DNA from: a virus
Taxonomy: Duplodnaviria; Caudoviricetes
Direction: 5' to 3' (one strand)
Length of the DNA stretch: 64,000 nucleotides
Virus record (IMG/VR): IMGVR_UViG_3300017911_001818
Location: 32,003 to 96,002 of that record
Shown here: one piece after another, positions 1 to 64,000 of the stretch
Layout: each line of letters opens with the position of its first letter
Position numbering within the stretch: the first letter of the stretch is position 1
Notes under the pieces: generated by a model
Databases searched by the model: none
What the model was told of the DNA's origin: nothing
Seen by the model: the letters and a program-made list of their open reading frames with translations, nothing else
Program-made: the position numbers and the translations under genes

Positions 1-486
1 ATTGACACCCCTGCCGTAGATATCTTTAGAAATAATCTAAAAGAAAAAAATAATAAAGTGTGCTTTTGGATGTTTGATATGAATGCAATCTCTTTTAGAT
101 ATAAATCTGAAAGCGAATTTCAAAGAGCTGGAAAAATAGAAACTTATTCTCAAGATCAATGGTATGAAATTTTACGTTATTTAAAAAGTAGGTTTGATGT
201 CGTAGAGCTTGATTATAGAACTCCTATTAGGGAAGTGTATTACCATCTCTCAACATGTGAATTCATATTTTCATATTCAGGAATCTATCATAACATAGCG
301 ACTTTTCTTAATAAGCCGATTATATCTATACTAAACATGAAATACTATCCTGCAGGATATCTTCAAATTAGATGTCCATATGAATTATTATGTCTACCAA
401 ATTTTAATGATTTACTGAATGATAAGTATTTTGATTCATTAATACAAGAAGCGAAGAGTCTAAGGAGACTTAAAAATGTACATTGA
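1..486 (+). CDS. 5'-truncated putative GT-B glycosyltransferase (GT9/heptosyltransferase-like C-terminus)
   Basis: Frame is open from base 1. The segment YSGIYHNIATFLNKPII resembles the GT9 (D)SG..H.A..L.KP motif. Lies in a glycan gene context. Confidence 0.45.
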   Translation: MDTPAVDIFRNNLKEKNNKVCFWMFDMNAISFRYKSESEFQRAGKIETYSQDQWYEILRYLKSRFDVVELDYRTPIREVYYHLSTCEFIFSYSGIYHNIATFLNKPIISILNMKYYPAGYLQIRCPYELLCLPNFNDLLNDKYFDSLIQEAKSLRRLKNVH

Positions 487-1432
487 TCGTGCTGTCATTG
501 AGATTAATGGTGGCTGTAATTATTCATGTCAGATGTGCCCACAGTCTCAACCAGGCGGCAGAGGTAAAAACTGGCTAAAGAAGATGTCTTTGGGAAGATT
601 TGAAAGTGTTATTGATCAGTTGGTTAATAGTGGGCTGCGGGTTGTTAACCTTGAGGGTAGTGGCGAGCCTACTCTTAATAGTAACCTTGATGAATATGTA
701 AGAGTTGTCAAGAAACATGGAGCGAAAGCTTTTATGTTCTCTAACGGTAATCGTATGCATGGTGACTACATGAAACGGGTCGTGGATGCTGGCGCAGACT
801 ACTTTCGCTTTTCAATTATCGGCTACAGTCCAGAGACATATTGGGCATGGATGAACTCAAAAGAGTTTACAAAAGTCATTAATAATCTCGAAGCTATGCA
901 GAGATATGTAGAAGACTCAGGCTCAGACTGTACTGTTGCAACATATCATCTTGTTATGGATAATGATAATGTTGATTATGAAGTAGAGCAATATCGCAAG
1001 ATTGTCGATAATGCTGGAGTAAAGACTGAAATCTGGAAGATGCATAACTGGTCAGGCGTATATGAACCAGAGTATGGTCGAGAGGGTAAGGTGAAGACTT
1101 GTGGGCGGCCATTCTCCCCAGACTTAGTTATTCGAGCAGGCGGCGCTCAGGGCAAATGGGGCGCTGTACATCCTTGTTGTCAGGTTCTCGGTAGGGATGA
1201 TGATGCTATTCTTGGGCATATGTCAGATAATACAGCAGAAGAAATTTGGAATGGTCATGAATACGAGCAGCTAAGGAAGCAACATACTACAGGAAATTAT
1301 CCTGACTTTTGTAAAGGTTGTGATTTTCTTATTGACGATCCGGAGGTGTTAGTATATACTAATCATCAAAGAGACCTATATAAGATGCACGGTACTGAGT
1401 TTAATTTAAATGATTACAGGAAAATTATATGA
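476..1432 (+). CDS. radical SAM protein with SPASM/twitch domain
   Basis: CNYSCQMC, GSGEPTL, and C-terminal PCC...C..C. Confidence 0.9.
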   Translation: MYIDRAVIEINGGCNYSCQMCPQSQPGGRGKNWLKKMSLGRFESVIDQLVNSGLRVVNLEGSGEPTLNSNLDEYVRVVKKHGAKAFMFSNGNRMHGDYMKRVVDAGADYFRFSIIGYSPETYWAWMNSKEFTKVINNLEAMQRYVEDSGSDCTVATYHLVMDNDNVDYEVEQYRKIVDNAGVKTEIWKMHNWSGVYEPEYGREGKVKTCGRPFSPDLVIRAGGAQGKWGAVHPCCQVLGRDDDAILGHMSDNTAEEIWNGHEYEQLRKQHTTGNYPDFCKGCDFLIDDPEVLVYTNHQRDLYKMHGTEFNLNDYRKII

Positions 1433-2226
1433 GCAATATTGCAAAGATTGGTATTATCGGTTATGGTTACGTAGGTAAGGCCATGGCTGCAGCCTTTGAT
1501 AAATCTGACCTACTTGATTATGATATTGTCGATCCAGCATATGAAGAGTATAATCAAGATTTAGTAGAGATGATGAAGAACTGCGACGCAGCAGTTGTAT
1601 GTGTGCCAACACCAGAGAGCGATGATGGTAAATGTGATGATTCTATTGTCATTGATGTAATCGAAAAGATTGGTCAAGATAAACCTATCTTGATTAAATC
1701 GACAACAGATATTGACACACTTCAGTTCTTCAAAGATAATTATCCGAATGTATGTTTTTCTCCAGAGTTTCTCCGTGGACGTAATGCTGTTGAAGATTTT
1801 TTAGCAGAGGATAAAATGATTATTGGTGGAGAGCCTGATCAAGCAGAGGGTTGGATGAATGTGTTTCAGTCTTGCTTAAACATTAAGAATGAAGTTTTTA
1901 TTGATATTGTAGAGGCTGGTTATGTTAAGTATGCAGAAAATTCATTCTTGGCTATGCGTGTAACTTTCTTCAATGATCTTTACAATCTAATGCAGAAGGC
2001 ACATCCTCAGCTGGATTATGACTCTACAGTTTATGCTCTTGGTGTTGACCCAAGGATTGGTCATTCGCACAATCAGGTTCCTGGGCCAGACGGGAGATAT
2101 GGTTGGGGCGGTCATTGTTTACCTAAAGATACTGCAGCTTTCGTAAATTTTGCTGAACGTAATAACACAAAGCTCCCGTTAATCGAATCTGTTCGAGACA
2201 TTAATATTACGCATCGGTCAAAATGA
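1429..2226 (+). CDS. ugd: UDP-glucose/GDP-mannose 6-dehydrogenase, short form without the C-terminal domain
   Basis: GYGYVG Rossmann motif, CVPTP, IKST, SPEFLR, KYAENSFLA, GWGGHCLPKD. Confidence 0.88.
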   Translation: MSNIAKIGIIGYGYVGKAMAAAFDKSDLLDYDIVDPAYEEYNQDLVEMMKNCDAAVVCVPTPESDDGKCDDSIVIDVIEKIGQDKPILIKSTTDIDTLQFFKDNYPNVCFSPEFLRGRNAVEDFLAEDKMIIGGEPDQAEGWMNVFQSCLNIKNEVFIDIVEAGYVKYAENSFLAMRVTFFNDLYNLMQKAHPQLDYDSTVYALGVDPRIGHSHNQVPGPDGRYGWGGHCLPKDTAAFVNFAERNNTKLPLIESVRDINITHRSK

Positions 2227-3002
2227 AAAACTTAATTTATCAAGTATCAGTCGGTAAACCATCGAAGCTATATCAGCACTGTATTCAATCAGTAGCTGGA
2301 TATTGTAAGAAACACAATATCGAACATTATGTTTTGACTAAACCAAAGCTGAGGATTAATCCTAATCCTTTTACGTCAAATCGTTCTGAAGGCGCATCAC
2401 GTCTTGGATATTTGCCGATTTATGAAAAAGAGAACGCATTTGATCTGCTCCCAAAGTATGATCAAATAGCTATCGTTGATAGCGATATTTACATTCGTCC
2501 AGACAGCCCAAATATTTTTGATGAGTTTGGTACAGATAAACCTTTTGGTGCTGTCTGTGAACGTGAGATGCCGATTAACAGACAGTATGCATCTAAGATT
2601 CATAACTATTCAGGTATGCAGTATCATAACTTACATGGCCTGAAGGGATTAGATTTTAAACCAAACAAGCTAGGATATGAATTTTATAACATGGGGCTGA
2701 TGTTAATGAACCAGTCTTTCTATGATATTATCCAAAAAATGCCGGCAAAACAATGGGTTACACAATCTGAGTTTCAGCCATTCATTGACGGTGTGGGTAA
2801 CTGGAAGTGGTCTACTGACCAGACGCTACTTAACTATTTCATGAAGTCCAGAAAAGTTGATGTTAAACACATGCATTGGAAATGGAACGGACTTTATACT
2901 GCTAACACTAAAATCTCAGAGTGTCACTTTGTCCACTTTTTTCTAAAAGATAAACTTCCAGAGCGTGGCGAGAATGTTACTCAGTTAATGGAGCAAATTT
3001 AA
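2223..3002 (+). CDS. GT-A glycosyltransferase (GT8/GT34-like)
   Basis: VDSD DxD motif, YNMGLML, DQTLLN, WKWN, HF. Confidence 0.75.
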   Translation: MKNLIYQVSVGKPSKLYQHCIQSVAGYCKKHNIEHYVLTKPKLRINPNPFTSNRSEGASRLGYLPIYEKENAFDLLPKYDQIAIVDSDIYIRPDSPNIFDEFGTDKPFGAVCEREMPINRQYASKIHNYSGMQYHNLHGLKGLDFKPNKLGYEFYNMGLMLMNQSFYDIIQKMPAKQWVTQSEFQPFIDGVGNWKWSTDQTLLNYFMKSRKVDVKHMHWKWNGLYTANTKISECHFVHFFLKDKLPERGENVTQLMEQI

Positions 3003-3449
3003 ATGCGAAAAACATTAATTTCTCATCGTGGTAATGTAAATGGGATTAACAAAGATCTTGAGAATAATCCTGAATATATTGATCAGGCTCTAGATCATGG
3101 TTATCATTGTGAGATCGATGTATGGCGCCACAAAGATAAGTTTTATCTTGGCCACGATGAGCCTATGTACAAGATTCCAATTAAATGGTTGATGAATCGT
3201 AAATGGAATTTGTGGGTACACTGTAAAAATATCGAGGCATTAGAACATATGTCTCGATATTACCTCAACTACTTCTGGCATGAGAGTGATAAGTACACAA
3301 TGACCTCTCGAAGATGGGTATGGGCTTATCCAGGTCAAAGAACCTCTACTAAATATAACAGAACGATTGCAGTATTGCCAGAATGGGACAATACTGATGT
3401 GAGCGAATTTGCCGGAGTCTGTTCGGATTTTATTGAACAATATAAATGA
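3003..3449 (+). CDS. glycerophosphodiester phosphodiesterase/PI-PLC-like protein
   Basis: ISHRGN, EN, EIDV, LGHD, HCKN, GVCSD. Confidence 0.75.
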   Translation: MRKTLISHRGNVNGINKDLENNPEYIDQALDHGYHCEIDVWRHKDKFYLGHDEPMYKIPIKWLMNRKWNLWVHCKNIEALEHMSRYYLNYFWHESDKYTMTSRRWVWAYPGQRTSTKYNRTIAVLPEWDNTDVSEFAGVCSDFIEQYK

Positions 3450-4147
3450 AAATTGCAGTTTGTTTTAGTGGGTTATATCGAAAAAATATAAGAATAAATC
3501 CATATTATTTGCATGCTAATTACGAAAAGGCATTTCCAGATGCTGATTTTTTCTATCACACATGGGATGAATACGTAACAGATATACCTGTAATCTATCA
3601 TGATGCTTTATCTTCATGCCCCGAACCTTTTGTAAATTATCATACCGTTTTTGATGTTTCGGTAAGTAGCCCTCACCCCAAGTTTCCAGAATATAAAAAA
3701 GGCAACATACCAGACACAAAGAAGACAAAGCTTTTGCGTCAAACAAAACAAATCCTAGGGCACGCTGATTTATTGTCTAAAATCCCACAAGATTATGATG
3801 TTATTGTCAGGGCTAGATATGATGTGAACATTTGGGATGTAAATTACGATGAATTTTTAAATATGGCCGCCGAAGGAACGCCAGTTGGTTTCGTTACTAA
3901 GCCAAAACAAGGCCAGGAGTTCGGTAAATTACATGAGGCAACGAAAGAAGACGAAGAAACTTGGCTAGGGCATTTGCCTGATTACATGATAATTCACAAC
4001 CGAAAAAAATTTGATAGTGAATATGTTTTTCGACTTCATCATGAACAAAATTTACTCCCGGGCGAATGGGGTTGGTGGCAAGTTCTGAGTGAACCATATG
4101 GTGATAATCACAGGGTATTTTGTGGATATGCACAGATAGTAAGATAA
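3446..4147 (+). CDS. putative glycosyltransferase-like protein, paralog of 7123..7863
   Basis: MKIAVCFSG..R start, HTW, YD.IVRARYD; QTKQIL.HA and E.GWWQVLS are shared with 7123..7863. Confidence 0.55.
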   Translation: MKIAVCFSGLYRKNIRINPYYLHANYEKAFPDADFFYHTWDEYVTDIPVIYHDALSSCPEPFVNYHTVFDVSVSSPHPKFPEYKKGNIPDTKKTKLLRQTKQILGHADLLSKIPQDYDVIVRARYDVNIWDVNYDEFLNMAAEGTPVGFVTKPKQGQEFGKLHEATKEDEETWLGHLPDYMIIHNRKKFDSEYVFRLHHEQNLLPGEWGWWQVLSEPYGDNHRVFCGYAQIVR

Positions 4148-4162
4148 TATTGAAAGTTTAAA

Positions 4163-5515
4163 ATGATAAAATTAGTTCTTTTTGATTTAGATGGCGTTTT
4201 GATCGACGCAAAAAAAATTCATTATCAAGCATTAAACGAAGCCCTACCCAAAGACTATCAGATTAGTCGAACCGAACATATTAACATTTACGACGGTAAG
4301 AAAACCACTGAAAAGCTGGAAATGCTAACAGAAAGAAAAAGCTTACCTGAAAATCTCCATCAACAAATTAGTGTTCAAAAGCAAAAGAAGACGATGACTT
4401 TGCTTTCGCAACTTAAACCCATAGCAGAGATCGTAAGTCTCTTTAAGGAGCTAGAGAAACAGGGGTATACTATAGGTGTGTGCTCTAATTCTATCCGTCG
4501 CACGGTCCTAACAGCGCTTGCAAAGAGCAAACTAATTGAGTATTGCTCAGTCATTATTTCTAATGAGGATGTGAAAAACTCCAAACCTCATCCAGAAATG
4601 TATTGGAAGGCTATGTCTGTTATGGGAGTGCTGCCCGAAGAAACACTTATTGTAGAAGATTCGCCACCGGGACTTTTAGCAGCCGCTAGAAGCAGGGCTA
4701 AGTATATTCGAGTAGATGATCCTTATGATTTGACACGGGAAAAAATATTCTCGAATTTACAAGGTGGAGAAATTATGCAAAAATGGAAATCTGATAAACT
4801 TAATGTTCTGATCCCCATGGCAGGAGCAGGAACACGTTTCGCTCAAGCTGGGTACAGTTTCCCGAAGCCTTTGATTCAAGTTCATACAAAGCCGATGATC
4901 CAAGTGGTGACAGAAAATCTGGGGCTTGAGGCTAATTTTATCTATGTTGTTCAAAAAGAACATAGAGAAAAATTTAATCTTGATACAATGCTGAACCTCA
5001 TCGCACCAAACTGTAAAATTATTGAAGTGGATGGCATAACAGAAGGTGCAGCTTGTACAGCGTTGTTAGCTAAAGAGCATATTGATAATGAGAATCCACT
5101 ATTTTTTGCTAATTCAGATCAATTTGTGGAATGGAATCCTCTAGAATTTATGTATGAAATGCAGGAACGGGATGCTGATGGTGGGATTGTTACGTTCAAA
5201 GCTACACATCCAAAATGGTCCTTTGCTAAAGTGAATGAAGAAGATATCGTCACTGAGGTTGCAGAAAAGAATCCTATTTCAGATAATGCGACAGTTGGAT
5301 ACTACTATTGGAAACATGGCTCGGATTTCGTTAAATATGCCGAACAGATGATAGAAAAAGATATTAGAGTGAACAATGAATTCTATGTCTGTCCTGTGTT
5401 TAACGAGGCTATCGAGGATAATAAACAAATTAGAATCCATAAAGCCAAGGATATGTGGGGATTAGGTACTCCAGAAGACTTAGAATATTTTTTAAATAAT
5501 TACGGTACGAAATAA
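4163..5515 (+). CDS. HAD-family phosphatase fused to sugar-phosphate nucleotidyltransferase
   Basis: FDLDGVL, KPHP and VEDS in the N-terminal half; IPMAGAGTRF..PKPLI, AEK, EFYV.P and GTPEDL in the C-terminal half. Confidence 0.9.
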   Translation: MIKLVLFDLDGVLIDAKKIHYQALNEALPKDYQISRTEHINIYDGKKTTEKLEMLTERKSLPENLHQQISVQKQKKTMTLLSQLKPIAEIVSLFKELEKQGYTIGVCSNSIRRTVLTALAKSKLIEYCSVIISNEDVKNSKPHPEMYWKAMSVMGVLPEETLIVEDSPPGLLAAARSRAKYIRVDDPYDLTREKIFSNLQGGEIMQKWKSDKLNVLIPMAGAGTRFAQAGYSFPKPLIQVHTKPMIQVVTENLGLEANFIYVVQKEHREKFNLDTMLNLIAPNCKIIEVDGITEGAACTALLAKEHIDNENPLFFANSDQFVEWNPLEFMYEMQERDADGGIVTFKATHPKWSFAKVNEEDIVTEVAEKNPISDNATVGYYYWKHGSDFVKYAEQMIEKDIRVNNEFYVCPVFNEAIEDNKQIRIHKAKDMWGLGTPEDLEYFLNNYGTK

Positions 5516-6357
5516 TGACAAAAGCTGTATTCGTTGCTCCAATTGCTAGTAAACATTTTGATGTAGGTGTAGATTTCGTTGAATCCTACAATAAACATTT
5601 TGATGATGATAACTTATATCTCGTTTTTTCTAATGAAAAGGAATGTCAACTCTTTTTTGATAAATTAAAGGAAGATATTAGATTTAAATACATCGTTTGT
5701 GACGAAGAGTTATATTGTTCAAAGCCGATGACACAGAAAAAAATCTTCGGTGTAAAGTGGGTTTATGATAATGTCCCTGAAGTCGATTATGTCGGGGTCA
5801 TTGATGTCGATTCAAGGTTCGTGCGTAACTTTGATTACCCGAAAAGATTTGAGGAAATTTGCGATAAAAAGACGATTTATGGTTCTCCGATCGCAGATAA
5901 TGGCGTAAGAACCAAGTGTATTATCGACCCTGCAAGAAAGTTTTTTAATGAAATTGATTTTAAGATAATTCAACAGACTACAAAAAACTTTACGATATAC
6001 ACTTGGTTCAATGAAATCCCTGTTTATGATCGAAAATATTTTTATGAGTTTTTGGATTATATTAAATACACAACGATTCTACCTCGACTAACATATGCCG
6101 ACTTTGATTTTACCCTTTACACATATTTTCTTTATGCCAAGGGGTATTATAAATTAGAAGTGATGACAACTCAAAATGGCGATCCTTTGCCGGGAACTAT
6201 TAGTGGTAGTTTCGTCGAAGATCATGTTCGTTCAAACATGTCCAGATTAATTTTCGAGGATGTTTTCGCAAAATACAAGCCCATGTGGATACGTAATCCC
6301 ATTAGCGAAAATCTGATGTCAAACGTTTTCATGCGGTTGCATACTGATTGGAAATAA
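5515..6357 (+). CDS. putative GT-A fold protein
   Basis: VIDVD motif preceded by KK..G; TAATG coupling within the operon. Confidence 0.45.
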   Translation: MTKAVFVAPIASKHFDVGVDFVESYNKHFDDDNLYLVFSNEKECQLFFDKLKEDIRFKYIVCDEELYCSKPMTQKKIFGVKWVYDNVPEVDYVGVIDVDSRFVRNFDYPKRFEEICDKKTIYGSPIADNGVRTKCIIDPARKFFNEIDFKIIQQTTKNFTIYTWFNEIPVYDRKYFYEFLDYIKYTTILPRLTYADFDFTLYTYFLYAKGYYKLEVMTTQNGDPLPGTISGSFVEDHVRSNMSRLIFEDVFAKYKPMWIRNPISENLMSNVFMRLHTDWK

Positions 6358-6358
6358 A

Positions 6359-7123
6359 ATGAAGAATGCTATATTTCAATATTATCTTAATTTTAATGGA
6401 GTTGGTAAGCAAGGCGCTCATTATCCAACAGAAGGTAAACCTGAATGGGTTGAGCGTTCTGTGCAATATTTTAAAGAATACGCTAAAAAGCATGGCGCAG
6501 AATATTTTTTCTTTGAAGATCGTTATGTTAATGCAACGTCAAATTTTTTTGAAATTTTAAGGCTGTATAAAGATCCTATCTTCGATAAATTTGATAATGT
6601 ATTGTATCTAGATGTTGATGTCATGCCAAAAAATATGGATGCTAATATTTTTGATATTCATTTTGGAGATGTAGCTGGATGGCCAGAATGGCGTGCGCCT
6701 GAAATCGCTGTTTCGATAAACTGGAATGCAAATCATCAGATAGCTAGTAGGTTTGCTGACTTTGGTGCACCTGTTGTGCCTTCGAAATCAGCTCCTACTA
6801 ATCTTCGCATGATAAACTCTGGGGTTATGCTTTGGAAAAAGCGAGCTAGAATAAAAGCCAGAGAATCGTTTGACGATCATGAAAAATGGTTTCATCATAA
6901 AAATGCGCTACTTGATTCAAAATGGACTAGCGCAGGACATAGTTCCCACTGTCTTGATCAGCCATTCCTTAATGCCATGTTTAATAAAAATAATTTTAAA
7001 GTAACTGAGCTGGGTATGGAATGGAATAGATTCCCAACAAAAAAAGAAAGTTTTCCTTGTAACTTTGCACATTATGTTGGGGATTACAGATACAATATTC
7101 CAAAGATGTTTGAGGAATTATAA
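6359..7123 (+). CDS. GT8-like glycosyltransferase
   Basis: LYLDVDV, INSGVML, DQPFLN, EWN, HY. Confidence 0.78.
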   Translation: MKNAIFQYYLNFNGVGKQGAHYPTEGKPEWVERSVQYFKEYAKKHGAEYFFFEDRYVNATSNFFEILRLYKDPIFDKFDNVLYLDVDVMPKNMDANIFDIHFGDVAGWPEWRAPEIAVSINWNANHQIASRFADFGAPVVPSKSAPTNLRMINSGVMLWKKRARIKARESFDDHEKWFHHKNALLDSKWTSAGHSSHCLDQPFLNAMFNKNNFKVTELGMEWNRFPTKKESFPCNFAHYVGDYRYNIPKMFEEL

Positions 7124-7863
7124 TGAAAGTTGCAGTTTGCGTCTCGGGCTTGCCAAGAAGCAGTATCAGGGAGGATGTTAGACCTAATATTGAACGGCTC
7201 GAAGAAAATTTCCCTGATGCCGATTTTTATTTTAGCACATGGTTAAGTCAAAAAGAGTATATTAGTAAATATTTTCCTGATAAAACAGTAGCATTTTTTC
7301 CTGAGCCAAAAGTTGATTATCATCCTTTCGTTGATGCAGATATTGACTTTCATGAAGTTACCCCCAAGCTTGAAAAGACTATTAATCAAGCGAAGCAAAA
7401 CAAAGTATTTCGAGAAACTTCTTCTCATCAAACGAAACAAATTTTAGCTCATGCATGTGCAGTTGATTATATTACATCTGATTATGATATTATAATTAGA
7501 GCACGTTGGGATACATGGACAGCTAAAAACGCCAAGAAACATTTTAATAATTTTGCTAAAATAGCCGCAGCGATGAATTGTGCAGTAGGCTTTGGCACTT
7601 TAAAAGAACACTGGAGTATGTTTAATCAACCCTTTAATATTTCTGATAACGAGGGGTATCATTATAATTTTCTTTTTGATCAATTAATTATTCATCCAAA
7701 GAAAATATTTAATACTGATAATGTATGGAAGCTACATAAAGAAAAACTACTTCTCGCTGCAGAGTTTGGCTGGTGGCAAGTTCTTTCTAAAAATAATAAT
7801 CATATTTCTATATCCGGATTAGCCAACCCAGATAGAAGTGTATCTCCAGAGTTTTTAATTTAA
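7123..7863 (+). CDS. putative glycosyltransferase-like protein, paralog of 3446..4147
   Basis: MKVAVCVSG..R, YDIIIRARWD, EFGWWQVLS. Confidence 0.55.
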   Translation: MKVAVCVSGLPRSSIREDVRPNIERLEENFPDADFYFSTWLSQKEYISKYFPDKTVAFFPEPKVDYHPFVDADIDFHEVTPKLEKTINQAKQNKVFRETSSHQTKQILAHACAVDYITSDYDIIIRARWDTWTAKNAKKHFNNFAKIAAAMNCAVGFGTLKEHWSMFNQPFNISDNEGYHYNFLFDQLIIHPKKIFNTDNVWKLHKEKLLLAAEFGWWQVLSKNNNHISISGLANPDRSVSPEFLI

Positions 7864-8558
7864 TGAAGACTTGCATTTTTCAATATTGGATTGGTGAAGA
7901 ACCTCAGTGGGTCAAAATCAGCAAGAGAAAGTTTAAAGAATATGCTGATGCTGTTGGCGCAGATTATATCTTTTCAAATCAACTAAAATACTGTGATAAC
8001 TCTTACTTCGAAAATCTAAGAGTATTACATGATCCATTATTTTCTAAGTACGATAGAGTATTATATGTTGATGTTGATGTAATACCAGAAAATTTTAACA
8101 ATATTTTTGATGAGGAAATTAGAGATATTGGATTAATTCCAGAATACAGGCCAAAGGGTATGAATGCTGATCCATTTTTTGGATTGACAAAAGTCGAAAT
8201 TCAATATAAACTAGCTGCATCATATTTTAAAGTTCCTGTTCACACCCCGAAGACAGTAAAAGCTTCATATTTAATGTTTAACAGTGGTGTTATTCTTTGG
8301 TCAAAAGAAGGAATACAAAAGGCTGCTAAACATTTTATGAACTGGGAAAGATGGCATTATAAACTTGAAGGTAACATGTCTTTAGATCAGCCATATATAA
8401 ATGGTCAGGTTCAGAAACATTTAGATTATACAGAGCTAGAATTAAAATGGAACTGCTATCCTAAATTTAGATTTTATGAAGGTAAAGAGCCTAAAGAAAT
8501 GAACTTCGTTCATTACACTGGCGGTAAGAAAAAATACATAGAGGAATATTATGAGTGA
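7863..8558 (+). CDS. GT8-like glycosyltransferase, paralog of 6359..7123
   Basis: LYVDVDV, FNSGVIL, DQPYIN, KWN, HYTGGKK. Confidence 0.8.
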   Translation: MKTCIFQYWIGEEPQWVKISKRKFKEYADAVGADYIFSNQLKYCDNSYFENLRVLHDPLFSKYDRVLYVDVDVIPENFNNIFDEEIRDIGLIPEYRPKGMNADPFFGLTKVEIQYKLAASYFKVPVHTPKTVKASYLMFNSGVILWSKEGIQKAAKHFMNWERWHYKLEGNMSLDQPYINGQVQKHLDYTELELKWNCYPKFRFYEGKEPKEMNFVHYTGGKKKYIEEYYE

Positions 8559-9132
8559 GTATACAAAAATTAATGTTGGTTGTGGTTGGGAAACTAGAGA
8601 TGGCTGGTTAAACGTTGACAATACACAAAAACATCAACGAGTTAATTATCCAATCACGTTTATGGATGCAACTACAACTTGGCCTCATGAAGATAATACA
8701 TTTGAGTACGTATTAAGCGAGCATATGATTGAGCATATTCCAGCTAAAAAGGGACTAGCATTTCTAAAAGAAGCATTTAGATGTTTACAAAGTGGAGGCG
8801 TGATTCGAGTCTCTTGCCCTGAGCGTGGCTTTTTTGAGTCTCTACCTGGGAATGACGATCATCCGTTCGTCGTAAATTATTCTAGAAAAATTTTTAACAG
8901 AGAGCCTTCTTTTGGCGTTTCCAAGCGCATTTCTGATAGGACTTTGTTTGAACAGGGGCATGTTTGGGTTCCAACAACACAGCAACTTATCGACCAAGTA
9001 GCCAAGGCAGGATTTGTTGATGTTAAAAGTGTTGAGTATGGTAAATCTGAACACGAGGCTTTTAATGGTATCGAAGTTAATGATGGTGTTCGTAATTGGG
9101 AGTCTGTGGTAGTTGAGGGAACTAAGCCATGA
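8551..9132 (+). CDS. class I SAM-dependent methyltransferase (type 11-like)
   Basis: NVGCG, W.NVD, EHMIEH, L..GG.IR..P. Confidence 0.85.
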   Translation: MSEYTKINVGCGWETRDGWLNVDNTQKHQRVNYPITFMDATTTWPHEDNTFEYVLSEHMIEHIPAKKGLAFLKEAFRCLQSGGVIRVSCPERGFFESLPGNDDHPFVVNYSRKIFNREPSFGVSKRISDRTLFEQGHVWVPTTQQLIDQVAKAGFVDVKSVEYGKSEHEAFNGIEVNDGVRNWESVVVEGTKP

Positions 9133-9770
9133 GTGAAATGAGAAAGCTTTTTGATAAATATAAATGTGACAAAGGTCACAAGCATGAATATGATATAGTT
9201 TATGAGCCTGATTTTGAAGCTCTAAAAGAACAACCAATTAATATCTTAGACATTGGCATATGGAAAGGTGCGTCAATGGAGGCTTGGTTGGATTACTTTC
9301 CAAACGCAACGGTTTATGGGATTGATATTTTTACAAGATTAAATCCAGAAGAAGTACCAGCTTTATCAAAAGATAGAACTAAATGGCTGCAGGGAGATAG
9401 CACGTCTCCTAAGATTGTAAAAGAAATTAAGAAAGCTTGGGGTAATGTTAAATTCGATATTATAATTGATGATGGTAAGCATACACCAGAGGCAAATCAG
9501 CTTACATTTAGGCATACCTTTCCTTTCTTAAAAGAAGACGGTAGATATTATGTTGAAGATGTTTTTCCGTTTGATATTATGACTCAGAAAGAACTTCAGG
9601 ATCCTTGGTTAAAAGCAAATCCTGATGAATACAATCTTTTTAAATACATGCAATTTTTAAATGAAATTTCTCCCTATAAAACTAAACATTTTGATGGTCG
9701 ATATAAACACAGATCACCAACACACGTCGGGGTGTACCTTGACAGCTATATTATTAGAGTGAATCGATGA
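9129..9770 (+). CDS. sugar O-methyltransferase (MycE/TylE-like class I)
   Basis: DKGHKHEY, LDIGI..GAS, GIDI, DIIIDDGKH, YYVED. Confidence 0.8.
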   Translation: MSEMRKLFDKYKCDKGHKHEYDIVYEPDFEALKEQPINILDIGIWKGASMEAWLDYFPNATVYGIDIFTRLNPEEVPALSKDRTKWLQGDSTSPKIVKEIKKAWGNVKFDIIIDDGKHTPEANQLTFRHTFPFLKEDGRYYVEDVFPFDIMTQKELQDPWLKANPDEYNLFKYMQFLNEISPYKTKHFDGRYKHRSPTHVGVYLDSYIIRVNR

Positions 9771-10456
9771 AAGCGTATGTGATTGCACTTTTTAATGATC
9801 AGTATAGTATAACCTGTGCTCGAAGGACTGTAGATACTGCTCGACATTTTAATCAAGACTTACATATCGAAATGGTGAAGGCTACTACTCCTGGAGAAAC
9901 TATTGATTGGGAGTACACTTACCCCTTACAGGGAGAGAAGAAAGAAGATCATGGTTTACACTTAGTGGGTTATCGTTCAGACAATCACAGAAAAATTATG
10001 GCATGTGCTATTTCTCATCTTAAACTTTGGGACCTCTGTGTAGAAAAGAACGAGCCAATTATTATTCTCGAGCATGATGCTGTTTTTACTAGAAAATTTA
10101 AACTTTCTAGAATCTCTAACCATATCGAAGATGGCGATATTTGTATGATCAATGATCCACGTGGAGCTACTCGAAGAGGTCAGATGTATCATCAAAACAT
10201 TATTAAATGGGATTATGGTATGCATATTGTTGATGGTGTAAACATGCCTGATGAAAAAAATCCAGACGGTCTCGCTGGAAATAGCGCATATGTAATTACA
10301 CCCTCAGCTGCAAAGAAAGCTGCAGAAATGCAAAGAGAGATTGGTCTTTGGCCGAATGATGCTTTGCTTTGTAAGCAGTTCTTCCCAAGAAAACTCAAGT
10401 CTTATTACCCCTATATAACTAGAGTAGAGCAAAAACGTTCAACAACAACGAGTTAA
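9767..10456 (+). CDS. glycosyltransferase family 25-like
   Basis: C..SH..LW, IILEHDA, AYVITP..A. Confidence 0.82.
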   Translation: MKAYVIALFNDQYSITCARRTVDTARHFNQDLHIEMVKATTPGETIDWEYTYPLQGEKKEDHGLHLVGYRSDNHRKIMACAISHLKLWDLCVEKNEPIIILEHDAVFTRKFKLSRISNHIEDGDICMINDPRGATRRGQMYHQNIIKWDYGMHIVDGVNMPDEKNPDGLAGNSAYVITPSAAKKAAEMQREIGLWPNDALLCKQFFPRKLKSYYPYITRVEQKRSTTTS

Positions 10457-10459
10457 ATT

Positions 10460-11110
10460 ATGATTGCCAAAGTGATTACCTTGATGAATACTCCACAATC
10501 TGTCAAGGTTGCTAAAAGATGTGTTGAATCAGGTGCAGCAAATGGTGTGAATGTTGAGTATTTTAAAGCAATCACGCCTAAGAATGTAGATCAACTTGTA
10601 TATGATCATGAAATCGATACTCGATTTTTTCGAGAAAAGTGGTCTAGATATAAAAATGCTTTGTCAGCATTTATGTCTCATTACAATTTATGGTTAGAAT
10701 GTTTTCGCCGTCAAGAAGATTACTTGATTCTTGAACATGATGCAGTTATAATTGATGATATTCCGACATTCCTTCGAGGCGATATTGTTAATTTAGGAAA
10801 GCCATCTTATGGCAAGTTTGATATTCCTAAAAAGCTTGGAGAGGGTCGACTTACTTCCAAGCCATTCTTACCTGGAGCGCATGGCTATTATATCACACCA
10901 AAAGGCGCAAAAGATCTCATCGTTGAGGCAAAGCGAATGGCAAAACCTACAGACGTTTTCATTCGTAAAGAAAAGTTTGAGATAACTGAATATTACCCTT
11001 GGCCAGTAGAGGCACGTGATTCGTTTACAACGATTCAAAGAGAAGATGGCATTCAAGCTAAACATAATTTCCTGATAAAAGGTAAGATGGATATTATTAA
11101 TGTTCGATAA
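10460..11110 (+). CDS. glycosyltransferase family 25-like
   Basis: SHYNLW, LILEHDA, GAHGYYITPKGA. Confidence 0.82.
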   Translation: MIAKVITLMNTPQSVKVAKRCVESGAANGVNVEYFKAITPKNVDQLVYDHEIDTRFFREKWSRYKNALSAFMSHYNLWLECFRRQEDYLILEHDAVIIDDIPTFLRGDIVNLGKPSYGKFDIPKKLGEGRLTSKPFLPGAHGYYITPKGAKDLIVEAKRMAKPTDVFIRKEKFEITEYYPWPVEARDSFTTIQREDGIQAKHNFLIKGKMDIINVR

Positions 11111-11753
11111 AGCTTTCCTGACAGGCTGTGATGATAACACAGAATGGATGTTGAAGTGGTGGTTTACTGAATACTCAAAGTATAATACTACTCCAGTTAT
11201 CTTTGCTGACTTTGGTGTCAGTGAGGAGATTCGAGAATATGCTGAACAAAATTTCGCCAAGGTCATCACACTAACTGGACGAGAAGATAAAAACTGGTTC
11301 TTGAAACCAGAGGCTATGATTCGTGCATCAAAGTTCTCAAAGAAAACTTGTTGGATTGACACTGATTGTCAGGTTTTACGGAACATTTCAACGATTTTTA
11401 ACTACTGTCAGGAAAATAAGCTGGGAATGGTTGAAGACTTACCCTGGTCAAAACGCAGAGGAGAGACATGGCATAACTCTGGAATCGTTTTATTCGAGGG
11501 CACGCCAAAAATCTTAAGAGATTGGAGAAATCAGATTAATGAAAGTCCGACTGTTGGAGATCAAGAGGTTTTACACTTAATGTTAAGAGGCGATCCTCTG
11601 AAGAAGCGAATATATATTGAAGACTTGCCTAATATTTACAACTGGCTACGTATTCAGCTTCTAGATGGTCAGGACTCTTCAAAGAAAAAGATTATTCATT
11701 GGACAGGTTTTAAAGGTAAAGCGCAAATAAGAAAGATGATTGAAAATGCCTAG
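11100..11753 (+). CDS. nucleotide-diphospho-sugar transferase (GT-A)
   Basis: W..KP, WIDTD, HNSG, GDQE, HWTG..GK. Confidence 0.78.
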   Translation: MFDKAFLTGCDDNTEWMLKWWFTEYSKYNTTPVIFADFGVSEEIREYAEQNFAKVITLTGREDKNWFLKPEAMIRASKFSKKTCWIDTDCQVLRNISTIFNYCQENKLGMVEDLPWSKRRGETWHNSGIVLFEGTPKILRDWRNQINESPTVGDQEVLHLMLRGDPLKKRIYIEDLPNIYNWLRIQLLDGQDSSKKKIIHWTGFKGKAQIRKMIENA

Positions 11754-12354
11754 AGTTGCTCATGTTATTGGTAATGGTCATGCATCCAATCTTTACACTC
11801 CTCAAAAAGGAATGAAGATTTGTTGTAACTTACCTCCTTTTGAAATTCCGAATATTGCTCTATCTTGTATGGTAGATTTTAAGATGATGAAAGCTCTTTA
11901 TGAAGGATCATTAGAAAACCCATATACTTGGGTGTTAGGTATGCGTCCAAAGATGTATATGGAGAAATATAGCGACTTTAGATTAAAGCATATGGCACAA
12001 GTAAAAGAGTTTTATACTACTTTGCCTAAATATGCAGGTAATGGCGGGCAAGGTTATACTAATTTTAATTGTGGGCACTTTGCTTTACACTATACATGTA
12101 ATAAAATTCAGCCAGAGGAAGTGCATATCTGGGGGTTTGATTCATTAATGGACTTTGATATTCGTTCAAGAACAGATTTTTATCTTAACTCTGATAGAGG
12201 CGGAATGAATACACAACGACTGTCGCAGACATGGCGATCAATTACGCATGGCATTTTTAACGAGTTTAACAATATTCAGTTTATAGTCCATCATAAGCAC
12301 AGCAATATGAAAGTTGAGAGGCCAGATAACGTAGAGGTTATGGTGCATAAATGA
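11746..12354 (+). CDS. Maf/sialyltransferase-like (GT29/GT42-fold) putative ulosonic acid transferase
   Basis: HVIGNG.S near the N-terminus, then G..A and VHIWGFD, a pattern typical of CMP-sugar transferases. Start is taken at ATG 11746. Confidence 0.55.
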   Translation: MPRVAHVIGNGHASNLYTPQKGMKICCNLPPFEIPNIALSCMVDFKMMKALYEGSLENPYTWVLGMRPKMYMEKYSDFRLKHMAQVKEFYTTLPKYAGNGGQGYTNFNCGHFALHYTCNKIQPEEVHIWGFDSLMDFDIRSRTDFYLNSDRGGMNTQRLSQTWRSITHGIFNEFNNIQFIVHHKHSNMKVERPDNVEVMVHK

Positions 12355-13991
12355 AAATCTTAATTTTATATCCTAACATCCCAATGATGTTTACTCCAGC
12401 ATTGAGCGTTGGGATATTTAATACTATTTGTAAACAAGAGGGCGCTGAAGTTAGTGTGTTTGAAACAACATACTATTCAGAGCAGTTCTCCAACAGGCAT
12501 GTCAGTTTGACTAGCACTGGTGCAAATAATGGCGGTAATGTAGAGGACTACATGGATATTAAAGATCCGAAGGATATGATTCCGGATCTGAAAGAAAAAG
12601 TTGACACATTTAAACCTGACTTAATTTTAATGTCCCTCGCCGAAGATACGTATCATCAAGGTATTGAATTATTAGAAGCAATTAAAGACAGAAATATTCC
12701 GAATATTGTTGGGGGTGTTTTCGCTAGAGATGCAAAACAAGTATTACTGAAGCATGATGTTATTGATCAAATTTGTCATCATGAAGGTGAATATGTAGTT
12801 CGTGATGCCATTCGTGCATTTAAAAACAATGAGTCTTTTGAAAATATTAAAGGCACGACATACAGGTATGCGGATCATGCGCATACTAATGAAGAACAGC
12901 CACTCTGTAATATTTCTGAGTATGCTCCAGATTATGATCTTTTTGAAGATTTTCGCTGGGCCAGACCTATGGGCGGCAGAATCTTTAAACGTGTAGTCGC
13001 ACTCGAAACATATAGAGGTTGCCCATATAATTGTACTTATTGTAACTCGCCCTCTCAAAGAGCGTTTTCGAAAGAAAATAATCAAGGCAACTTCATGCGT
13101 AGAAAAACTGCAGATGTTGTCGAAAAAGAATTAGTTTCCATCTTGGAAAATCATAATCCGGAAATGATTATGATTATTGACGATTCTTTCTTGGCTAGAC
13201 CAAAGAAAGAGATCGAGTCTTTTTCAAACATGTGGTCGAAGTATAAAATTCCTTTTTGGATGAATACACGTGTCGAGAACTGCAGCCCTGAAGTTTTAGA
13301 TATGATGAAGCACGCTGGCTGTTATCGTATGTCATTTGGCCTTGAGTCTGGCAATGAACAATATCGTAGAGATATACTTTCCAGAAATGTTAAACAAGAG
13401 GTATATCTTGAACATTTTGAATATATTAATGAGTCTAATATTCCATATGCATTGAATATTATCATTGGTATGCCATACGAAACTCCAGAAATGATTGAAG
13501 ACTCTGCGAAGTTATCCCGTGAAGCAAGAGGATATGACGCTCTAACTATTTCTAAATTTATTCCATATCATGGCACAGGGCTAAGAACTATGGCAGTAAA
13601 TGCTGGATTCCTAGATCCCAACTTTATTTCTGGTGGCGGTGGACTTCTCGGAGACTATGCTTTGAATATGCCTGAACCATATGTATCTCCAAAACAGGTT
13701 GATGACTACATTAAAATTTTCTCGCTATTAGCTTACTACCCAGACAGTATGTGGGATGAGGTGAAGGCATCTTTGCATGATGAAGAATTATATAAGAAAC
13801 TTGTTGATGATTATAAATCTTCATATTATACTGAATTTCAACAAGGCGGAAAAGATAGAATTAAAAGGCTTGACAAAAAGATTAAAGAAAAGTATAATGA
13901 ACCTTCTGGTATTAAAGCATGGTCAAAAGGCTGTGCTAAACACGATGAAAGTTCTTCATTTAGATTTGAGATTATGGCAGCGGCATCATGA
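12351..13991 (+). CDS. cobalamin-binding (class B) radical SAM enzyme, putative methyltransferase
   Basis: N-terminal B12-binding region (KPDLI, VGGVFA, EGE), RGCPYNCTYC, IDD.F, GLESG, IIGMP.ET. Confidence 0.9.
   Translation: MKILILYPNIPMMFTPALSVGIFNTICKQEGAEVSVFETTYYSEQFSNRHVSLTSTGANNGGNVEDYMDIKDPKDMIPDLKEKVDTFKPDLILMSLAEDTYHQGIELLEAIKDRNIPNIVGGVFARDAKQVLLKHDVIDQICHHEGEYVVRDAIRAFKNNESFENIKGTTYRYADHAHTNEEQPLCNISEYAPDYDLFEDFRWARPMGGRIFKRVVALETYRGCPYNCTYCNSPSQRAFSKENNQGNFMRRKTADVVEKELVSILENHNPEMIMIIDDSFLARPKKEIESFSNMWSKYKIPFWMNTRVENCSPEVLDMMKHAGCYRMSFGLESGNEQYRRDILSRNVKQEVYLEHFEYINESNIPYALNIIIGMPYETPEMIEDSAKLSREARGYDALTISKFIPYHGTGLRTMAVNAGFLDPNFISGGGGLLGDYALNMPEPYVSPKQVDDYIKIFSLLAYYPDSMWDEVKASLHDEELYKKLVDDYKSSYYTEFQQGGKDRIKRLDKKIKEKYNEPSGIKAWSKGCAKHDESSSFRFEIMAAAS
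13870..13898 (+). promoter_or_regulatory. perfect sigma70-type promoter inside the radical SAM gene
   Basis: TTGACA (13870-75), 17 bp spacer, TATAAT (13893-98); about 90 bp upstream of the kdsB-like start. Confidence 0.7.
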
Positions 13992-14752
13992 CAACATATT
14001 TAATTCCTTGTAGATTAGAAAGCACTCGTTACCCAAATAAACCTTTGCTGGATATTTGTGGACTTCCAATGTTTGCTCATGTATATTTTCGCACTCTGAT
14101 GGCAGTGGAAGATAATGATAACGTTTTCGTTTGCACACATAATTATGAAATTATGGAAGAATGCGAACGTTTGAATATTGAGTATATCGAGACTGATAGG
14201 CTCCCTGTGAATGGCACTGAGCGAATCGCACAAGCAGCAGATAAACTAGGATTATCTGGATCAGACATCGTAGTGAATGTGCAGGGAGATGATCCTATGG
14301 TCGAACCTGAAGATTTAATCACACTCGCAAATTATCACAAGAATCGACCTGATGTGGACATCATGCTTCCGCATTTAAAAATGGACGAGCCGAGAACAGA
14401 TTATCTAACTGGCCATATTGTGACTAATTCTTACGACAATATCTTATATATTTCTAGGAATCCGATTCCGTCAAACTTTAGAAAAAAGATCCCGTACAAG
14501 AAGACTTTGAGTATTCAGTCATTTAGAGCAGATGCTTTGTATGAGTTTGCAGCAGAGCCTGAAACTGAACTTGAAAAAATTGAAGGCATCGAGCATCTTC
14601 GAGCGATAGACATGGGGCTATGTATCGAGACTTTTGAATTAGGAGAAGAATACACTCCTGTCGACGTTCCAGAACAATATGAAATTGTTCGTAAAAAAAT
14701 GGTTGACGACCCATTATTTTTAGAGTATAGTCATCTTGTTATTAAAGAGTAA
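13988..14752 (+). CDS. kdsB: CMP-Kdo synthetase-like cytidylyltransferase
   Basis: IPCRLESTRYPNKPL, GTERIA, VNVQGD.P, YISR.PIP, LE.IE.IE.LR, VD.PE. Confidence 0.85.
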   Translation: MTTYLIPCRLESTRYPNKPLLDICGLPMFAHVYFRTLMAVEDNDNVFVCTHNYEIMEECERLNIEYIETDRLPVNGTERIAQAADKLGLSGSDIVVNVQGDDPMVEPEDLITLANYHKNRPDVDIMLPHLKMDEPRTDYLTGHIVTNSYDNILYISRNPIPSNFRKKIPYKKTLSIQSFRADALYEFAAEPETELEKIEGIEHLRAIDMGLCIETFELGEEYTPVDVPEQYEIVRKKMVDDPLFLEYSHLVIKE

Positions 14753-14763
14753 GGACTAATCTA

Positions 14764-14967
14764 ATGAATGACTGGTATGCAGGCGAACGTCGTCTTTACG
14801 AAAATCGCTCTACCGAAGAGCTCGCTGAAACTGCTCACATTATTGAGTTTGGTGGTGGCTCTGCCCATGCTCGACGTCAAGTTCGTCTTGAGGCTATTAA
14901 AGACATTCTTGCCGAGCGTGAGCAAGGTAACGCTGATATTATCGTCGAAGACAAAGGAGCGCAGTGA
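14764..14967 (+). CDS. hypothetical protein (67 aa)
   Basis: AAGGA Shine-Dalgarno upstream; codon style matches the early module. Confidence 0.6.
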   Translation: MNDWYAGERRLYENRSTEELAETAHIIEFGGGSAHARRQVRLEAIKDILAEREQGNADIIVEDKGAQ

Positions 14968-15293
14968 TGCCACGTGGACGCCCAAAAGGTTCGAAGAATA
15001 AACCCAAAAAATATGATGGGGGTATGACTCGTGCAGATGATATTGAATCAACAGAGAACCTCCAGTTTCAGAAAGGACGTATCGTCTGGTCAAACTACAA
15101 TGCCAAGAAGAAAGGATTGAGCGCAAGGATGTATGGATCCTTGAATAAGGATTGGAAGAAAGTCATCGAAGCTGATGGTGAAATGTCATTCGATGGTGTG
15201 CTTAAACTCACTCAGCCTAAAAATGGTAAACCTTACTATGAACTAAGGGATGGTCGACGCTTCGATGTGTTCGGCTGGCCATTAGATACCTAA
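14967..15293 (+). CDS. AT-hook-containing small protein
   Basis: N-terminal PRGRPKGSKNKPK; TGATG overlap with the previous gene and an AAGGAG Shine-Dalgarno. Confidence 0.65.
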   Translation: MPRGRPKGSKNKPKKYDGGMTRADDIESTENLQFQKGRIVWSNYNAKKKGLSARMYGSLNKDWKKVIEADGEMSFDGVLKLTQPKNGKPYYELRDGRRFDVFGWPLDT

Positions 15294-15361
15294 AACTTTA
15301 CACGATAGTTGAAAAAAAGTTAAAAAAAGGGGTTGCTTTTGCGACCCTTTTTTATTATATT
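15291..15361 (+). promoter_or_regulatory. early promoter cassette 1 (conserved 28-bp box, hairpin, sigma70 promoter)
   Basis: TAAAAcTTTACACGATAGTTGAAAAAAA at 15291-15318; TTGCTT 15333-38, 17 bp, TATATT 15356-61; GGGTTGC-TTTT-GCGACCC-T6 hairpin. Confidence 0.85.
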
Positions 15362-15394
15362 ATATTCATGAGTTTGACATGAAAGGAAATCAAA

Positions 15395-16339
15395 ATGGCT
15401 CACGAAATTGAAATGGTAAACGGTGTTGCTCAGATGGCTTATGCTGGCGAGACTCCTTGGCATGGTCTGGGCACTGAAGTGTCTGACGACATTAGCACTG
15501 ACGGTATGATGAAAGCAGCTGGCCTTGACTGGTCTGTGACCAAGCAGCCTATGTACTACATGGATGATCTTGGTGAGATGGGTGAAGTTCCGGGCAAGAC
15601 TGCCCTGGTTCGCTCCTCTGATAACAAGGTCATGGACATTGTTGGTTCTGACTGGAACCCTGTACAGAACGTAGAAGCATTCGACTTCTTCCGTGAGTTT
15701 GTTGATGCTGGCGACATGCAGATGCATACCGCTGGTTCTCTTAAGGATGGCAAGATGGTCTGGGCTCTGGCTAAGGTCAACGATGGCTTCACTATCAAGA
15801 CCGCACAGGGTGAAGACTCTGTTGAGTCCTACCTGCTGTTCTCTAACCCACACCAGTACGGTAAGTCTATCGACGTTCGGTTCACTCCGATCCGTGTAGT
15901 GTGTAACAACACTCTGACTCTCTCCCTGAACCAAAACGTAGATCAGTATGTACGTGTCGGTCACCAGCGTCCATTTAACGCTGAAGACGCTCATGCTGCT
16001 CTGGGTATGGCTCAGCAGAAGCTGGAGACCTACAAGGAAGCGGCTGAATACCTCTGCCAGAAGAACTACACCAAAGAGGACATGATTAACTACTTTAATC
16101 AAGTCTTCCCTTCTGCTTCTGAGCGTGCTTCTAACAAGGCTCGTGAGGCTCAAGAGGTGATGCACACTCAAGCTGGTGCAAACCTCGGTGAAGGCACCTT
16201 CTGGCAGCTGTTTAACACTGTGACATACATGACTGATCACACTCTGGGTCGCAACAGCGATACTCGCCTTCAGTCTTCTTGGTATGGTTACAACCAGAAT
16301 GTGAAGAAGAAAGCTCTAGAACTTGCAGTCGCAGCATAG
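15395..16339 (+). CDS. DUF932 / phage-plasmid TIGR03299 family protein
   Basis: MAHEIE...AY.GE.PWHGLG, AGLDW.V, PVQN.EAF.FF, TAGSL..G..VW.LA, TPIRVVCNNTL, GT.W..FN.VT...DH; strong Shine-Dalgarno. Confidence 0.9.
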   Translation: MAHEIEMVNGVAQMAYAGETPWHGLGTEVSDDISTDGMMKAAGLDWSVTKQPMYYMDDLGEMGEVPGKTALVRSSDNKVMDIVGSDWNPVQNVEAFDFFREFVDAGDMQMHTAGSLKDGKMVWALAKVNDGFTIKTAQGEDSVESYLLFSNPHQYGKSIDVRFTPIRVVCNNTLTLSLNQNVDQYVRVGHQRPFNAEDAHAALGMAQQKLETYKEAAEYLCQKNYTKEDMINYFNQVFPSASERASNKAREAQEVMHTQAGANLGEGTFWQLFNTVTYMTDHTLGRNSDTRLQSSWYGYNQNVKKKALELAVAA

Positions 16340-16348
16340 GAGATAAAA

Positions 16349-16615
16349 ATGGCTGATGCAAATATGATGAAAGACTTCCTCGATCGAGTACAAAAGGCTG
16401 TTGTTGACGTCCGCTTTGAAAAGGCGGACGGCACCCAGACTAACCGTAAGGTAACTCTTGATCCTAATTATATTCCAGAAGAACGTTCTGTTGATGATCT
16501 TATGGAAAGCCTTGAGGTTATTATGGAGAAAGATTATATTCGAGTATACAGTGTCACAGATCAAGGATGGCGCACTATTAAACCAACAAAATTAATCTCA
16601 TGGATTGGAGCATAA
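16349..16615 (+). CDS. small SH3/Sm-like beta-barrel protein (WYL_2-like)
   Basis: V.FEKADGT...R..TL....IP ... V......GWR pattern; AGGAG Shine-Dalgarno. Confidence 0.7.
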   Translation: MADANMMKDFLDRVQKAVVDVRFEKADGTQTNRKVTLDPNYIPEERSVDDLMESLEVIMEKDYIRVYSVTDQGWRTIKPTKLISWIGA

Positions 16616-16616
16616 G

Positions 16617-16745
16617 ATGCGACCTAATTATGACAGTGTACTTCGGTACTTTTTGCAGTTCATGGTATTGCCTGTAGGGGTAATGATGATGGCTCTTATC
16701 TTTTCATTTATCACTGTAGCGTTTGGTCCTGAATGGTTGCAGTAG
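16617..16745 (+). CDS. 42-aa single-pass membrane protein (not in the ORF track)
   Basis: MRPNYDSVLRYFLQFMVLPVGVMMMALIFSFITVAFGPEWLQ; GGAG at 16607-10; fills the gap before the next promoter exactly. Confidence 0.65.
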   Translation: MRPNYDSVLRYFLQFMVLPVGVMMMALIFSFITVAFGPEWLQ

Positions 16746-16746
16746 A

Positions 16747-16817
16747 TAAAAGTTTACACGATAGTTGAAAAAAATACAAAAAAGGGGGTTGACAGCGACT
16801 CCCTTTTTTATTATATT
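16747..16817 (+). promoter_or_regulatory. early promoter cassette 2
   Basis: 28-bp box at 16747-16774; TTGACA 16789-94, 17 bp, TATATT 16812-17; GGGGGTTG-ACAG-CGACTCCC-T6 hairpin. Confidence 0.9.
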
Positions 16818-16847
16818 CTATATGTGAGTTAATGAAAGGGACTTGAA

Positions 16848-17225
16848 ATGACAAACCGTGCTGCTGTTTCTACTCGCAACGCTCGTCTCGCTACTGACTT
16901 TGGCGAGGAGCTTGCTCGGAAGTGGTTTGGTGATGAGGCGTTTGACTCCATCGATACCAAGTTCGTCCGTGGTAAGAACCAAGGCAAGCTCAAGGGCGAG
17001 ATTGCTTGGGTCAAGGTCGAGCGAGGCGGTTGGGTCTCCGAAGACCAAGATCAAGGCTTCGTTGCTTCGCCTGGTATGAAATGTGCTGTTCTGCTGGATG
17101 GCTACGGTGAAGTTGTTGCTCGAAAGAAGTTTGACTCAGAAGGCAATGGCGTTCTTTACTTTAATAACAAGCTTGGTCAGCATGTTGAAGGCCAATGTTT
17201 TCGGTTTGGTAAAATGAAAAAGTAG
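16848..17225 (+). CDS. hypothetical early protein
   Basis: AAAGGGA Shine-Dalgarno; first gene after the promoter; biased codons. Confidence 0.75.
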   Translation: MTNRAAVSTRNARLATDFGEELARKWFGDEAFDSIDTKFVRGKNQGKLKGEIAWVKVERGGWVSEDQDQGFVASPGMKCAVLLDGYGEVVARKKFDSEGNGVLYFNNKLGQHVEGQCFRFGKMKK

Positions 17226-17238
17226 GAAGGAGAGTAAA

Positions 17239-17532
17239 ATGGCAGGTCGTTTGTTGAAGTTGGATGTTTTCGATGATATGACGGTCTGCACATTGTGGAG
17301 AACCGATCGACCAAACTCCCGTGTACAAGTCCGGGGTAAACCGAACTACACCGGAGACGGTTACGACCCGAAAGATCCTTTGGCTGTCTTCTTGGATGGC
17401 TTCCCCAGAAGCTCTGGGAACTTCTCTGATTTGTGGGCATTCGTGCCCATGAGCTTGAACCCTAAGAATCCTGGTTACGCACAAGGGCGTGATTGGTTTG
17501 ACAAGTACTTTGATGATGCAGATGTGCAGTGA
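17239..17532 (+). CDS. hypothetical early protein
   Basis: AAGGAG Shine-Dalgarno; packed in the operon. Confidence 0.7.
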   Translation: MAGRLLKLDVFDDMTVCTLWRTDRPNSRVQVRGKPNYTGDGYDPKDPLAVFLDGFPRSSGNFSDLWAFVPMSLNPKNPGYAQGRDWFDKYFDDADVQ

Positions 17533-17541
17533 CAAATTGTG

Positions 17542-17612
17542 TAAAAATTTACACGATAGTTGAAAAAAAATCGAATATAGGGCTTTACATTCCTGCAAAA
17601 AGTCCTATATTC
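17542..17612 (+). promoter_or_regulatory. early promoter cassette 3
   Basis: 28-bp box at 17542-17569; TTTACA 17584-89, 16 bp, TATATT 17606-11; 14-bp inverted repeat 17573-86/17599-612. Confidence 0.85.
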
Positions 17613-17640
17613 ATAAGTGTAAGAAAGAAAGGAAATCGAA

Positions 17641-18009
17641 ATGCAGTACAAAGTTCTCCAGATTCAACTCACCAAGGCTGAAGTCGAGATGGTCAACAAC
17701 GGTGTTGAGCTTCGTAAGCACGTTCTCAAGTCTTGGATGTTCGGTAAGAACGTAGTCAAGAATGCTAAGAAAGCTCTTGATGCTGACTACTACGATCACG
17801 TGATGACCGTTGATGCCAAGAACCTCGAAGATGTGTATGCCGTTGGCAACTTTATGCATGATCGTGACCTTGACAAAGTTCAGGTGCATGGCACCTTCTC
17901 CTCCGTCTCTGTAGGTGACGTAGTTGTAGATGAAGAAGGCTTCATGTTCGTAGTCGATATGTTCGGCTTTGAGATGCTCCCTAACAAAATTTATGCATAC
18001 GCTGCATAA
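17641..18009 (+). CDS. YodL-like early protein
   Basis: C-terminal FSSVSVGDVV....F.VD.FGF resembles the YodL signature; AAAGGA Shine-Dalgarno. Confidence 0.6.
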   Translation: MQYKVLQIQLTKAEVEMVNNGVELRKHVLKSWMFGKNVVKNAKKALDADYYDHVMTVDAKNLEDVYAVGNFMHDRDLDKVQVHGTFSSVSVGDVVVDEEGFMFVVDMFGFEMLPNKIYAYAA

Positions 18010-18023
18010 GAAAGGAAATTGTT

Positions 18024-18281
18024 ATGCAAAAGAACATGTTTGGTCAGACTAAAGTTTGGATGGTTTGGCAGACGGTAGACTTTAACCAAGATTGGCTGAT
18101 GGGTGTGTTTGCGGGCAAACGCACAGCCAATGCTGCTAAGGCAAAAATGTTTGCCGATTGGCTGTCTGATCGTGATATGACTCTGGATCAGTGGAAGGCT
18201 AAGCAGGATCAACCATGGTTTGATATGGACGATCCGTTCTTCGTTACCGACGCAGTAGTACAACGAGTAGTACAACGATAA
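18024..18281 (+). CDS. hypothetical early protein
   Basis: AAAGGA Shine-Dalgarno; packed in the operon. Confidence 0.7.
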   Translation: MQKNMFGQTKVWMVWQTVDFNQDWLMGVFAGKRTANAAKAKMFADWLSDRDMTLDQWKAKQDQPWFDMDDPFFVTDAVVQRVVQR

Positions 18282-18294
18282 GGGGATAAAATAA

Positions 18295-18537
18295 ATGTTT
18301 GAAGTAATCTATCGTTTCAACGACCTCTACCGCCGTGAAGACATCAAGGACCTCCAGTGTGGTGTGTTTGACACCATCGAAGCCGCTAAGGAATACATCC
18401 TTGAGCAGTTTGATGATCTTGTTGCTGACACCACGGATGACGAAACTGGTCAAGTTATGGTTGAGGAAGAAGGTTGGTATGAAAACTTTATTCTCGATAA
18501 GTACGAGATTCGTCAGATGGAGGTGACTCTAAATTAA
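18295..18537 (+). CDS. highly acidic hypothetical early protein
   Basis: AAGGGGA Shine-Dalgarno; 80 aa, D/E-rich. Confidence 0.7.
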   Translation: MFEVIYRFNDLYRREDIKDLQCGVFDTIEAAKEYILEQFDDLVADTTDDETGQVMVEEEGWYENFILDKYEIRQMEVTLN

Positions 18538-18821
18538 TGAAAGCTCAAACTGGTTACGTCACTTTGAAGAAGGCTCTAGTAGAAGGAAAAATTATAATGA
18601 GTGATTTAGTAAATCGAATTATTAGAGATAATACCTGTGTTATCGAAGGCTCTGAATCTGAGCTGATGGATTGTCATAGGACAGTTTGTCTATGGCGAAT
18701 GCAAGAGGAATGTAAAGAGCGTAAGCTTGATTACGATTGGATCCGCAAACTGAACGATGCTGATTTTGCCATTCGCACTCGCATTGATGAACTTAAATCC
18801 ATTGACTCTGCAACTGACTAA
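18537..18821 (+). CDS. hypothetical protein
   Basis: TAATG coupling with a GGAGGT Shine-Dalgarno; a downstream Met start is also possible. Confidence 0.55.
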   Translation: MKAQTGYVTLKKALVEGKIIMSDLVNRIIRDNTCVIEGSESELMDCHRTVCLWRMQEECKERKLDYDWIRKLNDADFAIRTRIDELKSIDSATD

Positions 18822-18829
18822 ATAAAATC

Positions 18830-19345
18830 ATGCGATATATTTTTATTCTGTTTCTTTTTATCGGGTCTGCATCTGTATCTCAGGCGCAGACCTATCTTAA
18901 TTGTAATGAGATAACTGTTGAAGCACGTGATTATACACACGTGTCAAAGAATCTTCCTACTCGCAATAATAATCCAGGAAACATTCGAAGAACATCGGTG
19001 AAATACTTTGGAGAGACGAATGCTGATGCAACGTATGAATCTTTTTCTTCTCCAATCTGGGGATATGCCGCTATGTTTGACCTTCTGTATCGTCTGTATT
19101 CTGGACTCACTCTGAAGGAAGCTATCTACAAGTGGGCTCCGCCAACCGAGAATGATTCTGAGCGTTATGTGAGGTTTGTCTCTAGTGAGGTTGGAGTTGA
19201 TGCAGACGAGTATATCATTGATGTTGATAATCCTTCCATTATGACAGTGGCTAAATATATGTCGGTGCTCGAAGGGATGAAAGGATTTTCTGATTCCGAT
19301 ATTGAGCTTGGTTATATGCTTTGGGATACTTGTTATTATGGTTAA
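18830..19345 (+). CDS. lysozyme-fold (NNPGNIR family) protein with an N-terminal signal peptide; putative endolysin or virion muramidase
   Basis: RNNNPGNIR, F.SP..G..A, TL..AI.KWAPPTEND..Y; hydrophobic signal ending SQA; ACTAAATA late-like promoter at 18817-24. Confidence 0.7.
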   Translation: MRYIFILFLFIGSASVSQAQTYLNCNEITVEARDYTHVSKNLPTRNNNPGNIRRTSVKYFGETNADATYESFSSPIWGYAAMFDLLYRLYSGLTLKEAIYKWAPPTENDSERYVRFVSSEVGVDADEYIIDVDNPSIMTVAKYMSVLEGMKGFSDSDIELGYMLWDTCYYG

Positions 19346-20039
19346 AATTTATGTTGGCTGTGCGCCAAAAGGTTTAGACGCTGAAGCGCAGATGGTTCTC
19401 GACTACAGTATTAAAAAATTTACATCAATTGATTATGAAATTATCTGGCTGAAAGATTCTAAACATAAAGGCTCAAAGCTGTATGGCTGGGATATGAATT
19501 ATTGGGATACTCCATTCTGTGGTTTTAAATGGGCAGTTCCGGAGCTTTCAAAATTTAAAGGGGAATCTATCTATCTACAATATAATCATATCGTACTTGA
19601 AGATATTGCACAGTTGGTAGATCAAAAAATAGAAAAAGATGCAGTAATGATTACGCCGAAAACTAATCCATTTTCTGCAATTAAATTTAATAACAAAGCA
19701 ATAAAAGAATATTTGCCTTCGATTGAAGACATGAAGAATTCTTCAGCAGCTCATCAAATATGCACTAAATACTTTTTTGATAATGGAAACTTAATTTCTT
19801 ATTTTGATAGCGACTGGGAAATTGAAATTTTTGATCTTGGCGAAAAATCCGGACTGCCATATAATAATCTGAGGCAAGTATATCTTGATAAGTATACATA
19901 TCCTCGCCTTAGAAAAGTGGGTGTCGACCATTGGTTTAATACTGAATGTTCTAACACGAAATGTATAATTCCAGGAGTTTTCGATCAATATTATGAAGAA
20001 GCTCTAAACGAGGGATATTCGATTGAGAATTATACTTAA
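19338..20039 (+). CDS. GT-A glycosyltransferase-like protein with a degenerate DxD motif
   Basis: KIYVG...VL.YSI, W.TPF..FKWA.PE...F.G..IY; the expected D.D position reads LQYNH. Confidence 0.55.
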   Translation: MVKIYVGCAPKGLDAEAQMVLDYSIKKFTSIDYEIIWLKDSKHKGSKLYGWDMNYWDTPFCGFKWAVPELSKFKGESIYLQYNHIVLEDIAQLVDQKIEKDAVMITPKTNPFSAIKFNNKAIKEYLPSIEDMKNSSAAHQICTKYFFDNGNLISYFDSDWEIEIFDLGEKSGLPYNNLRQVYLDKYTYPRLRKVGVDHWFNTECSNTKCIIPGVFDQYYEEALNEGYSIENYT

Positions 20040-20048
20040 AGGTGTCAA

Positions 20049-20789
20049 ATGTCTTTAACTCGAACATTTTTACCAGCCAGTGGCGCTCTTTCTTTGGGCG
20101 CTGCTGCAGGATCAGGAAGAAGTATCACGGAAAGGTTTGGTGGTTCTACAGCGCATAGTATGTCTGAGTATTATGGTATTGGTGTAAATACAGCGAATGC
20201 AACGTTGCCAGCAAGCGGTCCTTTAAGGTTTAGCGATTTTTATAATCGAACAGAAAACATAACCACTAGCAGAACGACTCAGATTCCGGGTCCGGGTCAA
20301 CCATTCGTTCCAGCTTCTCCGGCAGAGCCAGCACAATTTGTTCCTGCTCAGTCAGGTTCCCCCAGCGTATTTCAACCAGGAAGTCCAGGTCAACCAAACA
20401 ATCCTTCTCAGCCGTCAGAGCCAGCACAACCCTCTGAGTTCGGCCAACCGTTTAGACCGGGACAACCATTTAATTTTGGGCAGCCGACTATTCCGGGAAG
20501 CTTTAATCCTTTCTTTGGTGTATTTCAACCAACAGTATTTGGACAATTTCCTAGTCCTGGTCAGCCAAGCTCAGGACAACCGTTTGTTGCGGGGCAACCG
20601 TTTGTTCCGGGGCAACCCTTTGAGTTTGGTCAACCATTTTTCCCATCAAATTTTCAACCAGGAGTTCCTAGTCAACCGGGAGGCCAGACTCAGCCATTCG
20701 AACCAGCAGTGCCAGAAAAGCCGGCACAACCCGGAACTATAAATCAAGTTACAGAATTTTTAACGAGAGTCGCTCCTGAACCTTCATAG
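20049..20789 (+). CDS. putative fibre-tip/adhesin-like virion protein with Pro-Gly-Gln-Phe repeat tract
   Basis: N-terminal LPASGALSL..SI..FGG...HSMSEYY...PASGPLRFSDFY is an attachment-type domain common in phage tip proteins; residues 79-231 are about 25% Pro. Confidence 0.7.
   Translation: MSLTRTFLPASGALSLGAAAGSGRSITERFGGSTAHSMSEYYGIGVNTANATLPASGPLRFSDFYNRTENITTSRTTQIPGPGQPFVPASPAEPAQFVPAQSGSPSVFQPGSPGQPNNPSQPSEPAQPSEFGQPFRPGQPFNFGQPTIPGSFNPFFGVFQPTVFGQFPSPGQPSSGQPFVAGQPFVPGQPFEFGQPFFPSNFQPGVPSQPGGQTQPFEPAVPEKPAQPGTINQVTEFLTRVAPEPS
20283..20741 (+). repeat. coding low-complexity repeat: (P/F)GQPFx and xxP triplets
   Basis: 10 GQP units; 39 Pro in 153 residues (manual count). Confidence 0.9.
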
Positions 20790-20798
20790 GATTTTATA

Positions 20799-21755
20799 AT
20801 GCTGCCATTACATAATTACAAAGATACTACTCTTGGTATCACGAATGAAAAAAGAATTGGTTCTGCAAACCAACTGACATATACTCCTAAAAAACTGACT
20901 AGATTAAATATTATTGAAAAGATTTTTCAGGAAAAATGTCATCTTCCAGTTCAGTTTGACCTTATGCCTTGTGAAGATTGGTATTACCCAAAGTATTTGA
21001 CGTATACGAATGTAAACAAGTATATGTTCTTGACGACTAATTCATTTGAGTTTAATACTAGATTCTTCATGCATCAGCTTACAGCAATTGACTGGAAGTT
21101 TATGGACACAAACATTGAACAAATTTTTGAAGAAGGAGAAATTTCCGACAAGTATAAGCTCGTTTCATATGAGGGCGATGAACTTGATACTGTATTTTTC
21201 TTGCCAGGAACTAACATCGATTATCTAATCGACTATACTAAGATCGATGAGATTATGCAGAGTAATTCAAATGTTCTGCTGAAGCCACATCCTTTGACTA
21301 GCAAAAAGCATCTTGCAATTTTAGCTAATATGTATGGATGGGAAAATATTATTGAAAAAGAAATTTCAGGTCATGACATTCTTAAGAAAACTAAAAATGT
21401 TTTTTATACAGATAATTCTGAGATTGGAATGAAAGCTTATCAAATGGGTAAGGACCCTAAACATTTTAATATTTTAAATCTAAGTCAGCCAATGATCTAT
21501 CATTCTTTTTATCATATTCTTAGAGCTAATCAATCAGATGTTAAGTCACTAATCTCTGCATTCTTCTCTACTCCTAAATTCGGGATGTTTGATCTAAACG
21601 ATCCGATCGACACTCTTAATAATAATGTTGCATCGTTTCTTGCAGACCTAGAGCATTTTAGACAGCGACTAAAACCAGTCTCTACAACATTTGATAGAAC
21701 CGCATTTAATAATTTTTTAGATATGAGAAGAAAAGAAAAGAATGCTTCCGTTTAA
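20799..21755 (+). CDS. GT-B transferase resembling KpsS/KpsC capsule (Kdo) transferases
   Basis: LLKPHP followed by V...NSEIGMKA..MGK, i.e. an HP motif plus an S..G.EA..GK-like pattern. Confidence 0.55.
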   Translation: MLPLHNYKDTTLGITNEKRIGSANQLTYTPKKLTRLNIIEKIFQEKCHLPVQFDLMPCEDWYYPKYLTYTNVNKYMFLTTNSFEFNTRFFMHQLTAIDWKFMDTNIEQIFEEGEISDKYKLVSYEGDELDTVFFLPGTNIDYLIDYTKIDEIMQSNSNVLLKPHPLTSKKHLAILANMYGWENIIEKEISGHDILKKTKNVFYTDNSEIGMKAYQMGKDPKHFNILNLSQPMIYHSFYHILRANQSDVKSLISAFFSTPKFGMFDLNDPIDTLNNNVASFLADLEHFRQRLKPVSTTFDRTAFNNFLDMRRKEKNASV

Positions 21756-22296
21756 AGTATTTAAAAATTTTATAGATGATGATTTTGTAAGTAAGTATCT
21801 TTCTAATGATGGATATGTAGAGGCATCAGTTACAGACAAAACAGGAACTAATTCCGAGAAAAATGATAAAACTCGGAGAAGTCGAGTAAGATTTTATAAT
21901 AATGATCAGATACCACTTTTTGATAAATTGGTTGATTCCTATTCAAAATATTTTGATGAAGGCGAGATAGATTATTTTGATTATCAGCTAACAAGGTATG
22001 ACGCTGAGGATTCTGGCTTCTTTCATATGCATGATGATACTGTAAGATCAAACACACCTCATATTCGAAGAATATCCTGTAGTATTTTTATGTCTGATCC
22101 TGAGCATTATGATGGCGGAGATTTTATTTTTAGAGACTATGATCTACAATCTGTTCGAGGCTGGAACGATAAGTACAGTTGCGTGATGTTTCCCTCAACA
22201 GGATTGTATCATGCTGTCTTGCCAGTAACTAGAGGGACACGTTACTCTTTAGTATGTTGGGGTATGGGAAAAAATCCAGATTATAAGGCTGATTGA
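21742..22296 (+). CDS. prolyl 4-hydroxylase-like 2OG-Fe(II) oxygenase
   Basis: Q.TRY, HDD, RRIS, Y.GG.F, FPS..YH.V.PVT.G.RYSLV.W. Confidence 0.88.
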   Translation: MLPFKVFKNFIDDDFVSKYLSNDGYVEASVTDKTGTNSEKNDKTRRSRVRFYNNDQIPLFDKLVDSYSKYFDEGEIDYFDYQLTRYDAEDSGFFHMHDDTVRSNTPHIRRISCSIFMSDPEHYDGGDFIFRDYDLQSVRGWNDKYSCVMFPSTGLYHAVLPVTRGTRYSLVCWGMGKNPDYKAD

Positions 22297-22856
22297 TGTT
22301 TAAAAAAATTGATCCTAACTTTCCAGTTCATAGCTTTAAAAACTTTTTTAGTATGACTGACGATCAAAGAGATAAGGCGGTAATGACTTGCCTTCGACAT
22401 CACCATAAGCACATTAAGAGGTTAAGTAAACTGTCAGTAGGGTATAACTATGTTGTACCGAAAGCTGGAGTTCTCGAAGAAATACCTAAAAAAGTAAATG
22501 AGGCTCTTGATGCTGCGTTCGGCGGCAAGCTTACTAATGATAGCATTTATGCATATTCTTCTAACAGTAAAACAAGTTTTGATCTTTGGCACGATCACGC
22601 ACATGTGCACACTACCGTGACAACAGTTTATTATCTACAGCTACCAAATCATAATGAGAGTGGTATTCAGTTTGAGATAGATGATAATATTTTGGATTAT
22701 AAGCCAGAACAAGACGAGCTCGTTATATTTCCAGGATGGCTAAATCATAGGCCATACAAATCTGGCGTTAGTGAAGAGTGGAGAGTTTCTTTAAATATGG
22801 ATCGAATTTATGACATGCCTGATAGAATTTTTACTAGAATGGGAAAAGAACTATGA
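22296..22856 (+). CDS. 2OG-Fe(II) oxygenase (HxH type)
   Basis: WHDH, VYYLQ.P, LVIFPGWLNH, R.SL. Confidence 0.82.
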   Translation: MFKKIDPNFPVHSFKNFFSMTDDQRDKAVMTCLRHHHKHIKRLSKLSVGYNYVVPKAGVLEEIPKKVNEALDAAFGGKLTNDSIYAYSSNSKTSFDLWHDHAHVHTTVTTVYYLQLPNHNESGIQFEIDDNILDYKPEQDELVIFPGWLNHRPYKSGVSEEWRVSLNMDRIYDMPDRIFTRMGKEL

Positions 22857-23437
22857 GTAATATCCAATGTGATTCTTTATTCCCCCAAAAGGTTTGGCGT
22901 ACTGACTTGGATTTAAATTGTTCTAGGCTAAAGCAGTATGTTTTAGGTCTAGAAAAGAAAGATCAAACAGGTAATAACAGAAGTAATGTAAATGGCTGGC
23001 AGAGCAGATCTTTAGATCCTAGACAAGTCGATAATGAAGATGTAAGTAAAATGCTAGAAGCTGTAATCCATAAAGTAAACACTTGTGGAAGCACTAATAA
23101 TATGCCTGAATTAAAAATTAGTAACTATTGGTTTAATATTAATAGAAAGGGTAGTATGAATGCATCTCATACACACCCTGGATCAGTTTTAAGCGGAGCA
23201 TTCTACATCAACAGTAACGAGAAAGACGGAGAAATTATTTTTGAAAGAGGAGATAATGCCCAATGTTACTTACCTGATGGTTTAAACAACGGTAATTTTT
23301 ATACCTCTGTAACATATGTATATCCTCCTAAAATAAATCGCCTATATATCTTTGGCTCTTGGCTTTCACATTGGGTAAAACCAAATACAACTAACTCTGA
23401 TAGAATAAGTTTGAGTTTTAATACACATGTTGCATGA
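22853..23437 (+). CDS. TIGR02466-like 2OG-Fe(II) oxygenase
   Basis: SN.NGWQS, WFNIN, HTHP.S.LSG.FY, IF.SWL.H.V, RISLSFN. Confidence 0.88.
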   Translation: MSNIQCDSLFPQKVWRTDLDLNCSRLKQYVLGLEKKDQTGNNRSNVNGWQSRSLDPRQVDNEDVSKMLEAVIHKVNTCGSTNNMPELKISNYWFNINRKGSMNASHTHPGSVLSGAFYINSNEKDGEIIFERGDNAQCYLPDGLNNGNFYTSVTYVYPPKINRLYIFGSWLSHWVKPNTTNSDRISLSFNTHVA

Positions 23438-24080
23438 TGTCTTACAAAGAATTAAGGAATTTCCAGAAGAACCTTTTATCAGTAGGGTTTGTACACCAGA
23501 GCAAGCTGAAAAACTTTTTAATTGGAATGATGTATCAGAATTAATTAGAACGAATGAAAATAAATTTGAATTAATTAATCAAGATAATAAAAAAATTTCT
23601 GTTAAAGAAATAAATCAGCCATGGCATGGAACTGTACAAGATAAATCTACAATCTATGAAAACATTTTAGATGGACTTGGGTTTGTAATTATTAATCAAA
23701 GTTATTACAACAAAAGTATGAATAGACTCTCTGCAGATATAGAGAGCTCGCTAAAAAAAGCTACCGATATTCATGTATATGGAGCATATGATGGCTCTGG
23801 GAAATCTTTTACAGCCCACAGCGATCCAACATCAAATATTATTGTTCAGTTAGATGGCACATCTCTTTGGAGGATTTACGCAGAAAAACTTGATCAAGTT
23901 CCTAGAGATAAAACTCATTTGCTTACAGAAGTAATTAATCAAAAGCTTTATCCAGGAATGGTTGCGTATATTCCAAATAGAACTTACCATAAGTGCGAGC
24001 CTTTATCTAAAAGATTATCGCTTAGTTTTGCGATTCATTCTAACATACATCCACACACAAGAGAAGAGTATATTTTATGA
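23427..24080 (+). CDS. JmjC/cupin-4 protein hydroxylase-like
   Basis: SF.AHSD, IVQL.G...W, PG...YIP...YH, RLSLS. Confidence 0.8.
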   Translation: MLHDVLQRIKEFPEEPFISRVCTPEQAEKLFNWNDVSELIRTNENKFELINQDNKKISVKEINQPWHGTVQDKSTIYENILDGLGFVIINQSYYNKSMNRLSADIESSLKKATDIHVYGAYDGSGKSFTAHSDPTSNIIVQLDGTSLWRIYAEKLDQVPRDKTHLLTEVINQKLYPGMVAYIPNRTYHKCEPLSKRLSLSFAIHSNIHPHTREEYIL

Positions 24081-25249
24081 CTAAATTTTACAACGATGAC
24101 ATAAAGCTTGATTTTTCTGATGTGTTGATTGTTCCGGGAAGAAATTCAACAGAGCTTTTGGCAGAGAAAAAATTTTATAATAAAAATATGCTATCTAGGA
24201 ATGATGTAAATTTAATTAATAGTTTTCGCTCAGATCCTTCTATACGATTAGTCGACAGTGAAGTTGATAATGACACTACAATTAACATTGTTGCATTACC
24301 AATTATTGCTTCAAATATGGATGGAGTTGGTACAGTAGAAATGCACGATCAGCTACGTAAAAATAAGATGATGACTTCTTTGGTTAAATCTACTACTGAT
24401 GAAGAATTAGATGCGATACAAGAACCAGAATTAGCATTTTTAACCATTGGCATTAATGAATCTGATTTAGATAGAGTTGAACAACATAAACATAAATTTA
24501 AAAATATTTGTATTGATACTCCAAACGGATATTTGGCAAATATTCCGCATTTCGTAAGTAGAGTAAGAGCGATTTGTGGAGAAAAAACTTTTATTATGGT
24601 AGGTAACATTGTAACTGCAGAGCATGCTTTAAATTTATACATGGCAGGAGCTGATTGTGTTAAAGTTGGCATCGGTTCAGGTAGTGTATGCACAACCAGA
24701 ATTAAAACTGGAGTTGGATACCCACAGCTATCCGCTATCTTAGAAGTGTCTAAACAAGCACATCAGATTAATCTTACCATGAGACGTAAGTTATTTGTTT
24801 GTTCTGATGGCGGTTGTACAGACCCAGGAGATATCGCTAAAGCTTTCGTAGCTGGTGCTGATTTTGTTATGCTCGGTGGCATGTTAGCTGGACATGATGA
24901 AGGTGGAGGTGAAATCGTTAAAAAGTATGTAGAGAGCGATGAGCGGATGATGCATCCACAAGGCTCTAGATTCGTTCCAGTTATAGATGAAAAGAAATAT
25001 GTTCAATTTTATGGTATGAGTTCTAAAACTGCCAATGATAAACATAATGGTGGTCTAAAAGGATATCGTGCCGCAGAGGGTAAAGAAGTTTTAATCCCAT
25101 ATAAAGGACCAGTTCAGGATACTATTGATGACATCTTAGGAGGACTTCGATCAGCTTGCACGTATATTAATTCTCCAAATTTGAGAAAAATGTCAGTTTT
25201 TGGAAAATTTGTTAAAGTTAATAATCAGGTAAATAATGTTTTTAAATGA
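24077..25249 (+). CDS. guaC: GMP reductase
   Basis: LDFSDVL, NMDGVGT, CID..NGY, KVGIGSGSVCTTR, DGGC..PGD, FYGMSS, YRAAEGK, LGGLRSACTY. Confidence 0.95.
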   Translation: MTKFYNDDIKLDFSDVLIVPGRNSTELLAEKKFYNKNMLSRNDVNLINSFRSDPSIRLVDSEVDNDTTINIVALPIIASNMDGVGTVEMHDQLRKNKMMTSLVKSTTDEELDAIQEPELAFLTIGINESDLDRVEQHKHKFKNICIDTPNGYLANIPHFVSRVRAICGEKTFIMVGNIVTAEHALNLYMAGADCVKVGIGSGSVCTTRIKTGVGYPQLSAILEVSKQAHQINLTMRRKLFVCSDGGCTDPGDIAKAFVAGADFVMLGGMLAGHDEGGGEIVKKYVESDERMMHPQGSRFVPVIDEKKYVQFYGMSSKTANDKHNGGLKGYRAAEGKEVLIPYKGPVQDTIDDILGGLRSACTYINSPNLRKMSVFGKFVKVNNQVNNVFK

Positions 25250-25914
25250 ACACATTAGTTACAACTTATTATGAAGATCCTGATTATCTTGAAAAATATA
25301 TAGAATACAATTTTCAAGAGGATGTGTTCAGTCACTTAATTATCGTTGATGATGCATCCTCTAAATTTCCCGCAAAAAAAGTCTTGACAAAGTTTAAAAA
25401 TGAGAATATAAGTTTATATGAGATTAAAGAAGATATCGGATTTAATTCTCATGCGGCTAGGAATCTTGCCGCAACTCAATGTAAAACTGAATGGGCTACG
25501 TTTTTAGATGTTGATCATGTATTGACTTCTGAAACTTTTGACGATATAATAAGGTTTGTTGAACTTGAGGAAAATGAATGGCTTTGGTTTGGTGACAATC
25601 AGTTCATGATTCCTAGTAAATATTTCCTCGCTGCTGGTGGTTATGATGAAAGGTTAAATGGATATCGCTGGGGAACATTTTTAATGCAAGATCGCCTTGA
25701 TAAATTGTTCTCTAGAGAAATGTTAAACCCATGGAATAGCACTTTGCTTACTAGAACGTTAAAAGGATTACCTGGAATAACTCGACAATCTAGAGAACAA
25801 ATGCGAAAGAACAAAGCTAAAGAAGCTGAGATTAAACTTAACTCCTCTGCCAATCCTTTGGACTGGCATAAACATAAAATGTTAACTTTTGAATGGAATA
25901 AAATATGTCTCTGA
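25246..25914 (+). CDS. glycosyltransferase family 2/7-like
   Basis: IIVDDAS, ARNL, FLDVD, GGYDE. Confidence 0.8.
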   Translation: MNTLVTTYYEDPDYLEKYIEYNFQEDVFSHLIIVDDASSKFPAKKVLTKFKNENISLYEIKEDIGFNSHAARNLAATQCKTEWATFLDVDHVLTSETFDDIIRFVELEENEWLWFGDNQFMIPSKYFLAAGGYDERLNGYRWGTFLMQDRLDKLFSREMLNPWNSTLLTRTLKGLPGITRQSREQMRKNKAKEAEIKLNSSANPLDWHKHKMLTFEWNKICL

Positions 25915-26096
25915 ACAAACGTACCGTAGGTAAAAAGCAAAACAAGCAGTTTGCAGCTAGTAAGCGTCTAGATTCTCTCGCTGCTTATGATGAAGAGTAT
26001 GCACACTCTCATGACATTAAAGATATCGTAAGCGGTCTAGATGGATATTCTGAATATCTCTCTGATCGAAATGGATCTGGTAGCGACTGGTATTAA
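25905..26096 (+). CDS. hypothetical protein (63 aa)
   Basis: Overlaps both neighbours, with TAATG coupling downstream. Confidence 0.55.
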   Translation: MSLNKRTVGKKQNKQFAASKRLDSLAAYDEEYAHSHDIKDIVSGLDGYSEYLSDRNGSGSDWY

Positions 26097-26965
26097 TGGA
26101 TCATTTTAATTTAATTAAAATTATTGAAATTAATCCAACAGAGCTCTGTAATTTGCAGTGCTCTTTCTGCCCAAGAGCGCATGGATATCCTAATCAAAAC
26201 TTGCATATGTCGATTGATACCGCAAAAGAGATTATAAAGCAAATAGAAAATTGCAATTTTAAGGGAGATGTAGTATTCGCAGGAAGAGGAGAACCTACTT
26301 TAACTAAAAATTTTGATAAAATTGTACAGCTGTTTCTTGAATGTGCAAATATTAAACAAGTCCGTATCACAACGAATGGCAAGAGATTACATTTACTTGA
26401 GAAATTTTTAGAACCATATGGGAATAAGTTTAGAGTAAAATATGATGTTTATACTACAGACGAAAAACAGCAAAGATTAGCCTTAATAAAATATAAAAAT
26501 TATAAGAACGTGTCTGTTGACATTAAAACAGATTTCGGATTAAACTATAATGAATACCCTACTGGTAAAACTTCTGAAAAAAATCCCAATGTCAAATCTA
26601 AATATGGAACAGGCAATATTGAGGGTATGACTAATCGTGCTGGGTTTCTCGGAGAAAGCTTCTACGATTTTACTGACAAAAGCTGTAGAAAATTAACTCA
26701 TAATATGTATATTAACTGGAATGGTGATTATAATCTTTGTTGTGATGATTGGACTCCCTTAGTTTTAGGTAACATATATGAAGAGAGTATATCAGATTTT
26801 GCAAATCATAATGAGGCCATAGCTCATTACAGAAAAAAACTGGTCTGCGAAAACAGTCGAGAGGGATTACCTGCTTGCCAAACTTGTAATAGAAATGCTC
26901 CTCTGAATGCAGAGGTCAGAGTAGATGTTGAAAATTTAATAAAACTGGATGAGTTGATTCCATGA
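26096..26965 (+). CDS. radical SAM protein with SPASM/twitch domain
   Basis: CNLQCSFC, GRGEPTL, TTNG, LCCDDW, C..C. Confidence 0.9.
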   Translation: MDHFNLIKIIEINPTELCNLQCSFCPRAHGYPNQNLHMSIDTAKEIIKQIENCNFKGDVVFAGRGEPTLTKNFDKIVQLFLECANIKQVRITTNGKRLHLLEKFLEPYGNKFRVKYDVYTTDEKQQRLALIKYKNYKNVSVDIKTDFGLNYNEYPTGKTSEKNPNVKSKYGTGNIEGMTNRAGFLGESFYDFTDKSCRKLTHNMYINWNGDYNLCCDDWTPLVLGNIYEESISDFANHNEAIAHYRKKLVCENSREGLPACQTCNRNAPLNAEVRVDVENLIKLDELIP

Positions 26966-27189
26966 TTGCAAATAAAGTATTAACTAAAGAAAATTTTTGT
27001 GCCCTCGTAGAGGACTCTGTTCAGAAATGTAAACATCCATATATGGACGCTGTTTTACTAATTTGTGATGAGAATATGATTGATCCTGCTCAAGTATCGA
27101 CGCTACTAAATATGAGCATCAAAGATAAGATAGAAGCAGAAGCTCGAGATTTAAATTATTTAGAAAAGGTTAATAAATTACCATTATGA
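26962..27189 (+). CDS. gp33: late transcription coactivator gp33
   Basis: F...VE.......YMDAVL..C.E..ID......L...IKDKIEAEA..LNYL...KLP. Confidence 0.85.
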   Translation: MIANKVLTKENFCALVEDSVQKCKHPYMDAVLLICDENMIDPAQVSTLLNMSIKDKIEAEARDLNYLEKVNKLPL

Positions 27190-27527
27190 AAAAATTGAGG
27201 AATTTTATGTTACGTTTAATCGGAATTTACATCCCATTTATTCTAGTCTTTCTTGGAATCGCTGGATGCAGCTATATCTACAGAGATACAATTTTAGATA
27301 GGTTCAAAAACGATGAGCCTGTAATTCAGGAACCAATCGAGGAATCTACAGAAGATGTGTCAACGGAACCAGAATTATCCACTGATGTTGCAGATGCTGA
27401 ACAATCTGGAACCTTTGATGATGTCGTTACAGAAGAAACACCAGAGGAGGTATCAGATGAGCAACCAGAACTTTCCGGAATCGGAGAGTGTGAATGCATC
27501 TGCCCCAAAGCAGATGGAACTCTTTGA
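27186..27527 (+). CDS. acidic membrane-anchored protein or putative lipoprotein
   Basis: Basic N-terminus, hydrophobic helix, IAGC lipobox-like motif, D/E-rich tail, CECICP. Confidence 0.6.
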   Translation: MKKLRNFMLRLIGIYIPFILVFLGIAGCSYIYRDTILDRFKNDEPVIQEPIEESTEDVSTEPELSTDVADAEQSGTFDDVVTEETPEEVSDEQPELSGIGECECICPKADGTL

Positions 27528-27660
27528 AGAATATGAATTAATTGAGCAAGATGGTTTTATTACAACATATCCTGATTTAAAAACACTGCTCACTAAAAAA
27601 GAATCTCCAGAATCTATGGAGGTAGAAGAAGGCTCAATCACCTTTGAAAAAAATGATTGA
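27514..27660 (+). CDS. small acidic hypothetical protein (48 aa, MELFEEY...)
   Basis: 3' part of ORF 27355..27660; fills an otherwise intergenic gap. Confidence 0.4.
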   Translation: MELFEEYELIEQDGFITTYPDLKTLLTKKESPESMEVEEGSITFEKND

Positions 27661-27685
27661 CATTCAATAAAACATATAGTATATT
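27657..27685 (+). promoter_or_regulatory. sigma70-type promoter of gene 32
   Basis: TTGACA, 17 bp, TATATT, with an upstream TTGAAAAAAA A-tract; the -10 matches the early cassettes. Confidence 0.85.
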
Positions 27686-27722
27686 AATATACCATACACT
27701 GTAATATAAGGAAAATACAATT

Positions 27723-28628
27723 ATGTCACTTTCGAATCTCAAACGCTCTCGTGGTTCATCTATTGATAAGCTGGTTTCTGCGGCTGCAAAGCTGGATGAA
27801 AATGCTTCTTCAAATAATAACGGTCCGGATGAACGTATTTGGAAACCAACGGTAGATAAAGCAGGGAATGGCTATGCTGTCATTCGTTTTCTGCCAGCTC
27901 CTGAAGGTGAAGAGTTGCCATGGGTGCGTTACTGGGACCACGGTTTTAAAGGTGAAACCACTGGTATGTGGTACATTGAGAAATCGTTGACTTCTATCGG
28001 TCAAAAGGATCCTGTCAGTGAGGTAAACTCACGCCTCTGGAACTCTGGCGTTGACGCAGATAAAGAAACTGCTCGTCGTCAGAAGCGTCGGTTGCACTAT
28101 GTATCGAATATTTATGTAGTGTCCGATCCGGAGAACCCTCAGAACGAGGGCAAGGTATTCTTGTATGTTTACGGCAAGAAGATCTTTGATAAACTGATGG
28201 ACTCTATGCAGCCACAGTTCCAAGATGAAGACCCTGTTAATCCTTTTGACCTTTGGGAAGGTGCGGACTTTAAACTCAAGATTCGTCAAGTTGAAGGCTA
28301 CCGCAACTATGATCGAGCCGAGTTTGCTAAACCTGCCGCTCTAGCGGATGACGAGCAACTTGAAGAGGTTTATGCAAAAGCATATCCTCTAAATGAGTTT
28401 ACTGATCCTGCTAACTATAAGTCTTATGAAGAGCTCAAAGCTCGCCTTGATGCGGTTCTGGGTGTTGGGGGCGACTTTACCCCTCAGCAGCAAGAAGACC
28501 TGTCAGTGACTGCTGAGAGCGCTCCAATGAAGACTGTAGAACCTTCCGAACCATCTAGTGTAAGTAGCGATGATGACGAGGATGATGACACTATGTCATA
28601 TTTCTCTAAACTAGCTGCTGAAGACTAG
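27723..28628 (+). CDS. gp32: single-stranded DNA-binding protein gp32
   Basis: D.R.WKP..DKAGNGYAVIRFLPAP, WYIE.SL, KRRL.Y, GKKIFDK, NPFD.W.GA.F.LK, acidic tail ending YFSKLA. Confidence 0.97.
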   Translation: MSLSNLKRSRGSSIDKLVSAAAKLDENASSNNNGPDERIWKPTVDKAGNGYAVIRFLPAPEGEELPWVRYWDHGFKGETTGMWYIEKSLTSIGQKDPVSEVNSRLWNSGVDADKETARRQKRRLHYVSNIYVVSDPENPQNEGKVFLYVYGKKIFDKLMDSMQPQFQDEDPVNPFDLWEGADFKLKIRQVEGYRNYDRAEFAKPAALADDEQLEEVYAKAYPLNEFTDPANYKSYEELKARLDAVLGVGGDFTPQQQEDLSVTAESAPMKTVEPSEPSSVSSDDDEDDDTMSYFSKLAAED

Positions 28629-28636
28629 ATGATAAG

Positions 28637-28677
28637 ATGGCTCCCAGTGTTCCTTTCCGCTGGGAGCCATTTTTTTT
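28637..28677 (+). terminator. Rho-independent terminator after gene 32
   Basis: 13-bp stem ATGGCTCCCAGTG/CGCTGGGAGCCAT, 8-nt loop, T-run; sits between convergent genes. Confidence 0.92.
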
Positions 28678-30307
28678 AATCAGAGAGGGTAACTCTTTCT
28701 GTGCTTTCAGACAGAGGAATCGGATTTTGTAACTGATTCACAACAGATGTTTGTGATGGAGCTACGGTAGAGTTATCTACTACGATATTAGTTCCGGCAA
28801 CGCCTGCACCGCCAACATCAGCTAAATTCTGTCTGCTTAATTCAAGGAGCCTAGCATCCAATCTAGCATTTCGCTCTGCGATTCTTCTGGCTGCTCCTTC
28901 TCTCCCACCCACACCAACTTCTGATTCTTCAGCGATAACCAACTCTCTGCCACCAGAGAATGGTACTGGAATCGCAATGCGAGGAATCTGAATACGTAGA
29001 TTATCGCTCAGGAATTTTAGAAGTTGATCTGGAACATTCTGAATTAAATTAACAATTTTTAACAAAGCAATTTCGGCATTAACTCTAAGTTGCCTAACAA
29101 ATTCATTCATTGCTAGACCAATTTTCTCAAAGGTTTCTGGAATAATACCTTTGATTAAATTTACAATCATTCCAACAGGAGACAGACTGAATACTGCACC
29201 AAGTGCTTCTTTCGCTTTTTCTAATGAAAACTCTCCTTTGAAGATATCGCCAACAAACGACCCGACAGCCTTTACATCCTCAGAGATTCCTCCTATTAAA
29301 TTCGAGAAAACGTCTCCAACAAAGCTACCGATCTTCTTTACGTTCTCAAAGATTCCTCCTATTAAATTCGAGAAAACATCTTGAAAAGAAAATGAATTTA
29401 AAGTTTCTTGCGCATTTTCAAAACCAAGTTTACCTAAAACGAAAGCTGCAGCTTGCTTGATTAAATCGAGTGGAGCAAAGATTAATGAATTAAAGAAACC
29501 AGTTACAGCGCCTTCAATACCACCAATAATACCGTCCTCTTTAAAACCATCTACTGCACCTTTAACAGTATCCCATGCAGTAATAAAAATTGTCAGTGGT
29601 AAAAATAGTCTACTAAAAACTTTGACTATGCCTTTAAAAAAATTAAAGACTGGCCCAAGTTTAGTCATTAATGCAGCTACCTCACTCACACCAGCTGTTA
29701 ATATTGCAACTACTGGACGTAATAAGCCAGCTATAAACCCGAAAGCGCTACCGATAATATTTAATGTTCCTCTAATGGTCTTGCGGAGATTATCGGCAGC
29801 ATCAGTCAAAAATTTAATAGAGTCTTCAACAGCAGTTGCAATTCTTGTCAGCTTTGGATTGGTTCTAAAGTCTAAAATTAAATTAGCAATACGTGTAATA
29901 ATTTGATTATCAACAAAAGTACGCAATGCAATCAAACTTTGATTTAAAGTAAAAAAGATCTTTTGCACATCATTAACAAATTTTAAAAGATTATCTTTTG
30001 CCTGATCAATAATTCCTCTTAACTGATCGTTTAAAGCTGCAACAGTCAGTAGCGACCCAGCAAGTAAAGCATCGCCTATGCCAAATGGGCTACTAATATC
30101 TTGTGTCGGAGTTTTTTGTGACTGGGATCTAGCTCGCCCTTGAGCTTCTCTCGCAGCTTCCGCATCGTCTAACTTGGATCGTTTTTGAAAGTCGAGCATA
30201 TCTTGAAAACGGTCGACAAGAGAGCTAACAACATCAGTTGTTCTACCTTGTTCTTCGTTTAACCCTAAGAGAGTATTACGAACGTCTGTGAGTGTAGCTT
30301 CTGCCAT
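28676..30307 (-). CDS. tape measure protein (gp29-like)
   Basis: Helical, G/A/F-rich; 22-aa tandem repeat; lies downstream of gp26/gp51. Confidence 0.75.
   Translation of the reverse strand: MAEATLTDVRNTLLGLNEEQGRTTDVVSSLVDRFQDMLDFQKRSKLDDAEAAREAQGRARSQSQKTPTQDISSPFGIGDALLAGSLLTVAALNDQLRGIIDQAKDNLLKFVNDVQKIFFTLNQSLIALRTFVDNQIITRIANLILDFRTNPKLTRIATAVEDSIKFLTDAADNLRKTIRGTLNIIGSAFGFIAGLLRPVVAILTAGVSEVAALMTKLGPVFNFFKGIVKVFSRLFLPLTIFITAWDTVKGAVDGFKEDGIIGGIEGAVTGFFNSLIFAPLDLIKQAAAFVLGKLGFENAQETLNSFSFQDVFSNLIGGIFENVKKIGSFVGDVFSNLIGGISEDVKAVGSFVGDIFKGEFSLEKAKEALGAVFSLSPVGMIVNLIKGIIPETFEKIGLAMNEFVRQLRVNAEIALLKIVNLIQNVPDQLLKFLSDNLRIQIPRIAIPVPFSGGRELVIAEESEVGVGGREGAARRIAERNARLDARLLELSRQNLADVGGAGVAGTNIVVDNSTVAPSQTSVVNQLQNPIPLSESTERVTLSD
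29284..29377. repeat. 28-bp exact direct repeat with 66-bp period in the tape measure gene
   Basis: AGATTCCTCCTATTAAATTCGAGAAAAC at 29284-29311 and 29350-29377. Confidence 0.9.
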
Positions 30308-30499
30308 TTATCCTGCTCTTTGTTTAATTCTTTCTGATTCTTCTTCAAGATGTGTAATTAACATGGCCAGATAAACCTCTCTCTCCCAAGGTATCATCAT
30401 TTCGATTTCATTTAATGAATAATGATGATGTTGCATCAACTGAAAATTTACCTGAAAATGATTATTCAGGTTGTCGTGAGAGAGGCATACTAAAAAAAA
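30308..30499 (-). CDS. gp51: baseplate hub assembly catalyst gp51 (not in the ORF track; probably the -1 frameshift extension of gp26; first ATG at 30436)
   Basis: ...LSHDNLNNHFQVNFQLMQHHHYSLNEIEMMIPWEREVYLAMLITHLEEESERIKQRAG; the stop abuts the tape-measure ATG. Confidence 0.88.
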   Translation of the reverse strand, partial: FFLVCLSHDNLNNHFQVNFQLMQHHHYSLNEIEMMIPWEREVYLAMLITHLEEESERIKQRAG

Positions 30500-31206
30500 T
30501 CAGCAGTTCCCTGTAACGTTAATGTGTTATCATGATCACAGTTACCACACTTAAAATCAACGTCATGTTTAAGACGTGGCATATTCTCAATAAAATCTCT
30601 AACTTTCATAAACTGATCAGTCGAGAATGATTCGATAAAAGCATTAACTTCTTCATCTGATTCATCAGCTAAAGAGAACCTTTCATCTTTCATCTGCACA
30701 GCATCAATACACTGTGCAATCATATCAAATGCTTGATCAGTTTGATTACCGTTCTTATATTTATTCATCTTTGGCGCAATATCCTTAATTGTAGGATATT
30801 TCATTTCAAGAGTAATATCGTTTGTAAGTTTTACTGTTTTTGCATTCGCACCTTTTGGTACTTTAATATTTACTTTTGAAATATCTACAGTAATCTCATT
30901 CGGAGTATCACACTCTGTACACTTTACTTGAATCGTTGTGGTTTCACCAACAGACTTTGATCGAATCTGTGTGAAGAGATACTCAATGTCAAAGATTGGT
31001 AGGCTGCGTGCACTAATCGGCTCTTCAATACAAGCCTCTAATGTATCTGCGATCGCTTCGAGCGAAATCTGCTCGTCGCCTTGTTCCAGCGCAAGCATTA
31101 ATATTTTTTCTTCTTTAACGAGGTAAGGACGATATCTTACAGTCTCTCCAGTGGAGGGAATCTTAACAGAATATTTAATCGTCTCATTAAGTTTTGGTAA
31201 AGCCAT
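30490..31206 (-). CDS. gp26: baseplate hub assembly chaperone gp26
   Basis: MALPK, IPSTG...YRP.LVKEEKIL, FDIEYLF..IRSKSVGE, two CxxC pairs, ends G..DFF. Confidence 0.92.
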   Translation of the reverse strand: MALPKLNETIKYSVKIPSTGETVRYRPYLVKEEKILMLALEQGDEQISLEAIADTLEACIEEPISARSLPIFDIEYLFTQIRSKSVGETTTIQVKCTECDTPNEITVDISKVNIKVPKGANAKTVKLTNDITLEMKYPTIKDIAPKMNKYKNGNQTDQAFDMIAQCIDAVQMKDERFSLADESDEEVNAFIESFSTDQFMKVRDFIENMPRLKHDVDFKCGNCDHDNTLTLQGTADFF

Positions 31207-31224
31207 AATATACTTTCTCCATTA

Positions 31225-31731
31225 TCAGGCTGGTTCCCATACAGTATATGAGAGTTGTACACTTAATTGTGTTAACTGGTTTTGTGCATCATCACCTAGT
31301 TCAATTGCTTGCATTGTTGTAGGAAATGCTCGAATTAATTTACAAGAATAGACAACAGAGTTATCTCCATGATTTAGCTGTTGAATAATAACGTCTCTTG
31401 CGTATTCACTTTTATACGCAACTTCATAAGTATCAAAGCCAATAATTTTTTGCTGCCAGTTTTCAAAATATGTTCTCATTGAGTAATCATGAGTAAGCAA
31501 GAATGTAAGGTTGACATCTTCAGACAAAAAGGCGTATGGCATTTTTTGTGTCATCATACCAATGGTTCTTTCATTGGTTACAATCTGACGACCCGGAATA
31601 TTAGTTGCACGGCACAATGCATCAACTGTACGGCCATCAACACCAAACTCTGCTGGAAGCAGAACCTTATATCGGTCAGCACGAGACACTCCTCTCGTAA
31701 TCGTTCCTTTTAAATCTTCGATGCTTGCCAT
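31225..31731 (-). CDS. tail tube-fold protein (gp54 initiator/gp19-like)
   Basis: C...NIPG, K.PY, LTF, FE.WQ, I.QL, L..AFP, V..SY..W. Confidence 0.8.
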   Translation of the reverse strand: MASIEDLKGTITRGVSRADRYKVLLPAEFGVDGRTVDALCRATNIPGRQIVTNERTIGMMTQKMPYAFLSEDVNLTFLLTHDYSMRTYFENWQQKIIGFDTYEVAYKSEYARDVIIQQLNHGDNSVVYSCKLIRAFPTTMQAIELGDDAQNQLTQLSVQLSYTVWEPA

Positions 31732-32318
31732 TACGCTCTCATTTTCCTTCTCGAGTCTCTGTAGACTGTTGACGAACTAGCCTTCTCAAAGTCAGCTGTT
31801 GGTAAGAACGTAGCAATCTCCCATTCTGGAGGTGCAACTAAAGCGAATCTTGAGCGTACATGTTTACTAAGATATCTCTTGAAACATGGACGGAATGCTC
31901 GAAGTTTGCTGGCTCTTTTCAACATATCATAAGAAACTCTAAATCGAGTACTGTCGTCATACTTTTCATTATTTAGTGTGTCAAGCAGAGCATCAAGAAA
32001 TTTAGCACGAGTATCAAGCGGAAGATAATGCAGATTTAATCCGTAAAAGCCTCCAGGAGCAGGGCCAACGATAATAGTAAGAGGAAATCTGTCATAAAAT
32101 GGCAGCGTATCTTTGGTCTTTGGATCGTAAAAGTACATATACATATTACCAACTGCAGTTCTACTTCGAAGCTGCACTTGTTCATCTTTCAGCAAAGCAG
32201 TCCTTGAAGGTCTTAACTTGCTCACCTTGCCACGAAACCAAGCGATAGACTCTTTTGATCTAGGTTGAATGCCTTTGCGAAATGCTTCTAACTCTAACTT
32301 TTGAAACAGGCTAGCCAT
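31731..32318 (-). CDS. gp2: DNA end protector protein gp2
   Basis: S..WF, MY.Y.YDPK.K..LP.YD.FPL, GLNLHYLP, PCFKRYL, FLPT..F. Confidence 0.93.
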   Translation of the reverse strand: MASLFQKLELEAFRKGIQPRSKESIAWFRGKVSKLRPSRTALLKDEQVQLRSRTAVGNMYMYFYDPKTKDTLPFYDRFPLTIIVGPAPGGFYGLNLHYLPLDTRAKFLDALLDTLNNEKYDDSTRFRVSYDMLKRASKLRAFRPCFKRYLSKHVRSRFALVAPPEWEIATFLPTADFEKASSSTVYRDSRRKMRA

Positions 32319-32842
32319 TAAAAATCGTATCCAATTTTTTCGATTACTTCTTTATTTAGTTCGGCGACCGCATCGATCATTGTTTGATCAATGTAATAAT
32401 CCTGATAGTTTAAAAATTCTCTTGGGGAGGAGTTAAAGCGAGATAATATTACTTTTTTGTGCGGGGATAATTTCGTATTCACTTCTCTTTCAAGGTCTTC
32501 AAATTTTAAATAAAAATTAGAAATATTTAAATAGCTTTCAGAGGCTCTTTTAATGTAATCATGACTCTCAGAGTAAAACCAATCATAAAATTTAAAATTT
32601 TTATATTCATCATAATGTTTCCTATGATATTCAAACTGACTTACAACTCGATCCCATGGGTTTCTGACAACAACAAATTTAGTTGAATTAGAGTGTGAAT
32701 AAATCATGTCTGCTGGATATGCCACAACTCTTTCATACTTAAACAAATCAAAAAATGTTTTTTGCATTGTCATACCTGCACATTTTGGTGTGCGTATGTA
32801 CGTTAAGTTGCTATCTTCTGCATGATAAAATCTTACTGTCAT
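32318..32842 (-). CDS. sulfotransferase (Sulfotransfer_2-like)
   Basis: PKCAG.T 5'-PAPS motif, VRNPWDR.VS.F 3'-PAPS motif, KFEDL, Y.DYY, GY.F. Confidence 0.82.
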   Translation of the reverse strand: MTVRFYHAEDSNLTYIRTPKCAGMTMQKTFFDLFKYERVVAYPADMIYSHSNSTKFVVVRNPWDRVVSQFEYHRKHYDEYKNFKFYDWFYSESHDYIKRASESYLNISNFYLKFEDLEREVNTKLSPHKKVILSRFNSSPREFLNYQDYYIDQTMIDAVAELNKEVIEKIGYDF

Positions 32843-33279
32843 GAAAACTTCATTCCCATCTTTTTTAATTCGTTCTCAGTCCAAATCTGAAATTCATATC
32901 CATTATCTTTGCAATATTCTACTGCAGCCTTCCACTTACACTGATTGCGAACATACTCAAGGGATTCAGAAATATGCCTTTTCGTTCTTCTTCTACTGAC
33001 AGGAGGTTTTGTCTGTTTCTCTGGCTTAATTTCCACCAAGATAGTTCTGCCGTCTTTCATTGTAATTTTAAGATCGACGAAGTACCTATGATATTTATTA
33101 TCAATCGCACTGATGTATGGAATTACAGCCTCTTCTGATACCCAAGATTCAATTTCAGAATTATTTTCGCACCATTTAAAAGCAAATCTTTCCCACATTG
33201 AACGATATACTACATTCGTATGATCTCCTGCATATTTCTTGGGATTCTTTACTTTATATCTACCTTTGTATGTTTTCAT
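32839..33279 (-). CDS. gp4: head completion nuclease gp4 (TnsA-like)
   Basis: YKGRY...NP.KY.GD...V.YRS.WE, W.SEE..IPY, HRYF.D, EIKP, N..KW.AA; start taken at MKTYKG. Confidence 0.93.
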   Translation of the reverse strand: MKTYKGRYKVKNPKKYAGDHTNVVYRSMWERFAFKWCENNSEIESWVSEEAVIPYISAIDNKYHRYFVDLKITMKDGRTILVEIKPEKQTKPPVSRRRTKRHISESLEYVRNQCKWKAAVEYCKDNGYEFQIWTENELKKMGMKFS

Positions 33280-33287
33280 TTTAACCA

Positions 33288-33318
33288 TATAAATACTTTA
33301 AAGATACTCATATTTATA
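33288..33318. promoter_or_regulatory. divergent, crossing T4 late promoters
   Basis: TATAAATA on + at 33288-95 and on - at 33311-18, at the strand switch. Confidence 0.88.
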
Positions 33319-33332
33319 GGCAGGACTCTAGA

Positions 33333-34157
33333 GTGGCACTAACCTTCCCAATAGAACCAGATGAGAAATATCAGGGACGAATAAACTTTCAGGCGATTAA
33401 CAGCACTTCTTCTTTTGTAGCTAACAGGGTGGGTGGTGCTGCTGGCGTTGGCACAGCTGCAGGAACTGGAGGTTCTGTGCAAACAGTTCAAACGAATGGT
33501 GGCTCTGTTAGTTTATATCTTCCGCAAGGTATTACTATCTCAGATCAGGTTGGATATGAAAACACTGACCTTGGGCTGATCGGTAGTGGGATTGCCTTTG
33601 GTGCTGGTGCGCTTCAGGAACAAGGGCTGGTTAAAGGTATTCAACAAGTCGTCAATGATGGTATCTCGACAATCGACAGAGCGAAGTCTGGGTTTACTAG
33701 CACAGAAGGTAAGGCATATTTGGCTGGCCTTGCTGAACGTTTTGGGGGCGCTGCAGTTGCGGCTGGTACAGGTATTACAGCTAATCCACATAGACGTTCG
33801 ATTTTTAAAGACGTGGCTCTGAGGCAGTTCTCATTTAACTTTATTATGCAGCCTCTCTCTTCCGAAGAGGCTAATGTATCTAAAGAAATCGTACAGTTCT
33901 TCAGAGAAAATCTTTATCCTGAAGAAATTGGTGGCGCTGTTTATAAGTTCCCAACAAAGTTTCAGATCTCATTTACCTATAAAGGAAATGAAGTTGCAAA
34001 CAAGCTTCTTCCTTGTTATTTGACCTCTGCACAAACACAATATAATCCAAGATCAGGTAGCTTTCATAATGATGGCAACTTCACAGAGATTGGTATTTCC
34101 TTAACATTCCAGGAAGAAACAACGCTGACCAGACAGTTAGTTGAACAAGGATTCTAA
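33333..34157 (+). CDS. gp48: baseplate tail-tube cap gp48-like
   Basis: LYLP, NP.....F....LR.FSF.F...P.S..E, FP..F.I, CYL.....Y, L.F.E. Confidence 0.8.
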   Translation: MALTFPIEPDEKYQGRINFQAINSTSSFVANRVGGAAGVGTAAGTGGSVQTVQTNGGSVSLYLPQGITISDQVGYENTDLGLIGSGIAFGAGALQEQGLVKGIQQVVNDGISTIDRAKSGFTSTEGKAYLAGLAERFGGAAVAAGTGITANPHRRSIFKDVALRQFSFNFIMQPLSSEEANVSKEIVQFFRENLYPEEIGGAVYKFPTKFQISFTYKGNEVANKLLPCYLTSAQTQYNPRSGSFHNDGNFTEIGISLTFQEETTLTRQLVEQGF

Positions 34158-35966
34158 ATGGCATACTTTACTAACTTTCCTCAAATTAATTATACTTTTG
34201 GCACACAAGCATCTCCTACTCTGTATCAGAATCTGGGTATTTATGTTGATCTGCTTGATCAAGTAAAGGATGATGTGTCATTTTATACTGAGTATGATTT
34301 GCAAGATGGGGATAGGGCAGATCAAATTTCTCAGAAGCTGTATAATCGCCCAGACTTACACTGGACATTCTTTATATTGAATGATAAAATTAAGTTGCGT
34401 GGTTGGCCGAGAGCATATGCAGATGTTGTTGCTCAGGCAAAAAAGGATTATCCAAATACAACAATCTTGACCCGCACAGACCTAAGCACTAAGTTTAAGG
34501 TTGGTAGTGAAATCGAAGGTAAAACTTCTGGTCAAAAAGCTAAGATTATTCGAAGGCTGTTAGATCAAGGGCAATTAATTGTTGAGCGTGTTCCTGTTGA
34601 GCGCACTGTGACTGTTCAGGCTAATGCTTTCGGTCATGTGACATTAGAGTTATCTACTGTTGGTGAACGGTATACAGACGCATTAAAATGGACTGTGACA
34701 AAAGTTTCTGATGGTAGTATTATAACGCTGACAGAAGCAAATATTTTAGAGGGCGGTTCTGGATATTCTAATTTTAAATATAACTTTGGCGTTGATAATG
34801 AGTTCAAAGAGTATACTTTTACAGTAAAAGTTATTGAATATCAAAACTCTATTAGTTTTATAAATGGAGAGGTTATTTCTGCGACAGAAGATGGCGTCGA
34901 AGTCTCTGCTGTTTTAGACTCTTCCTCTTTAGAATATTTGGCAACACATCATTATGAAGACGCAGAAGGCAACTATGTTGATATTACGCCAAATGCTCCT
35001 TTCGTGCAACGTTTAAGTTTTGATTTAGAGCTTGCTGGTTCCTCAGACGCACAAATTAATGCTGCTGAAGTTAAGGATATTGAAGTTTCTACAAATGTTG
35101 ATTATTCAGCTAATTATGATTTTAGTATACTAAGGTCGAATATTGACAAAGGATTCTTCACATCTGAAGGTTCTTTATTCAGTACAGGTTTTGTTGCTTA
35201 TGAAAAGGTGCAAGATCCAACAGACACCCATACCCTTGACGAACTTCTTGGAGTCTCTGGTTCTACCACTGATAACGATTTCGCAAATAATTTTCCAGCA
35301 GATACTGATCTGACTGAGATTCATGATGAATTAAAGACAGAGCTCGCCGCAGCTGTTGGTTTAGCAGATACGAATACTGCAGGTAAATATGATATTACCG
35401 TACATATGTTCTATATGGTCGATAATCAGTTAGATGTCTTCTTGACAGGAAATATATTTGCTTTCGTTTATGAATACAAAGTTTCTGGAGTTTCTACATT
35501 TAAGAACAATTATATTGTAGGTGGTTCAGCGACAACAACATCCCCAGCAGAAACAACTCAGGCTGGCGCATGGCTCGATGCATCTACAAACCTTGAATCC
35601 TACATCACAGCAAACCTATCAAGTTTTAATCCAGCATTATTAACGCAAGTAACTTATCTTGATAGATACGTTAAAAGTAATAATGATTTGAAAAGCATTA
35701 AAGTATTGCGCCCAGAAGTCGCCAATCGACTTGATGCTGCATATCAAAATATTCTTTTAGAGCAGAGAACTCAACAAGAAATATTAATTTCTCAACAAAC
35801 ACAGACAGGTCGTGGTAGTGTAACAGTCTCAAATAGTACACAACCTGTCACAACTGTTGCTGGTCAAACAGTAACTTCTTCCAGCTCCGGAGCGGTCGCA
35901 GCTGCAACAGGAAGTGGCGGGTCTTCGAGCAGCGGCAGCAGTAGTGGCGGAGGAGGTTATTACTAA
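34158..35966 (+). CDS. gp53: baseplate wedge gp53-like protein with large insertions
   Basis: MAYF.NFP, Y....GDR.DQ.S.KLY....LHW, WP, HHYE, N...+.IKVL+P. Confidence 0.8.
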   Translation: MAYFTNFPQINYTFGTQASPTLYQNLGIYVDLLDQVKDDVSFYTEYDLQDGDRADQISQKLYNRPDLHWTFFILNDKIKLRGWPRAYADVVAQAKKDYPNTTILTRTDLSTKFKVGSEIEGKTSGQKAKIIRRLLDQGQLIVERVPVERTVTVQANAFGHVTLELSTVGERYTDALKWTVTKVSDGSIITLTEANILEGGSGYSNFKYNFGVDNEFKEYTFTVKVIEYQNSISFINGEVISATEDGVEVSAVLDSSSLEYLATHHYEDAEGNYVDITPNAPFVQRLSFDLELAGSSDAQINAAEVKDIEVSTNVDYSANYDFSILRSNIDKGFFTSEGSLFSTGFVAYEKVQDPTDTHTLDELLGVSGSTTDNDFANNFPADTDLTEIHDELKTELAAAVGLADTNTAGKYDITVHMFYMVDNQLDVFLTGNIFAFVYEYKVSGVSTFKNNYIVGGSATTTSPAETTQAGAWLDASTNLESYITANLSSFNPALLTQVTYLDRYVKSNNDLKSIKVLRPEVANRLDAAYQNILLEQRTQQEILISQQTQTGRGSVTVSNSTQPVTTVAGQTVTSSSSGAVAAATGSGGSSSSGSSSGGGGYY

Positions 35967-37309
35967 TGGCAGGACCACCACAGCCGACACCATATGATTT
36001 TGGAGAGTATACTGTAGTTATCACGAATGCTGATGGTAAACGTGTTGATGTTAGTAATCTTGTAATCGAATTAAACTTCTTCGAGTCTCTGAAAGATCCA
36101 TACGTTAGCGGATCTTTTCTTATTCTAGATTCGGCAAACGTTTTTAACTTTACAAATTTTCGTGGGCAAGAGATTGTTGATATTAAGGTTACTGACTTCT
36201 TTGGCGCAGAGAAGATTAATAAAACCTTTGCGATTAAAAGTGTAGTTAGACAAGATAAATTGAATGATACATCCTCTGGGCATATCATTAGTTTTATTGA
36301 CTTACACATGTATAGAAATAAAAAGTATGTATTTTCTAAGACTCTTAATGGCAAACCAGAGGTAATATTAAATCAAGCATTATCAGAGATTGGTACTAGC
36401 GCAAGACTTGAAAGTTCTGCACAATCTAATATGAGATTTATTGTACCATTTACAATGAATCCGATTTCTGTAGCATCATTGATGAAGAATAGATGTACAA
36501 CTAGCGCTGGCGCACCATTCTTTTTACATGCTTCATTGTATTCAAACCAACTAAATCTAGTAAGCATGGCAACACTACTGGGGCAAGGAGCGTTTAATAA
36601 TAAACCATTTAAGTATAGCAGCGTGTCGCAAACTAATGCAGGCGGTTCTTACTCTGTTGAAGAGTTTGATGACTTGAGCCATAGATTGGCAACTCTAGGA
36701 TTAGAAAGAAATCAAGACGCTATTCAACTGTTTGAAGAAGCTGCATATGGCGATCAATATATTTGGATTGATACATTTGAGGACAAAGCTGAAGAGCGTA
36801 GATATAAAGTCACAGAAACTCTTGGCGCTTTACCTAAACCCAATGGTGTTGATGATTATTCTCCTAATATTCCTGGTCAGATCGCTCCTGCCTTACACGA
36901 AAGCGTTTCAAGATATGCTTCTCAGATAACAACTAAAAAATTATTTGAAGATATTTTCTCTTTTAACGAAGAAGAAGAAATAACGAAACATGAATTGAAA
37001 GGTAAGGCTAGAGGTTTGAAGGCATTTTCTATCAAAGGGTTTATCTCTGCTCAATGTCCGGGATACAACTTCTTTGGTAGAGATTTAATTGGACAGAATC
37101 AGATAGATGTTTATATACCAAAGGATCTGCCGATAGATTTTGATACCTCCGAAGATTTTATTATGGATAAAAAACGTTCGGGTAAATATATTATGACTAA
37201 TATTCGTCATATGTTTAAAAACTCTCAATACTCTGTAACTGTTGGTGGAATTAAGATTGATAATTATGCATCAATTAATAACGAACAGTTCTATCCAGGG
37301 CAGAAATAA
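35966..37309 (+). CDS. baseplate hub protein (gp27-like)
   Basis: FESL..P...G....D and SGKY.....RH; lies between gp53 and gp5. Confidence 0.65.
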   Translation: MAGPPQPTPYDFGEYTVVITNADGKRVDVSNLVIELNFFESLKDPYVSGSFLILDSANVFNFTNFRGQEIVDIKVTDFFGAEKINKTFAIKSVVRQDKLNDTSSGHIISFIDLHMYRNKKYVFSKTLNGKPEVILNQALSEIGTSARLESSAQSNMRFIVPFTMNPISVASLMKNRCTTSAGAPFFLHASLYSNQLNLVSMATLLGQGAFNNKPFKYSSVSQTNAGGSYSVEEFDDLSHRLATLGLERNQDAIQLFEEAAYGDQYIWIDTFEDKAEERRYKVTETLGALPKPNGVDDYSPNIPGQIAPALHESVSRYASQITTKKLFEDIFSFNEEEEITKHELKGKARGLKAFSIKGFISAQCPGYNFFGRDLIGQNQIDVYIPKDLPIDFDTSEDFIMDKKRSGKYIMTNIRHMFKNSQYSVTVGGIKIDNYASINNEQFYPGQK

Positions 37310-37668
37310 TGGAAAATTTTACAAATAATTTTTACGGGGATGAATTTCGTTGGTTTATTGGTGTTGTTGAAGATGGAGTCAACGATCCAGAACTATTAGG
37401 TAGAGTGCGTGTTAGAATCTTCGGGCTTCACTCTCCATACCTAGATGATATTGCTGTTGAGGATTTACCTTGGGCAAGTGTTCTTATTCCTGCGACGGAA
37501 GGTGGAATATCAGGCACAGGAAGATCGCCGAATGGCATTCAACAGGGCGCATATGTCTTTGGTATTTTTTTAGATGGCAAGAAATCTCAGAATCCTTTGA
37601 TTCTTGGTTCGTTCGCTAAGTTTGAAACTTCAGATGGTGATAACATTATACCATTTCCACATAAGTAG
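37309..37668 (+). CDS. gp5: gp5 N-terminal OB-fold module
   Basis: WFIGVVE...DP..LGRVRVR.FG.H, LPWA, G..V.G.FLDG...Q.P.ILG. Confidence 0.9.
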   Translation: MENFTNNFYGDEFRWFIGVVEDGVNDPELLGRVRVRIFGLHSPYLDDIAVEDLPWASVLIPATEGGISGTGRSPNGIQQGAYVFGIFLDGKKSQNPLILGSFAKFETSDGDNIIPFPHK

Positions 37669-37674
37669 GCAAAA

Positions 37675-38082
37675 ATGACAGAAATATTTGGAACCAGTAC
37701 ATTTGATAGATTGTTTAATGCTGCTATCTCTCGAGGATACAGCCCCGAAGCTGCAGCTGCAATCGGAGCTACTATCTCTCTAGAAAATGCTGGCGCTGAT
37801 TTAATTGCTTTTAAAGGCGAACGACAGAAAAGATATTTAAAATATTGCGAAAAGAACAGAATTGATTATAGATTTCCAGATAGTAAAATTAAATATATCT
37901 TCGTTGAACTTTCTGCAAATAGAGATTACAAAGCCTCTGAAATAAAGTATGCGCAAACTGTAGATGCTGCTGTTAAATCGTTTAATGAAAATTATCTGGG
38001 AAAAACGTTAAATATTACAGAGCTCTTGACATTAATAGGTCTTGGTAACGAGTTGTACAAAATTTTTGTGAGTAACGAATGA
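37675..38082 (+). CDS. degenerate phage tail lysozyme-like module
   Basis: GYSPEAAAAI...I..E start, Q-less G.R motif, and YI..EL resemble Phage_lysozyme2. Confidence 0.45.
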   Translation: MTEIFGTSTFDRLFNAAISRGYSPEAAAAIGATISLENAGADLIAFKGERQKRYLKYCEKNRIDYRFPDSKIKYIFVELSANRDYKASEIKYAQTVDAAVKSFNENYLGKTLNITELLTLIGLGNELYKIFVSNE

Positions 38083-39302
38083 CAACAATAGGCGATATTA
38101 ATAGTAGGTTAATTAATAATCTTAACTTGCTGACAGAAGACTTAACAGAGGTAGCTACAGCCTCTGGCGCAGCAGCATTACAATATCAACAGATAACTGC
38201 AAGTTCTGTTGATGCTACCACAAATAGTTCTATAGGTGGATTAAACATTATAGGCTCTTCTGGTAGGAGAGTTAATGCTGATGGCTCTTCTAAAAACACT
38301 TCCATCGCTACGTTCTCAGATAATATTACTACCTTTGGCTCGTTAACTGCAGCAACAGGTGGTGCGCTGCTAGTTAAAACTGTTACAGCTGCAACAACTG
38401 ATGCGACCTCCTCTGCGTTTACTCAACAATTTTCTTCTGCCTTAGATACTAAAACTTTATTTCAAGCCACGTTACTTGCATCAGAATCATTTTCAGATTC
38501 TTCTGGCCTTCCTCTTGGCTCTTCTTCAGTAGATTTAGTCACAACTGCAGGAAAATCTCTAATAGAAAAATCTAACAGGATGTTGAATAAGATTGGAAGT
38601 TCTGGATCGTTATTAGAAGACATTTCAAAAGATGATAATATACAAAACAATATAGAAATTACAGCAGCATTAAAAGATATCGTTGGCAGCGCTTCTATAC
38701 CGATCACGAGAGTAGATAATGTTCCATCGAGAACTTTCCTACAAACATATGAGGAAATGGAAGCTTACTTACGTTCAAGCTTTCGAGAGATCACAGAAGT
38801 GATTGTCAGTGATACTGATACAACTAGAGATATTGAAGTAAACTACGATACTTTGCGACTCAATGATGTTGGCGTCCGTAAATTTACTGATGTTGCTAAT
38901 CACTTTTTAATTATGCAAGATGGCGCTCTTCAAGTTTGTAGACCTATCTCTGAGGTCGGTCAACACTCATTACCGATACATAATTCGAACAGTATTGGAC
39001 TTTTATTTGCTGGAGGAATACTTGGCAATAGAAAAAGCACAAGTATTATCAGAGGTAATAAATCGTATACAATGCAACAGTTAAACACATTCGACGCATT
39101 CATGAAAGCATTTTACACTGTTGTTCCTGGAGGGCAGGCATGGGGTCACAATGATATTGATCCGGATCGAAGAGTTGATCCCCACTTTAATGTTCCTCGA
39201 TATGTGCAAAAGAAGTTTAATAAATTTAATACACAAACAATCGAAGAGAAACGCCAAAATGGTTCTTTGACGATTGATCAGTTAATTGAGGCACAGAGTT
39301 AA
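38079..39302 (+). CDS. baseplate-associated protein with a C-terminal amidase_2 (T7 lysozyme/PGRP-like) domain
   Basis: HFLI..DG....RP....G.H....N..SIG..F.GG, T..Q, GHND, DP.F.V. Confidence 0.75.
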   Translation: MTTIGDINSRLINNLNLLTEDLTEVATASGAAALQYQQITASSVDATTNSSIGGLNIIGSSGRRVNADGSSKNTSIATFSDNITTFGSLTAATGGALLVKTVTAATTDATSSAFTQQFSSALDTKTLFQATLLASESFSDSSGLPLGSSSVDLVTTAGKSLIEKSNRMLNKIGSSGSLLEDISKDDNIQNNIEITAALKDIVGSASIPITRVDNVPSRTFLQTYEEMEAYLRSSFREITEVIVSDTDTTRDIEVNYDTLRLNDVGVRKFTDVANHFLIMQDGALQVCRPISEVGQHSLPIHNSNSIGLLFAGGILGNRKSTSIIRGNKSYTMQQLNTFDAFMKAFYTVVPGGQAWGHNDIDPDRRVDPHFNVPRYVQKKFNKFNTQTIEEKRQNGSLTIDQLIEAQS

Positions 39303-40513
39303 TGTCTATTGGTTTTAAGGATCCAGATAAAGGATATCCGGTTAGTGGCTATGAAACTCAGCAGAAAACAAACATTTCTGCCAGAGGAGAGTGGACGCCT
39401 AAGATTGTCCCGCCTCAAGGACAGCCATTTGAGATTCCTCTCGAAGCTCAACCAGAGTATCCGCATAACAAAGTAACAGAGTCTACAAATCCTGATCCAG
39501 AGGAACGCCACCGTTTTGAGATTGATGATACGAAAGGTGGTGAAAGAGTAACATTCAATCATAAGACTGGCACAGCTGTTGAGATGTGGAACCAAGGCGA
39601 GTTAATCGTTAACTCCTTTGGAAAAATGGTACAATTAATCGGCGAAGACTTTGAGATGTTTGTTGCTGGTAATGGCACTGTTATCTACAAAGGCAATCTT
39701 GACTTTACAGTTGAAGGTGATATGAACCTGACTGTTAAGGGTGACATGACGACAACTGTTGAAGGGAACAAGACAGAAGTTGTCAAGAAAACAAAGATCG
39801 AAGAGTATCAGGACGATCAAGAAACTACAGTGACAAATAATAAATCGACGACTGTTGGCGAAACAAGCACAGAACTTGTTCTCGGGGACAAGAACAGTTT
39901 CGTTAAACAGAAACAAAGTAACTGGGTAAAGGGCGACGCTGAGTTTTTATCGGGAGCTAATACTCATATCTCTTCACAGACTAAAACATCTATTTCGTCA
40001 ACTACAGTAAACATGACTGGTTCGACTGTTAATATTGCTGCTGGTGGGGGAACTATTGGTGGCCCAGCAGTCTTTTATTATGGTTTATCTTTTGAAGGGG
40101 ATTTATTTGTAGATGGCAATTTAACAGTTGATGGGACTGGAATTTTTGATGGGTCGATAAGTACTAAGAGGCATATTGAAGCGGCAGATACAATATCAAG
40201 CCAACAAACTATTTCATCGGGAGATGGCTTTGTTACAGATGGGGCGATTAAAGCTACGGGCGACATAACTGCGTTTGACACCAGTGTTGCAGGTGCAGGC
40301 GGTTCGGCAGGAATTGCTGTTGAGGCGACTGTTATTTCAACAGAAAATACCATTGATGGATTCTTTAATTATACAGCGCCAACTGCTTTAAGCATAACTA
40401 CAACTCTTTCCGCTTCTGAAGAGGGCATCATGCAAGTTACTGTAGATCCAGGAGAAAAGATTAAGCAATCTATTGATTTAAGAGAACGTGTTGCATTAGG
40501 ACTGGGGCTGTAA
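39302..40513 (+). CDS. gp5: gp5 C-terminal beta-helix spike module
   Basis: YPHNKV.ES, H..E.DDT.G.ER....H.TG, VxGDxxxx octapeptide repeats. Confidence 0.85.
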   Translation: MSIGFKDPDKGYPVSGYETQQKTNISARGEWTPKIVPPQGQPFEIPLEAQPEYPHNKVTESTNPDPEERHRFEIDDTKGGERVTFNHKTGTAVEMWNQGELIVNSFGKMVQLIGEDFEMFVAGNGTVIYKGNLDFTVEGDMNLTVKGDMTTTVEGNKTEVVKKTKIEEYQDDQETTVTNNKSTTVGETSTELVLGDKNSFVKQKQSNWVKGDAEFLSGANTHISSQTKTSISSTTVNMTGSTVNIAAGGGTIGGPAVFYYGLSFEGDLFVDGNLTVDGTGIFDGSISTKRHIEAADTISSQQTISSGDGFVTDGAIKATGDITAFDTSVAGAGGSAGIAVEATVISTENTIDGFFNYTAPTALSITTTLSASEEGIMQVTVDPGEKIKQSIDLRERVALGLGL

Positions 40514-41341
40514 ATGATTATCCGCAATGAAAATATCACAACAGCAGAAGTCAGAAGACTGCTTCGAGAATCTTCCAACAGAACGGACAGTTTCTTCCTT
40601 GGGTTTGCATTAGCTCGGAATGTTCTTAATTTTAGGTTTGCCCAGTCCACTCCAACTGCACTCAAAAGGTTAAATGGGTTTGAGCCAGACGCCAAGTATG
40701 GAACAAATCGTTATGGTAGATTAAATATCCCTAAACTTAGATACCTTGAAAGTTTAAACTTTAAATTTATTCTTCCTGAGAGTCAGTATAATCCATTGAA
40801 TAAAACTGAGATTAACAATGGTACGAAGATTGGTCCAAGAACACCGATCTCATTATTCACAAATGGATTATTGAATAATTCAAGAACACTTACAGAACGT
40901 AAAGAGATTGCTAAGTATTTTTATTTACAGTCTTTGTTAATTAATGCATTCAATAGTAATAAAAGTAAATTTAGAAAAGCGAGTTTAAGTGTTGTTGAAG
41001 GATTGTATGCTCCAGAAACTAATCAAACTTTAGAAGCTGGTGGTATTCTTGATCTACAAACGAAAGGTCGTGCTGTAGTTTATGAAGTGCGTAATACAAA
41101 TGGCGAACTAGACCCAGCAGCAGCATTTAACATTGCTACTTACTGGAAAGATAATATGTTATTTGATGAATTAATTCTATCTTTTGACACAGTCGATCCG
41201 AATGTAGATTATACTGCACAAATTATTGTGACCATGCCAGAGGTAGATGATAAATATAAAGGAACATTCCGTAGAAAAGTAAGAACAGAATATAATTATA
41301 ATGTTGCTTTGATTGATGGACTTGCTGAGTTTGCGGTATAA
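40514..41341 (+). CDS. baseplate-region protein of unknown function
   Basis: Long ORF between the gp5 spike and gp25. Confidence 0.6.
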   Translation: MIIRNENITTAEVRRLLRESSNRTDSFFLGFALARNVLNFRFAQSTPTALKRLNGFEPDAKYGTNRYGRLNIPKLRYLESLNFKFILPESQYNPLNKTEINNGTKIGPRTPISLFTNGLLNNSRTLTERKEIAKYFYLQSLLINAFNSNKSKFRKASLSVVEGLYAPETNQTLEAGGILDLQTKGRAVVYEVRNTNGELDPAAAFNIATYWKDNMLFDELILSFDTVDPNVDYTAQIIVTMPEVDDKYKGTFRRKVRTEYNYNVALIDGLAEFAV

Positions 41342-41344
41342 ATA
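41337..41344 (+). promoter_or_regulatory. T4 late promoter
   Basis: TATAAATA 13 bp upstream of the gp25 start. Confidence 0.85.
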
Positions 41345-41357
41345 TTAAGGATTTTAA

Positions 41358-41804
41358 ATGGCTGTAGTTAAGTCACTTTCGGTTGAAGATAGAAATCTGA
41401 GTAAGATCAGTCTAGTTGGAACTAGAAACGTCCCTTACTCAGATATTGATTTATCTTTCGTTAAGAGAAGTAATGGAGATATCTTCAAGAAGACTGATGC
41501 TGCAGCTGTAAAGCAGGCAGTAAAAACATTAATTCAAACTAATTTTGGTGAAAAACCATTTAACTATTTCTTTGGGGCGAATATCCGTGCTCTTTTATTC
41601 GAGCCAGTTGGTCCAGATGTTGTAGAAGATATTAAAACGAATGTTCGATTAGCAATCGAAAACTTTGAACCAAGAGTAGAACTTTTAGATACTCGTGTAT
41701 TAGATGAGATTGATAAAAACTCTCTTAATGTTAGTATTCGTTTTAAAATTATCAATACACAAGAAGTAGTTGAGTTAGAAACAGCATTCTCAAGGTTAAG
41801 ATAG
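41358..41804 (+). CDS. gp25: baseplate wedge subunit gp25
   Basis: YSDIDLSF, D..AVKQ.V..L..TN.GE+PF..FG, LLFE, FEPRV, RLR. Confidence 0.93.
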   Translation: MAVVKSLSVEDRNLSKISLVGTRNVPYSDIDLSFVKRSNGDIFKKTDAAAVKQAVKTLIQTNFGEKPFNYFFGANIRALLFEPVGPDVVEDIKTNVRLAIENFEPRVELLDTRVLDEIDKNSLNVSIRFKIINTQEVVELETAFSRLR

Positions 41805-41808
41805 AAAT

Positions 41809-43680
41809 ATGGCAACAGTAATCGCATCAAATCAACTAGACTTTGAGTTTATCAAAGGAAGAATTATTGATTTTATGAAGGCTCAGACAGAGTTCGAAGA
41901 CTATGACTTCGAAGCCTCTGGATTATCTGCTATTGCTGATGTCTTAGCTTTCAATACACACCAGAATGCTTTGCTTGGTAACTTCGCAATTAATGAGTCG
42001 TTCCTTCAAACAGCTCAGTTGCGTTCTTCTCTGGTGAACTTAGCTCTTAACTTTGCGTATATTCCTAGAAGTAAAACTGCAGCATTAGCGCAAGTTAATC
42101 TGACATTGAACCTTACGGCTGCAGCAATTAAACCAGAAACTATTACCCTTCCTGCAGGTACAGAGTTTACCTCTGTTCTTGATGATGTCACATATACATT
42201 TAGAACAGATGTAGAATATACAGCAAGAATTGACTCGGCAGGTCTGGGTATCTATACTTTTGTCGATGAGGATGACAATTTAGCAGTTCCTATTCGTGAG
42301 GGTGTAGAAAAAACTAAAACATTCTTGGTTGAAACTGCACAGGAACGTCAGATTTATGTCATTCCAGATGACAGTCTTGATCTTAGCACTTTAAGAGTAA
42401 GAGTGTTTGAAGACGGCGCAGATACTGAAGGCACTGCATACCTTACGATCGGGCAGTTAACTGGTGGATTTAATGCAGAGTCTAGACTCTACCTTCCTTT
42501 AGAAACATACAATGGTTACTATGAGTTGAACTTTGGCGATGGCACACTGACTGGTGATGCTCCTGATCCTGGAAATATTATTCGAGCCAAGTATATTTCA
42601 TCTAACGGCGCAGCTGCTAATGGCGCTGAAGTCTTTACGCCTTCCTCTACAGTTAGTGTAAATGGAACAAGCTACAACTTAACAGTGACAACTGTCTCTA
42701 AGGCTGCATTCGGAGCAGAGAAAGAATCTGCAGAAAGTATTAGACAAAACGCCCCATTAAACTATCTTGCTCAGGGCAGACTTGTAACCCCTCTGGATTA
42801 CGTCGCTGTAATTTCTAATGCGCTCCCAGGAATTAAATCTATTAATGCTTGGGGCGGAGAAGATAACGTTCCAGAACCAAAGTTTGGTAAAGTATTAGTT
42901 TCAATTATCTATGAAGATGATATTCCTGCAGTAACTAAAACTGCAGTAGAACAAAGGATTCAGAACGAATTTTTAGATCAACTTTCGATTACATCTATTG
43001 GTTCAGAAATTGTACAACCAGAGTTTACTTACTTAAATGTAACAACTCAATTAAAATATAATGCGGGACAAACTGCATTAAGTAGACGTGCATTAGAAAC
43101 TAAAATTCAAAATGCGATTAATGTATACTTCCAAAATAATCTTGGAAAGTTTAATCAGATTTTCCGCAAATCTAAGTTGAGTTCTTTTATTGATGCTTCT
43201 GATGCTTCGATTCTTTCTTCTAAAGTTTCTGTAGATATGGAGAGTAGATTTACACCCGCTTTTGATGCGGTCTCTGTTAAGTTCATTAAAGCGGATTATA
43301 CTTTACAGTTCTTAAATACCATCGCAGCTCCAGATGATGAAAATGTGATTGTTAGTTCAGATCAGTTCGTGTTAAACGGCAAGATATGTTCGATTAGGAA
43401 TAAAATTGGTAGCTCTGCCAGCACAAAACTTCAGATTATTGATGCGGATGGCAATCTAGTTGTTAGCGACATTGGTAATTACGAACCAAGTACAGGTAAA
43501 GTTATTTTGACAGGGTTTGAACCTACATCTATTTCTTCTGGAGAAACCTTCTTAAAAATTATTGCTACTCCTGCGGATGATTCTAATATCAAACCACTTA
43601 GAAATAACATTATCAATTTAAATCAAAATTCTGTATCTGCTCTGCCAGATACGAATGTTGCGAATAGCACGGTAATTTAA
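41809..43680 (+). CDS. gp6: baseplate wedge subunit gp6
   Basis: LDF..IK, F.DYDFE.SGLS...DVLA.NTH, NESFL.TAQLRSS, FGDG, R.VT..DY, WGGEDN. Confidence 0.95.
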   Translation: MATVIASNQLDFEFIKGRIIDFMKAQTEFEDYDFEASGLSAIADVLAFNTHQNALLGNFAINESFLQTAQLRSSLVNLALNFAYIPRSKTAALAQVNLTLNLTAAAIKPETITLPAGTEFTSVLDDVTYTFRTDVEYTARIDSAGLGIYTFVDEDDNLAVPIREGVEKTKTFLVETAQERQIYVIPDDSLDLSTLRVRVFEDGADTEGTAYLTIGQLTGGFNAESRLYLPLETYNGYYELNFGDGTLTGDAPDPGNIIRAKYISSNGAAANGAEVFTPSSTVSVNGTSYNLTVTTVSKAAFGAEKESAESIRQNAPLNYLAQGRLVTPLDYVAVISNALPGIKSINAWGGEDNVPEPKFGKVLVSIIYEDDIPAVTKTAVEQRIQNEFLDQLSITSIGSEIVQPEFTYLNVTTQLKYNAGQTALSRRALETKIQNAINVYFQNNLGKFNQIFRKSKLSSFIDASDASILSSKVSVDMESRFTPAFDAVSVKFIKADYTLQFLNTIAAPDDENVIVSSDQFVLNGKICSIRNKIGSSASTKLQIIDADGNLVVSDIGNYEPSTGKVILTGFEPTSISSGETFLKIIATPADDSNIKPLRNNIINLNQNSVSALPDTNVANSTVI

Positions 43681-44615
43681 TGGCCTCTACATTAACAGAT
43701 TATAACAGAAGAGATCCAAACTTTCAACAGCCACAGGTTGAAACGATTGTTCCTGAGCATTTTAAGGAGCAATACCCAACATTAGTGACTTTTCTTAAAA
43801 AGTTTTATGAATATCTCGAAGTTGCTGCTGGACGCAATAATCTGAGTGATGTTTTTTATATTCGTGATGTAGAAAGCACTTCTGAAGATTTTCTAGACTT
43901 TTTATTTTTTGAAAGTATTAATGGTCTCGGCGCAGACTTTTTCAAGTTCCCAAGACTGACACTCAAGTTTATTCCAAACTTCTATCCGATTAAAGGCACA
44001 CAGGTTTCTGTTCCTGCATTCTTTAGATATATCTATGGTGTAGACTCAGAACAGTTTTATCCAAAAACTAGGATCTTTAATGTCGGGGAAAGTCCGATCG
44101 GCGCTGAATCTTTGAGATTTATTCAAGATTCTAATTTTTATCAGATTCTTTCTATTCAGATTAAATCTCCTCTTGGCATTAATCAGTGGAGAGACGTTTA
44201 TAAAAAATATAATCATCCAGCTGGATTCGCTTTGTTTGCTGAAACACTTTTTGAGAAAACAGCAACAAACTCAATCATGACCGCTCCTCTCTCTATTCAG
44301 GATAGTGCGGCTGGTGAAGTCACCTTGGAACAATTTGGTATAGCCTCTGCAGCTGCAGTTGGTAGTACTACTGGTGTTGATAGTGATGCTGCGCTCAGAT
44401 TCTATGTTGATCGTGGCATTCAGTTCTACCAAGACTCTATTGGCGAACTTACTACTGCACAGAAAGGCGAAAATACTACTATCGCTGATGTCCTTAAGAC
44501 TAATTCTGGCCGCTTCTCTTCAACTGATAGCGATACGTTCTCGGATAGCTCGCTCCAGACGATGGATGAAGACATTTTTATGTTTAGACCAATTAGTGGA
44601 TTAGATTCTGCTTAA
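43680..44615 (+). CDS. gp7: baseplate wedge subunit (gp7-like)
   Basis: PEHF...YP.LV.FL..FYEY, FY..KGT, IQDS.FYQ..S, W...YK...HPAGF. Confidence 0.75.
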   Translation: MASTLTDYNRRDPNFQQPQVETIVPEHFKEQYPTLVTFLKKFYEYLEVAAGRNNLSDVFYIRDVESTSEDFLDFLFFESINGLGADFFKFPRLTLKFIPNFYPIKGTQVSVPAFFRYIYGVDSEQFYPKTRIFNVGESPIGAESLRFIQDSNFYQILSIQIKSPLGINQWRDVYKKYNHPAGFALFAETLFEKTATNSIMTAPLSIQDSAAGEVTLEQFGIASAAAVGSTTGVDSDAALRFYVDRGIQFYQDSIGELTTAQKGENTTIADVLKTNSGRFSSTDSDTFSDSSLQTMDEDIFMFRPISGLDSA

Positions 44616-44618
44616 CGA

Positions 44619-44626
44619 TATAAATA
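44619..44626 (+). promoter_or_regulatory. T4 late promoter
   Basis: Intergenic TATAAATA. Confidence 0.85.
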
Positions 44627-44657
44627 AACTTAAATATCTTTTGTAAGAAGGTAAAAG

Positions 44658-45674
44658 ATGACCAGACAAAATATCTCTACTGGTAGTACAGCAAACGACG
44701 GAACTGGAGATACCCTCCGTAGCGCTGGTACTAAAATGAACGAAAACTTTGTTGAACTATATCAGGCTTTTGGTACAGACAGCAATAATTTGGGCGCAGG
44801 TATTACCTTCGATAGTGCACAGATTATTTTCTCTGGCGCAACAAACACGACCACACTTACCCGTCAAGATCCAAGCACTGACGTAACTATTAATCTTGGC
44901 GATAGTAATGGCGAAGTTGTAGTTATCCGCTCTGATAATACAGTTAATTTTGTTGATTCTACTGGAACAGCCTCTAAGATTCTTTACGGAAACGTATATA
45001 GCAATATTGGTGACCTTCCTTCGGCAACTACCTATCATGGTATGTTCGCACATGTGCATGCTACCCAAAAAGGTTATTTCGCCCATGGCGGAGCTTGGCA
45101 CGCATTAGTAGATAGTGACACATTTACTTCTAGGACAGATTTAAAGTTAGTAAACCCTAGAATTGATACGCATGTATTTGATAATACCGGAAACTTTGAA
45201 ATTTTAAACTTTGATAATGTTTCTGGTTCTCCAGTTAACAATGTTAAAATTTCTAATGCTGAAACAGGTAATGCCCCTACTATTTCTACCGAGGGTGGAG
45301 ATACAAACGTAGGTCTTACTATCTCAGCGAAAAATAATGGCCCGATTACTCTTGAGGGTACAGTAGTTTATGGTTCTTCTGTTTTAACTGCAGGTTCGGA
45401 TTCTGCTTTAGATTCAAACTCAAACTCATACCTTTTTAACTCAGCAAGTATTAGACATTTTGATTTACATGATGGAGCTACTACTGGGGAGATTAAAAGG
45501 TTATTAAATAGAAGAGACATAGATATTATTCTTCATGGTAATTTTGAAACATATTCTGCTGCATTCTCGCAGGTAACTATGACCGATAAAATGCTTGTTA
45601 CTTGTATGTGGGATGGTGTTGGTAATAAATGGTTCTTCGATAAAGATTCAGATGTTAAACTCGTATTTGCTTAA
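44658..45674 (+). CDS. baseplate wedge/tail fibre connector (gp9/gp10 N-terminal domain)
   Basis: RQNI.TG..ANDGTGD.LR.AG.K.N.NF.ELY. Confidence 0.82.
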   Translation: MTRQNISTGSTANDGTGDTLRSAGTKMNENFVELYQAFGTDSNNLGAGITFDSAQIIFSGATNTTTLTRQDPSTDVTINLGDSNGEVVVIRSDNTVNFVDSTGTASKILYGNVYSNIGDLPSATTYHGMFAHVHATQKGYFAHGGAWHALVDSDTFTSRTDLKLVNPRIDTHVFDNTGNFEILNFDNVSGSPVNNVKISNAETGNAPTISTEGGDTNVGLTISAKNNGPITLEGTVVYGSSVLTAGSDSALDSNSNSYLFNSASIRHFDLHDGATTGEIKRLLNRRDIDIILHGNFETYSAAFSQVTMTDKMLVTCMWDGVGNKWFFDKDSDVKLVFA

Positions 45675-45686
45675 AAGGTTCAATAA

Positions 45687-47027
45687 ATGACAGCTATCGT
45701 AACAAATGACATTAAAAGGCAGCTACTGCAAACTGTATTGACAGATGTTGCAGACAGCGCCAACTATTATTACATTGGTATCGGTAAGTCAGATCAGTGG
45801 AACATTTCTGATGAGGCTCCAGTAATCATTAACAGTGAAAAACAGAAGCGTGATTTTAGAACTGGCCTTCAGTCAATTATTAGAACTACAGATGCATCTT
45901 TCGTTGTTTCTAGATATAACTGGACCTCTGGTACTATTTACAATGCATACACTGATTTAAATGTAACGAATACTAATTACTACGTGCTTACTGCTAACAA
46001 CAGAGTTTATCTTTGTGTTCAGCAAGGTAGAAATAACAACGGCGTAGCGCAAACTTCTACAGTAGACCCAGAAACAACTGGTACAACTACTTCTGCTAAG
46101 TCTACATCTGATGGTTACGTTTGGAAATATTTGCTTACGTTAACTGCAGATAATGCAAACAAGTTCCTTTCCGCTAACTTTATTCCTGTTTCTAAAGTCG
46201 ACTCCGCTGCTGGTTTGGGTACTATCTTACAAACGCAATTAGATGTTCAGCAAGCTGCAGATTCTGGCCAAGTTGTAGGATTTAGAGTAACAACACCAGG
46301 ATCTGGATATACTTCCGCCCCAACAGTAACTATTAATGGCGATGGAACAGGAGCTCGAGCAGTTGCTACGCTTACTGATGCAGGTGGTATTGGTAAAGTT
46401 GAAATCAAGGACTCTAGTGGAACATTGGCGTTTGGCTCTGGTTACTCGTTTGCTTCTGTAGCATTAAGTTCTGGTAGCGCTGAAGTTTCTCCTATTATTT
46501 CTGCTATTGGATTGGGGAATGATCCGAGAGAAGATTTAAATGCCACATCAGTAATGTTAAACGCTAAACCTAATGGTTTACAAAATAACTCATTTATTGT
46601 TCAAAATGACTTTAGGCAGATTGGTTTAATTAAAAACCCAAAGAAAGTAGCTACTGACTCTGACTTTACAGATACTGATGCTATGGCTCTCCGTAAATTA
46701 ACCTTGTCAAGTATCGTTAATTTTGATAGTGATAATTCGAGAGACGCTTTAATTGTTGGTGGAACGAGCGGAGCTAAAGCATTTGTAGACGATAAAAGAG
46801 GTTCTCTCTTCTTATATCATCAGAATGACAGTACAGGATTTAAGCCATTCGAAGCTGGCGAGCAAATTAGCGACGTTAATAATGGCAGTAGAACAGCGAC
46901 GATTGATACTGATTCTGATGGTGAAGTTAAATTATTTGATAATCAGATTCTCTATATAGAAAATAGAGCTGCTGTTGTTAGAGATACCGCTCAAACAGAA
47001 GACGTTAAAATTATTGTGCAATTATAA
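45687..47027 (+). CDS. gp8: baseplate wedge subunit gp8
   Basis: RYNW.SGT.Y, YYV.....VY.C, DGYVWKY, DFRQ.GL..NP, LYIENR....R...Q.ED.K. Confidence 0.9.
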   Translation: MTAIVTNDIKRQLLQTVLTDVADSANYYYIGIGKSDQWNISDEAPVIINSEKQKRDFRTGLQSIIRTTDASFVVSRYNWTSGTIYNAYTDLNVTNTNYYVLTANNRVYLCVQQGRNNNGVAQTSTVDPETTGTTTSAKSTSDGYVWKYLLTLTADNANKFLSANFIPVSKVDSAAGLGTILQTQLDVQQAADSGQVVGFRVTTPGSGYTSAPTVTINGDGTGARAVATLTDAGGIGKVEIKDSSGTLAFGSGYSFASVALSSGSAEVSPIISAIGLGNDPREDLNATSVMLNAKPNGLQNNSFIVQNDFRQIGLIKNPKKVATDSDFTDTDAMALRKLTLSSIVNFDSDNSRDALIVGGTSGAKAFVDDKRGSLFLYHQNDSTGFKPFEAGEQISDVNNGSRTATIDTDSDGEVKLFDNQILYIENRAAVVRDTAQTEDVKIIVQL

Positions 47028-47040
47028 GGTAAGAAGATAA

Positions 47041-49887
47041 ATGCCTAACTCTTTTACTAATACAACTTTTAGTACTACGTATAAAGACGATTTTAAAGAT
47101 AGCGATCATTATCATCGGATTCTCTTTAATTCTGGTCGTGCGTTGCAAGCTAGAGAGCTCACTCAATTACAAACTATTACGCAGAATGAGTTAGAGCGCC
47201 TTGGACGGCATATTTTTAAAGAGGGTAGTGTTGTTCTTCCGGGAGGACTTACTCTCGATAGAAATTATGAATTTGTAAAGTTAGAAACATCAGATACATC
47301 AGCATTTTCTGTTGGTGATGTAATTCAAGGTTTAACAAGTTCTGTTCAAGCTAAAATTCTTCAAATCGTAGCGGCTACTGACACAGATCCGGCAACTTTT
47401 TATGTAAAATACATTAATTCGTCTACTTCTACTGGAGTAGTTGATGAACCTGTTAGATTTACTCCTGGTGAGTTTGTTCAACGCACAGCATCTTCGGATT
47501 CTATTCGTGTTCAGGTTGTAAGCATCCTAGGAAACTTTGCAGTTGGCCGTGGTACGAGAGCTTCGGTTAATAATGGAGTTTATTTTACACGTGGCCACTT
47601 CGTCTCAGTGACGCCACAATCGGCTCTGGTGAGCAAATATTCAGATACACCCAATGAAGTTATTGGAATGAAGATTGTCGAGGATGTAATTACTGTTTCT
47701 GACACTAATGCTCTCTATGATAATCAAAATAATAATATTCCTAATTTAACTGCTCCTGGTGCAGACAGATATAGAATCACATTAACATTAGCTATAGAAA
47801 GTGAATTAGATAGCGGAGATAACTTCTTCTCTATTAATGAAGTTTCTAATGGCCTTTTATTAAAAGAAGTCGATGATACTGAGTATGCTCGAATCGACAC
47901 TGAACTGTCAGCTAGAACGAAAGAGGAGTCTGGCGATTATATTGTAGAGGGCTTTACCTCTGTAATGGAGACTGGAGACTCAGATAGAGTATTATCTCTA
48001 AATGTTGGAGGCGGTATTGCTTATGTCGACGGTAGAAGAGTCGCAAGACCAAATGTTGTACCTATCGTAGTAAATAAGCCAAGAGAAACAGAAGTAGTTG
48101 AAGAAACTGTCTCAGCTAATTTCGGTAATTATGTCAGAGTAACAGCTCCAACGCTTTCTGGAATTATTCCCAATATTGATGTTCTTCAAACTGTTACATT
48201 AAAAAATGCTGTAAATTTTGGTGGTTCTGAAATAGGAACTGCTCGAGTTCGCTCTTTAGTTAAAGATGGTGCTAACTATAGATTGCACCTTTTTGATATT
48301 AAAATTAATGATGGTTCTAAATTTAGTGAAGCCAGAAGTATTGGATTAACTACAGGTCACTTTAATTTAATTACTGAAGGTGGCGTAGCAGTTATTAAAG
48401 AAGCTGTTAACAATAACCTTTTCTTTGGGGTTGGTAAGATTAGACCATCCCTCGTAGATGATGTCACATTAACTGTCCAAAGAAGATTCGAAGCAACAAC
48501 TGATGGCACAGGTGTAGCAACTTTGAGTGGGTTGGGTACTGATGAATCATTCTCAAACTCAACCAGCTGGATTGTTGCCTTAGACAGTGCAGCTGCGACT
48601 CAAATCCTTCCCGATGCTACAGCGACGAACGCTGGAGAAATTACAACAGGAAGGCCAGCAGCAGAAACAATTGAAGTAATTGCATTAGTCGATAAAACTG
48701 CCAGCGCTGTTACGATTCGCCCTAAGACTAGAACTGTTTCTAATCAAATCGGTCTTACTGTTGATTCTGATGGTACAGGCGTTAAATTTATTAGACTTGA
48801 CAATCCAGATATCTTTAAATTAAATAGCGCAGTCGATTCTGCTACTAGCGTATCTGTATTAAATAGATTTAGTCTTGACAATGGACAAAGAGATAATTTT
48901 TATCTAAACGGCAGACTTATGCTAAAGTCTGGGTTTAGTGTGCCAGCTGGTCCGATCACAGTAAACTATGAATACTTTGAGCACGGTGCTGGAGATTTTT
49001 TCGCAGTCAACTCTTATGATGTAAACGACATTGGATACCAAAATATTCCGAAACATATTTTATCCAATGGAACAGAGGTTGACTTACGGAACTTCTTAGA
49101 TTTTAGACCATATAGAGATTCTGCTGATGGAAGTTTTACAGCCTCTAATGTTAACGAACTTCCGATTAATACTGATACTATTGCTGCTGACATTACTTAC
49201 TATAAAGGTCGTAATGACATTTTAGTGCTAACTCCAGATCAAGAAGTCAAGTATATTGAGGGTATTCAGGCTCTAGATAATAGATTAACTCCTGAAACTC
49301 CAGCGTTAAACTTAAAGATTAAAGAATTTCAACTTCAACCATTTACAGATGATTTAGAAGATGTCGATGAGACATTTATTGAAAATAGAAGATTTACAAT
49401 GCGTGACATCTCTGCTATTGTAGAGCGCATTGATAATATTGAAGAGGTAGTTTCTCTCAATTTATTAGAAGCTTCTACAGCATCGCTTGAAGTGTTAGAT
49501 TCTGATGGTAACCCGAGATTCAGGAATGGTTTCTTCGCAGATAACTTTGCAAACCTATTCTATTCCGATATCGAGAATGAACAATATACTGCATCATTCA
49601 ACTTACATGATCAGCTACTTCAGCCAGATTTCGTTGAAAATGAAGTTCCTTTAGTTTATGACTCAGCTGATACTGCGACGAGTAACACTAAACTGACAGG
49701 TAATGCTTTAACTCTCGATTATACAAGTAGTGTATATATAAATCAAAACTTGGCCTCTGAAACTGAAAACATCAACCCATTTGAAGTTATTACATTTACA
49801 GGGGAGCTAAAGCTTTCTCCAGAAGTTGACGAATGGGAAGAAAGAAGGTTTATAACTAGAACTGTTAGAAGAATCAGAACTTTTTAA
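47041..49887 (+). CDS. large virion structural protein (DUF4815/VrlC-like), N-terminal part
   Basis: Y.DDF.....YHRILF..GR.LQARELTQLQ, APGADR, RT..ESGDY.V, DFRP, RFTMRDI, GFF.DNF, ENINPF. Confidence 0.85.
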   Translation: MPNSFTNTTFSTTYKDDFKDSDHYHRILFNSGRALQARELTQLQTITQNELERLGRHIFKEGSVVLPGGLTLDRNYEFVKLETSDTSAFSVGDVIQGLTSSVQAKILQIVAATDTDPATFYVKYINSSTSTGVVDEPVRFTPGEFVQRTASSDSIRVQVVSILGNFAVGRGTRASVNNGVYFTRGHFVSVTPQSALVSKYSDTPNEVIGMKIVEDVITVSDTNALYDNQNNNIPNLTAPGADRYRITLTLAIESELDSGDNFFSINEVSNGLLLKEVDDTEYARIDTELSARTKEESGDYIVEGFTSVMETGDSDRVLSLNVGGGIAYVDGRRVARPNVVPIVVNKPRETEVVEETVSANFGNYVRVTAPTLSGIIPNIDVLQTVTLKNAVNFGGSEIGTARVRSLVKDGANYRLHLFDIKINDGSKFSEARSIGLTTGHFNLITEGGVAVIKEAVNNNLFFGVGKIRPSLVDDVTLTVQRRFEATTDGTGVATLSGLGTDESFSNSTSWIVALDSAAATQILPDATATNAGEITTGRPAAETIEVIALVDKTASAVTIRPKTRTVSNQIGLTVDSDGTGVKFIRLDNPDIFKLNSAVDSATSVSVLNRFSLDNGQRDNFYLNGRLMLKSGFSVPAGPITVNYEYFEHGAGDFFAVNSYDVNDIGYQNIPKHILSNGTEVDLRNFLDFRPYRDSADGSFTASNVNELPINTDTIAADITYYKGRNDILVLTPDQEVKYIEGIQALDNRLTPETPALNLKIKEFQLQPFTDDLEDVDETFIENRRFTMRDISAIVERIDNIEEVVSLNLLEASTASLEVLDSDGNPRFRNGFFADNFANLFYSDIENEQYTASFNLHDQLLQPDFVENEVPLVYDSADTATSNTKLTGNALTLDYTSSVYINQNLASETENINPFEVITFTGELKLSPEVDEWEERRFITRTVRRIRTF

Positions 49888-49900
49888 GGGGATTATTTAA

Positions 49901-52171
49901 GTGTCGCATACTATATTTGGCGGTGTAGACGTATCAACTTCACCATTACGAACTGCGAGTGGAGGTTTAGTACGAACTTCTAGTGGAAGTATCGTTCAGA
50001 TCGGCGGTGGTGATCGAGCAGATCGGAATAACGATAGAAGAGATCGCACACGTGATCGAGAAGTCACTTCAAGTACAGAAACCGTGCGACGCACAGTAAG
50101 ACTTCTTCCAGACCTTCGTTCTAGATTAGTATTTTTTAAAGCAGAAGCTTTAAAGCCTAATACTCGTCACTTTATATTCTTTGATAACGTTCTGCTGACC
50201 GATCCGAATGGGAATAACTACACAAGAGAAGAAGCTACATTTGAAGAGTTTTCTAGAAGAAATAAAAATGCATTTATTAATTCTAGACAAACAACTCACC
50301 CTAAAGGTCCAACAGATTTGTACAGCGACAACAAAGGTGAGATTATCGGCTCTTTCTTAGTCCCTAACAACTCAGAGTTGACATTTAAAGCGGGAGAACG
50401 TGAAGTTAAAATTATTGACATTAGTGTAAATGATGATGATAAAGCAACTTCCTTCGCATCAAATGTATATAGAGGGCAAGGCAGAAGAATTACCACCACA
50501 AGAACAATCACTATAACGACAACTCAAAGAAGAAGAGATCCTCTTGCACAATCTTTTCAAATCCAAAATAGTGAAGGTGCATTCATAACTAAAATTGATG
50601 TTTACTTTTCGACCAGACCTGCAGCTGGAACCGCCGACGCAAACATTCCAGTTAGACTTGAAATCCGTCCTCTGAGAAGTGGCGTTCCTGCTCAAGAAGA
50701 GTTTGTAGTTGGTTCTCAAGTAATTAAACAAAGAGACGATGTTAATATTCCAGCAGATTTAGATGATTTGGACACTATCAGAGCTACACCAACTACGTTT
50801 GAGTTTGATCAGCCAATTTATTTACCAGGAAATACGCCTTTTGCATTTATTCTGATGGCAGATACTGTTGACTATAATGTTTATGTTGCTAAGGCTGGCG
50901 ACTTTATTATCGGTACAACCGACAGAAAGATTCGCAAACAGCCATCGCTCGGAAGTTTATTCATGTCTCAGAATGCTGTTACATGGACTCCAGATCAAAC
51001 AAGAGATATGATGTTTAGAATTCATAGAGCTAACTTTGTAAGCTCTGGCACCGCTCTCTTGGAAAATATTGATCTTCCTGAAGCGGTTCTTGATGTCGAT
51101 CCGATTACTACTGATAGTGGCTCTACAACTGTCACTGTGAATTATAATGGGCATGGCTTTGGAGTTGATGACAAAGTACAGTTATTTGGATTGGATTCTA
51201 ATACGACATATGGTGGTATTAGAGGAGCTAGTATACTGGGAGAAAGAACAGTAACAGCTATCGAAGGCAATAACTTTAGATTTAATGCAGATAGTGCAGC
51301 TACTTCAACTACAGTTGCTGGTGGTTCGAATGTAACAGCAACACAAAATATTCAAATGGATGTTGCATTACCTGTAATTGAGTCTTTAATTCCTAGTAGT
51401 GCAGCTACTATGACAATGAAAGGATCGTTCGCTAAAGGACGTTCTATCGTTCCTGCGAGTGGAGCTGTTCCTAATAATAAATCTAAAAATACTTTCCAGT
51501 TAAGCTCTACATTTGATATTGTATCTGGATCTCCAGTATTTTTTGAAAATCCTCAAGTTGTAGCCAGCCGTAGAAATGAAGATTCGGCGACAACTCTACT
51601 TGGCAGTGCGTCGACTCCAAGAAGATCTGTTAATGTTACTGCTTCTATGAGTACAACGAGCGACTTTATTAGTCCTGTTATTTTTACAGATAACACACAG
51701 TTGTTTGCATCTAACAATATTATTGATAATCAAGATTCTTCAGGGACTGTAAATGTATTCCCACATAGTTCTCCGTTTAGTTTTGTCAACGAAACTGATG
51801 CTTCTGGTGGTTCTTCATTATCTAAGCACATCACTAATCCGATTGTAATTGAAGAACCTGCTGTTGGCCTAAAAGTTATTATTGGCGCTAACAGACCTTC
51901 TGGAGCTAATTTTGATTTATACTTCAGAACACTTGAGGTAGGAAGCGACCTAAATATTGACGATGTGGCTTTCGTTAAAGCCACACAAGATACTCTTATT
52001 CAGACAGACGAAAATCGAGGAATTTTCAGGGATTATGAATATACCATTGGTGGTTTAACAGGAACACTAAATCCATTTACAACTTTTCAGTTGAAGATTG
52101 TAATGAGAAGCTCGAACAGTTCTAAGGTTCCAACATTTAGAGATTTAAGAGCTATCGCACTCGGAACATAA
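49901..52171 (+). CDS. large virion structural protein (DUF4815-like), C-terminal part
   Basis: LKPNT, DPLAQSF, TTF.F..PIYL, GSLF.SQN..TW, F..FQ.KIV......VP...DLR.IAL; GTG start with AAGGGGA Shine-Dalgarno. Confidence 0.85.
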   Translation: MSHTIFGGVDVSTSPLRTASGGLVRTSSGSIVQIGGGDRADRNNDRRDRTRDREVTSSTETVRRTVRLLPDLRSRLVFFKAEALKPNTRHFIFFDNVLLTDPNGNNYTREEATFEEFSRRNKNAFINSRQTTHPKGPTDLYSDNKGEIIGSFLVPNNSELTFKAGEREVKIIDISVNDDDKATSFASNVYRGQGRRITTTRTITITTTQRRRDPLAQSFQIQNSEGAFITKIDVYFSTRPAAGTADANIPVRLEIRPLRSGVPAQEEFVVGSQVIKQRDDVNIPADLDDLDTIRATPTTFEFDQPIYLPGNTPFAFILMADTVDYNVYVAKAGDFIIGTTDRKIRKQPSLGSLFMSQNAVTWTPDQTRDMMFRIHRANFVSSGTALLENIDLPEAVLDVDPITTDSGSTTVTVNYNGHGFGVDDKVQLFGLDSNTTYGGIRGASILGERTVTAIEGNNFRFNADSAATSTTVAGGSNVTATQNIQMDVALPVIESLIPSSAATMTMKGSFAKGRSIVPASGAVPNNKSKNTFQLSSTFDIVSGSPVFFENPQVVASRRNEDSATTLLGSASTPRRSVNVTASMSTTSDFISPVIFTDNTQLFASNNIIDNQDSSGTVNVFPHSSPFSFVNETDASGGSSLSKHITNPIVIEEPAVGLKVIIGANRPSGANFDLYFRTLEVGSDLNIDDVAFVKATQDTLIQTDENRGIFRDYEYTIGGLTGTLNPFTTFQLKIVMRSSNSSKVPTFRDLRAIALGT

Positions 52172-52182
52172 GGGAATTAAAG

Positions 52183-53463
52183 GTGCCTTTATATAGAAGA
52201 TATTTAAAACAAGACAGTGATGGTTCTGGTACTATACGCCTAAAAGAGATGAGTGATTCTGAATTTATTAGAATCGCAGCTGTGGCAGGTGAATATTATG
52301 CTAGGAACTTTGATTCGTTAAATGAAGGTAATATCTCAATTACTCAATCAGCAACAACTAATGCTGATAGTATTGGCACCTTTATTGACCAAAGCTATTT
52401 AAACGATCCTGATGGTACTGCGCTTTCTGCTGCCACTTTTATTCAAAGATTTACTCGATTTAAAATGCAGAGCACTAACTTTGGGCTTGGTGCGGCTGCA
52501 AGAGTAGACATTGACAGTGCTTATCAAGAAACCGCAGTAGGGTTAGGATTGCCTTCTGGTCAAGGACAAAACCCTTTAACAGTTAAAGAGGGTCAATCTA
52601 CAACTACTCTAGAGTCCCTTAGTTATAGAGACGATCAAGACAATGCCCAAGTTGAAGAACTGCTTGATGATATCATTGTCAAAATCTTTGAGAATGATCT
52701 TCCGGGCATTTTACATATGGCGGACAGTGCAGGACTGCTTACGACCAGCGGCATTCCTGTAGCTGGTTCTGCACCAAACATGGATCCTAATAAATATCCA
52801 TCAGACGTGCTTGGGAAACATATTCCAGATAGTGATGTTTGGATGAAGTTAATTGAATTTAAAGAAGATAGAGATTATTTTGGAGATTCTTCCAGTGGTG
52901 CCAATGACTTTCTTCATGGACCTAATTATATTTATCAAAAGATTGGTTTAACACCAGGATCAAAAGTAGATAGATTATTTCACGGCGAATCTGGAGGAGA
53001 CGAGCCAAGGCTAACAGATTTAAAGGTAAATCCTGTTTTCGCAGTAGTTGATAATAATAATATTTTCCAAAACCTCAGAGTTGGCGCAGATTCTGAATAT
53101 GGTAAAATTATAGGATCTGCATTATGTAATCGTATATCGGAAAATCATCAAGCTGGAAGAGTTGGTAAGTTGGTATTGGCCAGTGATACTAATGGTCCTG
53201 GAGCTGAGTTCACAGCATTAGGTGCTGGCGTTCAGGATAGAATTAGAGATACTGAAGAAGTTGGTGGTGGTAGCTACTCACGCACTTATCACCGGACCTA
53301 TAGAAGAAATTACACCGGCAATTACGGTTCATATGTTGGCAACGCAAATTTTCAAGGCAACCAGTTCACCGGCAACGCTTTCGTAGGAGACCCAACCACA
53401 GTACTGTCTGATACTAAAGTAGATGGCGTAGGTCAGCAGAAACTTTTTGTTAAAATTATTTAA
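52183..53463 (+). CDS. putative virion protein with a C-terminal (Y/F)xxx / (Y/F)xGN repeat
   Basis: In the structural operon; DS-rich; YSRTYHRTYRRNYTGNYGSYVGNANFQGNQFTGNAFVG. Confidence 0.65.
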   Translation: MPLYRRYLKQDSDGSGTIRLKEMSDSEFIRIAAVAGEYYARNFDSLNEGNISITQSATTNADSIGTFIDQSYLNDPDGTALSAATFIQRFTRFKMQSTNFGLGAAARVDIDSAYQETAVGLGLPSGQGQNPLTVKEGQSTTTLESLSYRDDQDNAQVEELLDDIIVKIFENDLPGILHMADSAGLLTTSGIPVAGSAPNMDPNKYPSDVLGKHIPDSDVWMKLIEFKEDRDYFGDSSSGANDFLHGPNYIYQKIGLTPGSKVDRLFHGESGGDEPRLTDLKVNPVFAVVDNNNIFQNLRVGADSEYGKIIGSALCNRISENHQAGRVGKLVLASDTNGPGAEFTALGAGVQDRIRDTEEVGGGSYSRTYHRTYRRNYTGNYGSYVGNANFQGNQFTGNAFVGDPTTVLSDTKVDGVGQQKLFVKII

Positions 53464-53490
53464 TTTTTAGAATCATAGGATTATTTTAAG

Positions 53491-53973
53491 ATGAGTAAAA
53501 GAGTATATAATAATGTTGTTTGGCAAAATAAATATAAGAATAGTGTTAATATTAAATATACTGATTGGTCTCCAAGAGGTGTAGAGCATACTGCCACCAC
53601 AACAGTAAATCGTTATGAGTATGATGGCGATACCGAAACGACAACTCATACAAAACTTTTTTCTAAGATTTTAGAACAGTGGCCATTAGAAAAAATTGAT
53701 CAAGAAACAGAAGAGCACGAAAAACAAAAAGTTTTACAGCAAGAAGCTAATGATAGAAAGAAAAAAGAGGCAGAAGAGTATAACAGGATTAGAAAAGTTT
53801 TTGAAACTAAAATAGAAATCTTTAATATTCCTGAAATTTCTGAATCAAGTAATAGAGAAATGAAAGCCAAGATTCGAAGGTCTAAAACTTCCACAGAGGC
53901 AATTATTAATTCTGTAATGCTGCTATTGAAAGAATCCGATAATGATTTACAACAAAGTTCAACTAAAGAATAA
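53491..53973 (+). CDS. hypothetical protein with a coiled coil (possible assembly chaperone)
   Basis: Charged helical centre; AT-rich. Confidence 0.6.
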   Translation: MSKRVYNNVVWQNKYKNSVNIKYTDWSPRGVEHTATTTVNRYEYDGDTETTTHTKLFSKILEQWPLEKIDQETEEHEKQKVLQQEANDRKKKEAEEYNRIRKVFETKIEIFNIPEISESSNREMKAKIRRSKTSTEAIINSVMLLLKESDNDLQQSSTKE

Positions 53974-54586
53974 TTATGTCTGCAATCGTTTAAAAACAAT
54001 TGAAGATAATGTTTTAAATTTAGTAGACAAAATAAATTATAAAATAAAATTGGAAGCTACAGATTTTATTTCTGAGAAATATTGTAAAAATATTATAGAT
54101 AGACATGTAGGACATGAAGGCATCCCTGAGAAAGAAGAGATGTTAGATATCTTAAATAGTGAACAATTCAGAGAACTGAAAGAATATAAAGAAATCTATC
54201 CTATAATTTTTTCAGAAAGTATTAAATTGCAAGAATTTTTAAGTTCTACTAATCAAGCTTTATTTGCATATTATCCACCAAAAGGATTTATTTCGTGGCA
54301 TAACAATGCTAATGCCCCAGGATACAATGTATTATTTACTTGGTCAGAGAATGGAGATGGTTGGTTTGCATATAAAGATGATGATGGCAAAACAATTAAA
54401 GTTCAAGACGAGAGGGGCTGGTCTTGTAAAATGATGCATTTCGCCCCATATTATGATAAAAAAAATAGAAATCCCATGTATCATGCAGCGTATACAAACT
54501 GCAAAAGAATTACTATGGCATTCCGATTTGAAGAATCTCAAAATATTTGGAACGATTTAATGGAGGATCTTCAAAGTGAGCAGTAA
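53942..54586 (+). CDS. putative cupin-fold Fe(II) oxygenase/hydroxylase
   Basis: YYPP.GFISWHNN ... YH.A.....R.T, a His-x-x...His...Arg double-stranded beta-helix layout. Confidence 0.6.
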   Translation: MIYNKVQLKNNYVCNRLKTIEDNVLNLVDKINYKIKLEATDFISEKYCKNIIDRHVGHEGIPEKEEMLDILNSEQFRELKEYKEIYPIIFSESIKLQEFLSSTNQALFAYYPPKGFISWHNNANAPGYNVLFTWSENGDGWFAYKDDDGKTIKVQDERGWSCKMMHFAPYYDKKNRNPMYHAAYTNCKRITMAFRFEESQNIWNDLMEDLQSEQ

Positions 54587-55295
54587 CGGAATTATTTTAG
54601 TAGCTACTAAAAAAGAAGCCTACTATAACAGTGCAATTATGTGTGCTAATAGTATTCTAGAATATATGCCTGATGCTAATATTACTTTATTTACCACTCC
54701 GGAATTATATAAAAAGTATCATAGATCTTTATTTGATTCAGTGAATTTAGAAACTCCGAATGAATCTCGAGGAAAACTTTGGGGGATGGCCAATACTCCA
54801 TATGAATTAACTCTTTATATGGACTGTGATATGCTAGTCCAGCACGATGAATTTAATTCGATTTTCAAGTTAATAGGTTCGAATGATATGGTTTGGACGA
54901 AAATTACTGCTGAACGTGAATATGCATACAATATTGAAGGTGGTAGTAATAGAGTTTTTCCAGGAGGCGAGTTTAAAATTCATGGAGGTTTGTGCCTTTA
55001 TACTTCATTATGTAAAAAATTTATGAGCGATTGGTATAATCTTGATAAAAAAATTAGAAGTAACAGTTGGTGGCCAGATGTCAGCTTGTATCCAATTAGA
55101 TTTAAAAGTTGGGATCAGTTTTCTCTTTGGTGGTTGACTGAAAAAGAATGGGATAATTATAGATATTTAAAATATGACTTCTTTGAAGATGATTTTAGAT
55201 GGAACTGGTTGCAAACATACGATTCTATAAAAGAAGGCGGAAATATCCCTGGAAAAGAACCTATTATTTTACATCACACCTGGGTTAAAAGATAA
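54576..55295 (+). CDS. GT-A glycosyltransferase (GT8-like)
   Basis: A...A.SI, R.K.....TPY..TLYMDCD, HGG...Y, WDQ..LW, RWN, I.HH. Confidence 0.78.
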   Translation: MSSNGIILVATKKEAYYNSAIMCANSILEYMPDANITLFTTPELYKKYHRSLFDSVNLETPNESRGKLWGMANTPYELTLYMDCDMLVQHDEFNSIFKLIGSNDMVWTKITAEREYAYNIEGGSNRVFPGGEFKIHGGLCLYTSLCKKFMSDWYNLDKKIRSNSWWPDVSLYPIRFKSWDQFSLWWLTEKEWDNYRYLKYDFFEDDFRWNWLQTYDSIKEGGNIPGKEPIILHHTWVKR

Positions 55296-55297
55296 CT

Positions 55298-55513
55298 ATG
55301 ACTGAAACTCCAATTAAAGATTATCCTAATTTAGTTAAGAACAGTTCTGGAGTCGTTATAAATAAAGATACTAGCGGTCTGGCTGCTGCAAAGGCCAGAA
55401 AGCAGAAACAAAAACAAGAAAAACAAGAACTTGACGAGTTAAAAAACAAAGTAGATAGAATAGAATCAATGCTTAGCACATTGATTGACAAATTTACTGA
55501 CGATGGAAAATAA
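55298..55513 (+). CDS. small coiled-coil protein typical of T4-like tail regions
   Basis: L.+...G.VIN.D followed by a heptad coiled coil. Confidence 0.7.
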   Translation: MTETPIKDYPNLVKNSSGVVINKDTSGLAAAKARKQKQKQEKQELDELKNKVDRIESMLSTLIDKFTDDGK

Positions 55514-55518
55514 CTCTT

Positions 55519-55526
55519 TATAAATA
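55519..55526 (+). promoter_or_regulatory. T4 late promoter (a second copy lies at 55357-55364)
   Basis: Intergenic TATAAATA. Confidence 0.85.
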
Positions 55527-55562
55527 ATGTTATACATGTAATAACAAAAGAGTTTGCTCATC

Positions 55563-55910
55563 ATGGCAGAATATGCAGTGCTGACAGTTGACCAAGGCAC
55601 AGACACAATTTTTCAGCTTGAAGTATTAGATAGTGACAGGACTGCAAAAGACCTCACCGATCTAACCATCAATGCTAAATATAAGAAGTCGTATAACTCA
55701 ACTACTTCTACTTCATTTTCTGTCAATGTACCAACTCCAAAAACACAAGGTATTATTGAATTAACGGTAAATGGCACTGACACAAAAACATTAACTGCTG
55801 GCCGCTATGTTTATGATGTGGAATTAAAAAACGCCAATAAGGTGACTGAGAGAATCCTAGAGGGCATTCTTGAAATTAATCCTGGCGTAACTTTGTCTGA
55901 TTCGGCATAA
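55563..55910 (+). CDS. virion structural protein (BppU-like fibre adaptor)
   Basis: L.VDQG, DLT, KKSY.S, T..L.AGRYVYDVE, RILEG.....PGVT; start at ATG 55563. Confidence 0.75.
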   Translation: MAEYAVLTVDQGTDTIFQLEVLDSDRTAKDLTDLTINAKYKKSYNSTTSTSFSVNVPTPKTQGIIELTVNGTDTKTLTAGRYVYDVELKNANKVTERILEGILEINPGVTLSDSA

Positions 55911-55923
55911 TAAAGGAATAAAC

Positions 55924-58875
55924 ATGGCAAGAAGGATTACAGTCAAAAAGGTACTCTCTAGTATTCCAAATATTACAAAGCTCACGGGCTTTAGTGATGT
56001 TAATGATTCTGGATTGAGTGGAACTAATGGCTTCCTGAGATACGATTCAGACAATCAAAATTTTAAGTTTGTTTCTTTAGCAGATTTAGGTGTACAATCA
56101 GTCAATTCCATAACTGGTGCGGTAACAATCACAGGCGCTTCTGGAGTTTCTGTAAACACATCGGGCGACACTATTACTCTGACTGGTGCTGTAGATTCTG
56201 CTTCTGTTAATACTTTAATTGATGCTGCAGACACACACGATTCAGCAGCAGTACAGGCTCAAATAGATAGTAATCTAAATGCTTTAGACACACACGATTC
56301 AGCAGCAGTACAAGGACAGATTACAAGCACGATAAACGCATCATATATTAATGCTTTGACTATCGATGCTGATACTCTCGCCGGTAATGATTCTGCGTAT
56401 TATCTAAATTATAATAACTTCACAAACACACCAACAATTCCTACGGTCGATTCAGCTTCAATTCAGCCACTCGCCCGTGCTGCGATTTCAGCTGGAAATA
56501 ATGTTACATATGATTCGGCAACTGGTATAATCGGTACAGTCGGAACTGATTCGGCCACTGTAGTTTCGATCGCAGATTCTAGGATCAGCGCTGCTAGTAT
56601 TGGAGATCTTTCTAACGTAGATCTCACAGGAATTGTTGATGGTAGGATCCTTAAATATAATGCTTCTTCCGGTAAATTTATTATAGCAGCAGATGCTACA
56701 GACTCTGGCGGTGGAGTAACTACTGCAGATCTTGTGGTCATAGACTCCAGTGTATTTGGATCTTTATCTTACAATGGTGGGTCTGGTGTTTTTTCATACG
56801 TTGGTGTAGACTCTGACGATATTAAAACTGTAACAAATATTCCCTATGCCAATTTAACTGGCACTCCAACTATTCCTACTGTAGACTCTGCTACAATTAG
56901 ACCTCTTGCCAGAGCAGCTATCGTTGCTGGTACAAATATTACATATGATTCAGCAACTGGTGTAATCGCTTCTACTGCCTCTGGCGGCGAAGATCATGAT
57001 TCTGCCAAAACTCAGGCACAGATTGACTCTACAGTCACTATAGCATTCATTAATTCTTTGACTGGAACTTTGAATGCTGACACTCTTGGTGGCAATGACT
57101 CCACATATTATTTAAATTATAATAATTTTACTAACACGCCAACTATTCCTACTGTTGATTCTGCAACTGTTCAACCTCTAGCACGTGCAGCTATTGTCGC
57201 TGGTGCAAATATTACATATGATTCTGGCACAGGTATTATTGCGAGTATAGCCTCTGGAACTGTTGACTCTGCTGCTGTTAATGTATTAATTGCTGCCGCT
57301 GATACCCACGACTCTGTGGCAGTACAAGGACAGATCGATAGCAACTTAAATGCACTAGATACACACGACTCCGCATTAATTCAAGCTCAAATCGATTCTA
57401 ACTTTACAAACGATACTACATTCGTAAGAGTTGCTGGTGATCAAGTCACTGGGAATATTCAGTTTGTTGATAACGTACAAGCAAGATTTGGTGTAGGTGG
57501 TACTGATCCATACGACTTTAGAATTTATTCTACCGGAACGTCAAATCGAATTGAAGCAGGTGAGATTGACACACTCACCGTTGCGGCAGGAACTTTATTC
57601 TTTACTGATGCAAATCTTTTAACAACACTTCAGATTAATGCCACATCTAGCACTGATCTTTACTACAATAAAGTAAAGGTTGCTGAGACTACCTCTACTG
57701 GTATGTCGATGAACAGATTGGCAGCAGACTCTAGCGTAACTGTTGGTGGTAATGAAGTTCTTACTACTGCTAGTGATACTCATGATAGCGCTGCTGTTCT
57801 TGGTCAAATTAATGGAACAGTAAATAGAGATTATATAGTAAGCGCCATTGAATTTGAAGACGAAGAGTTCTTAACATTCGGGGACGACAGCGACTTTACT
57901 ATTACCCATAATGGGAATCATACTGTATTAAAAGATAAGGGAGCAGGTAGCCTCTTTATTGAAGGTTCTCAAATCCATCTAGCATCGCAGAATAATGGAA
58001 ATCCTATTTTCCTCACAACTGGTGATGGTGATGGTGTTAAGATCTTTGACTCTTCTGGCGATTTAAGACTTAATACTACAGATGCTGGTGTTAGTGTATT
58101 CGCAGGATTAAAATTAGACGGTAATGATGTTCTTACGACAGCAAGCACGATCGATGCTGACACTTTAGGTACAATTAGTAGCACTAGCTTCCTTAGATCT
58201 GATGTTAAAGATCAAAAGACTGCTGGTTCGCTGGTGATGAACGATGGCGTGGCCATTAAGTTTGGTACAGATTCCGATCATACCATTAAAGAAATGTCTG
58301 GCAACTTAGAGGTTAATACTGCTGGATCCGGACTTCTTAAAATGAATACTGCTGGCTTGCGGATTCATAATGAAGCTGGCACTGAAAATATGATTCTGGC
58401 CAGTCAAAATGATGCAGTAACACTTTATTTTGATGGAAACCAGAAAGCTGTCACCAGATCTGATGGATTTGAAGTTACTGGTCATTTAATCACTGACTCC
58501 ATTCAAACTACACATATTGATATTTTTGGAGAAATTACTAACAGACCAACCTCTGTTAATGCAGGTTCTGGTCAAACTATTGTAAAACAAGTTCCACACT
58601 TCAATTTAGCATGTTCCATTACATACAATATTCACATGTTTGATATCAACGGAACTACAACGAAAGGCGAAACATCATTTACCACTGTAGCATGTACTTT
58701 AGACAGCGATCTAAACACAGCATATACAGAGTTTGCCACATTATTTACAGGCGATAGCGAGTTTGGGTTCTTTGATGTTGATGCAGATTCAACTAATATT
58801 AATCTTAAATTTACTAGAAGATCCACTAGAGACGGTGTTATTAGAGTCGCCGCCGCTAAGACAATTTATCAGTAA
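55924..58875 (+). CDS. tail fibre protein with DS-rich modular repeats
   Basis: Repeats TPTIPTVDSA..PLARAAI.AG.N.TYDS, THDSAAVQ.QIDS and ADTL.GNDS.YYL; FG.DSD fibre motifs. Confidence 0.8.
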   Translation: MARRITVKKVLSSIPNITKLTGFSDVNDSGLSGTNGFLRYDSDNQNFKFVSLADLGVQSVNSITGAVTITGASGVSVNTSGDTITLTGAVDSASVNTLIDAADTHDSAAVQAQIDSNLNALDTHDSAAVQGQITSTINASYINALTIDADTLAGNDSAYYLNYNNFTNTPTIPTVDSASIQPLARAAISAGNNVTYDSATGIIGTVGTDSATVVSIADSRISAASIGDLSNVDLTGIVDGRILKYNASSGKFIIAADATDSGGGVTTADLVVIDSSVFGSLSYNGGSGVFSYVGVDSDDIKTVTNIPYANLTGTPTIPTVDSATIRPLARAAIVAGTNITYDSATGVIASTASGGEDHDSAKTQAQIDSTVTIAFINSLTGTLNADTLGGNDSTYYLNYNNFTNTPTIPTVDSATVQPLARAAIVAGANITYDSGTGIIASIASGTVDSAAVNVLIAAADTHDSVAVQGQIDSNLNALDTHDSALIQAQIDSNFTNDTTFVRVAGDQVTGNIQFVDNVQARFGVGGTDPYDFRIYSTGTSNRIEAGEIDTLTVAAGTLFFTDANLLTTLQINATSSTDLYYNKVKVAETTSTGMSMNRLAADSSVTVGGNEVLTTASDTHDSAAVLGQINGTVNRDYIVSAIEFEDEEFLTFGDDSDFTITHNGNHTVLKDKGAGSLFIEGSQIHLASQNNGNPIFLTTGDGDGVKIFDSSGDLRLNTTDAGVSVFAGLKLDGNDVLTTASTIDADTLGTISSTSFLRSDVKDQKTAGSLVMNDGVAIKFGTDSDHTIKEMSGNLEVNTAGSGLLKMNTAGLRIHNEAGTENMILASQNDAVTLYFDGNQKAVTRSDGFEVTGHLITDSIQTTHIDIFGEITNRPTSVNAGSGQTIVKQVPHFNLACSITYNIHMFDINGTTTKGETSFTTVACTLDSDLNTAYTEFATLFTGDSEFGFFDVDADSTNINLKFTRRSTRDGVIRVAAAKTIYQ

Positions 58876-60980
58876 GGAGCTATCGGGGAAAGTGAACCAT
58901 GGCAGCAGATAACAAAAACTTTATTGTAAAAAATGGCCTTACCGCACAGGGAGGTATTCAATCTGATTCTGATGTAGATGTAACTGGTGATATCAGTGCA
59001 ACTGGCACTGTTACCGGAGCTACTCTGAGTGGAAGTCTTGCCGCAACTAATCTTACTGGCAATATCGACTCAGATAGAATTACTCAAGTCGATGCCAGTA
59101 AATTAGTCGGTGGTATTGACTCTGATAGAATTACTCAAGTCGATGCTAGCAAAGTTCAAAACTTGCCAGCAAGTACAGATTCTGCTGCCACCCAAGCAAT
59201 GATCGACAGTTCTTTGGGAGTATTCGACGCTCATGATTCTGCCGCAGTACAAGGTCAGATCGATGCAAGAGTTACGCAATCTTTTGTTAATAACCTTAAT
59301 GTAGATGCTGAAACTCTTGGTGGTAATGATTCAAGCTACTTTACGAATGCCTCGAATATTATTTCTGGAACATTAGACTCTGCTCGTATTCCAACGCTGA
59401 TACTTAGCACAGATACAAACGGCAACTATGTTCAGTCTACAACTGCTGGTGGCGGTATTAAAGCTTTAAGTGCAGCAGGTGAAGGTGTAGACCAAACTAT
59501 TTCTGTTGACTCTAGTTTTGTTACAGGATTGTTTACAGGCGGTGATGGAATTAGTTATAGCACTGGTACTATTTCTCTTGACCCAACAGACAGCGCAACA
59601 TTTGAAAATATAACAGCCAAAAATAAATTATCCATTTTTGACTCTGCAGATGGTGTAGAAGTCGCTAAACTTGAAGGCGACATAGATCAAGGATTAACCA
59701 TTCATTCGCATGCGCATGCAACTGATGGTGGTATTCGATTCGTAATTCATGATACCCAAGATTCAGATTATCTTATTCTTTCTCAACCAACAGGCATTTC
59801 TGTAGTTAATCGTAGGATTAGAAATGTTGGAGCTCCTATTCAAGATCTGGACGCTGCAACAAAATCTTATGTGGATGGTGTCTCTCAAGGTCTTGCGATT
59901 AGAGATGCTGTTAAGGTAGCTACAACTGCAGCTCTTACAAGTACAAACGCCATTACTGCGATCTCATATGATAGTGGCGTTCTAGGATTTGGCGCATTTA
60001 TTGATATTACTGCACCAGCTGGTACAGGACAGGCTCTTGACTCTATTGATGGATTTGCCCTGAGTACTGGCGATAGAGTTTTGATTAAAGATGAAATTGG
60101 TGGAAACTTACCTTTCAACGGTATCTATACTTGGGATTCTGCTCGCAGGATTACAAGAGCAACAGACATGGACTCTGGTAGTGAGTTCAATGGTGGTGAG
60201 TTTGTATTCGTTCAAGAAGGTACTGTTAACGGTGGTAACGGTTTCTCACAGAAAGATAATATAACAGTAGTTGGTGATAGCGCTGTACACTTCGTGCAGT
60301 TCTCTGGTGCTGGACAAATTACAGCTGGAGATGGTATTGTTAAGGATGGCAATACTCTTAGTGTAGATCTTGCTGCCACCTCTGGTCTAGAATTCTTTTC
60401 TAGTGAGTTAAGGGTTGATGTTGATGCTTCGACGATGGAAATTAGTGGTCAGGGCGTTAATCTAAAAGATGGTGTTATTACTACTGATAAGTTTAACACT
60501 GCTGGCGGTACAGGCGTAACTGTTGATAATATTTTAGATAACGCTGGGCATACAACAGATAATATTGACGACGCTCGAATAGGTACTACGAATCAGTTCT
60601 ATAACACAACAAAAGGCGACTCTGATACTAAAGCATTAGTAGACTCTGGTTATGTGCAACCTCTAGCACGTGCAGCTATCGTCGCAGGTTCTAACATAAC
60701 CTATGACTCTGCCTCGGGTGTTATTACTGGGGTCGCAGCTTATGGAGATGCAAACGTTGAGGCTTTAGTAGACTCTGCTTATGTTCAGCCTTTGGCACGT
60801 GCAGCTATCGTAGCTGGTGCGAACATTAACTACGATTCGGGAACAGGCGTTATCAGTGGAGCTGCATCTTATGGTGATGCAGATGTTACTGCTCTTGTTG
60901 ACTCGGCTTATGTACAACCTCTTGCTCGAGCTGCGCTTGTAGCTGGTACGAATGTTACTTTTGATTCTGGCTCTGGTCGA
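56428..60980 (+). repeat. about 30-aa module VDS....PLARAA..AG.N..(Y/F)DS present three times in each of the two fibre genes
   Basis: Copies near 56430, 56865, 57140, 60640, 60770 and 60900 (approximate). Confidence 0.85.
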
Positions 60981-61352
60981 GTTGATTTACCTGCTAGTGT
61001 AGCAATTACAACAGGATTAACCGTAGGCGGTAATAGCGTTCTGACTACAGCCGATGAAGGTACTGGTAATGGGATTGATGCTGACACAGTAGATGGACTT
61101 GAAGCTGGTGCATTCTTAAGAAGTGGTGCAACTGATGCTTATGAAACTGGCACTTTAACATTTAACAGCGGAACAACGCTGACAGCAGCAGATGGAGCTA
61201 CGATCAATTTCGAAGGTGCGTCAGTTCCATTTACTGTAGCAAGCGGAACTAGCACAGTAACACACCTAGATGCAGATAAATTGGACGGTCAGCATGGTTC
61301 TTACTACAGAATTGATATTCTTGATTCTACAGGTACCACTTTGAATGTTTAA
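58899..61352 (+). CDS. tail fibre protein with DS-rich modular repeats
   Basis: NFIVKNGL, DAATKSYVD, GDRVL.KD....NGIY, FV.EGT.N, QFSGAGQITAG.G, DAD.LDG. Confidence 0.82.
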   Translation: MAADNKNFIVKNGLTAQGGIQSDSDVDVTGDISATGTVTGATLSGSLAATNLTGNIDSDRITQVDASKLVGGIDSDRITQVDASKVQNLPASTDSAATQAMIDSSLGVFDAHDSAAVQGQIDARVTQSFVNNLNVDAETLGGNDSSYFTNASNIISGTLDSARIPTLILSTDTNGNYVQSTTAGGGIKALSAAGEGVDQTISVDSSFVTGLFTGGDGISYSTGTISLDPTDSATFENITAKNKLSIFDSADGVEVAKLEGDIDQGLTIHSHAHATDGGIRFVIHDTQDSDYLILSQPTGISVVNRRIRNVGAPIQDLDAATKSYVDGVSQGLAIRDAVKVATTAALTSTNAITAISYDSGVLGFGAFIDITAPAGTGQALDSIDGFALSTGDRVLIKDEIGGNLPFNGIYTWDSARRITRATDMDSGSEFNGGEFVFVQEGTVNGGNGFSQKDNITVVGDSAVHFVQFSGAGQITAGDGIVKDGNTLSVDLAATSGLEFFSSELRVDVDASTMEISGQGVNLKDGVITTDKFNTAGGTGVTVDNILDNAGHTTDNIDDARIGTTNQFYNTTKGDSDTKALVDSGYVQPLARAAIVAGSNITYDSASGVITGVAAYGDANVEALVDSAYVQPLARAAIVAGANINYDSGTGVISGAASYGDADVTALVDSAYVQPLARAALVAGTNVTFDSGSGRVDLPASVAITTGLTVGGNSVLTTADEGTGNGIDADTVDGLEAGAFLRSGATDAYETGTLTFNSGTTLTAADGATINFEGASVPFTVASGTSTVTHLDADKLDGQHGSYYRIDILDSTGTTLNV

Positions 61353-61362
61353 GGAAATATAA

Positions 61363-62118
61363 ATGGCGAATCCATCTACAAGACAAGGCTTGATTGACTA
61401 CTGTAAGCGAAAGCTTGGCGATCCAGTTATTGAGATTAACGTTGAAGAATCTCAATTAGAAGATCGAGTAGATGAGGCTATTCAATTTTATCGTGAGTAT
61501 AACTCTGATGCATTATTAAGAACTTATGTCAAACACCTCGTTACTGCTGATGATGTAACGAATGGGTACATTACACTTAACGATAATATTTTCTTTGTGA
61601 AAAGATTATTCCCAGTAAATGCTTCTGGAACAACATCATCTAACTTCTTTGATCTAAAGTATCAATTATCTCTAAATGAACTTTACGATTTAAATACATT
61701 TATTGGTGACTTGGCTTACTATGAGCAGATGCGTCAATACGTATCATTGCTTGACATGAAGTTAAACGGTCATCCTCAGACGACATTCAGCCGTAATCAA
61801 AATAGACTTTACATTCATGGCGAGTTTGAAGAACAAGAAATTAAAGCAGGCAACTATCTTGTAATCGAGGTGTTTCAAGCTATCGACCCTGATTCGTTTA
61901 CAGATGTTTATAATGATATTTTTTTAAAGGATTATTTAACTCAGCTGATTAAACAGCAGTGGGGCGCTAACCTGATTAAGTTTGAAGGTATGCAGCTTCC
62001 TGGTGGTGTGCAGCTTAATGGTAGACAACTTTATGATGATGCAACACAAGAGCTGGAGAGATTGAGGGAAGAGGTTAGACTTACTCATGAAATGCCAGTT
62101 GACTTCTTTTTGGGATAA
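61363..62118 (+). CDS. gp13: neck protein gp13
   Basis: R..LIDYC.R.LG.PVIEINV...Q..DR.DEA, KQQWG.NL.KF.G.QLPGGV.LNG. Confidence 0.95.
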   Translation: MANPSTRQGLIDYCKRKLGDPVIEINVEESQLEDRVDEAIQFYREYNSDALLRTYVKHLVTADDVTNGYITLNDNIFFVKRLFPVNASGTTSSNFFDLKYQLSLNELYDLNTFIGDLAYYEQMRQYVSLLDMKLNGHPQTTFSRNQNRLYIHGEFEEQEIKAGNYLVIEVFQAIDPDSFTDVYNDIFLKDYLTQLIKQQWGANLIKFEGMQLPGGVQLNGRQLYDDATQELERLREEVRLTHEMPVDFFLG

Positions 62119-62121
62119 ACA

Positions 62122-62994
62122 ATGGCTAGAAATCCGTACATTTCACAAACAGTACGCTCTGAACAAAACCTTTATGAAGATATTATTATCGAATCTCTTA
62201 AGATTTATGGTCAGGAAGTAGAGTATTTGCCGAGAACATTGGTCGCTGAAGATGTAATCTTTGGTGAAGATGTCGTCTCAAGGTTTGATGATGCATATAC
62301 TATTGAAATGTACTTAGAAAATACTGATGGATTTGAAGGTGATCAAGACCTATTCACAAAGTTTGGTGTAGAAATACGGGATAGGGCTACGATGCATGTC
62401 TCTCGTCGTAGATGGGATACTGTTGTTGGAGCGAATGTAGATAACAATAGGCCGAATGAAGGCGATTTAATTTATCTTCCGCTTTCAGACCAAGTATTTG
62501 AAATTATGAGAGTTGTGGACGATAAACCATTCTATCAACTCTCTAATCTACCAACATATAAACTTGACATCGAACTCTTTGAATACAATGACGAAGACTT
62601 TGATACTGGAGTTGAGGTAATTGATGAGCTTGAGGCGCTGGGTAATGTGATTAAGCTTACTCTGAATGCTTCGGATTCTGATGATCTTCAGATTGGAGAG
62701 AATATTCAATATCTGGTCGATAGTGCTGGTGGCCCGAAACTTGTCGCAGAGATTGTAAACTGGGATGCTTCGACTAATATCCTTGAAGTTGCTCATATTG
62801 GCTCTACAGACGGTAAGTTTAGAACATTCTCGGCTGGCACTTCTATTACCTCAGTTACCTCAGATATTACGAAAACAATCTCTGCGATTAATGAAGAATT
62901 ACAACAGGCTAATAGTCAGAATGCCTCCTTTGAAACTACAGGAGATGATATTATTGACTTCAGCGAAGGTAACCCATTTGGTGAGGTGACATAA
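62122..62994 (+). CDS. gp14: neck protein gp14
   Basis: SEQ.LYED.I.ES..IYG, GED..S.F, KFG.E..D, RP.EGDLIY.P, PFYQL, DFSE.NPFGE. Confidence 0.95.
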   Translation: MARNPYISQTVRSEQNLYEDIIIESLKIYGQEVEYLPRTLVAEDVIFGEDVVSRFDDAYTIEMYLENTDGFEGDQDLFTKFGVEIRDRATMHVSRRRWDTVVGANVDNNRPNEGDLIYLPLSDQVFEIMRVVDDKPFYQLSNLPTYKLDIELFEYNDEDFDTGVEVIDELEALGNVIKLTLNASDSDDLQIGENIQYLVDSAGGPKLVAEIVNWDASTNILEVAHIGSTDGKFRTFSAGTSITSVTSDITKTISAINEELQQANSQNASFETTGDDIIDFSEGNPFGEVT

Positions 62995-63782
62995 TGTTTA
63001 ATCAGCACTTCTATCACGAAAAGATTAGAAAATGTGTAGCAGTATTTGGTACGCTGTTTAACAATCTCTATGTGCTTCGTAAGGACTCCTCTGGTGCTGT
63101 TATTAGCCAGATAAAGGTTCCGCTGAGCTATGCCCCAAAACAAAAGTTTTTAGAGCGTATTCGTGAAACAGAAAATTTATCTGACGCTAAGTTAGCGGTC
63201 AAATTACCAAGGATGTCTTTCGAGATCTCCTCAATGTATTTTGACCCAAGTAGACAGTTACCAAAAGTCAATAACTTTACTCGCCTCGTTTCTACAGATA
63301 CTGGTGTTAGAACAAAGTTCTTCACAGCTGTACCTTATGTTATCAACTTTCAACTGAATATTCTTGGCAAGACAAATGAAGACGTAGTTCAGATTGTAGA
63401 ACAAATCCTACCGTTCTTTAATCCTTCTTATACTATTACAATGAAACCATTTAGCGATTATTCTGATATCACTGAAGACTTACCTATCTCTCTGATTGGT
63501 ATTAGTTTCTCTGATGATTATGAAGGGCAGTTAGAGAATAGAAGAACAATTACTTACACCTTAGACTTTGAAATTAAAACGCAGTTCTTTGGTCCGATTG
63601 CTGATAAAAAGATTATTCGCAAGGCTATTGTTGACCTAAAAGACTCTGACACTAATGGCATCATTGAACACTTTGAACGTATTACCGTTGTCCCAGATCC
63701 TGTTTCGCTAAATATTATTGGAGATAGTGACTTTGACACCACAACAACGTTCTTGTATCCAGGTGAAGGCGATAGTATCTAA
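62994..63782 (+). CDS. gp15: tail sheath stabilizer/terminator gp15
   Basis: FYHE.IRK....FGTLFN, VPL.Y.PK.KFL.R, LPRMSFE, QI.EQILP.F.P, DDYEG. Confidence 0.95.
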   Translation: MFNQHFYHEKIRKCVAVFGTLFNNLYVLRKDSSGAVISQIKVPLSYAPKQKFLERIRETENLSDAKLAVKLPRMSFEISSMYFDPSRQLPKVNNFTRLVSTDTGVRTKFFTAVPYVINFQLNILGKTNEDVVQIVEQILPFFNPSYTITMKPFSDYSDITEDLPISLIGISFSDDYEGQLENRRTITYTLDFEIKTQFFGPIADKKIIRKAIVDLKDSDTNGIIEHFERITVVPDPVSLNIIGDSDFDTTTTFLYPGEGDSI

Positions 63783-64000
63783 TGGCAGCATCGAGGTATT
63801 TTGATAACTCACAATTAGCTGAAGGCATTCGTATTGCGAACGGTCAGACCAAAGGCGTTTCACATATTCATAAGTTTGGATTCAATGCTGACATTGATGC
63901 CGCCTATGAAATTATCTGGGAGCAAGGTGGAGCGCTAACTTATCCCACTACTGCTGCTGTCGCTAGTATCAATAGTGCTAGTTCTAATAGTGGCACAGAG
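63782..64000 (+). CDS. 3'-truncated hypothetical (probably virion) protein
   Basis: TAATG coupling with gp15; MAASRYFD...HIHKFGFN...EIIWEQGG; open to the window end. Confidence 0.65.
   Translation, partial: MAASRYFDNSQLAEGIRIANGQTKGVSHIHKFGFNADIDAAYEIIWEQGGALTYPTTAAVASINSASSNSGTE

Follow-up and report, generated by a model that had tools for sequence, protein, structure and literature searches.

Does a compact gene run in an uncultured marine T4-like myovirus encode a fibrous protein together with the enzymes that modify it? The window analysed here, a stretch of 64,000 nt from a 96-kb viral record, carries a gene for a Pro-rich protein that is directly followed by a glycosyltransferase-like gene and four genes for 2OG-Fe(II) oxygenases. 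The initial annotation regarded them as one substrate with its tailoring enzymes, which would hydroxylate and then glycosylate a receptor-binding tip. With roughly even confidence, we read the locus instead as a mosaic of three separable modules placed in one long early-type gene run (Table 1).

The seven genes are tightly packed, with 9-nt gaps or 4–14-nt overlaps in the ORF list of the window. The gene set first proposed was confirmed: one overlapping run of seven co-oriented ORFs (19338–24080), a tract of about 25% Pro, a GT-A-like gene upstream, a KpsS/KpsC-like HP-motif transferase, a prolyl-4-hydroxylase (P4H)-like enzyme, two further 2OG-Fe(II) oxygenases, a JmjC hydroxylase and, elsewhere in the window, a KdsB-like gene. 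The overlapping run extends past 24080 to about 27527 with a GMP-reductase-like gene, a GT2 gene and a radical SAM/SPASM gene; in one other lineage, 11 loci have a homologue of the last at a distance of about 2 kb from the KpsC-like gene. Between the last strong early promoter candidate and position 28634, no strong terminator-like site was found. The late-promoter motif TATAAATA occurs in six copies, all within 33288–55526, the structural block. The Pro-rich gene thus appears to belong to an early-type transcription unit, away from that block, and since these genes sit behind early-type promoters, the designation as adhesin or receptor-binding fibre tip is unproven. A virion fibre protein would not usually be placed among early-type genes. 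The gene order is preserved in three other loci (L051–L053), but as these are close relatives, their synteny carries little weight.

Table 1. Features of the locus and its surroundings in window coordinates
Feature	Position	Strand	Remarks
KdsB-like cytidylyltransferase, candidate CMP-Kdo supplier	13988–14752	+	PF02348, E 1.4e-30
Sigma-70-like early promoter candidate, TTTACA-16-TATATT	17584–17611	+	no other strong candidate between it and the gene run
GT8-like protein	19338–20039	+	233 aa
Pro/Gln/Gly/Phe-rich protein, candidate substrate	20049–20789	+	246 aa
N-terminal module (N-module), residues 1–76 (...ERFGG..H.MSEYY...SGPL.FSDF)	20049–20276	+	alignment A3
Invariant Thr/Ser segment T-E-x-I-T-T-S-(R)-x-T, residues 68–77	20250–20279	+	alignment A1
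Pro-rich tract, residues 79–235	20283–20753	+	hypervariable; GQPF-type units gained or lost around a core that is conserved
Invariant C-terminal peptide TEFLTRVAPEP	20751–20783	+	identical in 13/13 family members
KpsC/WbbB-fold 'HP-motif' enzyme (phrog_26179)	20799–21755	+	318 aa
P4H/PKHD-type 2OG-Fe(II) oxygenase	21742–22296	+	184 aa; PF13640
2OG-FeII_Oxy_5-type oxygenase, weak match	22293–22856	+	187 aa; PF13759
2OG-FeII_Oxy_5 / TIGR02466 oxygenase	22853–23437	+	194 aa; PF13759
JmjC-type (cupin) 2OG oxygenase	23427–24080	+	217 aa; JmjC_2 PF08007
Radical SAM/SPASM enzyme, possible accessory tailoring enzyme	26096–26965	+	PF04055 + PF13186

The candidate substrate represents a real gene family, with 12 more clusters at 41–71% identity; in its members a variable tract separates a conserved N-terminal module from an invariant C-terminal peptide. 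The tract contains 24.8% Pro, 14.6% Gln, 13.4% Phe and 12.7% Gly, includes an 18-bp tandem repeat (20577–20622) and does not follow a G-X-Y pattern; the protein also holds, by far, the most Pro-rich 60-aa segment of the 96-kb record (28% Pro), in which no collagen-like gene was found. Compared with L052, the tract shows 63% identity with indels of whole units against 97–99% for the adjoining enzymes, and apparently evolves fast. A pattern search with the C-terminal peptide recovered only the three syntenic loci. The N-module is more widely spread, being found in 49 viral loci and occurring in many phage proteins with Gly-rich or beta-rich bodies. It is also present in KVP40.0254 (HMM E 3e-14), and some of its relatives give weak tail-fibre PHROG matches. 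Within the Thr/Ser segment, T68, E69, T72, T73, S74 and T77 are all invariant, and the segment is similar to the TSR motifs that are present in the partner proteins of phages KVP40, BL199 and Cr30 as well as in Thr-rich partners. The TTS(R)xT segment is as good a candidate for the O-glycosylation acceptor as hydroxyproline. The AlphaFold model of the protein is mainly coil (pLDDT 55.8).

The KpsC-like enzyme has no match in Pfam, including PF05159, and was recognised from its fold and motifs. Its AlphaFold model (pLDDT 93.6) has full-length Foldseek matches to retaining beta-Kdo transferases only (E 2e-4, probability 1.0), and fold comparison gave Z 10–10.9 over 222–232 residues, with full-length matches limited to KpsC, WbbB and KrkA. 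KpsC is likewise the best solved relative by family profile (E 0.014, aligned on K-x-H-P). Across 81 diverse sequences of the family, K162, H164 and P165 are invariant, and S190/G191 and E208 show little or no variation. The QXXXD nucleophile motif, invariant in retaining beta-Kdo transferases (PMC10148158), is absent from these aligned sequences, and an invariant G-x-N (FLPG[ST]N) stands at the equivalent strand end. Because both QXXXD and the PF05159 match are missing, the donor, the mechanism and even catalysis are uncertain, and the product is regarded as a putative CMP-ulosonic-acid transferase.

The genomic company of this enzyme was surveyed in 80 IMG/VR loci, representing 18 lineages at 70% identity. 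In 13 of the 18, a protein whose Thr+Ser content is 45% or higher ends no more than 700 bp upstream of the KpsC-like gene, and tail-fibre-like genes lie upstream of it in three lineages. Similarly, Vibrio phage KVP40, Caulobacter podophage BL199 and the Caulobacter T4-like phage Cr30 encode a Thr/Ser/Tyr-rich low-complexity protein one or two genes upstream of the homologue. A further partner of about 240 aa (alignment A7) usually follows downstream (15/18 lineages); the 96-kb record lacks it. The GT8-like, Pro-rich and KpsC-like genes were found on contigs of matching sizes (52132, 10675, 6535, 6439, 5645, 4815 and 4811 bp) in lineages 41–58% identical to the window; judged from these sizes, the GT8-like gene is conserved directly 5' of the Pro-rich gene in several metagenomic lineages. 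The GT8-like protein itself matches nothing in Pfam and is connected to GT8 through one homologue at 35% identity (E 5.9e-5), with Q-Y-N in the window copy where that homologue has D-A-D (degenerate DxD motif). From these neighbourhoods, the Pro-rich and KpsC-like genes appear to be a variant of a widespread pair of low-complexity (usually Thr-rich) protein and KpsC-like enzyme. The KpsC-like partners are mostly Thr-rich and mostly without a hydroxylase nearby. GT29-like sialyltransferases and KdsB-like genes co-occur with KpsC-like genes. The KdsB-like gene of the window lies outside the run, 6 kb upstream at the end of a 14.7-kb glycan island; its top five NCBIfam matches are all 3-deoxy-manno-octulosonate cytidylyltransferase (best E 5.7e-57), with one model falling short of its cut-off of 193 at 188 bits.

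The P4H-like oxygenase (PF13640, 50.7 bits; cut-off 27) has H97-x-D99...H157 and R167, with the triad conserved. Among solved structures PiuC is closest to it (E 8e-10), and YbiX-type NCBIfam models match; a substrate of PiuC/YbiX was not found stated in a brief literature search. Among 80 loci with relatives of this enzyme, 40 contain 20 or more consecutive G-X-Y triplets (131 in the longest run), with Pro at X in 42% and Thr at Y in 56% of triplets. The collagen-like (Gly-Pro-Thr)n gene lies upstream on the same strand in 37 of the 40, at a median gap of 1074 bp, and the linkage is seen in 15 of 30 lineages. Such runs occur in none of 160 control loci (0/80 KpsC-like, 0/80 JmjC) and in 2 of 49 N-module loci. 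Additionally, in five more loci the oxygenase adjoins Gly-rich proteins with the N-module. The family thus appears strongly linked to Pro/Gly-rich fibrous phage proteins, and the excess of collagen-like genes over control loci makes prolyl hydroxylation of the Pro tract plausible. The P4H-like and KpsC-like families were not found together elsewhere (0/80 and 0/80 loci).

The remaining oxygenases keep different company. The 22293–22856 product (PF13759, 32.7 bits; cut-off 27) has homologues in 13 of 80 JmjC loci, and the 22853–23437 product matches PF13759 at 75.8 bits (cut-off 27) and TIGR02466 at 94.2 bits (cut-off 62.5). In the JmjC protein (PF08007, 44.3 bits; cut-off 22), H131-x-D133...H188 is invariant in alignment A9, and its closest relatives are cyanophage genes. 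The latter two form a conserved pair, ordered as in Syn9 gp48–gp49 and S-RIM44. Of the best 80 JmjC loci, 60 have a PF13759 partner, one has a KpsC-like module, and all 80 lack P4H-like genes, Pro-rich ORFs and N-module proteins. Moreover, the complete Syn9 and S-RIM44 genomes lack the N-module and the KpsC-like family, with KVP40 and the window's own record as positive controls. The PF13759/JmjC oxygenases therefore occur independently of such repeat proteins, and the two PF13759 oxygenases with JmjC appear to be a generic cyanophage-type or marine-myovirus cluster. Since this cluster occurs without a repeat protein, the locus does not explain phage 2OG-oxygenase clusters generally, as had been suggested. 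Three Thr-rich-module lineages have a JmjC gene, a SecB-like chaperone gene and a weak 2OG-oxygenase-like gene interleaved with the module; in these, JmjC is not strictly independent of KpsC-like modules.

The notion of a substrate with its tailoring enzymes hence survives for the conserved Pro-rich/KpsC-like pair and the P4H-like link, with the KdsB-like gene also in its favour, and falls away for the PF13759 pair and JmjC. Gene identities, folds, motifs and gene-neighbourhood statistics were established directly; substrates and modifications we infer from guilt by association. Because relatives of the enzymes elsewhere adjoin Thr-rich or collagen-like proteins, the Pro-rich protein is probably chemically decorated. 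In the mosaic reading, module 1 (19338–21755) would be a lineage-specific variant in which the Pro-rich protein stands between a degenerate GT8-like protein and the KpsC/WbbB-fold enzyme, whose family has as its direct upstream partner a low-complexity, mostly Thr-rich, fibre-associated protein. The enzyme would bind a CMP-activated ulosonic acid through its K-x-H-P motif, possibly Kdo from the phage KdsB-like enzyme or the host, and transfer it to the Pro-rich partner, with Thr/Ser of TTS(R)xT as the most likely acceptor. Module 2 (21742–22296) may hydroxylate prolines of the tract, and module 3 (22293–24080) would act on some other substrate and be present by juxtaposition.

Three other readings were weighed against this mosaic. 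In the most inclusive, four oxygenases and the transferase would act in sequence on the Pro-rich protein, whose hydroxyprolines are glycosylated at a receptor-binding fibre tip. Co-oriented, overlapping genes, the order kept in L051–L053, the KdsB-like gene, the P4H-like/collagen-like linkage and the recurrence of JmjC with another oxygenase-like gene inside three Thr-rich/KpsC-like modules agree with it. We nevertheless hold it to be improbable: synteny among close relatives is weakly informative, the early-promoter context speaks against a fibre tip, and the PF13759–JmjC pair is found without repeat protein, N-module or KpsC-like gene in Syn9 and S-RIM44, and without repeat or N-module protein in 60 of the best 80 JmjC loci. 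Furthermore, hydroxyproline is not needed as acceptor, since the KpsC-like enzyme mainly partners Thr-rich proteins with no hydroxylase nearby.

The genes may also share no substrate and merely stand together in a hyperplastic early-gene block. The Pro-rich protein would then be an intrinsically disordered early protein that stays unmodified and serves in host take-over or as a scaffold, envelope glycolipids would be the target of the KpsC-like enzyme and the glycan island, and the oxygenases would act on proteins, nucleic acids or metabolites of the host. Early-type without late promoters, the GMP-reductase-like, GT2 and radical SAM genes of the run, the coil model, the PiuC/YbiX relationship with no substrate found stated, and the lipid acceptors of KpsC and KpsS (PMC10148158) fit this possibility, which we consider somewhat unlikely. 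The adjacency of KpsC-like and low-complexity genes spans myoviruses and podoviruses of unrelated hosts and recurs in Pro-rich lineages only 41–58% identical, a pattern that is difficult to account for unless the two are directly linked in function, and the collagen-like linkage (40/80 against 0/160) also argues against it. Very doubtful, lastly, is a KpsC-fold protein that is no enzyme but binds nucleotides and serves low-complexity fibre proteins as a chaperone or assembly factor, beside a GT8-like pseudo-enzyme. The Asn at the Asp-nucleophile position in place of QXXXD, the Q-Y-N replacing DxD and the SecB-like chaperones in some modules point that way, but the CMP-binding K-x-H-P, S190/G191 and E208 vary little or not at all, which suggests a protein still able to bind its ligand and perform chemistry, and the co-occurring GT29-like and KdsB-like genes also oppose it.

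Among known systems, the beta-Kdo transferases KpsC/KpsS (GT107), WbbB (GT99) and KrkA share with the phage enzyme, along its whole length, an unusual GT-B-derived architecture of two domains, the K-x-H-P motif aligned by profile, and a CMP-Kdo synthetase-like gene in the phage genome. The phage family differs in its identity of only about 10–12%, in G-x-N for QXXXD and in lacking a PF05159 match. In the genome it is paired with a low-complexity protein and not with capsule or O-antigen genes, which makes a protein, rather than a glycolipid or glycan, the likely acceptor. The cyanophage clusters (Syn9 gp45–gp54, S-RIM44) resemble module 3 in a PF13759 oxygenase followed by JmjC/cupin at 31–37% identity, but they adjoin tryptophan-halogenase-like genes.

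The chlorovirus PBCV-1 prolyl 4-hydroxylase acts on virus-encoded Pro-rich repeats, and mimivirus collagen undergoes lysine hydroxylation followed by glycosylation of hydroxylysine. In both, as here, a viral 2OG oxygenase of the P4H superfamily accompanies viral Pro-rich or collagen-like proteins. However, those are giant viruses of eukaryotes, whereas the present locus has a bacterial host, encodes a minimal 184-aa PKHD/YbiX-like enzyme and has a tract that is neither G-X-Y nor PAPK. In mycobacteriophages, Freeman et al. reportedly demonstrated by MS in 2023 that virion proteins are O-glycosylated by phage glycosyltransferases. That system likewise involves phage transferases whose proposed targets are Ser/Thr-rich stretches of phage structural proteins, though with other enzyme families, hosts and target proteins (capsid and tail tube C-termini). 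Plant and algal hydroxyproline-rich glycoproteins, exemplified by the Chlamydomonas mastigoneme (PMC11015965), follow a comparable proposed logic of an extended Pro-rich tract, P4H and then O-glycosylation; the window tract differs by lacking Ser-Pro(n) motifs and the glycosyltransferase families are unrelated. Hydroxyproline glycosylation at the phage locus would be pure conjecture. For the phage module of Thr-rich protein and KpsC-like transferase, the literature search found no paper. The window departs from it in the Pro/Gln/Gly/Phe-rich bulk and invariant C-terminal peptide of the partner, in a P4H-like gene at the A7-partner position and in the degenerate GT8-like gene upstream. It agrees with that module in having the same enzyme family directly 3' of a low-complexity protein, in the N-module common with KVP40.0254 and in the retained TTS(R)xT segment.

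The seven-gene run was re-found in the window (see table) with the order, the Pro tract and the enzyme classes of the initial annotation, which had read it as a cassette that hydroxylates and then glycosylates a Pro-rich fibre tip. As a unit of one substrate and its tailoring enzymes, the run stands only in part. Judged from sequence and gene neighbourhood, the KpsC-like enzyme likely acts on the Pro-rich protein and the P4H-like oxygenase plausibly does so, while the two PF13759 oxygenases and the JmjC enzyme are unlikely to.

The window covers bases 32003–96002 of a 96-kb IMG/VR record. This record, for which CheckV estimates a completeness of 54%, represents a T4-like myovirus in which a gp32-type SSB gene is followed by tape-measure-like, baseplate hub and wedge, and fibre-like genes. 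By the gp6-like wedge protein, its nearest cultured relatives are Phage C48C1, Methylophilales phage Melnitz and pelagimyophages, at 32–37% identity, which points to a marine host. Megablast of positions 19000–25300 against cultured phages returned no match. Upstream of the locus lies a 14.7-kb glycan island with radical SAM/SPASM and B12-radical SAM enzymes, a UDP-glucose-dehydrogenase-like enzyme, a HAD-nucleotidyltransferase fusion, GT8- and GT25-like genes, methyltransferases and a KdsB-like cytidylyltransferase. The nearest models of the B12-binding radical SAM enzyme are HpnJ, BchE and PhpK-type methyltransferases, and its gene is preceded by that of a 204-aa protein without family match; together with the KdsB-like gene, this stretch may form a modified-ulosonic-acid branch. 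The gene just ahead of the GT8-like gene, whose start it overlaps by 8 nt, encodes 171 aa with a signal-peptide-like N-terminus; this protein matches lysozyme/transglycosylase regions known from endolysin, tape-measure and injection-protein families (phrog_873, E 7e-26). At the other end, a GMP-reductase-like gene (NF003470, E 5.7e-104, below cut-off) lies between the JmjC and GT2 genes with a 4-nt overlap with each.

Coordinates of the features discussed (window positions; the prefix L marks homologous IMG/VR or metagenome loci)
Feature	Location	Strand	Remark
204-aa protein and B12-binding radical SAM enzyme	11740-13991		radical SAM gene directly 5' of KdsB-like gene
KdsB-like cytidylyltransferase	13988-14752		possible CMP-Kdo supplier, context for KpsC-like enzyme
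Sigma-70-like promoters	16789, 17584		ahead of the gene run
171-aa protein	18830-19345		
GT8-like gene	19338-20039	+	233 aa
Pro-rich protein	20049-20789	+	246 aa
Model strand, Thr-rich segment	20262-20288		residues 72-80
134-aa ORF	20338-20742		other frame within Pro-rich gene
Model strand, C-terminal peptide	20739-20765		residues 231-239
KpsC-like enzyme	20799-21755	+	318 aa
P4H-like oxygenase	21742-22296	+	
First PF13759 oxygenase	22293-22856	+	
Second PF13759 oxygenase	22853-23437	+	
JmjC enzyme	23427-24080	+	
GMP-reductase-like gene	24077-25249		
Radical SAM/SPASM gene	26096-26965		homologue in a GT29-carrying lineage
gp32-type SSB gene	27723-28628		
TATAAATA motifs	33288-33318, 41337, 44619, 55357, 55519		just upstream of structural genes
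Downstream partner of KpsC-like gene	L061:4563-5297		one of 15 lineages
Genes of GT29-type lineage	L079:5625-6251, 7646-8290, 6729-7646	-	
SecB-like/JmjC stretch	L061:6746-7896		
SecB-like/JmjC stretch	L065:3526-4661		
SecB-like/JmjC stretch	L070:5791-7590	-	
SecB-like/JmjC stretch	L076:5308-6455		
P4H-like loci with collagen-like genes	L241:1576-3165; L291:727-2364; L285:4359-8285		examples within L221-L300

The Pro-rich protein is, by a wide margin, the most Pro-rich frame of the 96-kb record, with Pro forming 24.8% of its residues 79–235. Its family comprises at least 13 clusters and is built from a conserved N-module of ~76 residues, a variable Pro/Gln/Gly/Phe-rich tract of 90–160 residues and an invariant C-terminal peptide, the N-module ending in an invariant T-E-x-I-T-T-S-(R)-x-T segment. 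Thr makes up 7% of the window protein overall, and Thr/Ser enrichment is found only at this segment (residues 68–77). In three close relatives with the same gene order (L051–L053), the enzymes are 87–99% identical to those of the window whereas the Pro-rich protein is 69–73% identical; in the comparison with L052, identity is 92% over the N-module and drops to 63% over the tract, where units of six or seven residues are inserted or deleted around a conserved core. The N-module alone begins many phage proteins (49 IMG/VR loci) with Gly-rich or beta-rich bodies, some of them with weak tail-fibre PHROG matches, and its profile search gave no relative of solved structure. The C-terminal peptide pattern had 0 matches in IMG/VR and occurred only in three close, syntenic metagenome loci, whose kinship leaves the synteny little weight. 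Tblastn with the Pro-rich protein gave no match in cultured phages, and single-sequence locus scans with it or with the KpsC-like enzyme gave no relatives; the locus scan for the KpsC-like family used a profile from its alignment (A2).

The AlphaFold model of the Pro-rich protein is coil at a pLDDT of 55.8, which is weak evidence. Its only two strands (pLDDT ~65–70) lie at the Thr-rich segment and at the C-terminal peptide; if both pair, the Pro tract would be one long loop. An ORF in another frame of the gene is probably a by-product of the repeat composition. A collagen-like identity of the protein was ruled out by the finding of no G-X-Y run of at least 10 triplets in any window frame; likewise, open frames of at least 100 aa in the 96-kb record hold no such run of at least 5 triplets.

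The case for the KpsC-like enzyme comes from its recurrent neighbour. Tblastn identified homologues in Caulobacter and Vibrio phages, each with a low-complexity protein nearby. In BL199, the Thr/Ser/Tyr-rich gp042 lies directly 5' of the enzyme and just after a tail-fibre gene; in Cr30, the Thr/Tyr-rich gp254 is placed between fibre-like genes and a neck gene; and KVP40.0254, two genes upstream of the enzyme, starts with a window-type N-module (E 3e-14) and continues with TSR-type Ser/Thr repeats. Furthermore, 80 IMG/VR loci with the enzyme fall into 35 lineages when grouped at 90% identity and into 18 when grouped at 70%, and in 13 of the 18 a protein with at least 45% Thr+Ser ends no more than 700 bp upstream of the KpsC-like gene. 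A fourteenth lineage (L070) has its Thr/Ser-rich protein 1.2 kb upstream. These partners are often 300–1260 aa long, with 30–42% Thr and TSR/TSK-punctuated repeats. The window pair has the same arrangement, the partner lying directly upstream on the same strand with a 9-nt gap (20789/20799). The window carries a variant of the Thr-rich/KpsC-like pair, with a Pro-rich body in place of the Thr-rich one and only the TTS(R)xT segment kept. Additionally, in lineages 41–58% identical to the window, the sizes of the contigs listed for the GT8-like, Pro-rich and KpsC-like proteins coincide (52132, 10675, 6535, 6439, 5645, 4815 and 4811 bp), which suggests, indirectly but consistently, that the three genes stay together. 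No relevant paper on phage Thr-rich proteins was found in the open-access literature.

Other genes accompany these modules. In 15 of the 18 lineages, the 3' end of the KpsC-like gene is overlapped by a gene for a ~240-aa protein (family A7) without relatives in Pfam or PDB. The 96-kb record lacks this family and has the P4H-like gene in the corresponding position. A relation of the GT8-like gene to this family was ruled out (hhalign probability 0.1). In two lineages with Thr-rich modules, a GT29-like sialyltransferase (PF00777, E 1.7e-9) occurs together with an unclassified gene, GT8-like by eye and without a Pfam match, and one of the two also has a homologue of the window's radical SAM/SPASM gene. 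This set of genes points to CMP-ulosonic-acid chemistry.

The initial annotation had called the enzyme a KpsS/KpsC-like HP-motif transferase, which stands for the fold and the K-x-H-P motif and fails at the catalytic motif. Neither Pfam nor NCBIfam has a model that matches the 318-aa protein, and 201 relatives are present in a 50%-identity library. Residues G137, N139, K162, H164 and P165 are invariant across 81 aligned members, and the best solved relative of the family profile is KpsC (E 0.014), with K162-x-H164-P165 aligned to its K-V-H-P; the HP motif that contacts the CMP phosphate in retaining beta-Kdo transferases is thereby present in the family. The AlphaFold model (pLDDT 93.6) has a modified GT-B two-domain fold. 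Its top Foldseek matches are all KpsC, WbbB or KrkA (E 2e-4), and VIA gave Z 10–10.9 and an rmsd of ~4 Å over 222–232 residues within model residues 2–287; GT-B enzymes other than beta-Kdo transferases align solely to the C-terminal half. In retaining beta-Kdo transferases, the covalent nucleophile is the Asp of an invariant QXXXD motif (PMC10148158). The phage family lacks this motif, and at the equivalent strand end, as judged by hand from secondary structure, has F-L-P-G-[ST]-N with only G137 and N139 invariant and no conserved Q or D. Moreover, Capsule_synth PF05159, which does match in control genomes, has no match in the 96-kb record at E <= 10; an Atlas lead notes it on 14% of one neighbouring cluster. 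Since QXXXD is missing, the chemistry may differ from that of KpsC. The modelled fold and the presence of a KdsB-like gene make Kdo a possible donor.

The upstream gene, previously described as GT-A-like, is by homology probably a distant GT8 relative. The window protein has no PF01501 match, and one of five family members, 35% identical to it, matches that model at E 5.9e-5. The DxD column reads D-A-D in this homologue, Q-Y-N in the window and S-Y-N or D-F-N in others. When a GT8-like protein of the window was used for a profile comparison, no similarity emerged.

For all four oxygenases, the assignments proposed earlier were borne out by Pfam models above cut-off. The P4H-like protein scores 50.7 bits with PF13640 (cut-off 27), and its iron triad H97, D99 and H157 as well as R167, the basic 2OG-binding residue, are conserved with a 36%-identical relative. 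The nearest solved relatives are the PKHD-type hydroxylases PiuC/YbiX, for which a brief literature search found no stated substrate. Among the best 80 related IMG/VR loci, 40 hold a collagen-like run of at least 20 G-X-Y triplets (maximum 131), typically (Gly-Pro-Thr)n, with Pro in 42% of X and Thr in 56% of Y positions. In 37 of these 40, the oxygenase has the collagen-like gene upstream on its own strand (median gap 1074 bp), and the link is seen in 15 of 30 lineages at 70% identity. The same test gave 0/80 for KpsC-like loci, 0/80 for JmjC loci and 2/49 for N-module loci. In five more loci, the oxygenase stands beside Gly-rich proteins with the N-module or a divergent form of it. These genes may represent an undescribed phage collagen prolyl-hydroxylase system, and no open-access paper was found that ties phage P4H-like genes to collagen-like fibre genes. 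Given the collagen link elsewhere, the want of a collagen-like gene here and the presence of a Pro-rich frame, it is reasonable to propose that the tract prolines are hydroxylated, and the P4H-like enzyme is a plausible candidate.

The remaining oxygenases follow a different neighbourhood. The second PF13759 protein scores 75.8 bits (cut-off 27) and 94.2 bits with TIGR02466 (cut-off 62.5), whereas the first reaches 32.7 bits over its C-terminal part only and falls below the TIGR02466 cut-off. The JmjC protein matches JmjC_2 PF08007 at 44.3 bits (cut-off 22), with its triad H131, D133 and H188 invariant in the family alignment. Its closest relatives are from cyanomyoviruses, and the order PF13759 then JmjC is kept in Syn9 gp48–gp49 and in S-RIM44. 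Neither the N-module nor the KpsC-like family was found in the complete Syn9 and S-RIM44 genomes by searches that were positive in the window's record and KVP40. Among the best 80 JmjC loci, 60 have a PF13759 partner, 13 a relative of the first PF13759 gene and 1 a KpsC-like module; none has a P4H-like relative, a Pro-rich ORF or an N-module protein. The cluster thus occurs without such repeat proteins, an outcome that the initial annotation had itself named as refuting its proposal, and that applies here to these three genes. From gene order, the separation of JmjC from KpsC-like modules is not absolute, since more distant JmjC genes (22–25% identity) are interleaved with Thr-rich and KpsC-like genes in three lineages (L061, L065/L076 and L070). 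In these modules, JmjC adjoins a SecB-like chaperone (PF02556, E 2e-20), with a second Thr-rich gene and a weak 2OG-oxygenase-like gene close by. No relevant paper on cyanophage oxygenase substrates was found in the open-access literature. The hope that the locus would supply a concrete substrate for phage 2OG-oxygenase clusters is thus not realized, and the abundant PF13759/JmjC clusters of marine myoviruses are left unexplained by it.

Whether the Pro-rich protein is a fibre tip has evidence on both sides. Relatives of the N-module have fibre-like bodies, and in BL199, Cr30 and three marine lineages the partner of the KpsC-like enzyme is encoded after fibre genes. Against this, the protein itself has no PHROG or Pfam fibre match, and its apparent early-type transcription unit counts against a tip. 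The run stands behind sigma-70-like promoters with no strong terminator-like site before 28634. All six TATAAATA motifs of the window, which resemble T4 late promoters, lie in intergenic gaps of the structural block (33288–55526), with none in the first 33 kb; their count equals chance expectation, and the placement alone is suggestive. As to the acceptor, the sugar may be placed on Thr/Ser rather than on hydroxyproline as first proposed.

Taken at its fullest, the locus would make a phage hydroxyproline-rich glycoprotein, a reading that we hold to be improbable. Prolines of the hypervariable tract would be the targets of the PKHD-type oxygenase. The phage KdsB-like enzyme would activate Kdo, or a modified ulosonic acid, and the KpsC-fold enzyme, with Asn in place of the Asp nucleophile, would link this sugar to the protein. 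In many other phages, members of the P4H-like family would likewise hydroxylate collagen-like (Gly-Pro-Thr)n fibres. If true, protein 'Kdo-sylation' would here be seen for the first time, and the hydroxyproline-rich glycoproteins of plants and algae would have their first counterpart in a prokaryotic virus. If the enzyme assignments hold, phages tailor fibrous, fast-evolving proteins by means of enzymes not previously tied to protein substrates, namely a KpsC-fold CMP-sugar transferase family and a minimal prolyl-hydroxylase-like family, and the annotation of genes now called 'hypothetical' or 'auxiliary metabolic' would change. The candidate substrates, 246 aa here and collagen-like proteins elsewhere, would then be small targets open to mass spectrometry. 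Conjecturally, host range, stability and recognition could be influenced by surface glycans and hydroxylation of virion appendages.

Among known systems, GT107 KpsC/KpsS and GT99 WbbB share the fold and the HP motif with the phage family, whereas the Asp nucleophile motif and a PF05159 match were not found in the latter. The phage module of Thr-rich protein and KpsC-like enzyme has the upstream low-complexity partner in common with the window, whereas its high Thr content and TSR repeats are not found in the window partner.

What the first reader, a model, noticed from the sequence alone, without database searches (positions are those of the whole stretch)
20283..20741. The Pro-rich tract is mirror-symmetric about an NPFF turn: a predicted long antiparallel polyproline-II needle
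Seen (manual indexing): the tract spans residues 79-231 (153 aa), and its midpoint (residue 155) falls in SFNPFFGVF (NPFF at nt 20505-20516), a break in the xxP rhythm that looks like a beta-turn. Two other register breaks, VFQPG and NFQPG, have their Phe residues equidistant from the centre (residues 108 and 202). The tract is flanked by strand-like TTSRTTQ and NQVTEFLTR. Inference: the arms pair into an extended hairpin that presents an aromatic tip as the receptor probe. This is a designed fold, not random low-complexity sequence.
Basis: partly seen in the sequence, partly recalled or inferred. Interest (0 to 1): 0.78.

Follow-up and report, generated by a model that had tools for sequence, protein, structure and literature searches.

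The report
Length-matched two-arm proline-rich phage protein
A small protein of an uncultured marine T4-like phage has a proline-rich middle whose two halves always change length together around a phenylalanine-rich centre, which suggests it folds back on itself into a stalk of adjustable length rather than being a random floppy linker.

Summary
ORF 20049-20789 (246 aa) has a P/Q/G/F tract at residues 79-231, with NPFF at its midpoint and F108/F202 equidistant from it.

Within this one sequence the mirror symmetry is not beyond chance (shuffle p about 0.2). The comparison with relatives decides it. In 16 full-length orthologues the aromatic centre (FxxFF) sits mid-tract every time. Arm pairs run from 39/44 to 86/88 residues (independent-contrast r = 0.99).

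Inner and outer sub-segments each change in matched pairs. A further strain, seen in three studies, replaces two mirror-positioned blocks, each longer by exactly 24 nt.

The N-terminal module and the C-terminal TEFLTRVAPEP are near-invariant. The C-terminal motif is kept through synonymous changes.

So a fold-back or antiparallel two-arm architecture is supported. A polyproline-II conformation is not established: the xxP rhythm is specific to one clade, and AlphaFold confidence is very low (pLDDT 36-42).

The "receptor probe" role is inference. It rests on the N-terminal module, which in other phages heads glycine-rich proteins encoded directly after Peptidase_S74 tail-fibre genes. Here the gene instead lies in a glycosyltransferase/2OG-oxygenase island.

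There is one counter-example: an unmatched 18-bp repeat loss in a partial contig.

The parts
20049..20789 (+). Whole gene, 246 aa plus stop. Layout: N-terminal module, two-arm P/Q/G/F tract, C-terminal motif.
   Evidence: ORF. There are 16 full-length orthologues with conserved ends. Synonymous changes at the conserved C-terminus show protein-level selection. The overlapping +2-frame ORF 20338-20742 is a by-product of the repeats.
20049..20282 (+). N-terminal module, residues 1-78. It carries two SG-x-(I/L)-S-type motifs around an invariant GG..H.MSEYY core and ends in the strand-like ITTSRTTQ.
   Evidence: Near-invariant in orthologues. phmmer over 1.8 billion representatives finds residues about 8-70 at the N-terminus of many proteins of 80-530 aa with unrelated C-terminal parts. 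There is no Pfam, NCBIfam or PDB match. AF2 strand E72-80 has low confidence.
20283..20498 (+). Left arm, residues 79-150.
   Evidence: Its length co-varies with the right arm across orthologues.
20315..20425 (+). Left hypervariable block, residues about 90-126.
   Evidence: In contigs from three independent studies (runs X4, X5, X12), 111 nt are replaced by 135 nt, a gain of 24 nt. Its mirror image about residue 155 is residues 184-220.
20367..20381 (+). Left 'rung' VFQPG, containing F108.
   Evidence: The xFQPx motif lies at -46, -52 and -46 from the centre in the window protein, L050 and L051. It is matched by the right rung at +48, +55 and +48.
20499..20549 (+). Aromatic centre and putative turn, residues 151-167 (SFNPFFGVFQPTVFGQF).
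   Evidence: This is the best-conserved part of the tract (F155, F164 and F166 invariant or nearly so). It lies at mid-tract in every orthologue. It is kept at high identity in the variant strain whose arms are replaced.
20550..20741 (+). Right arm, residues 168-231.
   Evidence: Its length co-varies with the left arm.
20577..20622 (+). 18-bp tandem repeat, 2.6 copies, encoding GQPFV(A/P) hexads.
   Evidence: Tandem Repeats Finder. Repeat slippage of this kind is the likely source of the 3- and 6-residue indels.
20594..20693 (+). Right hypervariable block, residues about 183-215.
   Evidence: In the same contigs, 100 nt are replaced by 124 nt, again a gain of 24 nt.
20649..20663 (+). Right 'rung' NFQPG, containing F202.
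   Evidence: see the left rung.
20742..20786 (+). C-terminal motif, residues 232-246 (NQVTEFLTRVAPEPS). The putative return strand that closes the base.
   Evidence: TEFLTRVAPEP is invariant in 15 of 16 orthologues (L054 has TEWLTRVLPEP) despite synonymous changes in most codons. AF2 strands E231-239 (window protein) and E159-169 (P0008) have low confidence.
19353..20039 (+). Upstream neighbour, a GT8-like glycosyltransferase. Context only; not shown to act on the protein.
   Evidence: ESM Atlas score 0.98 to viral clusters in which 21-27% of members carry PF01501. Same position in L085/L086.
20799..21755 (+). Downstream neighbour of unknown function (phrog_26179). Context only.
   Evidence: weak Capsule_synth lead.
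21742..24080 (+). Three 2OG-Fe(II) oxygenases and a JmjC-type hydroxylase. Context only; possible modifying enzymes.
   Evidence: PF13640, PF13759 and PF08007 hits. The same order is found in L085/L086.

Best explanation
The gene encodes a three-part protein: a conserved N-terminal module, two low-complexity P/Q/G/F arms of equal length, and an invariant C-terminal strand. The chain most likely runs out along one arm, turns at the Phe-rich centre (FNPFFG...), and returns along the other arm in antiparallel register. The C-terminal TEFLTRVAPEP segment then packs back against the ITTSxxT strand at the end of the N-terminal module.

The result would be a fold-back stalk. Its length is set by paired insertions and deletions of 3- or 6-residue units, giving arms of 39-88 residues, or roughly 12-27 nm if fully extended. 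Its far end would display a conserved aromatic patch.

Shown: the architecture, the length coupling, and conservation of the ends and centre. Inferred: intramolecular pairing; an extended PPII-like backbone in the long-tract clade, because Pro at every third residue is incompatible with a regular beta-ladder; and attachment to the virion through the N-terminal module, with the aromatic apex as the distal, host-contacting end.
For: (1) Arm lengths, measured from TE.ITT[SN] to the centre motif and from the centre motif to TE[FW]LTR, are 86/88, 83/84, 77/78, 76/76, 53/55, 48/49, 47/49, 44/46 and 39/44. Raw r = 0.997. Independent contrasts give r = 0.992 with n = 14, and no permutation of 20,000 reached that value.

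(2) A second register mark, xFQPx, stays mirror-placed at -46/+48, -52/+55 and -46/+48. The outer segments are 34/33, 37/36 and 40/39. So inner and outer sub-segments each change in matched pairs, and the pattern is mirrored, not direct.

(3) P0005 and P0013 differ by +6/+6 in the outer thirds of both arms.

(4) Contigs from three other studies carry a strain with the left block (111 nt replaced by 135) and the right block (100 nt replaced by 124) replaced at mirror positions. Each gains 24 nt, and the centre is conserved.

(5) The ends and centre are conserved while the arms are hypervariable. The C-terminal motif is conserved through synonymous changes.

(6) Two AF2 models place their only or main strands symmetrically: 72-80 with 231-239 in one, and 68-78 with 159-169 plus 101-112 with 127-137 in the other. 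Sums are constant within each model, but pLDDT is only 36-42.

(7) Mirror identity is positive at the centre in nearly all orthologues. In the window protein, five Pro-Pro pairs (82/228 to 94/216) are in mirror register.

(8) In other phages the N-terminal module sits at the N-terminus of proteins encoded directly after Peptidase_S74 tail-fibre genes: 30 of 47 de-duplicated clusters. Cultured examples are phiM9 gp135 and RHph_N34 gp011, the latter annotated 'putative tail fiber adhesin'.
Against: Neither AF2 model is confident (mean pLDDT 42 and 36), so a disordered tract is not excluded.

L053 is a partial contig otherwise identical in DNA to L051. It lacks one perfect 18-bp repeat unit in the left inner arm, while the right inner arm is unchanged. 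This is either an unmatched 6-residue indel or an assembly collapse, and the contig ends inside the gene.

Single-sequence mirror identity is not significant against shuffles.

The xxP rhythm is weak or absent in short orthologues. Glycine, at 12-20%, is far below that of known PPII bundles.

The number of truly independent length changes is modest, roughly 8-10. Whole tracts can move by recombination: L051's N-module groups with the short clade while its tract resembles the long clade.

In this phage the gene is not beside a fibre gene, and the 96-kb record (54% complete) has no Peptidase_S74 gene.

No experiment shows that any protein with this N-terminal module is in a virion. The phiM9 paper only hypothesises a tail fibre (PMC4621102).
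Confidence: 0.5

Rival explanations
1. The arms pair between chains rather than within one chain. In an antiparallel homodimer, or a higher oligomer, the left arm of one chain would lie against the right arm of another, and each N-module would bind the other chain's C-terminal motif.
For: All the length-coupling data fit this equally well. Fibre proteins are usually oligomers.
Against: Nothing favours it over an intramolecular hairpin. A conserved turn-prone centre rich in N, P and G (FNPFFG, FNNFFNPG) is more naturally a chain reversal.
Confidence: 0.15
2. The tract is an intrinsically disordered, elastomer-like or heavily modified spacer. It could be a hydroxyproline- or sugar-bearing acceptor made for the surrounding island of glycosyltransferases, 2OG oxygenases and radical-SAM enzymes. 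On this view the central motif and the two ends are the only functional sites.
For: pLDDT is very low. 2P+G is 0.64 in the window tract and 0.44-0.58 in others, near the range I recall for elastomeric proteins (from memory, not checked). The gene lies between a GT8-like gene and phrog_26179. It is followed by three 2OG-Fe(II) oxygenases (one PF13640, the prolyl-hydroxylase-type family), a JmjC protein, a GT2 and a radical SAM-SPASM enzyme. Upstream are more GT8s, a UDP-glucose dehydrogenase, methyltransferases and radical-SAM genes. The order is conserved in L050, L085 and L086. The tract has 11 X-Pro-Gly sites. A viral prolyl 4-hydroxylase acting on Pro-rich repeats is known from PBCV-1 (Eriksson et al. 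1999, cited in PMC7019647).
Against: A floppy spacer gives no reason for the centre to stay exactly mid-tract, or for mirror-placed blocks to gain the same length. The shared synteny comes from closely related phages, so it is not independent evidence of a functional link. Modification and a fold-back stalk are also not mutually exclusive.
Confidence: 0.2
3. The symmetry is coincidental. The tract is ordinary low-complexity sequence drifting by repeat slippage from a symmetric ancestor.
For: The single-sequence test is not significant. Indels come in units of 3 or 6 residues, which makes chance matches easier. One unmatched variant exists.
Against: Arms range from 39 to 88 residues, yet they differ by at most 2 wherever the FxxFF centre is present. 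All 9 contrasts of 2 or more residues have the same sign and nearly the same size. Sub-segment and mirror-block matching adds to this.
Confidence: 0.07
4. It is a collagen-like or glycine-rich PPII/PGII bundle domain of the kind seen in phage fibres, such as the S16 gp38 adhesin.
For: It has a period-3 rhythm. Most other proteins sharing the N-terminal module have C-terminal parts with 25-38% Gly. Like gp38, those genes follow a fibre gene. PPII bundles are antiparallel.
Against: Gly occupies fewer than half of the triplets (6 of 13 in the most regular stretch) and 13% of the tract overall. There is no Pfam Collagen hit. No sequence match to any solved structure, gp38 included, was found.
Confidence: 0.05

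Closest known systems
T4 gp37 long-tail-fibre tip ('needle', domains D10/D11)
   Same: The chain runs out to the receptor-binding tip and comes back, so both chain ends lie at the proximal collar: D10 is residues 811-881 plus 1010-1026 (PMC6957217). It is a thin, elongated distal element of a T4-type phage.
   Different: The gp37 needle is a trimeric six-stranded beta structure held together by seven Fe ions on His motifs. The tract here has no His at all, is Pro-rich, and shows no sequence similarity. Its oligomeric state is unknown.
Streptococcal antigen I/II stalk (A-region alpha-helix paired with P-region PPII helix)
   Same: A fold-back stalk in which a Pro-rich PPII arm pairs with the other arm and presents a domain at the apex (PMC6586375). 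Both arms are built of repeats and must match in length.
   Different: One AgI/II arm is an Ala-rich alpha-helix. Here both arms are P/Q/G/F-rich and no helix is predicted. The apex is a 17-residue aromatic motif, not a folded V domain. It is a bacterial cell-wall adhesin, not a phage protein.
Glycine-rich PPII/PGII helix bundles (snow-flea antifreeze protein, phage S16 gp38 adhesin)
   Same: Antiparallel packing of extended three-residue-per-turn helices. gp38 sits at a fibre tip and tolerates hypervariable segments (bioRxiv 10.1101/2023.11.25.568672). The wider family sharing the N-terminal module is mostly 25-38% Gly.
   Different: Known bundles use short helices with very high Gly content. 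This tract has 12-20% Gly, bulky Phe and Gln, and arms of 39-88 residues. No sequence homology was found.
phiM9 gp135 / Rhizobium phage RHph_N34 gp011 ('putative tail fiber adhesin')
   Same: They share the N-terminal module (HMM E about 1e-15).
   Different: Those genes lie directly after a Peptidase_S74 fibre gene and have Gly-rich C-terminal parts. The window gene lies in an enzyme island and has the two-arm Pro-rich tract plus the C-terminal TEFLTRVAPEP motif. Their function is only hypothesised.

Membership tests
Collagen triple helix | Gly at every third residue over long runs | tested here: not met
   20 Gly in 153 residues. In the most regular stretch (110-150), Gly occupies 6 of 13 triplets. 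No PF01391 hit at E <= 0.1.
Glycine-rich PPII/PGII bundle (snow-flea AFP, S16 gp38) | High glycine content in the packed helices | tested here: not met
   Gly is 12-20% in all orthologues.
Glycine-rich PPII/PGII bundle (snow-flea AFP, S16 gp38) | Antiparallel arrangement of successive PPII helices | tested here: inconclusive
   Mirror length coupling implies antiparallel arms, but the backbone conformation is unknown (pLDDT 36-42).
Glycine-rich PPII/PGII bundle (snow-flea AFP, S16 gp38) | Sequence or profile similarity to gp38 or other solved members | tested here: not met
   The PDB profile and sequence searches found only noise or compositional collagen hits.
T4 gp37-type needle | His motifs coordinating Fe along the needle axis | tested here: not met
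   No His in the tract. The feature is taken from PMC6957217.
T4 gp37-type needle | Chain folds back so that N- and C-terminal parts meet at the base | tested here: inconclusive
   Supported indirectly by matched arms and by low-confidence AF2 strand pairs. No structure is available.
T4 gp37-type needle | Homotrimer | not testable with these tools
   The three-copy complex job gave no answer. This counts neither for nor against.
Antigen I/II-type stalk | Ala-rich alpha-helical arm pairing with the Pro-rich arm | tested here: not met
   Only 8 Ala in the tract, and no helix is predicted in it.
Uncharacterised 'SG-x-IS ... GG..H.MSEYY ... SG-x-I-x-F' N-terminal module family (relatives in phrog_30374 / phrog_10745) | The module at the extreme N-terminus | tested here: met
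   Residues 8-70 match the N-termini of 40+ representative proteins. Alignment A3 has invariant SG, GG, H, MSEYY and G columns.
Uncharacterised 'SG-x-IS ... GG..H.MSEYY ... SG-x-I-x-F' N-terminal module family (relatives in phrog_30374 / phrog_10745) | Gene immediately downstream of a Peptidase_S74 tail-fibre gene (true of 30 of 47 clusters) | tested here: not met
   The upstream gene is GT8-like. There is no PF13884, phrog_21722 or phrog_11011 hit in the 96-kb record, which is only 54% complete.
Prolyl-hydroxylase substrate (collagen-type X-Pro-Gly) | X-Pro-Gly sites and a cognate P4H | not testable with these tools
   11 Pro-Gly sites and a PF13640 oxygenase two genes downstream. No modification data exist.

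The most novel reading that the evidence does not exclude
The tract forms a new kind of fibre element: a two-stranded, proline-rich PPII hairpin 12-27 nm long. It would be zipped by alternating Gly/Phe and Gln contacts rather than by glycine packing. Evolution would tune its length by paired mirror-image indels, possibly as a reach-adjustable host probe on abundant marine myophages. It may also be hydroxylated or glycosylated by the enzyme island in which it is embedded.
Probability: 0.2. Interest if true: 0.85.

Novelty: new variant of a known kind. Interest (0 to 1): 0.62.

Why it matters
Low-complexity, proline-rich tracts are routinely dismissed as disordered linkers. Here a simple comparative signature, mirror-matched indels about a conserved centre, shows that such a tract is under a geometric constraint, even though structure prediction gives nothing usable. 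If the fold-back stalk is real, it adds a new building principle to phage fibre and adhesin architecture: a Pro-rich pair of arms whose length is adjusted in matched steps. The family occurs in uncultured marine T4-like phages related to those infecting OM43 and SAR11 hosts. The same test could be applied to other hypervariable repeat proteins. The link to an uncharacterised, widespread N-terminal module next to S74 tail-fibre genes also flags a large unannotated class of probable fibre accessories.

Tried and rejected
- The complex prediction with three copies of the window protein returned 'no answer' (score 0.00). It counts neither for nor against oligomerisation.
- megablast and tblastn of the region and the protein against 50,697 phage records found nothing, as did tblastn of P0042.
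- Pfam and NCBIfam gave no hit for the protein. The only PHROG hit (phrog_31248, E = 1e-4) lies on the low-complexity part and was ignored.
- The PDB profile search with the N-module found only noise, E = 0.66. Gly-rich relatives hit only collagen, by composition.
- A second protein search restricted to residues 1-83 added no orthologue.
- A degenerate DNA pattern for the C-terminal motif found nothing in IMG/VR.
- No paralogue of the N-module exists in the phage's own record.
- A motif search of the literature found nothing relevant.
- An earlier-findings look-up returned nothing.
- A DNA-level palindrome was considered as the cause of the protein symmetry. It was rejected on sequence grounds: the reverse complement of GQPF-type codons would not encode GQPF-type residues. 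No inverted-repeat scan was run.
- Direct duplication of one arm, with gene conversion keeping lengths equal, was rejected. The rung motif lies 34-40 residues into the left arm but 46-53 residues into the right arm, so the layout is mirrored, not direct.
- In one search a third joint (20782 to 20964), with 33-nt sides on other contigs, was set aside as probably a different organism.

Full report
**What is there**

The finding lies inside ORF 20049-20789 (+), which encodes 246 aa.
- The tract is residues 79-231.
- NPFF is residues 153-156, at nt 20505-20516.
- F108 (in VFQPG) and F202 (in NFQPG) are both 47 residues from residue 155.
- The flanks are TTSRTTQ (72-78) and NQVTEFLTR (232-240).

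The tract holds 39 P, 22 Q, 21 F, 20 G and 14 S in 153 residues. It has no H, C, W, Y, L, M or D. Pro recurs every third residue locally: 23 of 38 gaps, and 12 of 13 triplets in residues 110-150. Register breaks interrupt the rhythm. GQPFxx hexads are common, and one 18-bp tandem repeat is detectable in the DNA.

The window comes from a 96-kb viral record that is 54% complete. It is a marine T4-like myophage. Its baseplate protein is at most 37% identical to those of Melnitz (an OM43 phage) and the pelagimyophages Mosig and HTVC008M.

**Is the symmetry more than chance?**

In the single sequence, barely. The best mirror fold point of the whole tract is exactly residue 155, with 19 of 78 mirrored pairs identical (z = 2.9). 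However, 21-26% of shuffles reach as high a maximum somewhere. The evidence comes from relatives.

A search of 5.8 billion proteins and a metagenome scan gave 16 full-length orthologues of 174-265 aa. Residues 1-83 and the C-terminal TEFLTRVAPEP are nearly invariant in all of them. The middle is hypervariable in sequence and length.

Arms were measured from the end of the N-terminal module to the FxxFF motif, and from that motif to TEFLTR:

| Sequence(s) | Left / right arm (residues) |
|---|---|
| L050 | 86 / 88 |
| L051 | 83 / 84 |
| window protein | 77 / 78 |
| P0002, P0003 | 76 / 76 |
| P0013 | 53 / 55 |
| P0006 | 48 / 49 |
| P0005 | 47 / 49 |
| P0007, P0012, L054 | 44 / 46 |
| P0004, P0008-P0011 (centre reads GQFNN and is less sharply defined) | 39 / 44 |

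Phylogenetically independent contrasts give r = 0.992 (n = 14). None of 20,000 permutations reached that value. All nine contrasts of 2 or more residues have the same sign and nearly the same size.

**Finer register marks**

| Sequence | Rungs relative to centre | Outer segments, left / right |
|---|---|---|
| window protein | -46 / +48 | 34 / 33 |
| L050 | -52 / +55 | 37 / 36 |
| L051 | -46 / +48 | 40 / 39 |

So inner and outer sub-segments each change length in matched pairs. The layout is mirrored, not direct. That rules out arm duplication with gene conversion as the cause.

P0005 and P0013 differ by +6/+6 in the outer parts of both arms.

Contigs from public runs in three further studies add an independent case. 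They carry a strain in which window nt 20315-20425 (111 nt) is replaced by 135 nt, and nt 20594-20693 (100 nt) by 124 nt. Each block gains exactly 24 nt. The blocks cover residues about 90-126 and about 183-215, which are mirror images about residue 155. The centre between them is conserved.

**Other support**

- The C-terminal motif is kept through synonymous changes in most codons. Selection therefore acts on the peptide, not on a downstream DNA signal.
- The aromatic centre is the best-conserved part of the tract.
- Two AlphaFold2 runs gave very low confidence (mean pLDDT 42 and 36). Both place their strands symmetrically. The window protein has 72-80 with 231-239. P0008 has 68-78 with 159-169, plus 101-112 with 127-137. 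Sums are constant within each model (about 311 and about 237-239), which is what a single long hairpin gives. I treat this as consistent, not as evidence of a fold.

**Evidence against**

- L053 is a partial contig from the same sample series as L051, and otherwise identical to it in DNA. It lacks one perfect 18-bp unit in the left inner arm, with the right inner arm unchanged. This is either a real unmatched slippage variant or a collapsed repeat. The contig ends inside the gene.
- The xxP rhythm is clade-specific, with only 2 of 13 gaps in P0008.
- Glycine content (12-20%) is far below that of known PPII bundles.
- Whole tracts can be exchanged. L051's N-module groups with the short clade while its tract resembles the long clade. 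This reduces the count of independent events.

**What the protein may do**

phmmer over 1.8 billion representatives shows that residues 8-70 form a widespread N-terminal module. It heads proteins of 80-530 aa with unrelated C-terminal parts. It has no Pfam, NCBIfam or PDB match.

Among 47 de-duplicated clusters outside the orthologue group, 30 have a tail-fibre gene ending in a Peptidase_S74 intramolecular-chaperone domain immediately upstream, often overlapping. Most of these relatives are 25-38% glycine after the module.

Cultured examples are phiM9 gp135 and RHph_N34 gp011, the latter annotated 'putative tail fiber adhesin'. Both follow an S74 fibre gene. The phiM9 authors only hypothesise a fibre role (PMC4621102). 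The module is therefore probably a virion- or fibre-docking element. That would put the aromatic apex at the distal end. This step is inference.

In this phage the context is different. The gene sits between a GT8-like gene and a gene of unknown function (phrog_26179). Downstream come three 2OG-Fe(II) oxygenases, a JmjC protein, an IMPDH-like enzyme, a GT2 and a radical SAM-SPASM enzyme. Upstream lie about 16 kb of further GT8, UDP-glucose dehydrogenase, methyltransferase and radical-SAM genes. The order is conserved in related phages.

The protein could therefore be hydroxylated or glycosylated, and it has 11 X-Pro-Gly sites. That would be compatible with, not opposed to, a fold-back stalk. 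The conserved synteny comes from close relatives, so it is weak evidence.

**Comparison with known systems**

- **T4 gp37 needle.** It shares the out-and-back topology, but it depends on His-Fe sites that are absent here.
- **Streptococcal antigen I/II stalk.** It pairs a PPII arm with an alpha-helix. Here both arms are Pro-rich.
- **Glycine-rich PPII/PGII bundles, including the S16 gp38 adhesin.** They share antiparallel three-residue-per-turn helices, but they need much more glycine.
- **Collagen.** It is excluded because Gly does not occur every third residue.

None of these families' defining features is met, so this is not a member of any of them. It may work like the first two.

**Verdict**

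- The PPII conformation and the receptor-probe role remain unproven.
- It is an uncharacterised family with an unusual, testable architecture.

Noticed in passing
window 476-26965: About 26 kb of back-to-back + strand genes form an enzyme island. It holds two radical SAM-SPASM genes (476-1432, 26096-26965), a B12-binding radical SAM (12351-13991) and a UDP-glucose/GDP-mannose dehydrogenase (1429-2226). It also holds GT8s (6359-7123, 7863-8558, and probably 19353-20039), a methyltransferase (9129-9770), three 2OG oxygenases, a JmjC protein, an IMPDH/GMP-reductase-like gene (24077-25249) and a GT2 (25246-25914). The Pro-rich protein is one of the few non-enzymes in it.
   Followed up: partly
window 18830-19345: A 171-aa protein with a signal-peptide-like N-terminus. 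It also has a lysozyme/transglycosylase-like domain that matches the internal domains of large 'endolysin' and tape-measure PHROGs (phrog_873, phrog_2276).
   Followed up: no
window 47041-49887 and 49901-52171: Two adjacent ORFs match consecutive parts of one 2056-position PHROG of unknown function (phrog_358). The first covers profile positions 10-494 and the second 1179-1612. This may be a split or modular large baseplate-region protein.
   Followed up: no
L001-L083 (e.g. L020:5070-6624, L025:2958-6606, L005:4092-6045): There is a large unannotated family with the N-terminal motif SG-x-IS...EFGG..PHSMSEYY...SG-x-I-x-x-FYG. Its genes lie directly after, and often overlap by 16 nt, tail-fibre genes with a Peptidase_S74 C-terminal chaperone domain. 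Most members are 25-38% Gly downstream of the module.
   Followed up: partly
L009:2195-3274 and L009:3300-4331: Two tandem paralogues of the N-module family lie side by side on one viral contig.
   Followed up: no
L051 (Ga0070754_10011371) 1214-1993: This orthologue is a mosaic. Its N-module and its C-terminal '...PGA' ending group with the short-tract clade, while its tract resembles the long-tract clade of the window protein. This suggests the whole two-arm tract is exchanged as a unit.
   Followed up: partly
window 20338-20742 (+2 frame): A 134-aa ORF is open in another frame across the repeats. It is a by-product of the low-complexity sequence and not a gene, since conservation and synonymous changes follow the 20049 frame.
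   Followed up: yes

Follow-up and report, generated by a model that had tools for sequence, protein, structure and literature searches.

A putative −1 ribosomal frameshift joining gp26 to a gp51-like tail in an uncultured T4-like phage

The G-T frameshift is conserved in the long-tailed phages "except T4" (Atkins et al. 2016, PMC5009743). The work on lambda gpG/gpGT and on the −1 frameshift of the tail assembly chaperones (Levin 1993; Xu, Hendrix and Duda 2004, 2013, 2014) is represented here only by its citation in that review. The same holds for the contractile-tailed phage P2, where gpE and gpE+E' are mentioned as the products of a −1 shift located between the gene for the tube and that for the tape measure. 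In certain tailed phages the shifts seem to occur without stimulatory signals (PMC5009743). For T4, gp26 and gp51 are listed as hub assembly chaperones (Leiman et al. 2010, PMC3004832, Table 2). The phage requires both proteins, and gp51 is described as an essential protein whose function is unknown and which is not part of the particle (PMC3004832).

The window analysed here is a stretch of 64,000 nucleotides taken from a 96-kb IMG/VR record (54% complete). Its source is an uncultured marine T4-like phage, and the closest isolates are Kyanoviridae-type phages of marine bacteria with about 41-43% gp26 identity. The gp26-type gene (31206-30490, minus strand; PF12322, phrog_150) encodes 238 aa in the 0 frame, the 'G' form. 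Directly upstream of it lies a gene of 168 aa with a tail-tube fold (31731-31225, minus strand), which matched PF06841 Phage_T4_gp19 with E 1.4e-08 and the tail tube family phrog_45 with E 1e-31. The next gene upstream of the tube gene was identified by a profile match as a gp2-like DNA end protector. A tape-measure-like gene of 543 aa (30307-28676, minus strand), likely the gp29 counterpart, matched several PHROG tape-measure families (best E 3.7e-10). Both overlapping reading frames, gp26 and the gp51-like segment, are situated between the tail tube gene and this tape-measure-like gene.

The minus strand has ...GGA ACT GCT GAT TTT TTT TAG at the 3' end of gp26. The slippery heptamer T TTT TTT (30499-30493, minus strand) has the form X XXY YYZ in the gp26 phase, lies within a run of eight T (30499-30492) and is directly followed by the 0-frame stop TAG (30492-30490). 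In the −1 frame a TGA is found at 30502-30500, so that this frame opens precisely at 30499. It continues to 30308 with 63 sense codons and a TAA, encoding the gp51-like 'T' segment FFLVCLSHDNL...IKQRAG (phrog_634), and the TAA (30310-30308) adjoins the ATG of the tape-measure gene at 30307. The earliest start codon in the −1 frame of the window is the TTG at 30439, downstream of the SHDNL...NFQ segment. The predicted products are gp26 with 238 aa and a −1 fusion with 299 aa. An earlier note on this DNA had placed the heptamer right before the gp26 stop, which proved correct to the base. When the sequence was re-read, the −1 frame opened at the heptamer and ran for 63 codons to the tape-measure ATG exactly as described there. 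The SHDNL...NF segment was said to have no normal start, and the first −1 start codon is indeed located further downstream. The proposed gene order of tube-fold gene, gp26, gp51 and tape measure was borne out by the profile matches, and the proposed sizes of 238 aa and about 299 aa agree with the computed ones.

We consider it highly probable that the gp26/gp51 locus uses −1 programmed ribosomal frameshifting, a reading drawn from sequence comparison, without fusion-protein, ribosome-profiling or reporter data. It would be a known type of recoding, supported here in the only group of phages that was believed to be without it.

The relation to the T4 proteins was analysed with profile and sequence searches. 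The window's gp26 matched PF12322 (T4_baseplate) from profile position 2 to 218 of 219 with E 6.4e-62 and 209.5 bits (cut-off 24.5), and phrog_150 'baseplate hub' with E 4e-67. The −1 peptide matched phrog_634 'baseplate hub assembly catalyst' (gp51) with E 1e-25. It also aligned to positions 231-276 of the gp26 profile phrog_150, and therefore some members of this family carry the tail in frame. T4 gp26 (208 aa) and T4 gp51 (249 aa) both belong to the same family, PF12322, as the window's gene. T4 gp51 contains a complete PF12322 domain (residues 1-201, E 3.9e-52) that is followed by a 48-aa tail matching phrog_634. As judged from these matches, T4 gp51 is a gp26 paralogue plus exactly the extension that the frameshift would add in the window. 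The combination of a PF12322 body and a phrog_634 tail in one chain is met only by the −1 fusion, and BLASTP aligned residues 24-283 of the fusion with residues 15-244 of T4 gp51 in one alignment, straight across the junction. The initial statement that gp26 and gp51 are normally separate genes holds for the T4 pair but had to be refined, since T4 gp51 already contains a gp26-like domain; the fusion, and not the short reading frame, is therefore the true equivalent of gp51.

T4 gp26 aligned up to ...GLKEFF, three residues before its end (...GLKEFFELL). The FF of T4 gp26 is placed opposite the FF at the C-terminus of the window's gp26, and both proteins stop at the same place. In T4, genes 26 and 51 (L083:2803-3429 and L083:3480-4229) are adjacent, divergently transcribed paralogues without a slippery run, whereas the window has one gene and a proposed −1 slip. 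At the corresponding site T4 gene 26 reads GAG TTC TTT, and such a broken T-run is expected because the slip is no longer needed with two genes. The two-gene layout is found in Klebsiella Marfavirus, too. When the 96-kb record was searched, only one PF12322 gene was detected. Since the record is only 54% complete, a second, separate gp51 gene beyond the recovered part cannot be excluded.

The window's pair has the same position as lambda G/GT, between the tube and tape-measure genes. In the profile search no sequence similarity of gp26 to the G/GT families was detectable. The window's gp26 is about twice as long as G/GT and has an added four-Cys zinc-ribbon-like module, and its heptamer is of the type U UUU UUN instead of the lambda-type G GGA AAG. 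The protein family of P2 gpE/gpE+E' also differs from gp26. We then compared an AlphaFold model of gp26 (pLDDT 86.9, pTM 0.80) with 48,161 chains by exhaustive structural alignment, and the top chains matched residues 1-95. The N-domain was matched by 3fgx, an uncharacterised Bacillus protein, with Z 8.3 and by 3klu, YqbN, with Z 6.9; the latter we take to be a tail chaperone of the XkdN type from a prophage. The HK97 tail assembly chaperone 2ob9 matched residues 1-91 with Z 7.1-7.4 and an rmsd of 3.3 Å over 85 residues and was the best match of the N-domain among the named PDB chains. In the second-look list the next unrelated chains had Z 4.6 and below. Foldseek searches of the PDB with the gp26 model returned nothing at E <= 0.001 (E 0.44 only), and phmmer searches of the PDB sequences gave chance-level matches only. 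The predicted structure is thus suggestive of a tail assembly chaperone fold in the N-domain, but Z values of 7-8 are in the grey zone and may reflect a common arrangement only. In the rest of gp26, two CxxC hairpins aligned with zinc-ribbon proteins.

The conservation of the slip signal was followed in 80 related loci from viral contigs and two isolate loci. All 82 loci contain both parts, and they include 66 unique gp26 sequences with 40-96% identity. Relative to gp26, the gp51-like segment has the −1 phase in 82 of 82 loci, and an in-phase NNT TTT TTN is present in each of the 66 unique sequences. Because heptamer and −1 phase recur in every related locus, their coincidence is, by this comparison, more than chance. 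The last base of the heptamer is free (T 33, C 28, G 3 and A 2 in the unique loci), as position Z of a slippery heptamer should be. In 65 of the 66 the gp26 stop follows within 0-1 codons, and in one locus after 8 codons.

The codon usage at the site is unusually constant when compared with similar columns. All 66 sequences have TTT as their first Phe codon, whereas six other conserved Phe columns show 9-35% TTC. The codon before the Phe pair is always NNT despite a varying amino acid (GAT 35, AAT 26, AGT 4, TCT 1), whereas the share of NNC at other Asp/Asn columns is 13-52%. Since TTT and NNT are invariant at the site and TTC and NNC are common at comparable columns, the alignment indicates that selection acts on the heptamer at the nucleotide level, through the choice of synonymous codons and beyond the Phe-Phe pair alone.

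Conservation is higher in the −1 tail than at the end of gp26, and in the alignment of the fusions it is strong from the slip site onwards (consensus FF..LSHD.L.N.Y..NF..MQHH.YSL.E...M.PWERE.Y). Between the opening of the −1 frame and the LSHD block (LSHDxLxNxYxxNF) no ATG, GTG or TTG is present in 58 of the 66 unique loci. The first ATG is found 15-16 codons further on, and 29 codons further on in six loci. When the 63-aa segment was used for tblastn, 506 phage records were obtained, of which 501 covered at least 80% of the segment. Among the alignments listed, the match starts at residue 1 of the segment and inside the annotated 'baseplate hub' gene. On these coding grounds, translation of the −1 segment from the slip site is supported.

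These data also bear on the possibility that the locus consists of two ordinary genes without a fusion, gp26 and a small self-initiated gp51, which in the window would have 43 aa from the TTG at 30439 or the adjacent ATG. GenBank records do annotate gp51 reading frames of 34-61 aa. A Met is conserved 15-16 codons beyond the LSHD block in most loci, and in KVP40, S-CRM01, RHph_Y68 and Moby an ATG is present just past the gp26 stop. However, the 16-20 most conserved codons are upstream of any start in the 58 loci mentioned, the tblastn homology begins at the heptamer within the gp26 annotation, and T4 gp51 is a full-length gp26-like protein and not a small peptide. The fixed −1 phase and the synonymously kept heptamer would be left unexplained by two separate genes, and we regard this arrangement as improbable. 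The conserved Met of the LMQHH motif, about 15-16 codons into the tail in most loci, could permit some independent initiation.

The same 299-aa protein would be made if the RNA polymerase slipped on the T8 run and added one U, since a single inserted U yields an identical product. Bacteria and phages are known to show such slippage on long A/T runs (PMC5009743), and T8 is present in the window and in half of its relatives. The T-run of the unique loci has a length of 6 in 33, 7 in 1 and 8 in 32 loci, and the half with T6 only (T TTT TTC/G/A) is too short for efficient polymerase slippage. To judge from this comparison, the kept feature is the codon phase of the heptamer and not the length of the homopolymer, which favours ribosomal over polymerase slippage. 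In addition, the helix 6 nt downstream suits a ribosomal mechanism. Transcriptional slippage should be marked by a homopolymer of about 9 or more that is kept irrespective of the codon phase; this was not met, with runs of 6-8 and an invariant phase. Slippage of the polymerase is very unlikely as the explanation, and it may contribute.

A homopolymer miscount (in reality T9 and a single 299-aa reading frame) or a recently broken gene can practically be dismissed: homopolymers are error-prone in some sequencing chemistries, but contigs of other metagenomes at 96%, 78-82% and 54-56% identity show the same T8 and then the stop, more distant contigs have T6 and a stop within 0-1 codons (8 in one locus), finished isolate genomes show the same pattern, and a miscount is ruled out because half of the unique relatives have T6 only and still keep the heptamer phase. 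The relatives therefore have what the earlier note had expected of them, a conserved T-run in −1 phase to gp51. None of the contradicting findings that a sequence comparison could reveal was made: the relatives show neither TTC at the first Phe codon nor a variable phase, the conserved start of gp51 is without a start codon in 58 of 66 loci, and a homopolymer error is excluded by the T8 or T6 of independent metagenome contigs.

The RNA downstream of the heptamer was analysed for a structure that could accompany a ribosomal frameshift. A long-range helix was found with its 5' arm GCCUCUCUCA in the Leu-Ser-His codons (30486-30477, minus strand), which starts 6 nt after the heptamer, and its 3' arm UGGGAGAGAGAGGU in the Trp-Glu-Arg-Glu codons (30388-30375, minus strand), about 88 nt downstream of the 5' arm. 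The MFE fold of the 135 nt from the heptamer on had a z of −3.2, and in the window this fold is closed by GCCUCUCUC (30486-30478) pairing with GAGAGAGGU (30383-30375). The helix was specified after the sequences had been viewed and was then tested in an ungapped alignment of 62 sequences (A1) as a 10-bp helix of columns 26-35 with 124-133. In this alignment 84% of the helix cells were paired, compared to 80.3% in the shuffles, and the observed value was reached by 0 of 500 shuffles. When the partner was slid, the pairing was 38-61%.

Five helix pairs change on both sides, which was observed in 1 of 500 shuffles. The two informative pairs, 27-132 and 30-129, join synonymous third positions and are either C-G or U-A. 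To exclude a GC3 artefact, they were compared with all 156 combinations of a Y-variable and an R-variable third position, where they ranked first and second with a phi of 0.70 and 0.59 (background mean 0.03, sd 0.21). RNAalifold predicted no consensus structure on the 62-sequence alignment. One clade (L015-L022) breaks part of the helix, and the window sequence can adopt two helix registers. In KVP40 the helix fits, by eye, only in a shifted 5-bp register, and the helix claim is limited to the window's wider clade. With a long-range helix after its heptamer the window's site differs from the tailed-phage shifts that were noted to lack stimulatory signals (PMC5009743).

Two further observations concern the nucleotides around the slip site. 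An almost invariant AGG/GGG triplet is located at 30511-30509 (minus strand; columns 1-3 of A1), with a distance of 10 nt to the heptamer downstream of it. Although it is reminiscent of the Shine-Dalgarno-like element that stimulates frameshifting in dnaX, it overlaps a conserved Gly codon and is not separable from a protein constraint; in two loci without that Gly (L074 and L058), the AGG is one codon further upstream or absent. The gp51 tail after the slip site (30320-30498 of the window) was the only part of a 3.8-kb region that blastn aligned with distant cyanophages and a pelagiphage (70-77% identity), which fits a joint constraint on protein and RNA structure.

For the proposed −1 ribosomal frameshift, the following course of events can be envisaged. 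Most ribosomes on gp26 would read GAU UUU UUU and terminate at UAG, which would give the 238-aa form. A minority would slip back by one base, when the tRNA-Phe in the P and A sites re-pair on U UUU UUU. The shifted ribosomes would then read UUA GUA UGC... and add 61 residues, resulting in a fusion of 299 aa whose coding frame stops immediately ahead of the tape-measure gene and which has a junction peptide spanning ...TADFFLVCLSHDN.... The helix 6 nt past the heptamer, which would close a domain of about 88 nt, probably pauses the ribosome on the slippery site, and the adjacent 0-frame stop may assist the slip. How often the slip occurs would set the ratio of the short to the long form.

The short and long forms would correspond to T4 gp26 and gp51 and hence to the lambda-like G/GT chaperones. 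By analogy, the shared body may bind the tape measure or hub protein, and the extra tail may recruit a tube or hub partner. We think it reasonably likely that the two forms act on the tape measure or hub as a chaperone pair of the G/GT kind, an inference that is less certain than the mechanism. What we observed directly is how the sequence is built and conserved, that it is homologous to T4 gp26 and gp51, and that positions of the RNA covary. The occurrence of the slip, its efficiency and the binding partners of each form are inferred, and the roles are assigned after the example of T4 and lambda. Should the slip occur, gp26 and gp51 would have a concrete, testable role as short and long tail/hub assembly chaperones acting on gp29. 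The U UUU UUN sites, each with a covarying helix after it, would offer a natural series for studying how frameshift efficiency is set.

The heptamer T TTT TTC/T/G followed by a gp51-like tail in the −1 frame was also found in KVP40 (Schizotequatrovirus) and Aeromonas phage Ah1 (Cinqassovirus), in the Kyanoviridae P-SSM4, S-CRM01, Melnitz, Mosig and C48C1, in the Pootjesviridae Rhizobium phage RHph_Y68 and Agrobacterium phage OLIVR5, and in Stenotrophomonas phage Moby and a 350-kb Klebsiella jumbo phage. In the Ackermannviridae Salmonella phage Maynard (L085:3790-3960) and Vibrio phage 1.244.A (L093), a −1 tail (MPWHL...) was observed without a canonical X XXY YYZ. The Ackermannviridae junctions read GAA ATT TTC ATT TAA and CTT TTT CGC TAA; these tails could be reached by a single-tRNA slip or by initiation at a nearby GTG or ATG. 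Because the heptamer and −1 tail recur across the phages listed above, the frameshift layout appears from their genomes to be the usual arrangement, with that of T4 in the minority. Provided that the slip takes place, T4 ceases to be an exception: most T4-like phages would rely on the frameshift, and in T4 the two forms would simply have been divided between two genes.

A more far-reaching scenario is that the slip is ancestral to the entire T4 superfamily, that gp26 is a true but very divergent homologue of the lambda/HK97 G-type proteins, that G/GT is universal in long-tailed phages, that the two T4 genes arose by a late duplication which replaced the slip, and that the covarying helix sets the ratio of the forms and is a new type of stimulator. 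We hold this scenario only tentatively and lean slightly against it as a whole; the ancestral state of the slip is inferred only.

A joined CDS annotation was absent from every record that was inspected in detail. These records show a 'baseplate hub assembly catalyst' of 34-61 aa instead, a hypothetical protein or nothing, and in the Maynard record the tail is wholly unannotated. No paper on a gp26-gp51 frameshift was found in the literature searches. A real slip would call for corrected annotations in several hundred phage genomes, where the conserved start of 'gp51' is now left untranslated.

Some other genes of the window were also noted. A gp32 homologue is present elsewhere in the window. 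Amid the tail and packaging genes, a 174-aa reading frame (32842-32318, minus strand) gave a weak, above-cut-off match to the sulfotransferase family PF03567 (E 3e-05) with its N-terminal part only; it would be an unusual auxiliary gene for a T4-like phage. A reading frame of 149 aa (33288-32839, minus strand) contains a TnsA-like endonuclease N-terminal domain (PF08722, E 2.5e-18) and is probably a mobile or homing-type nuclease inserted in the structural gene block.
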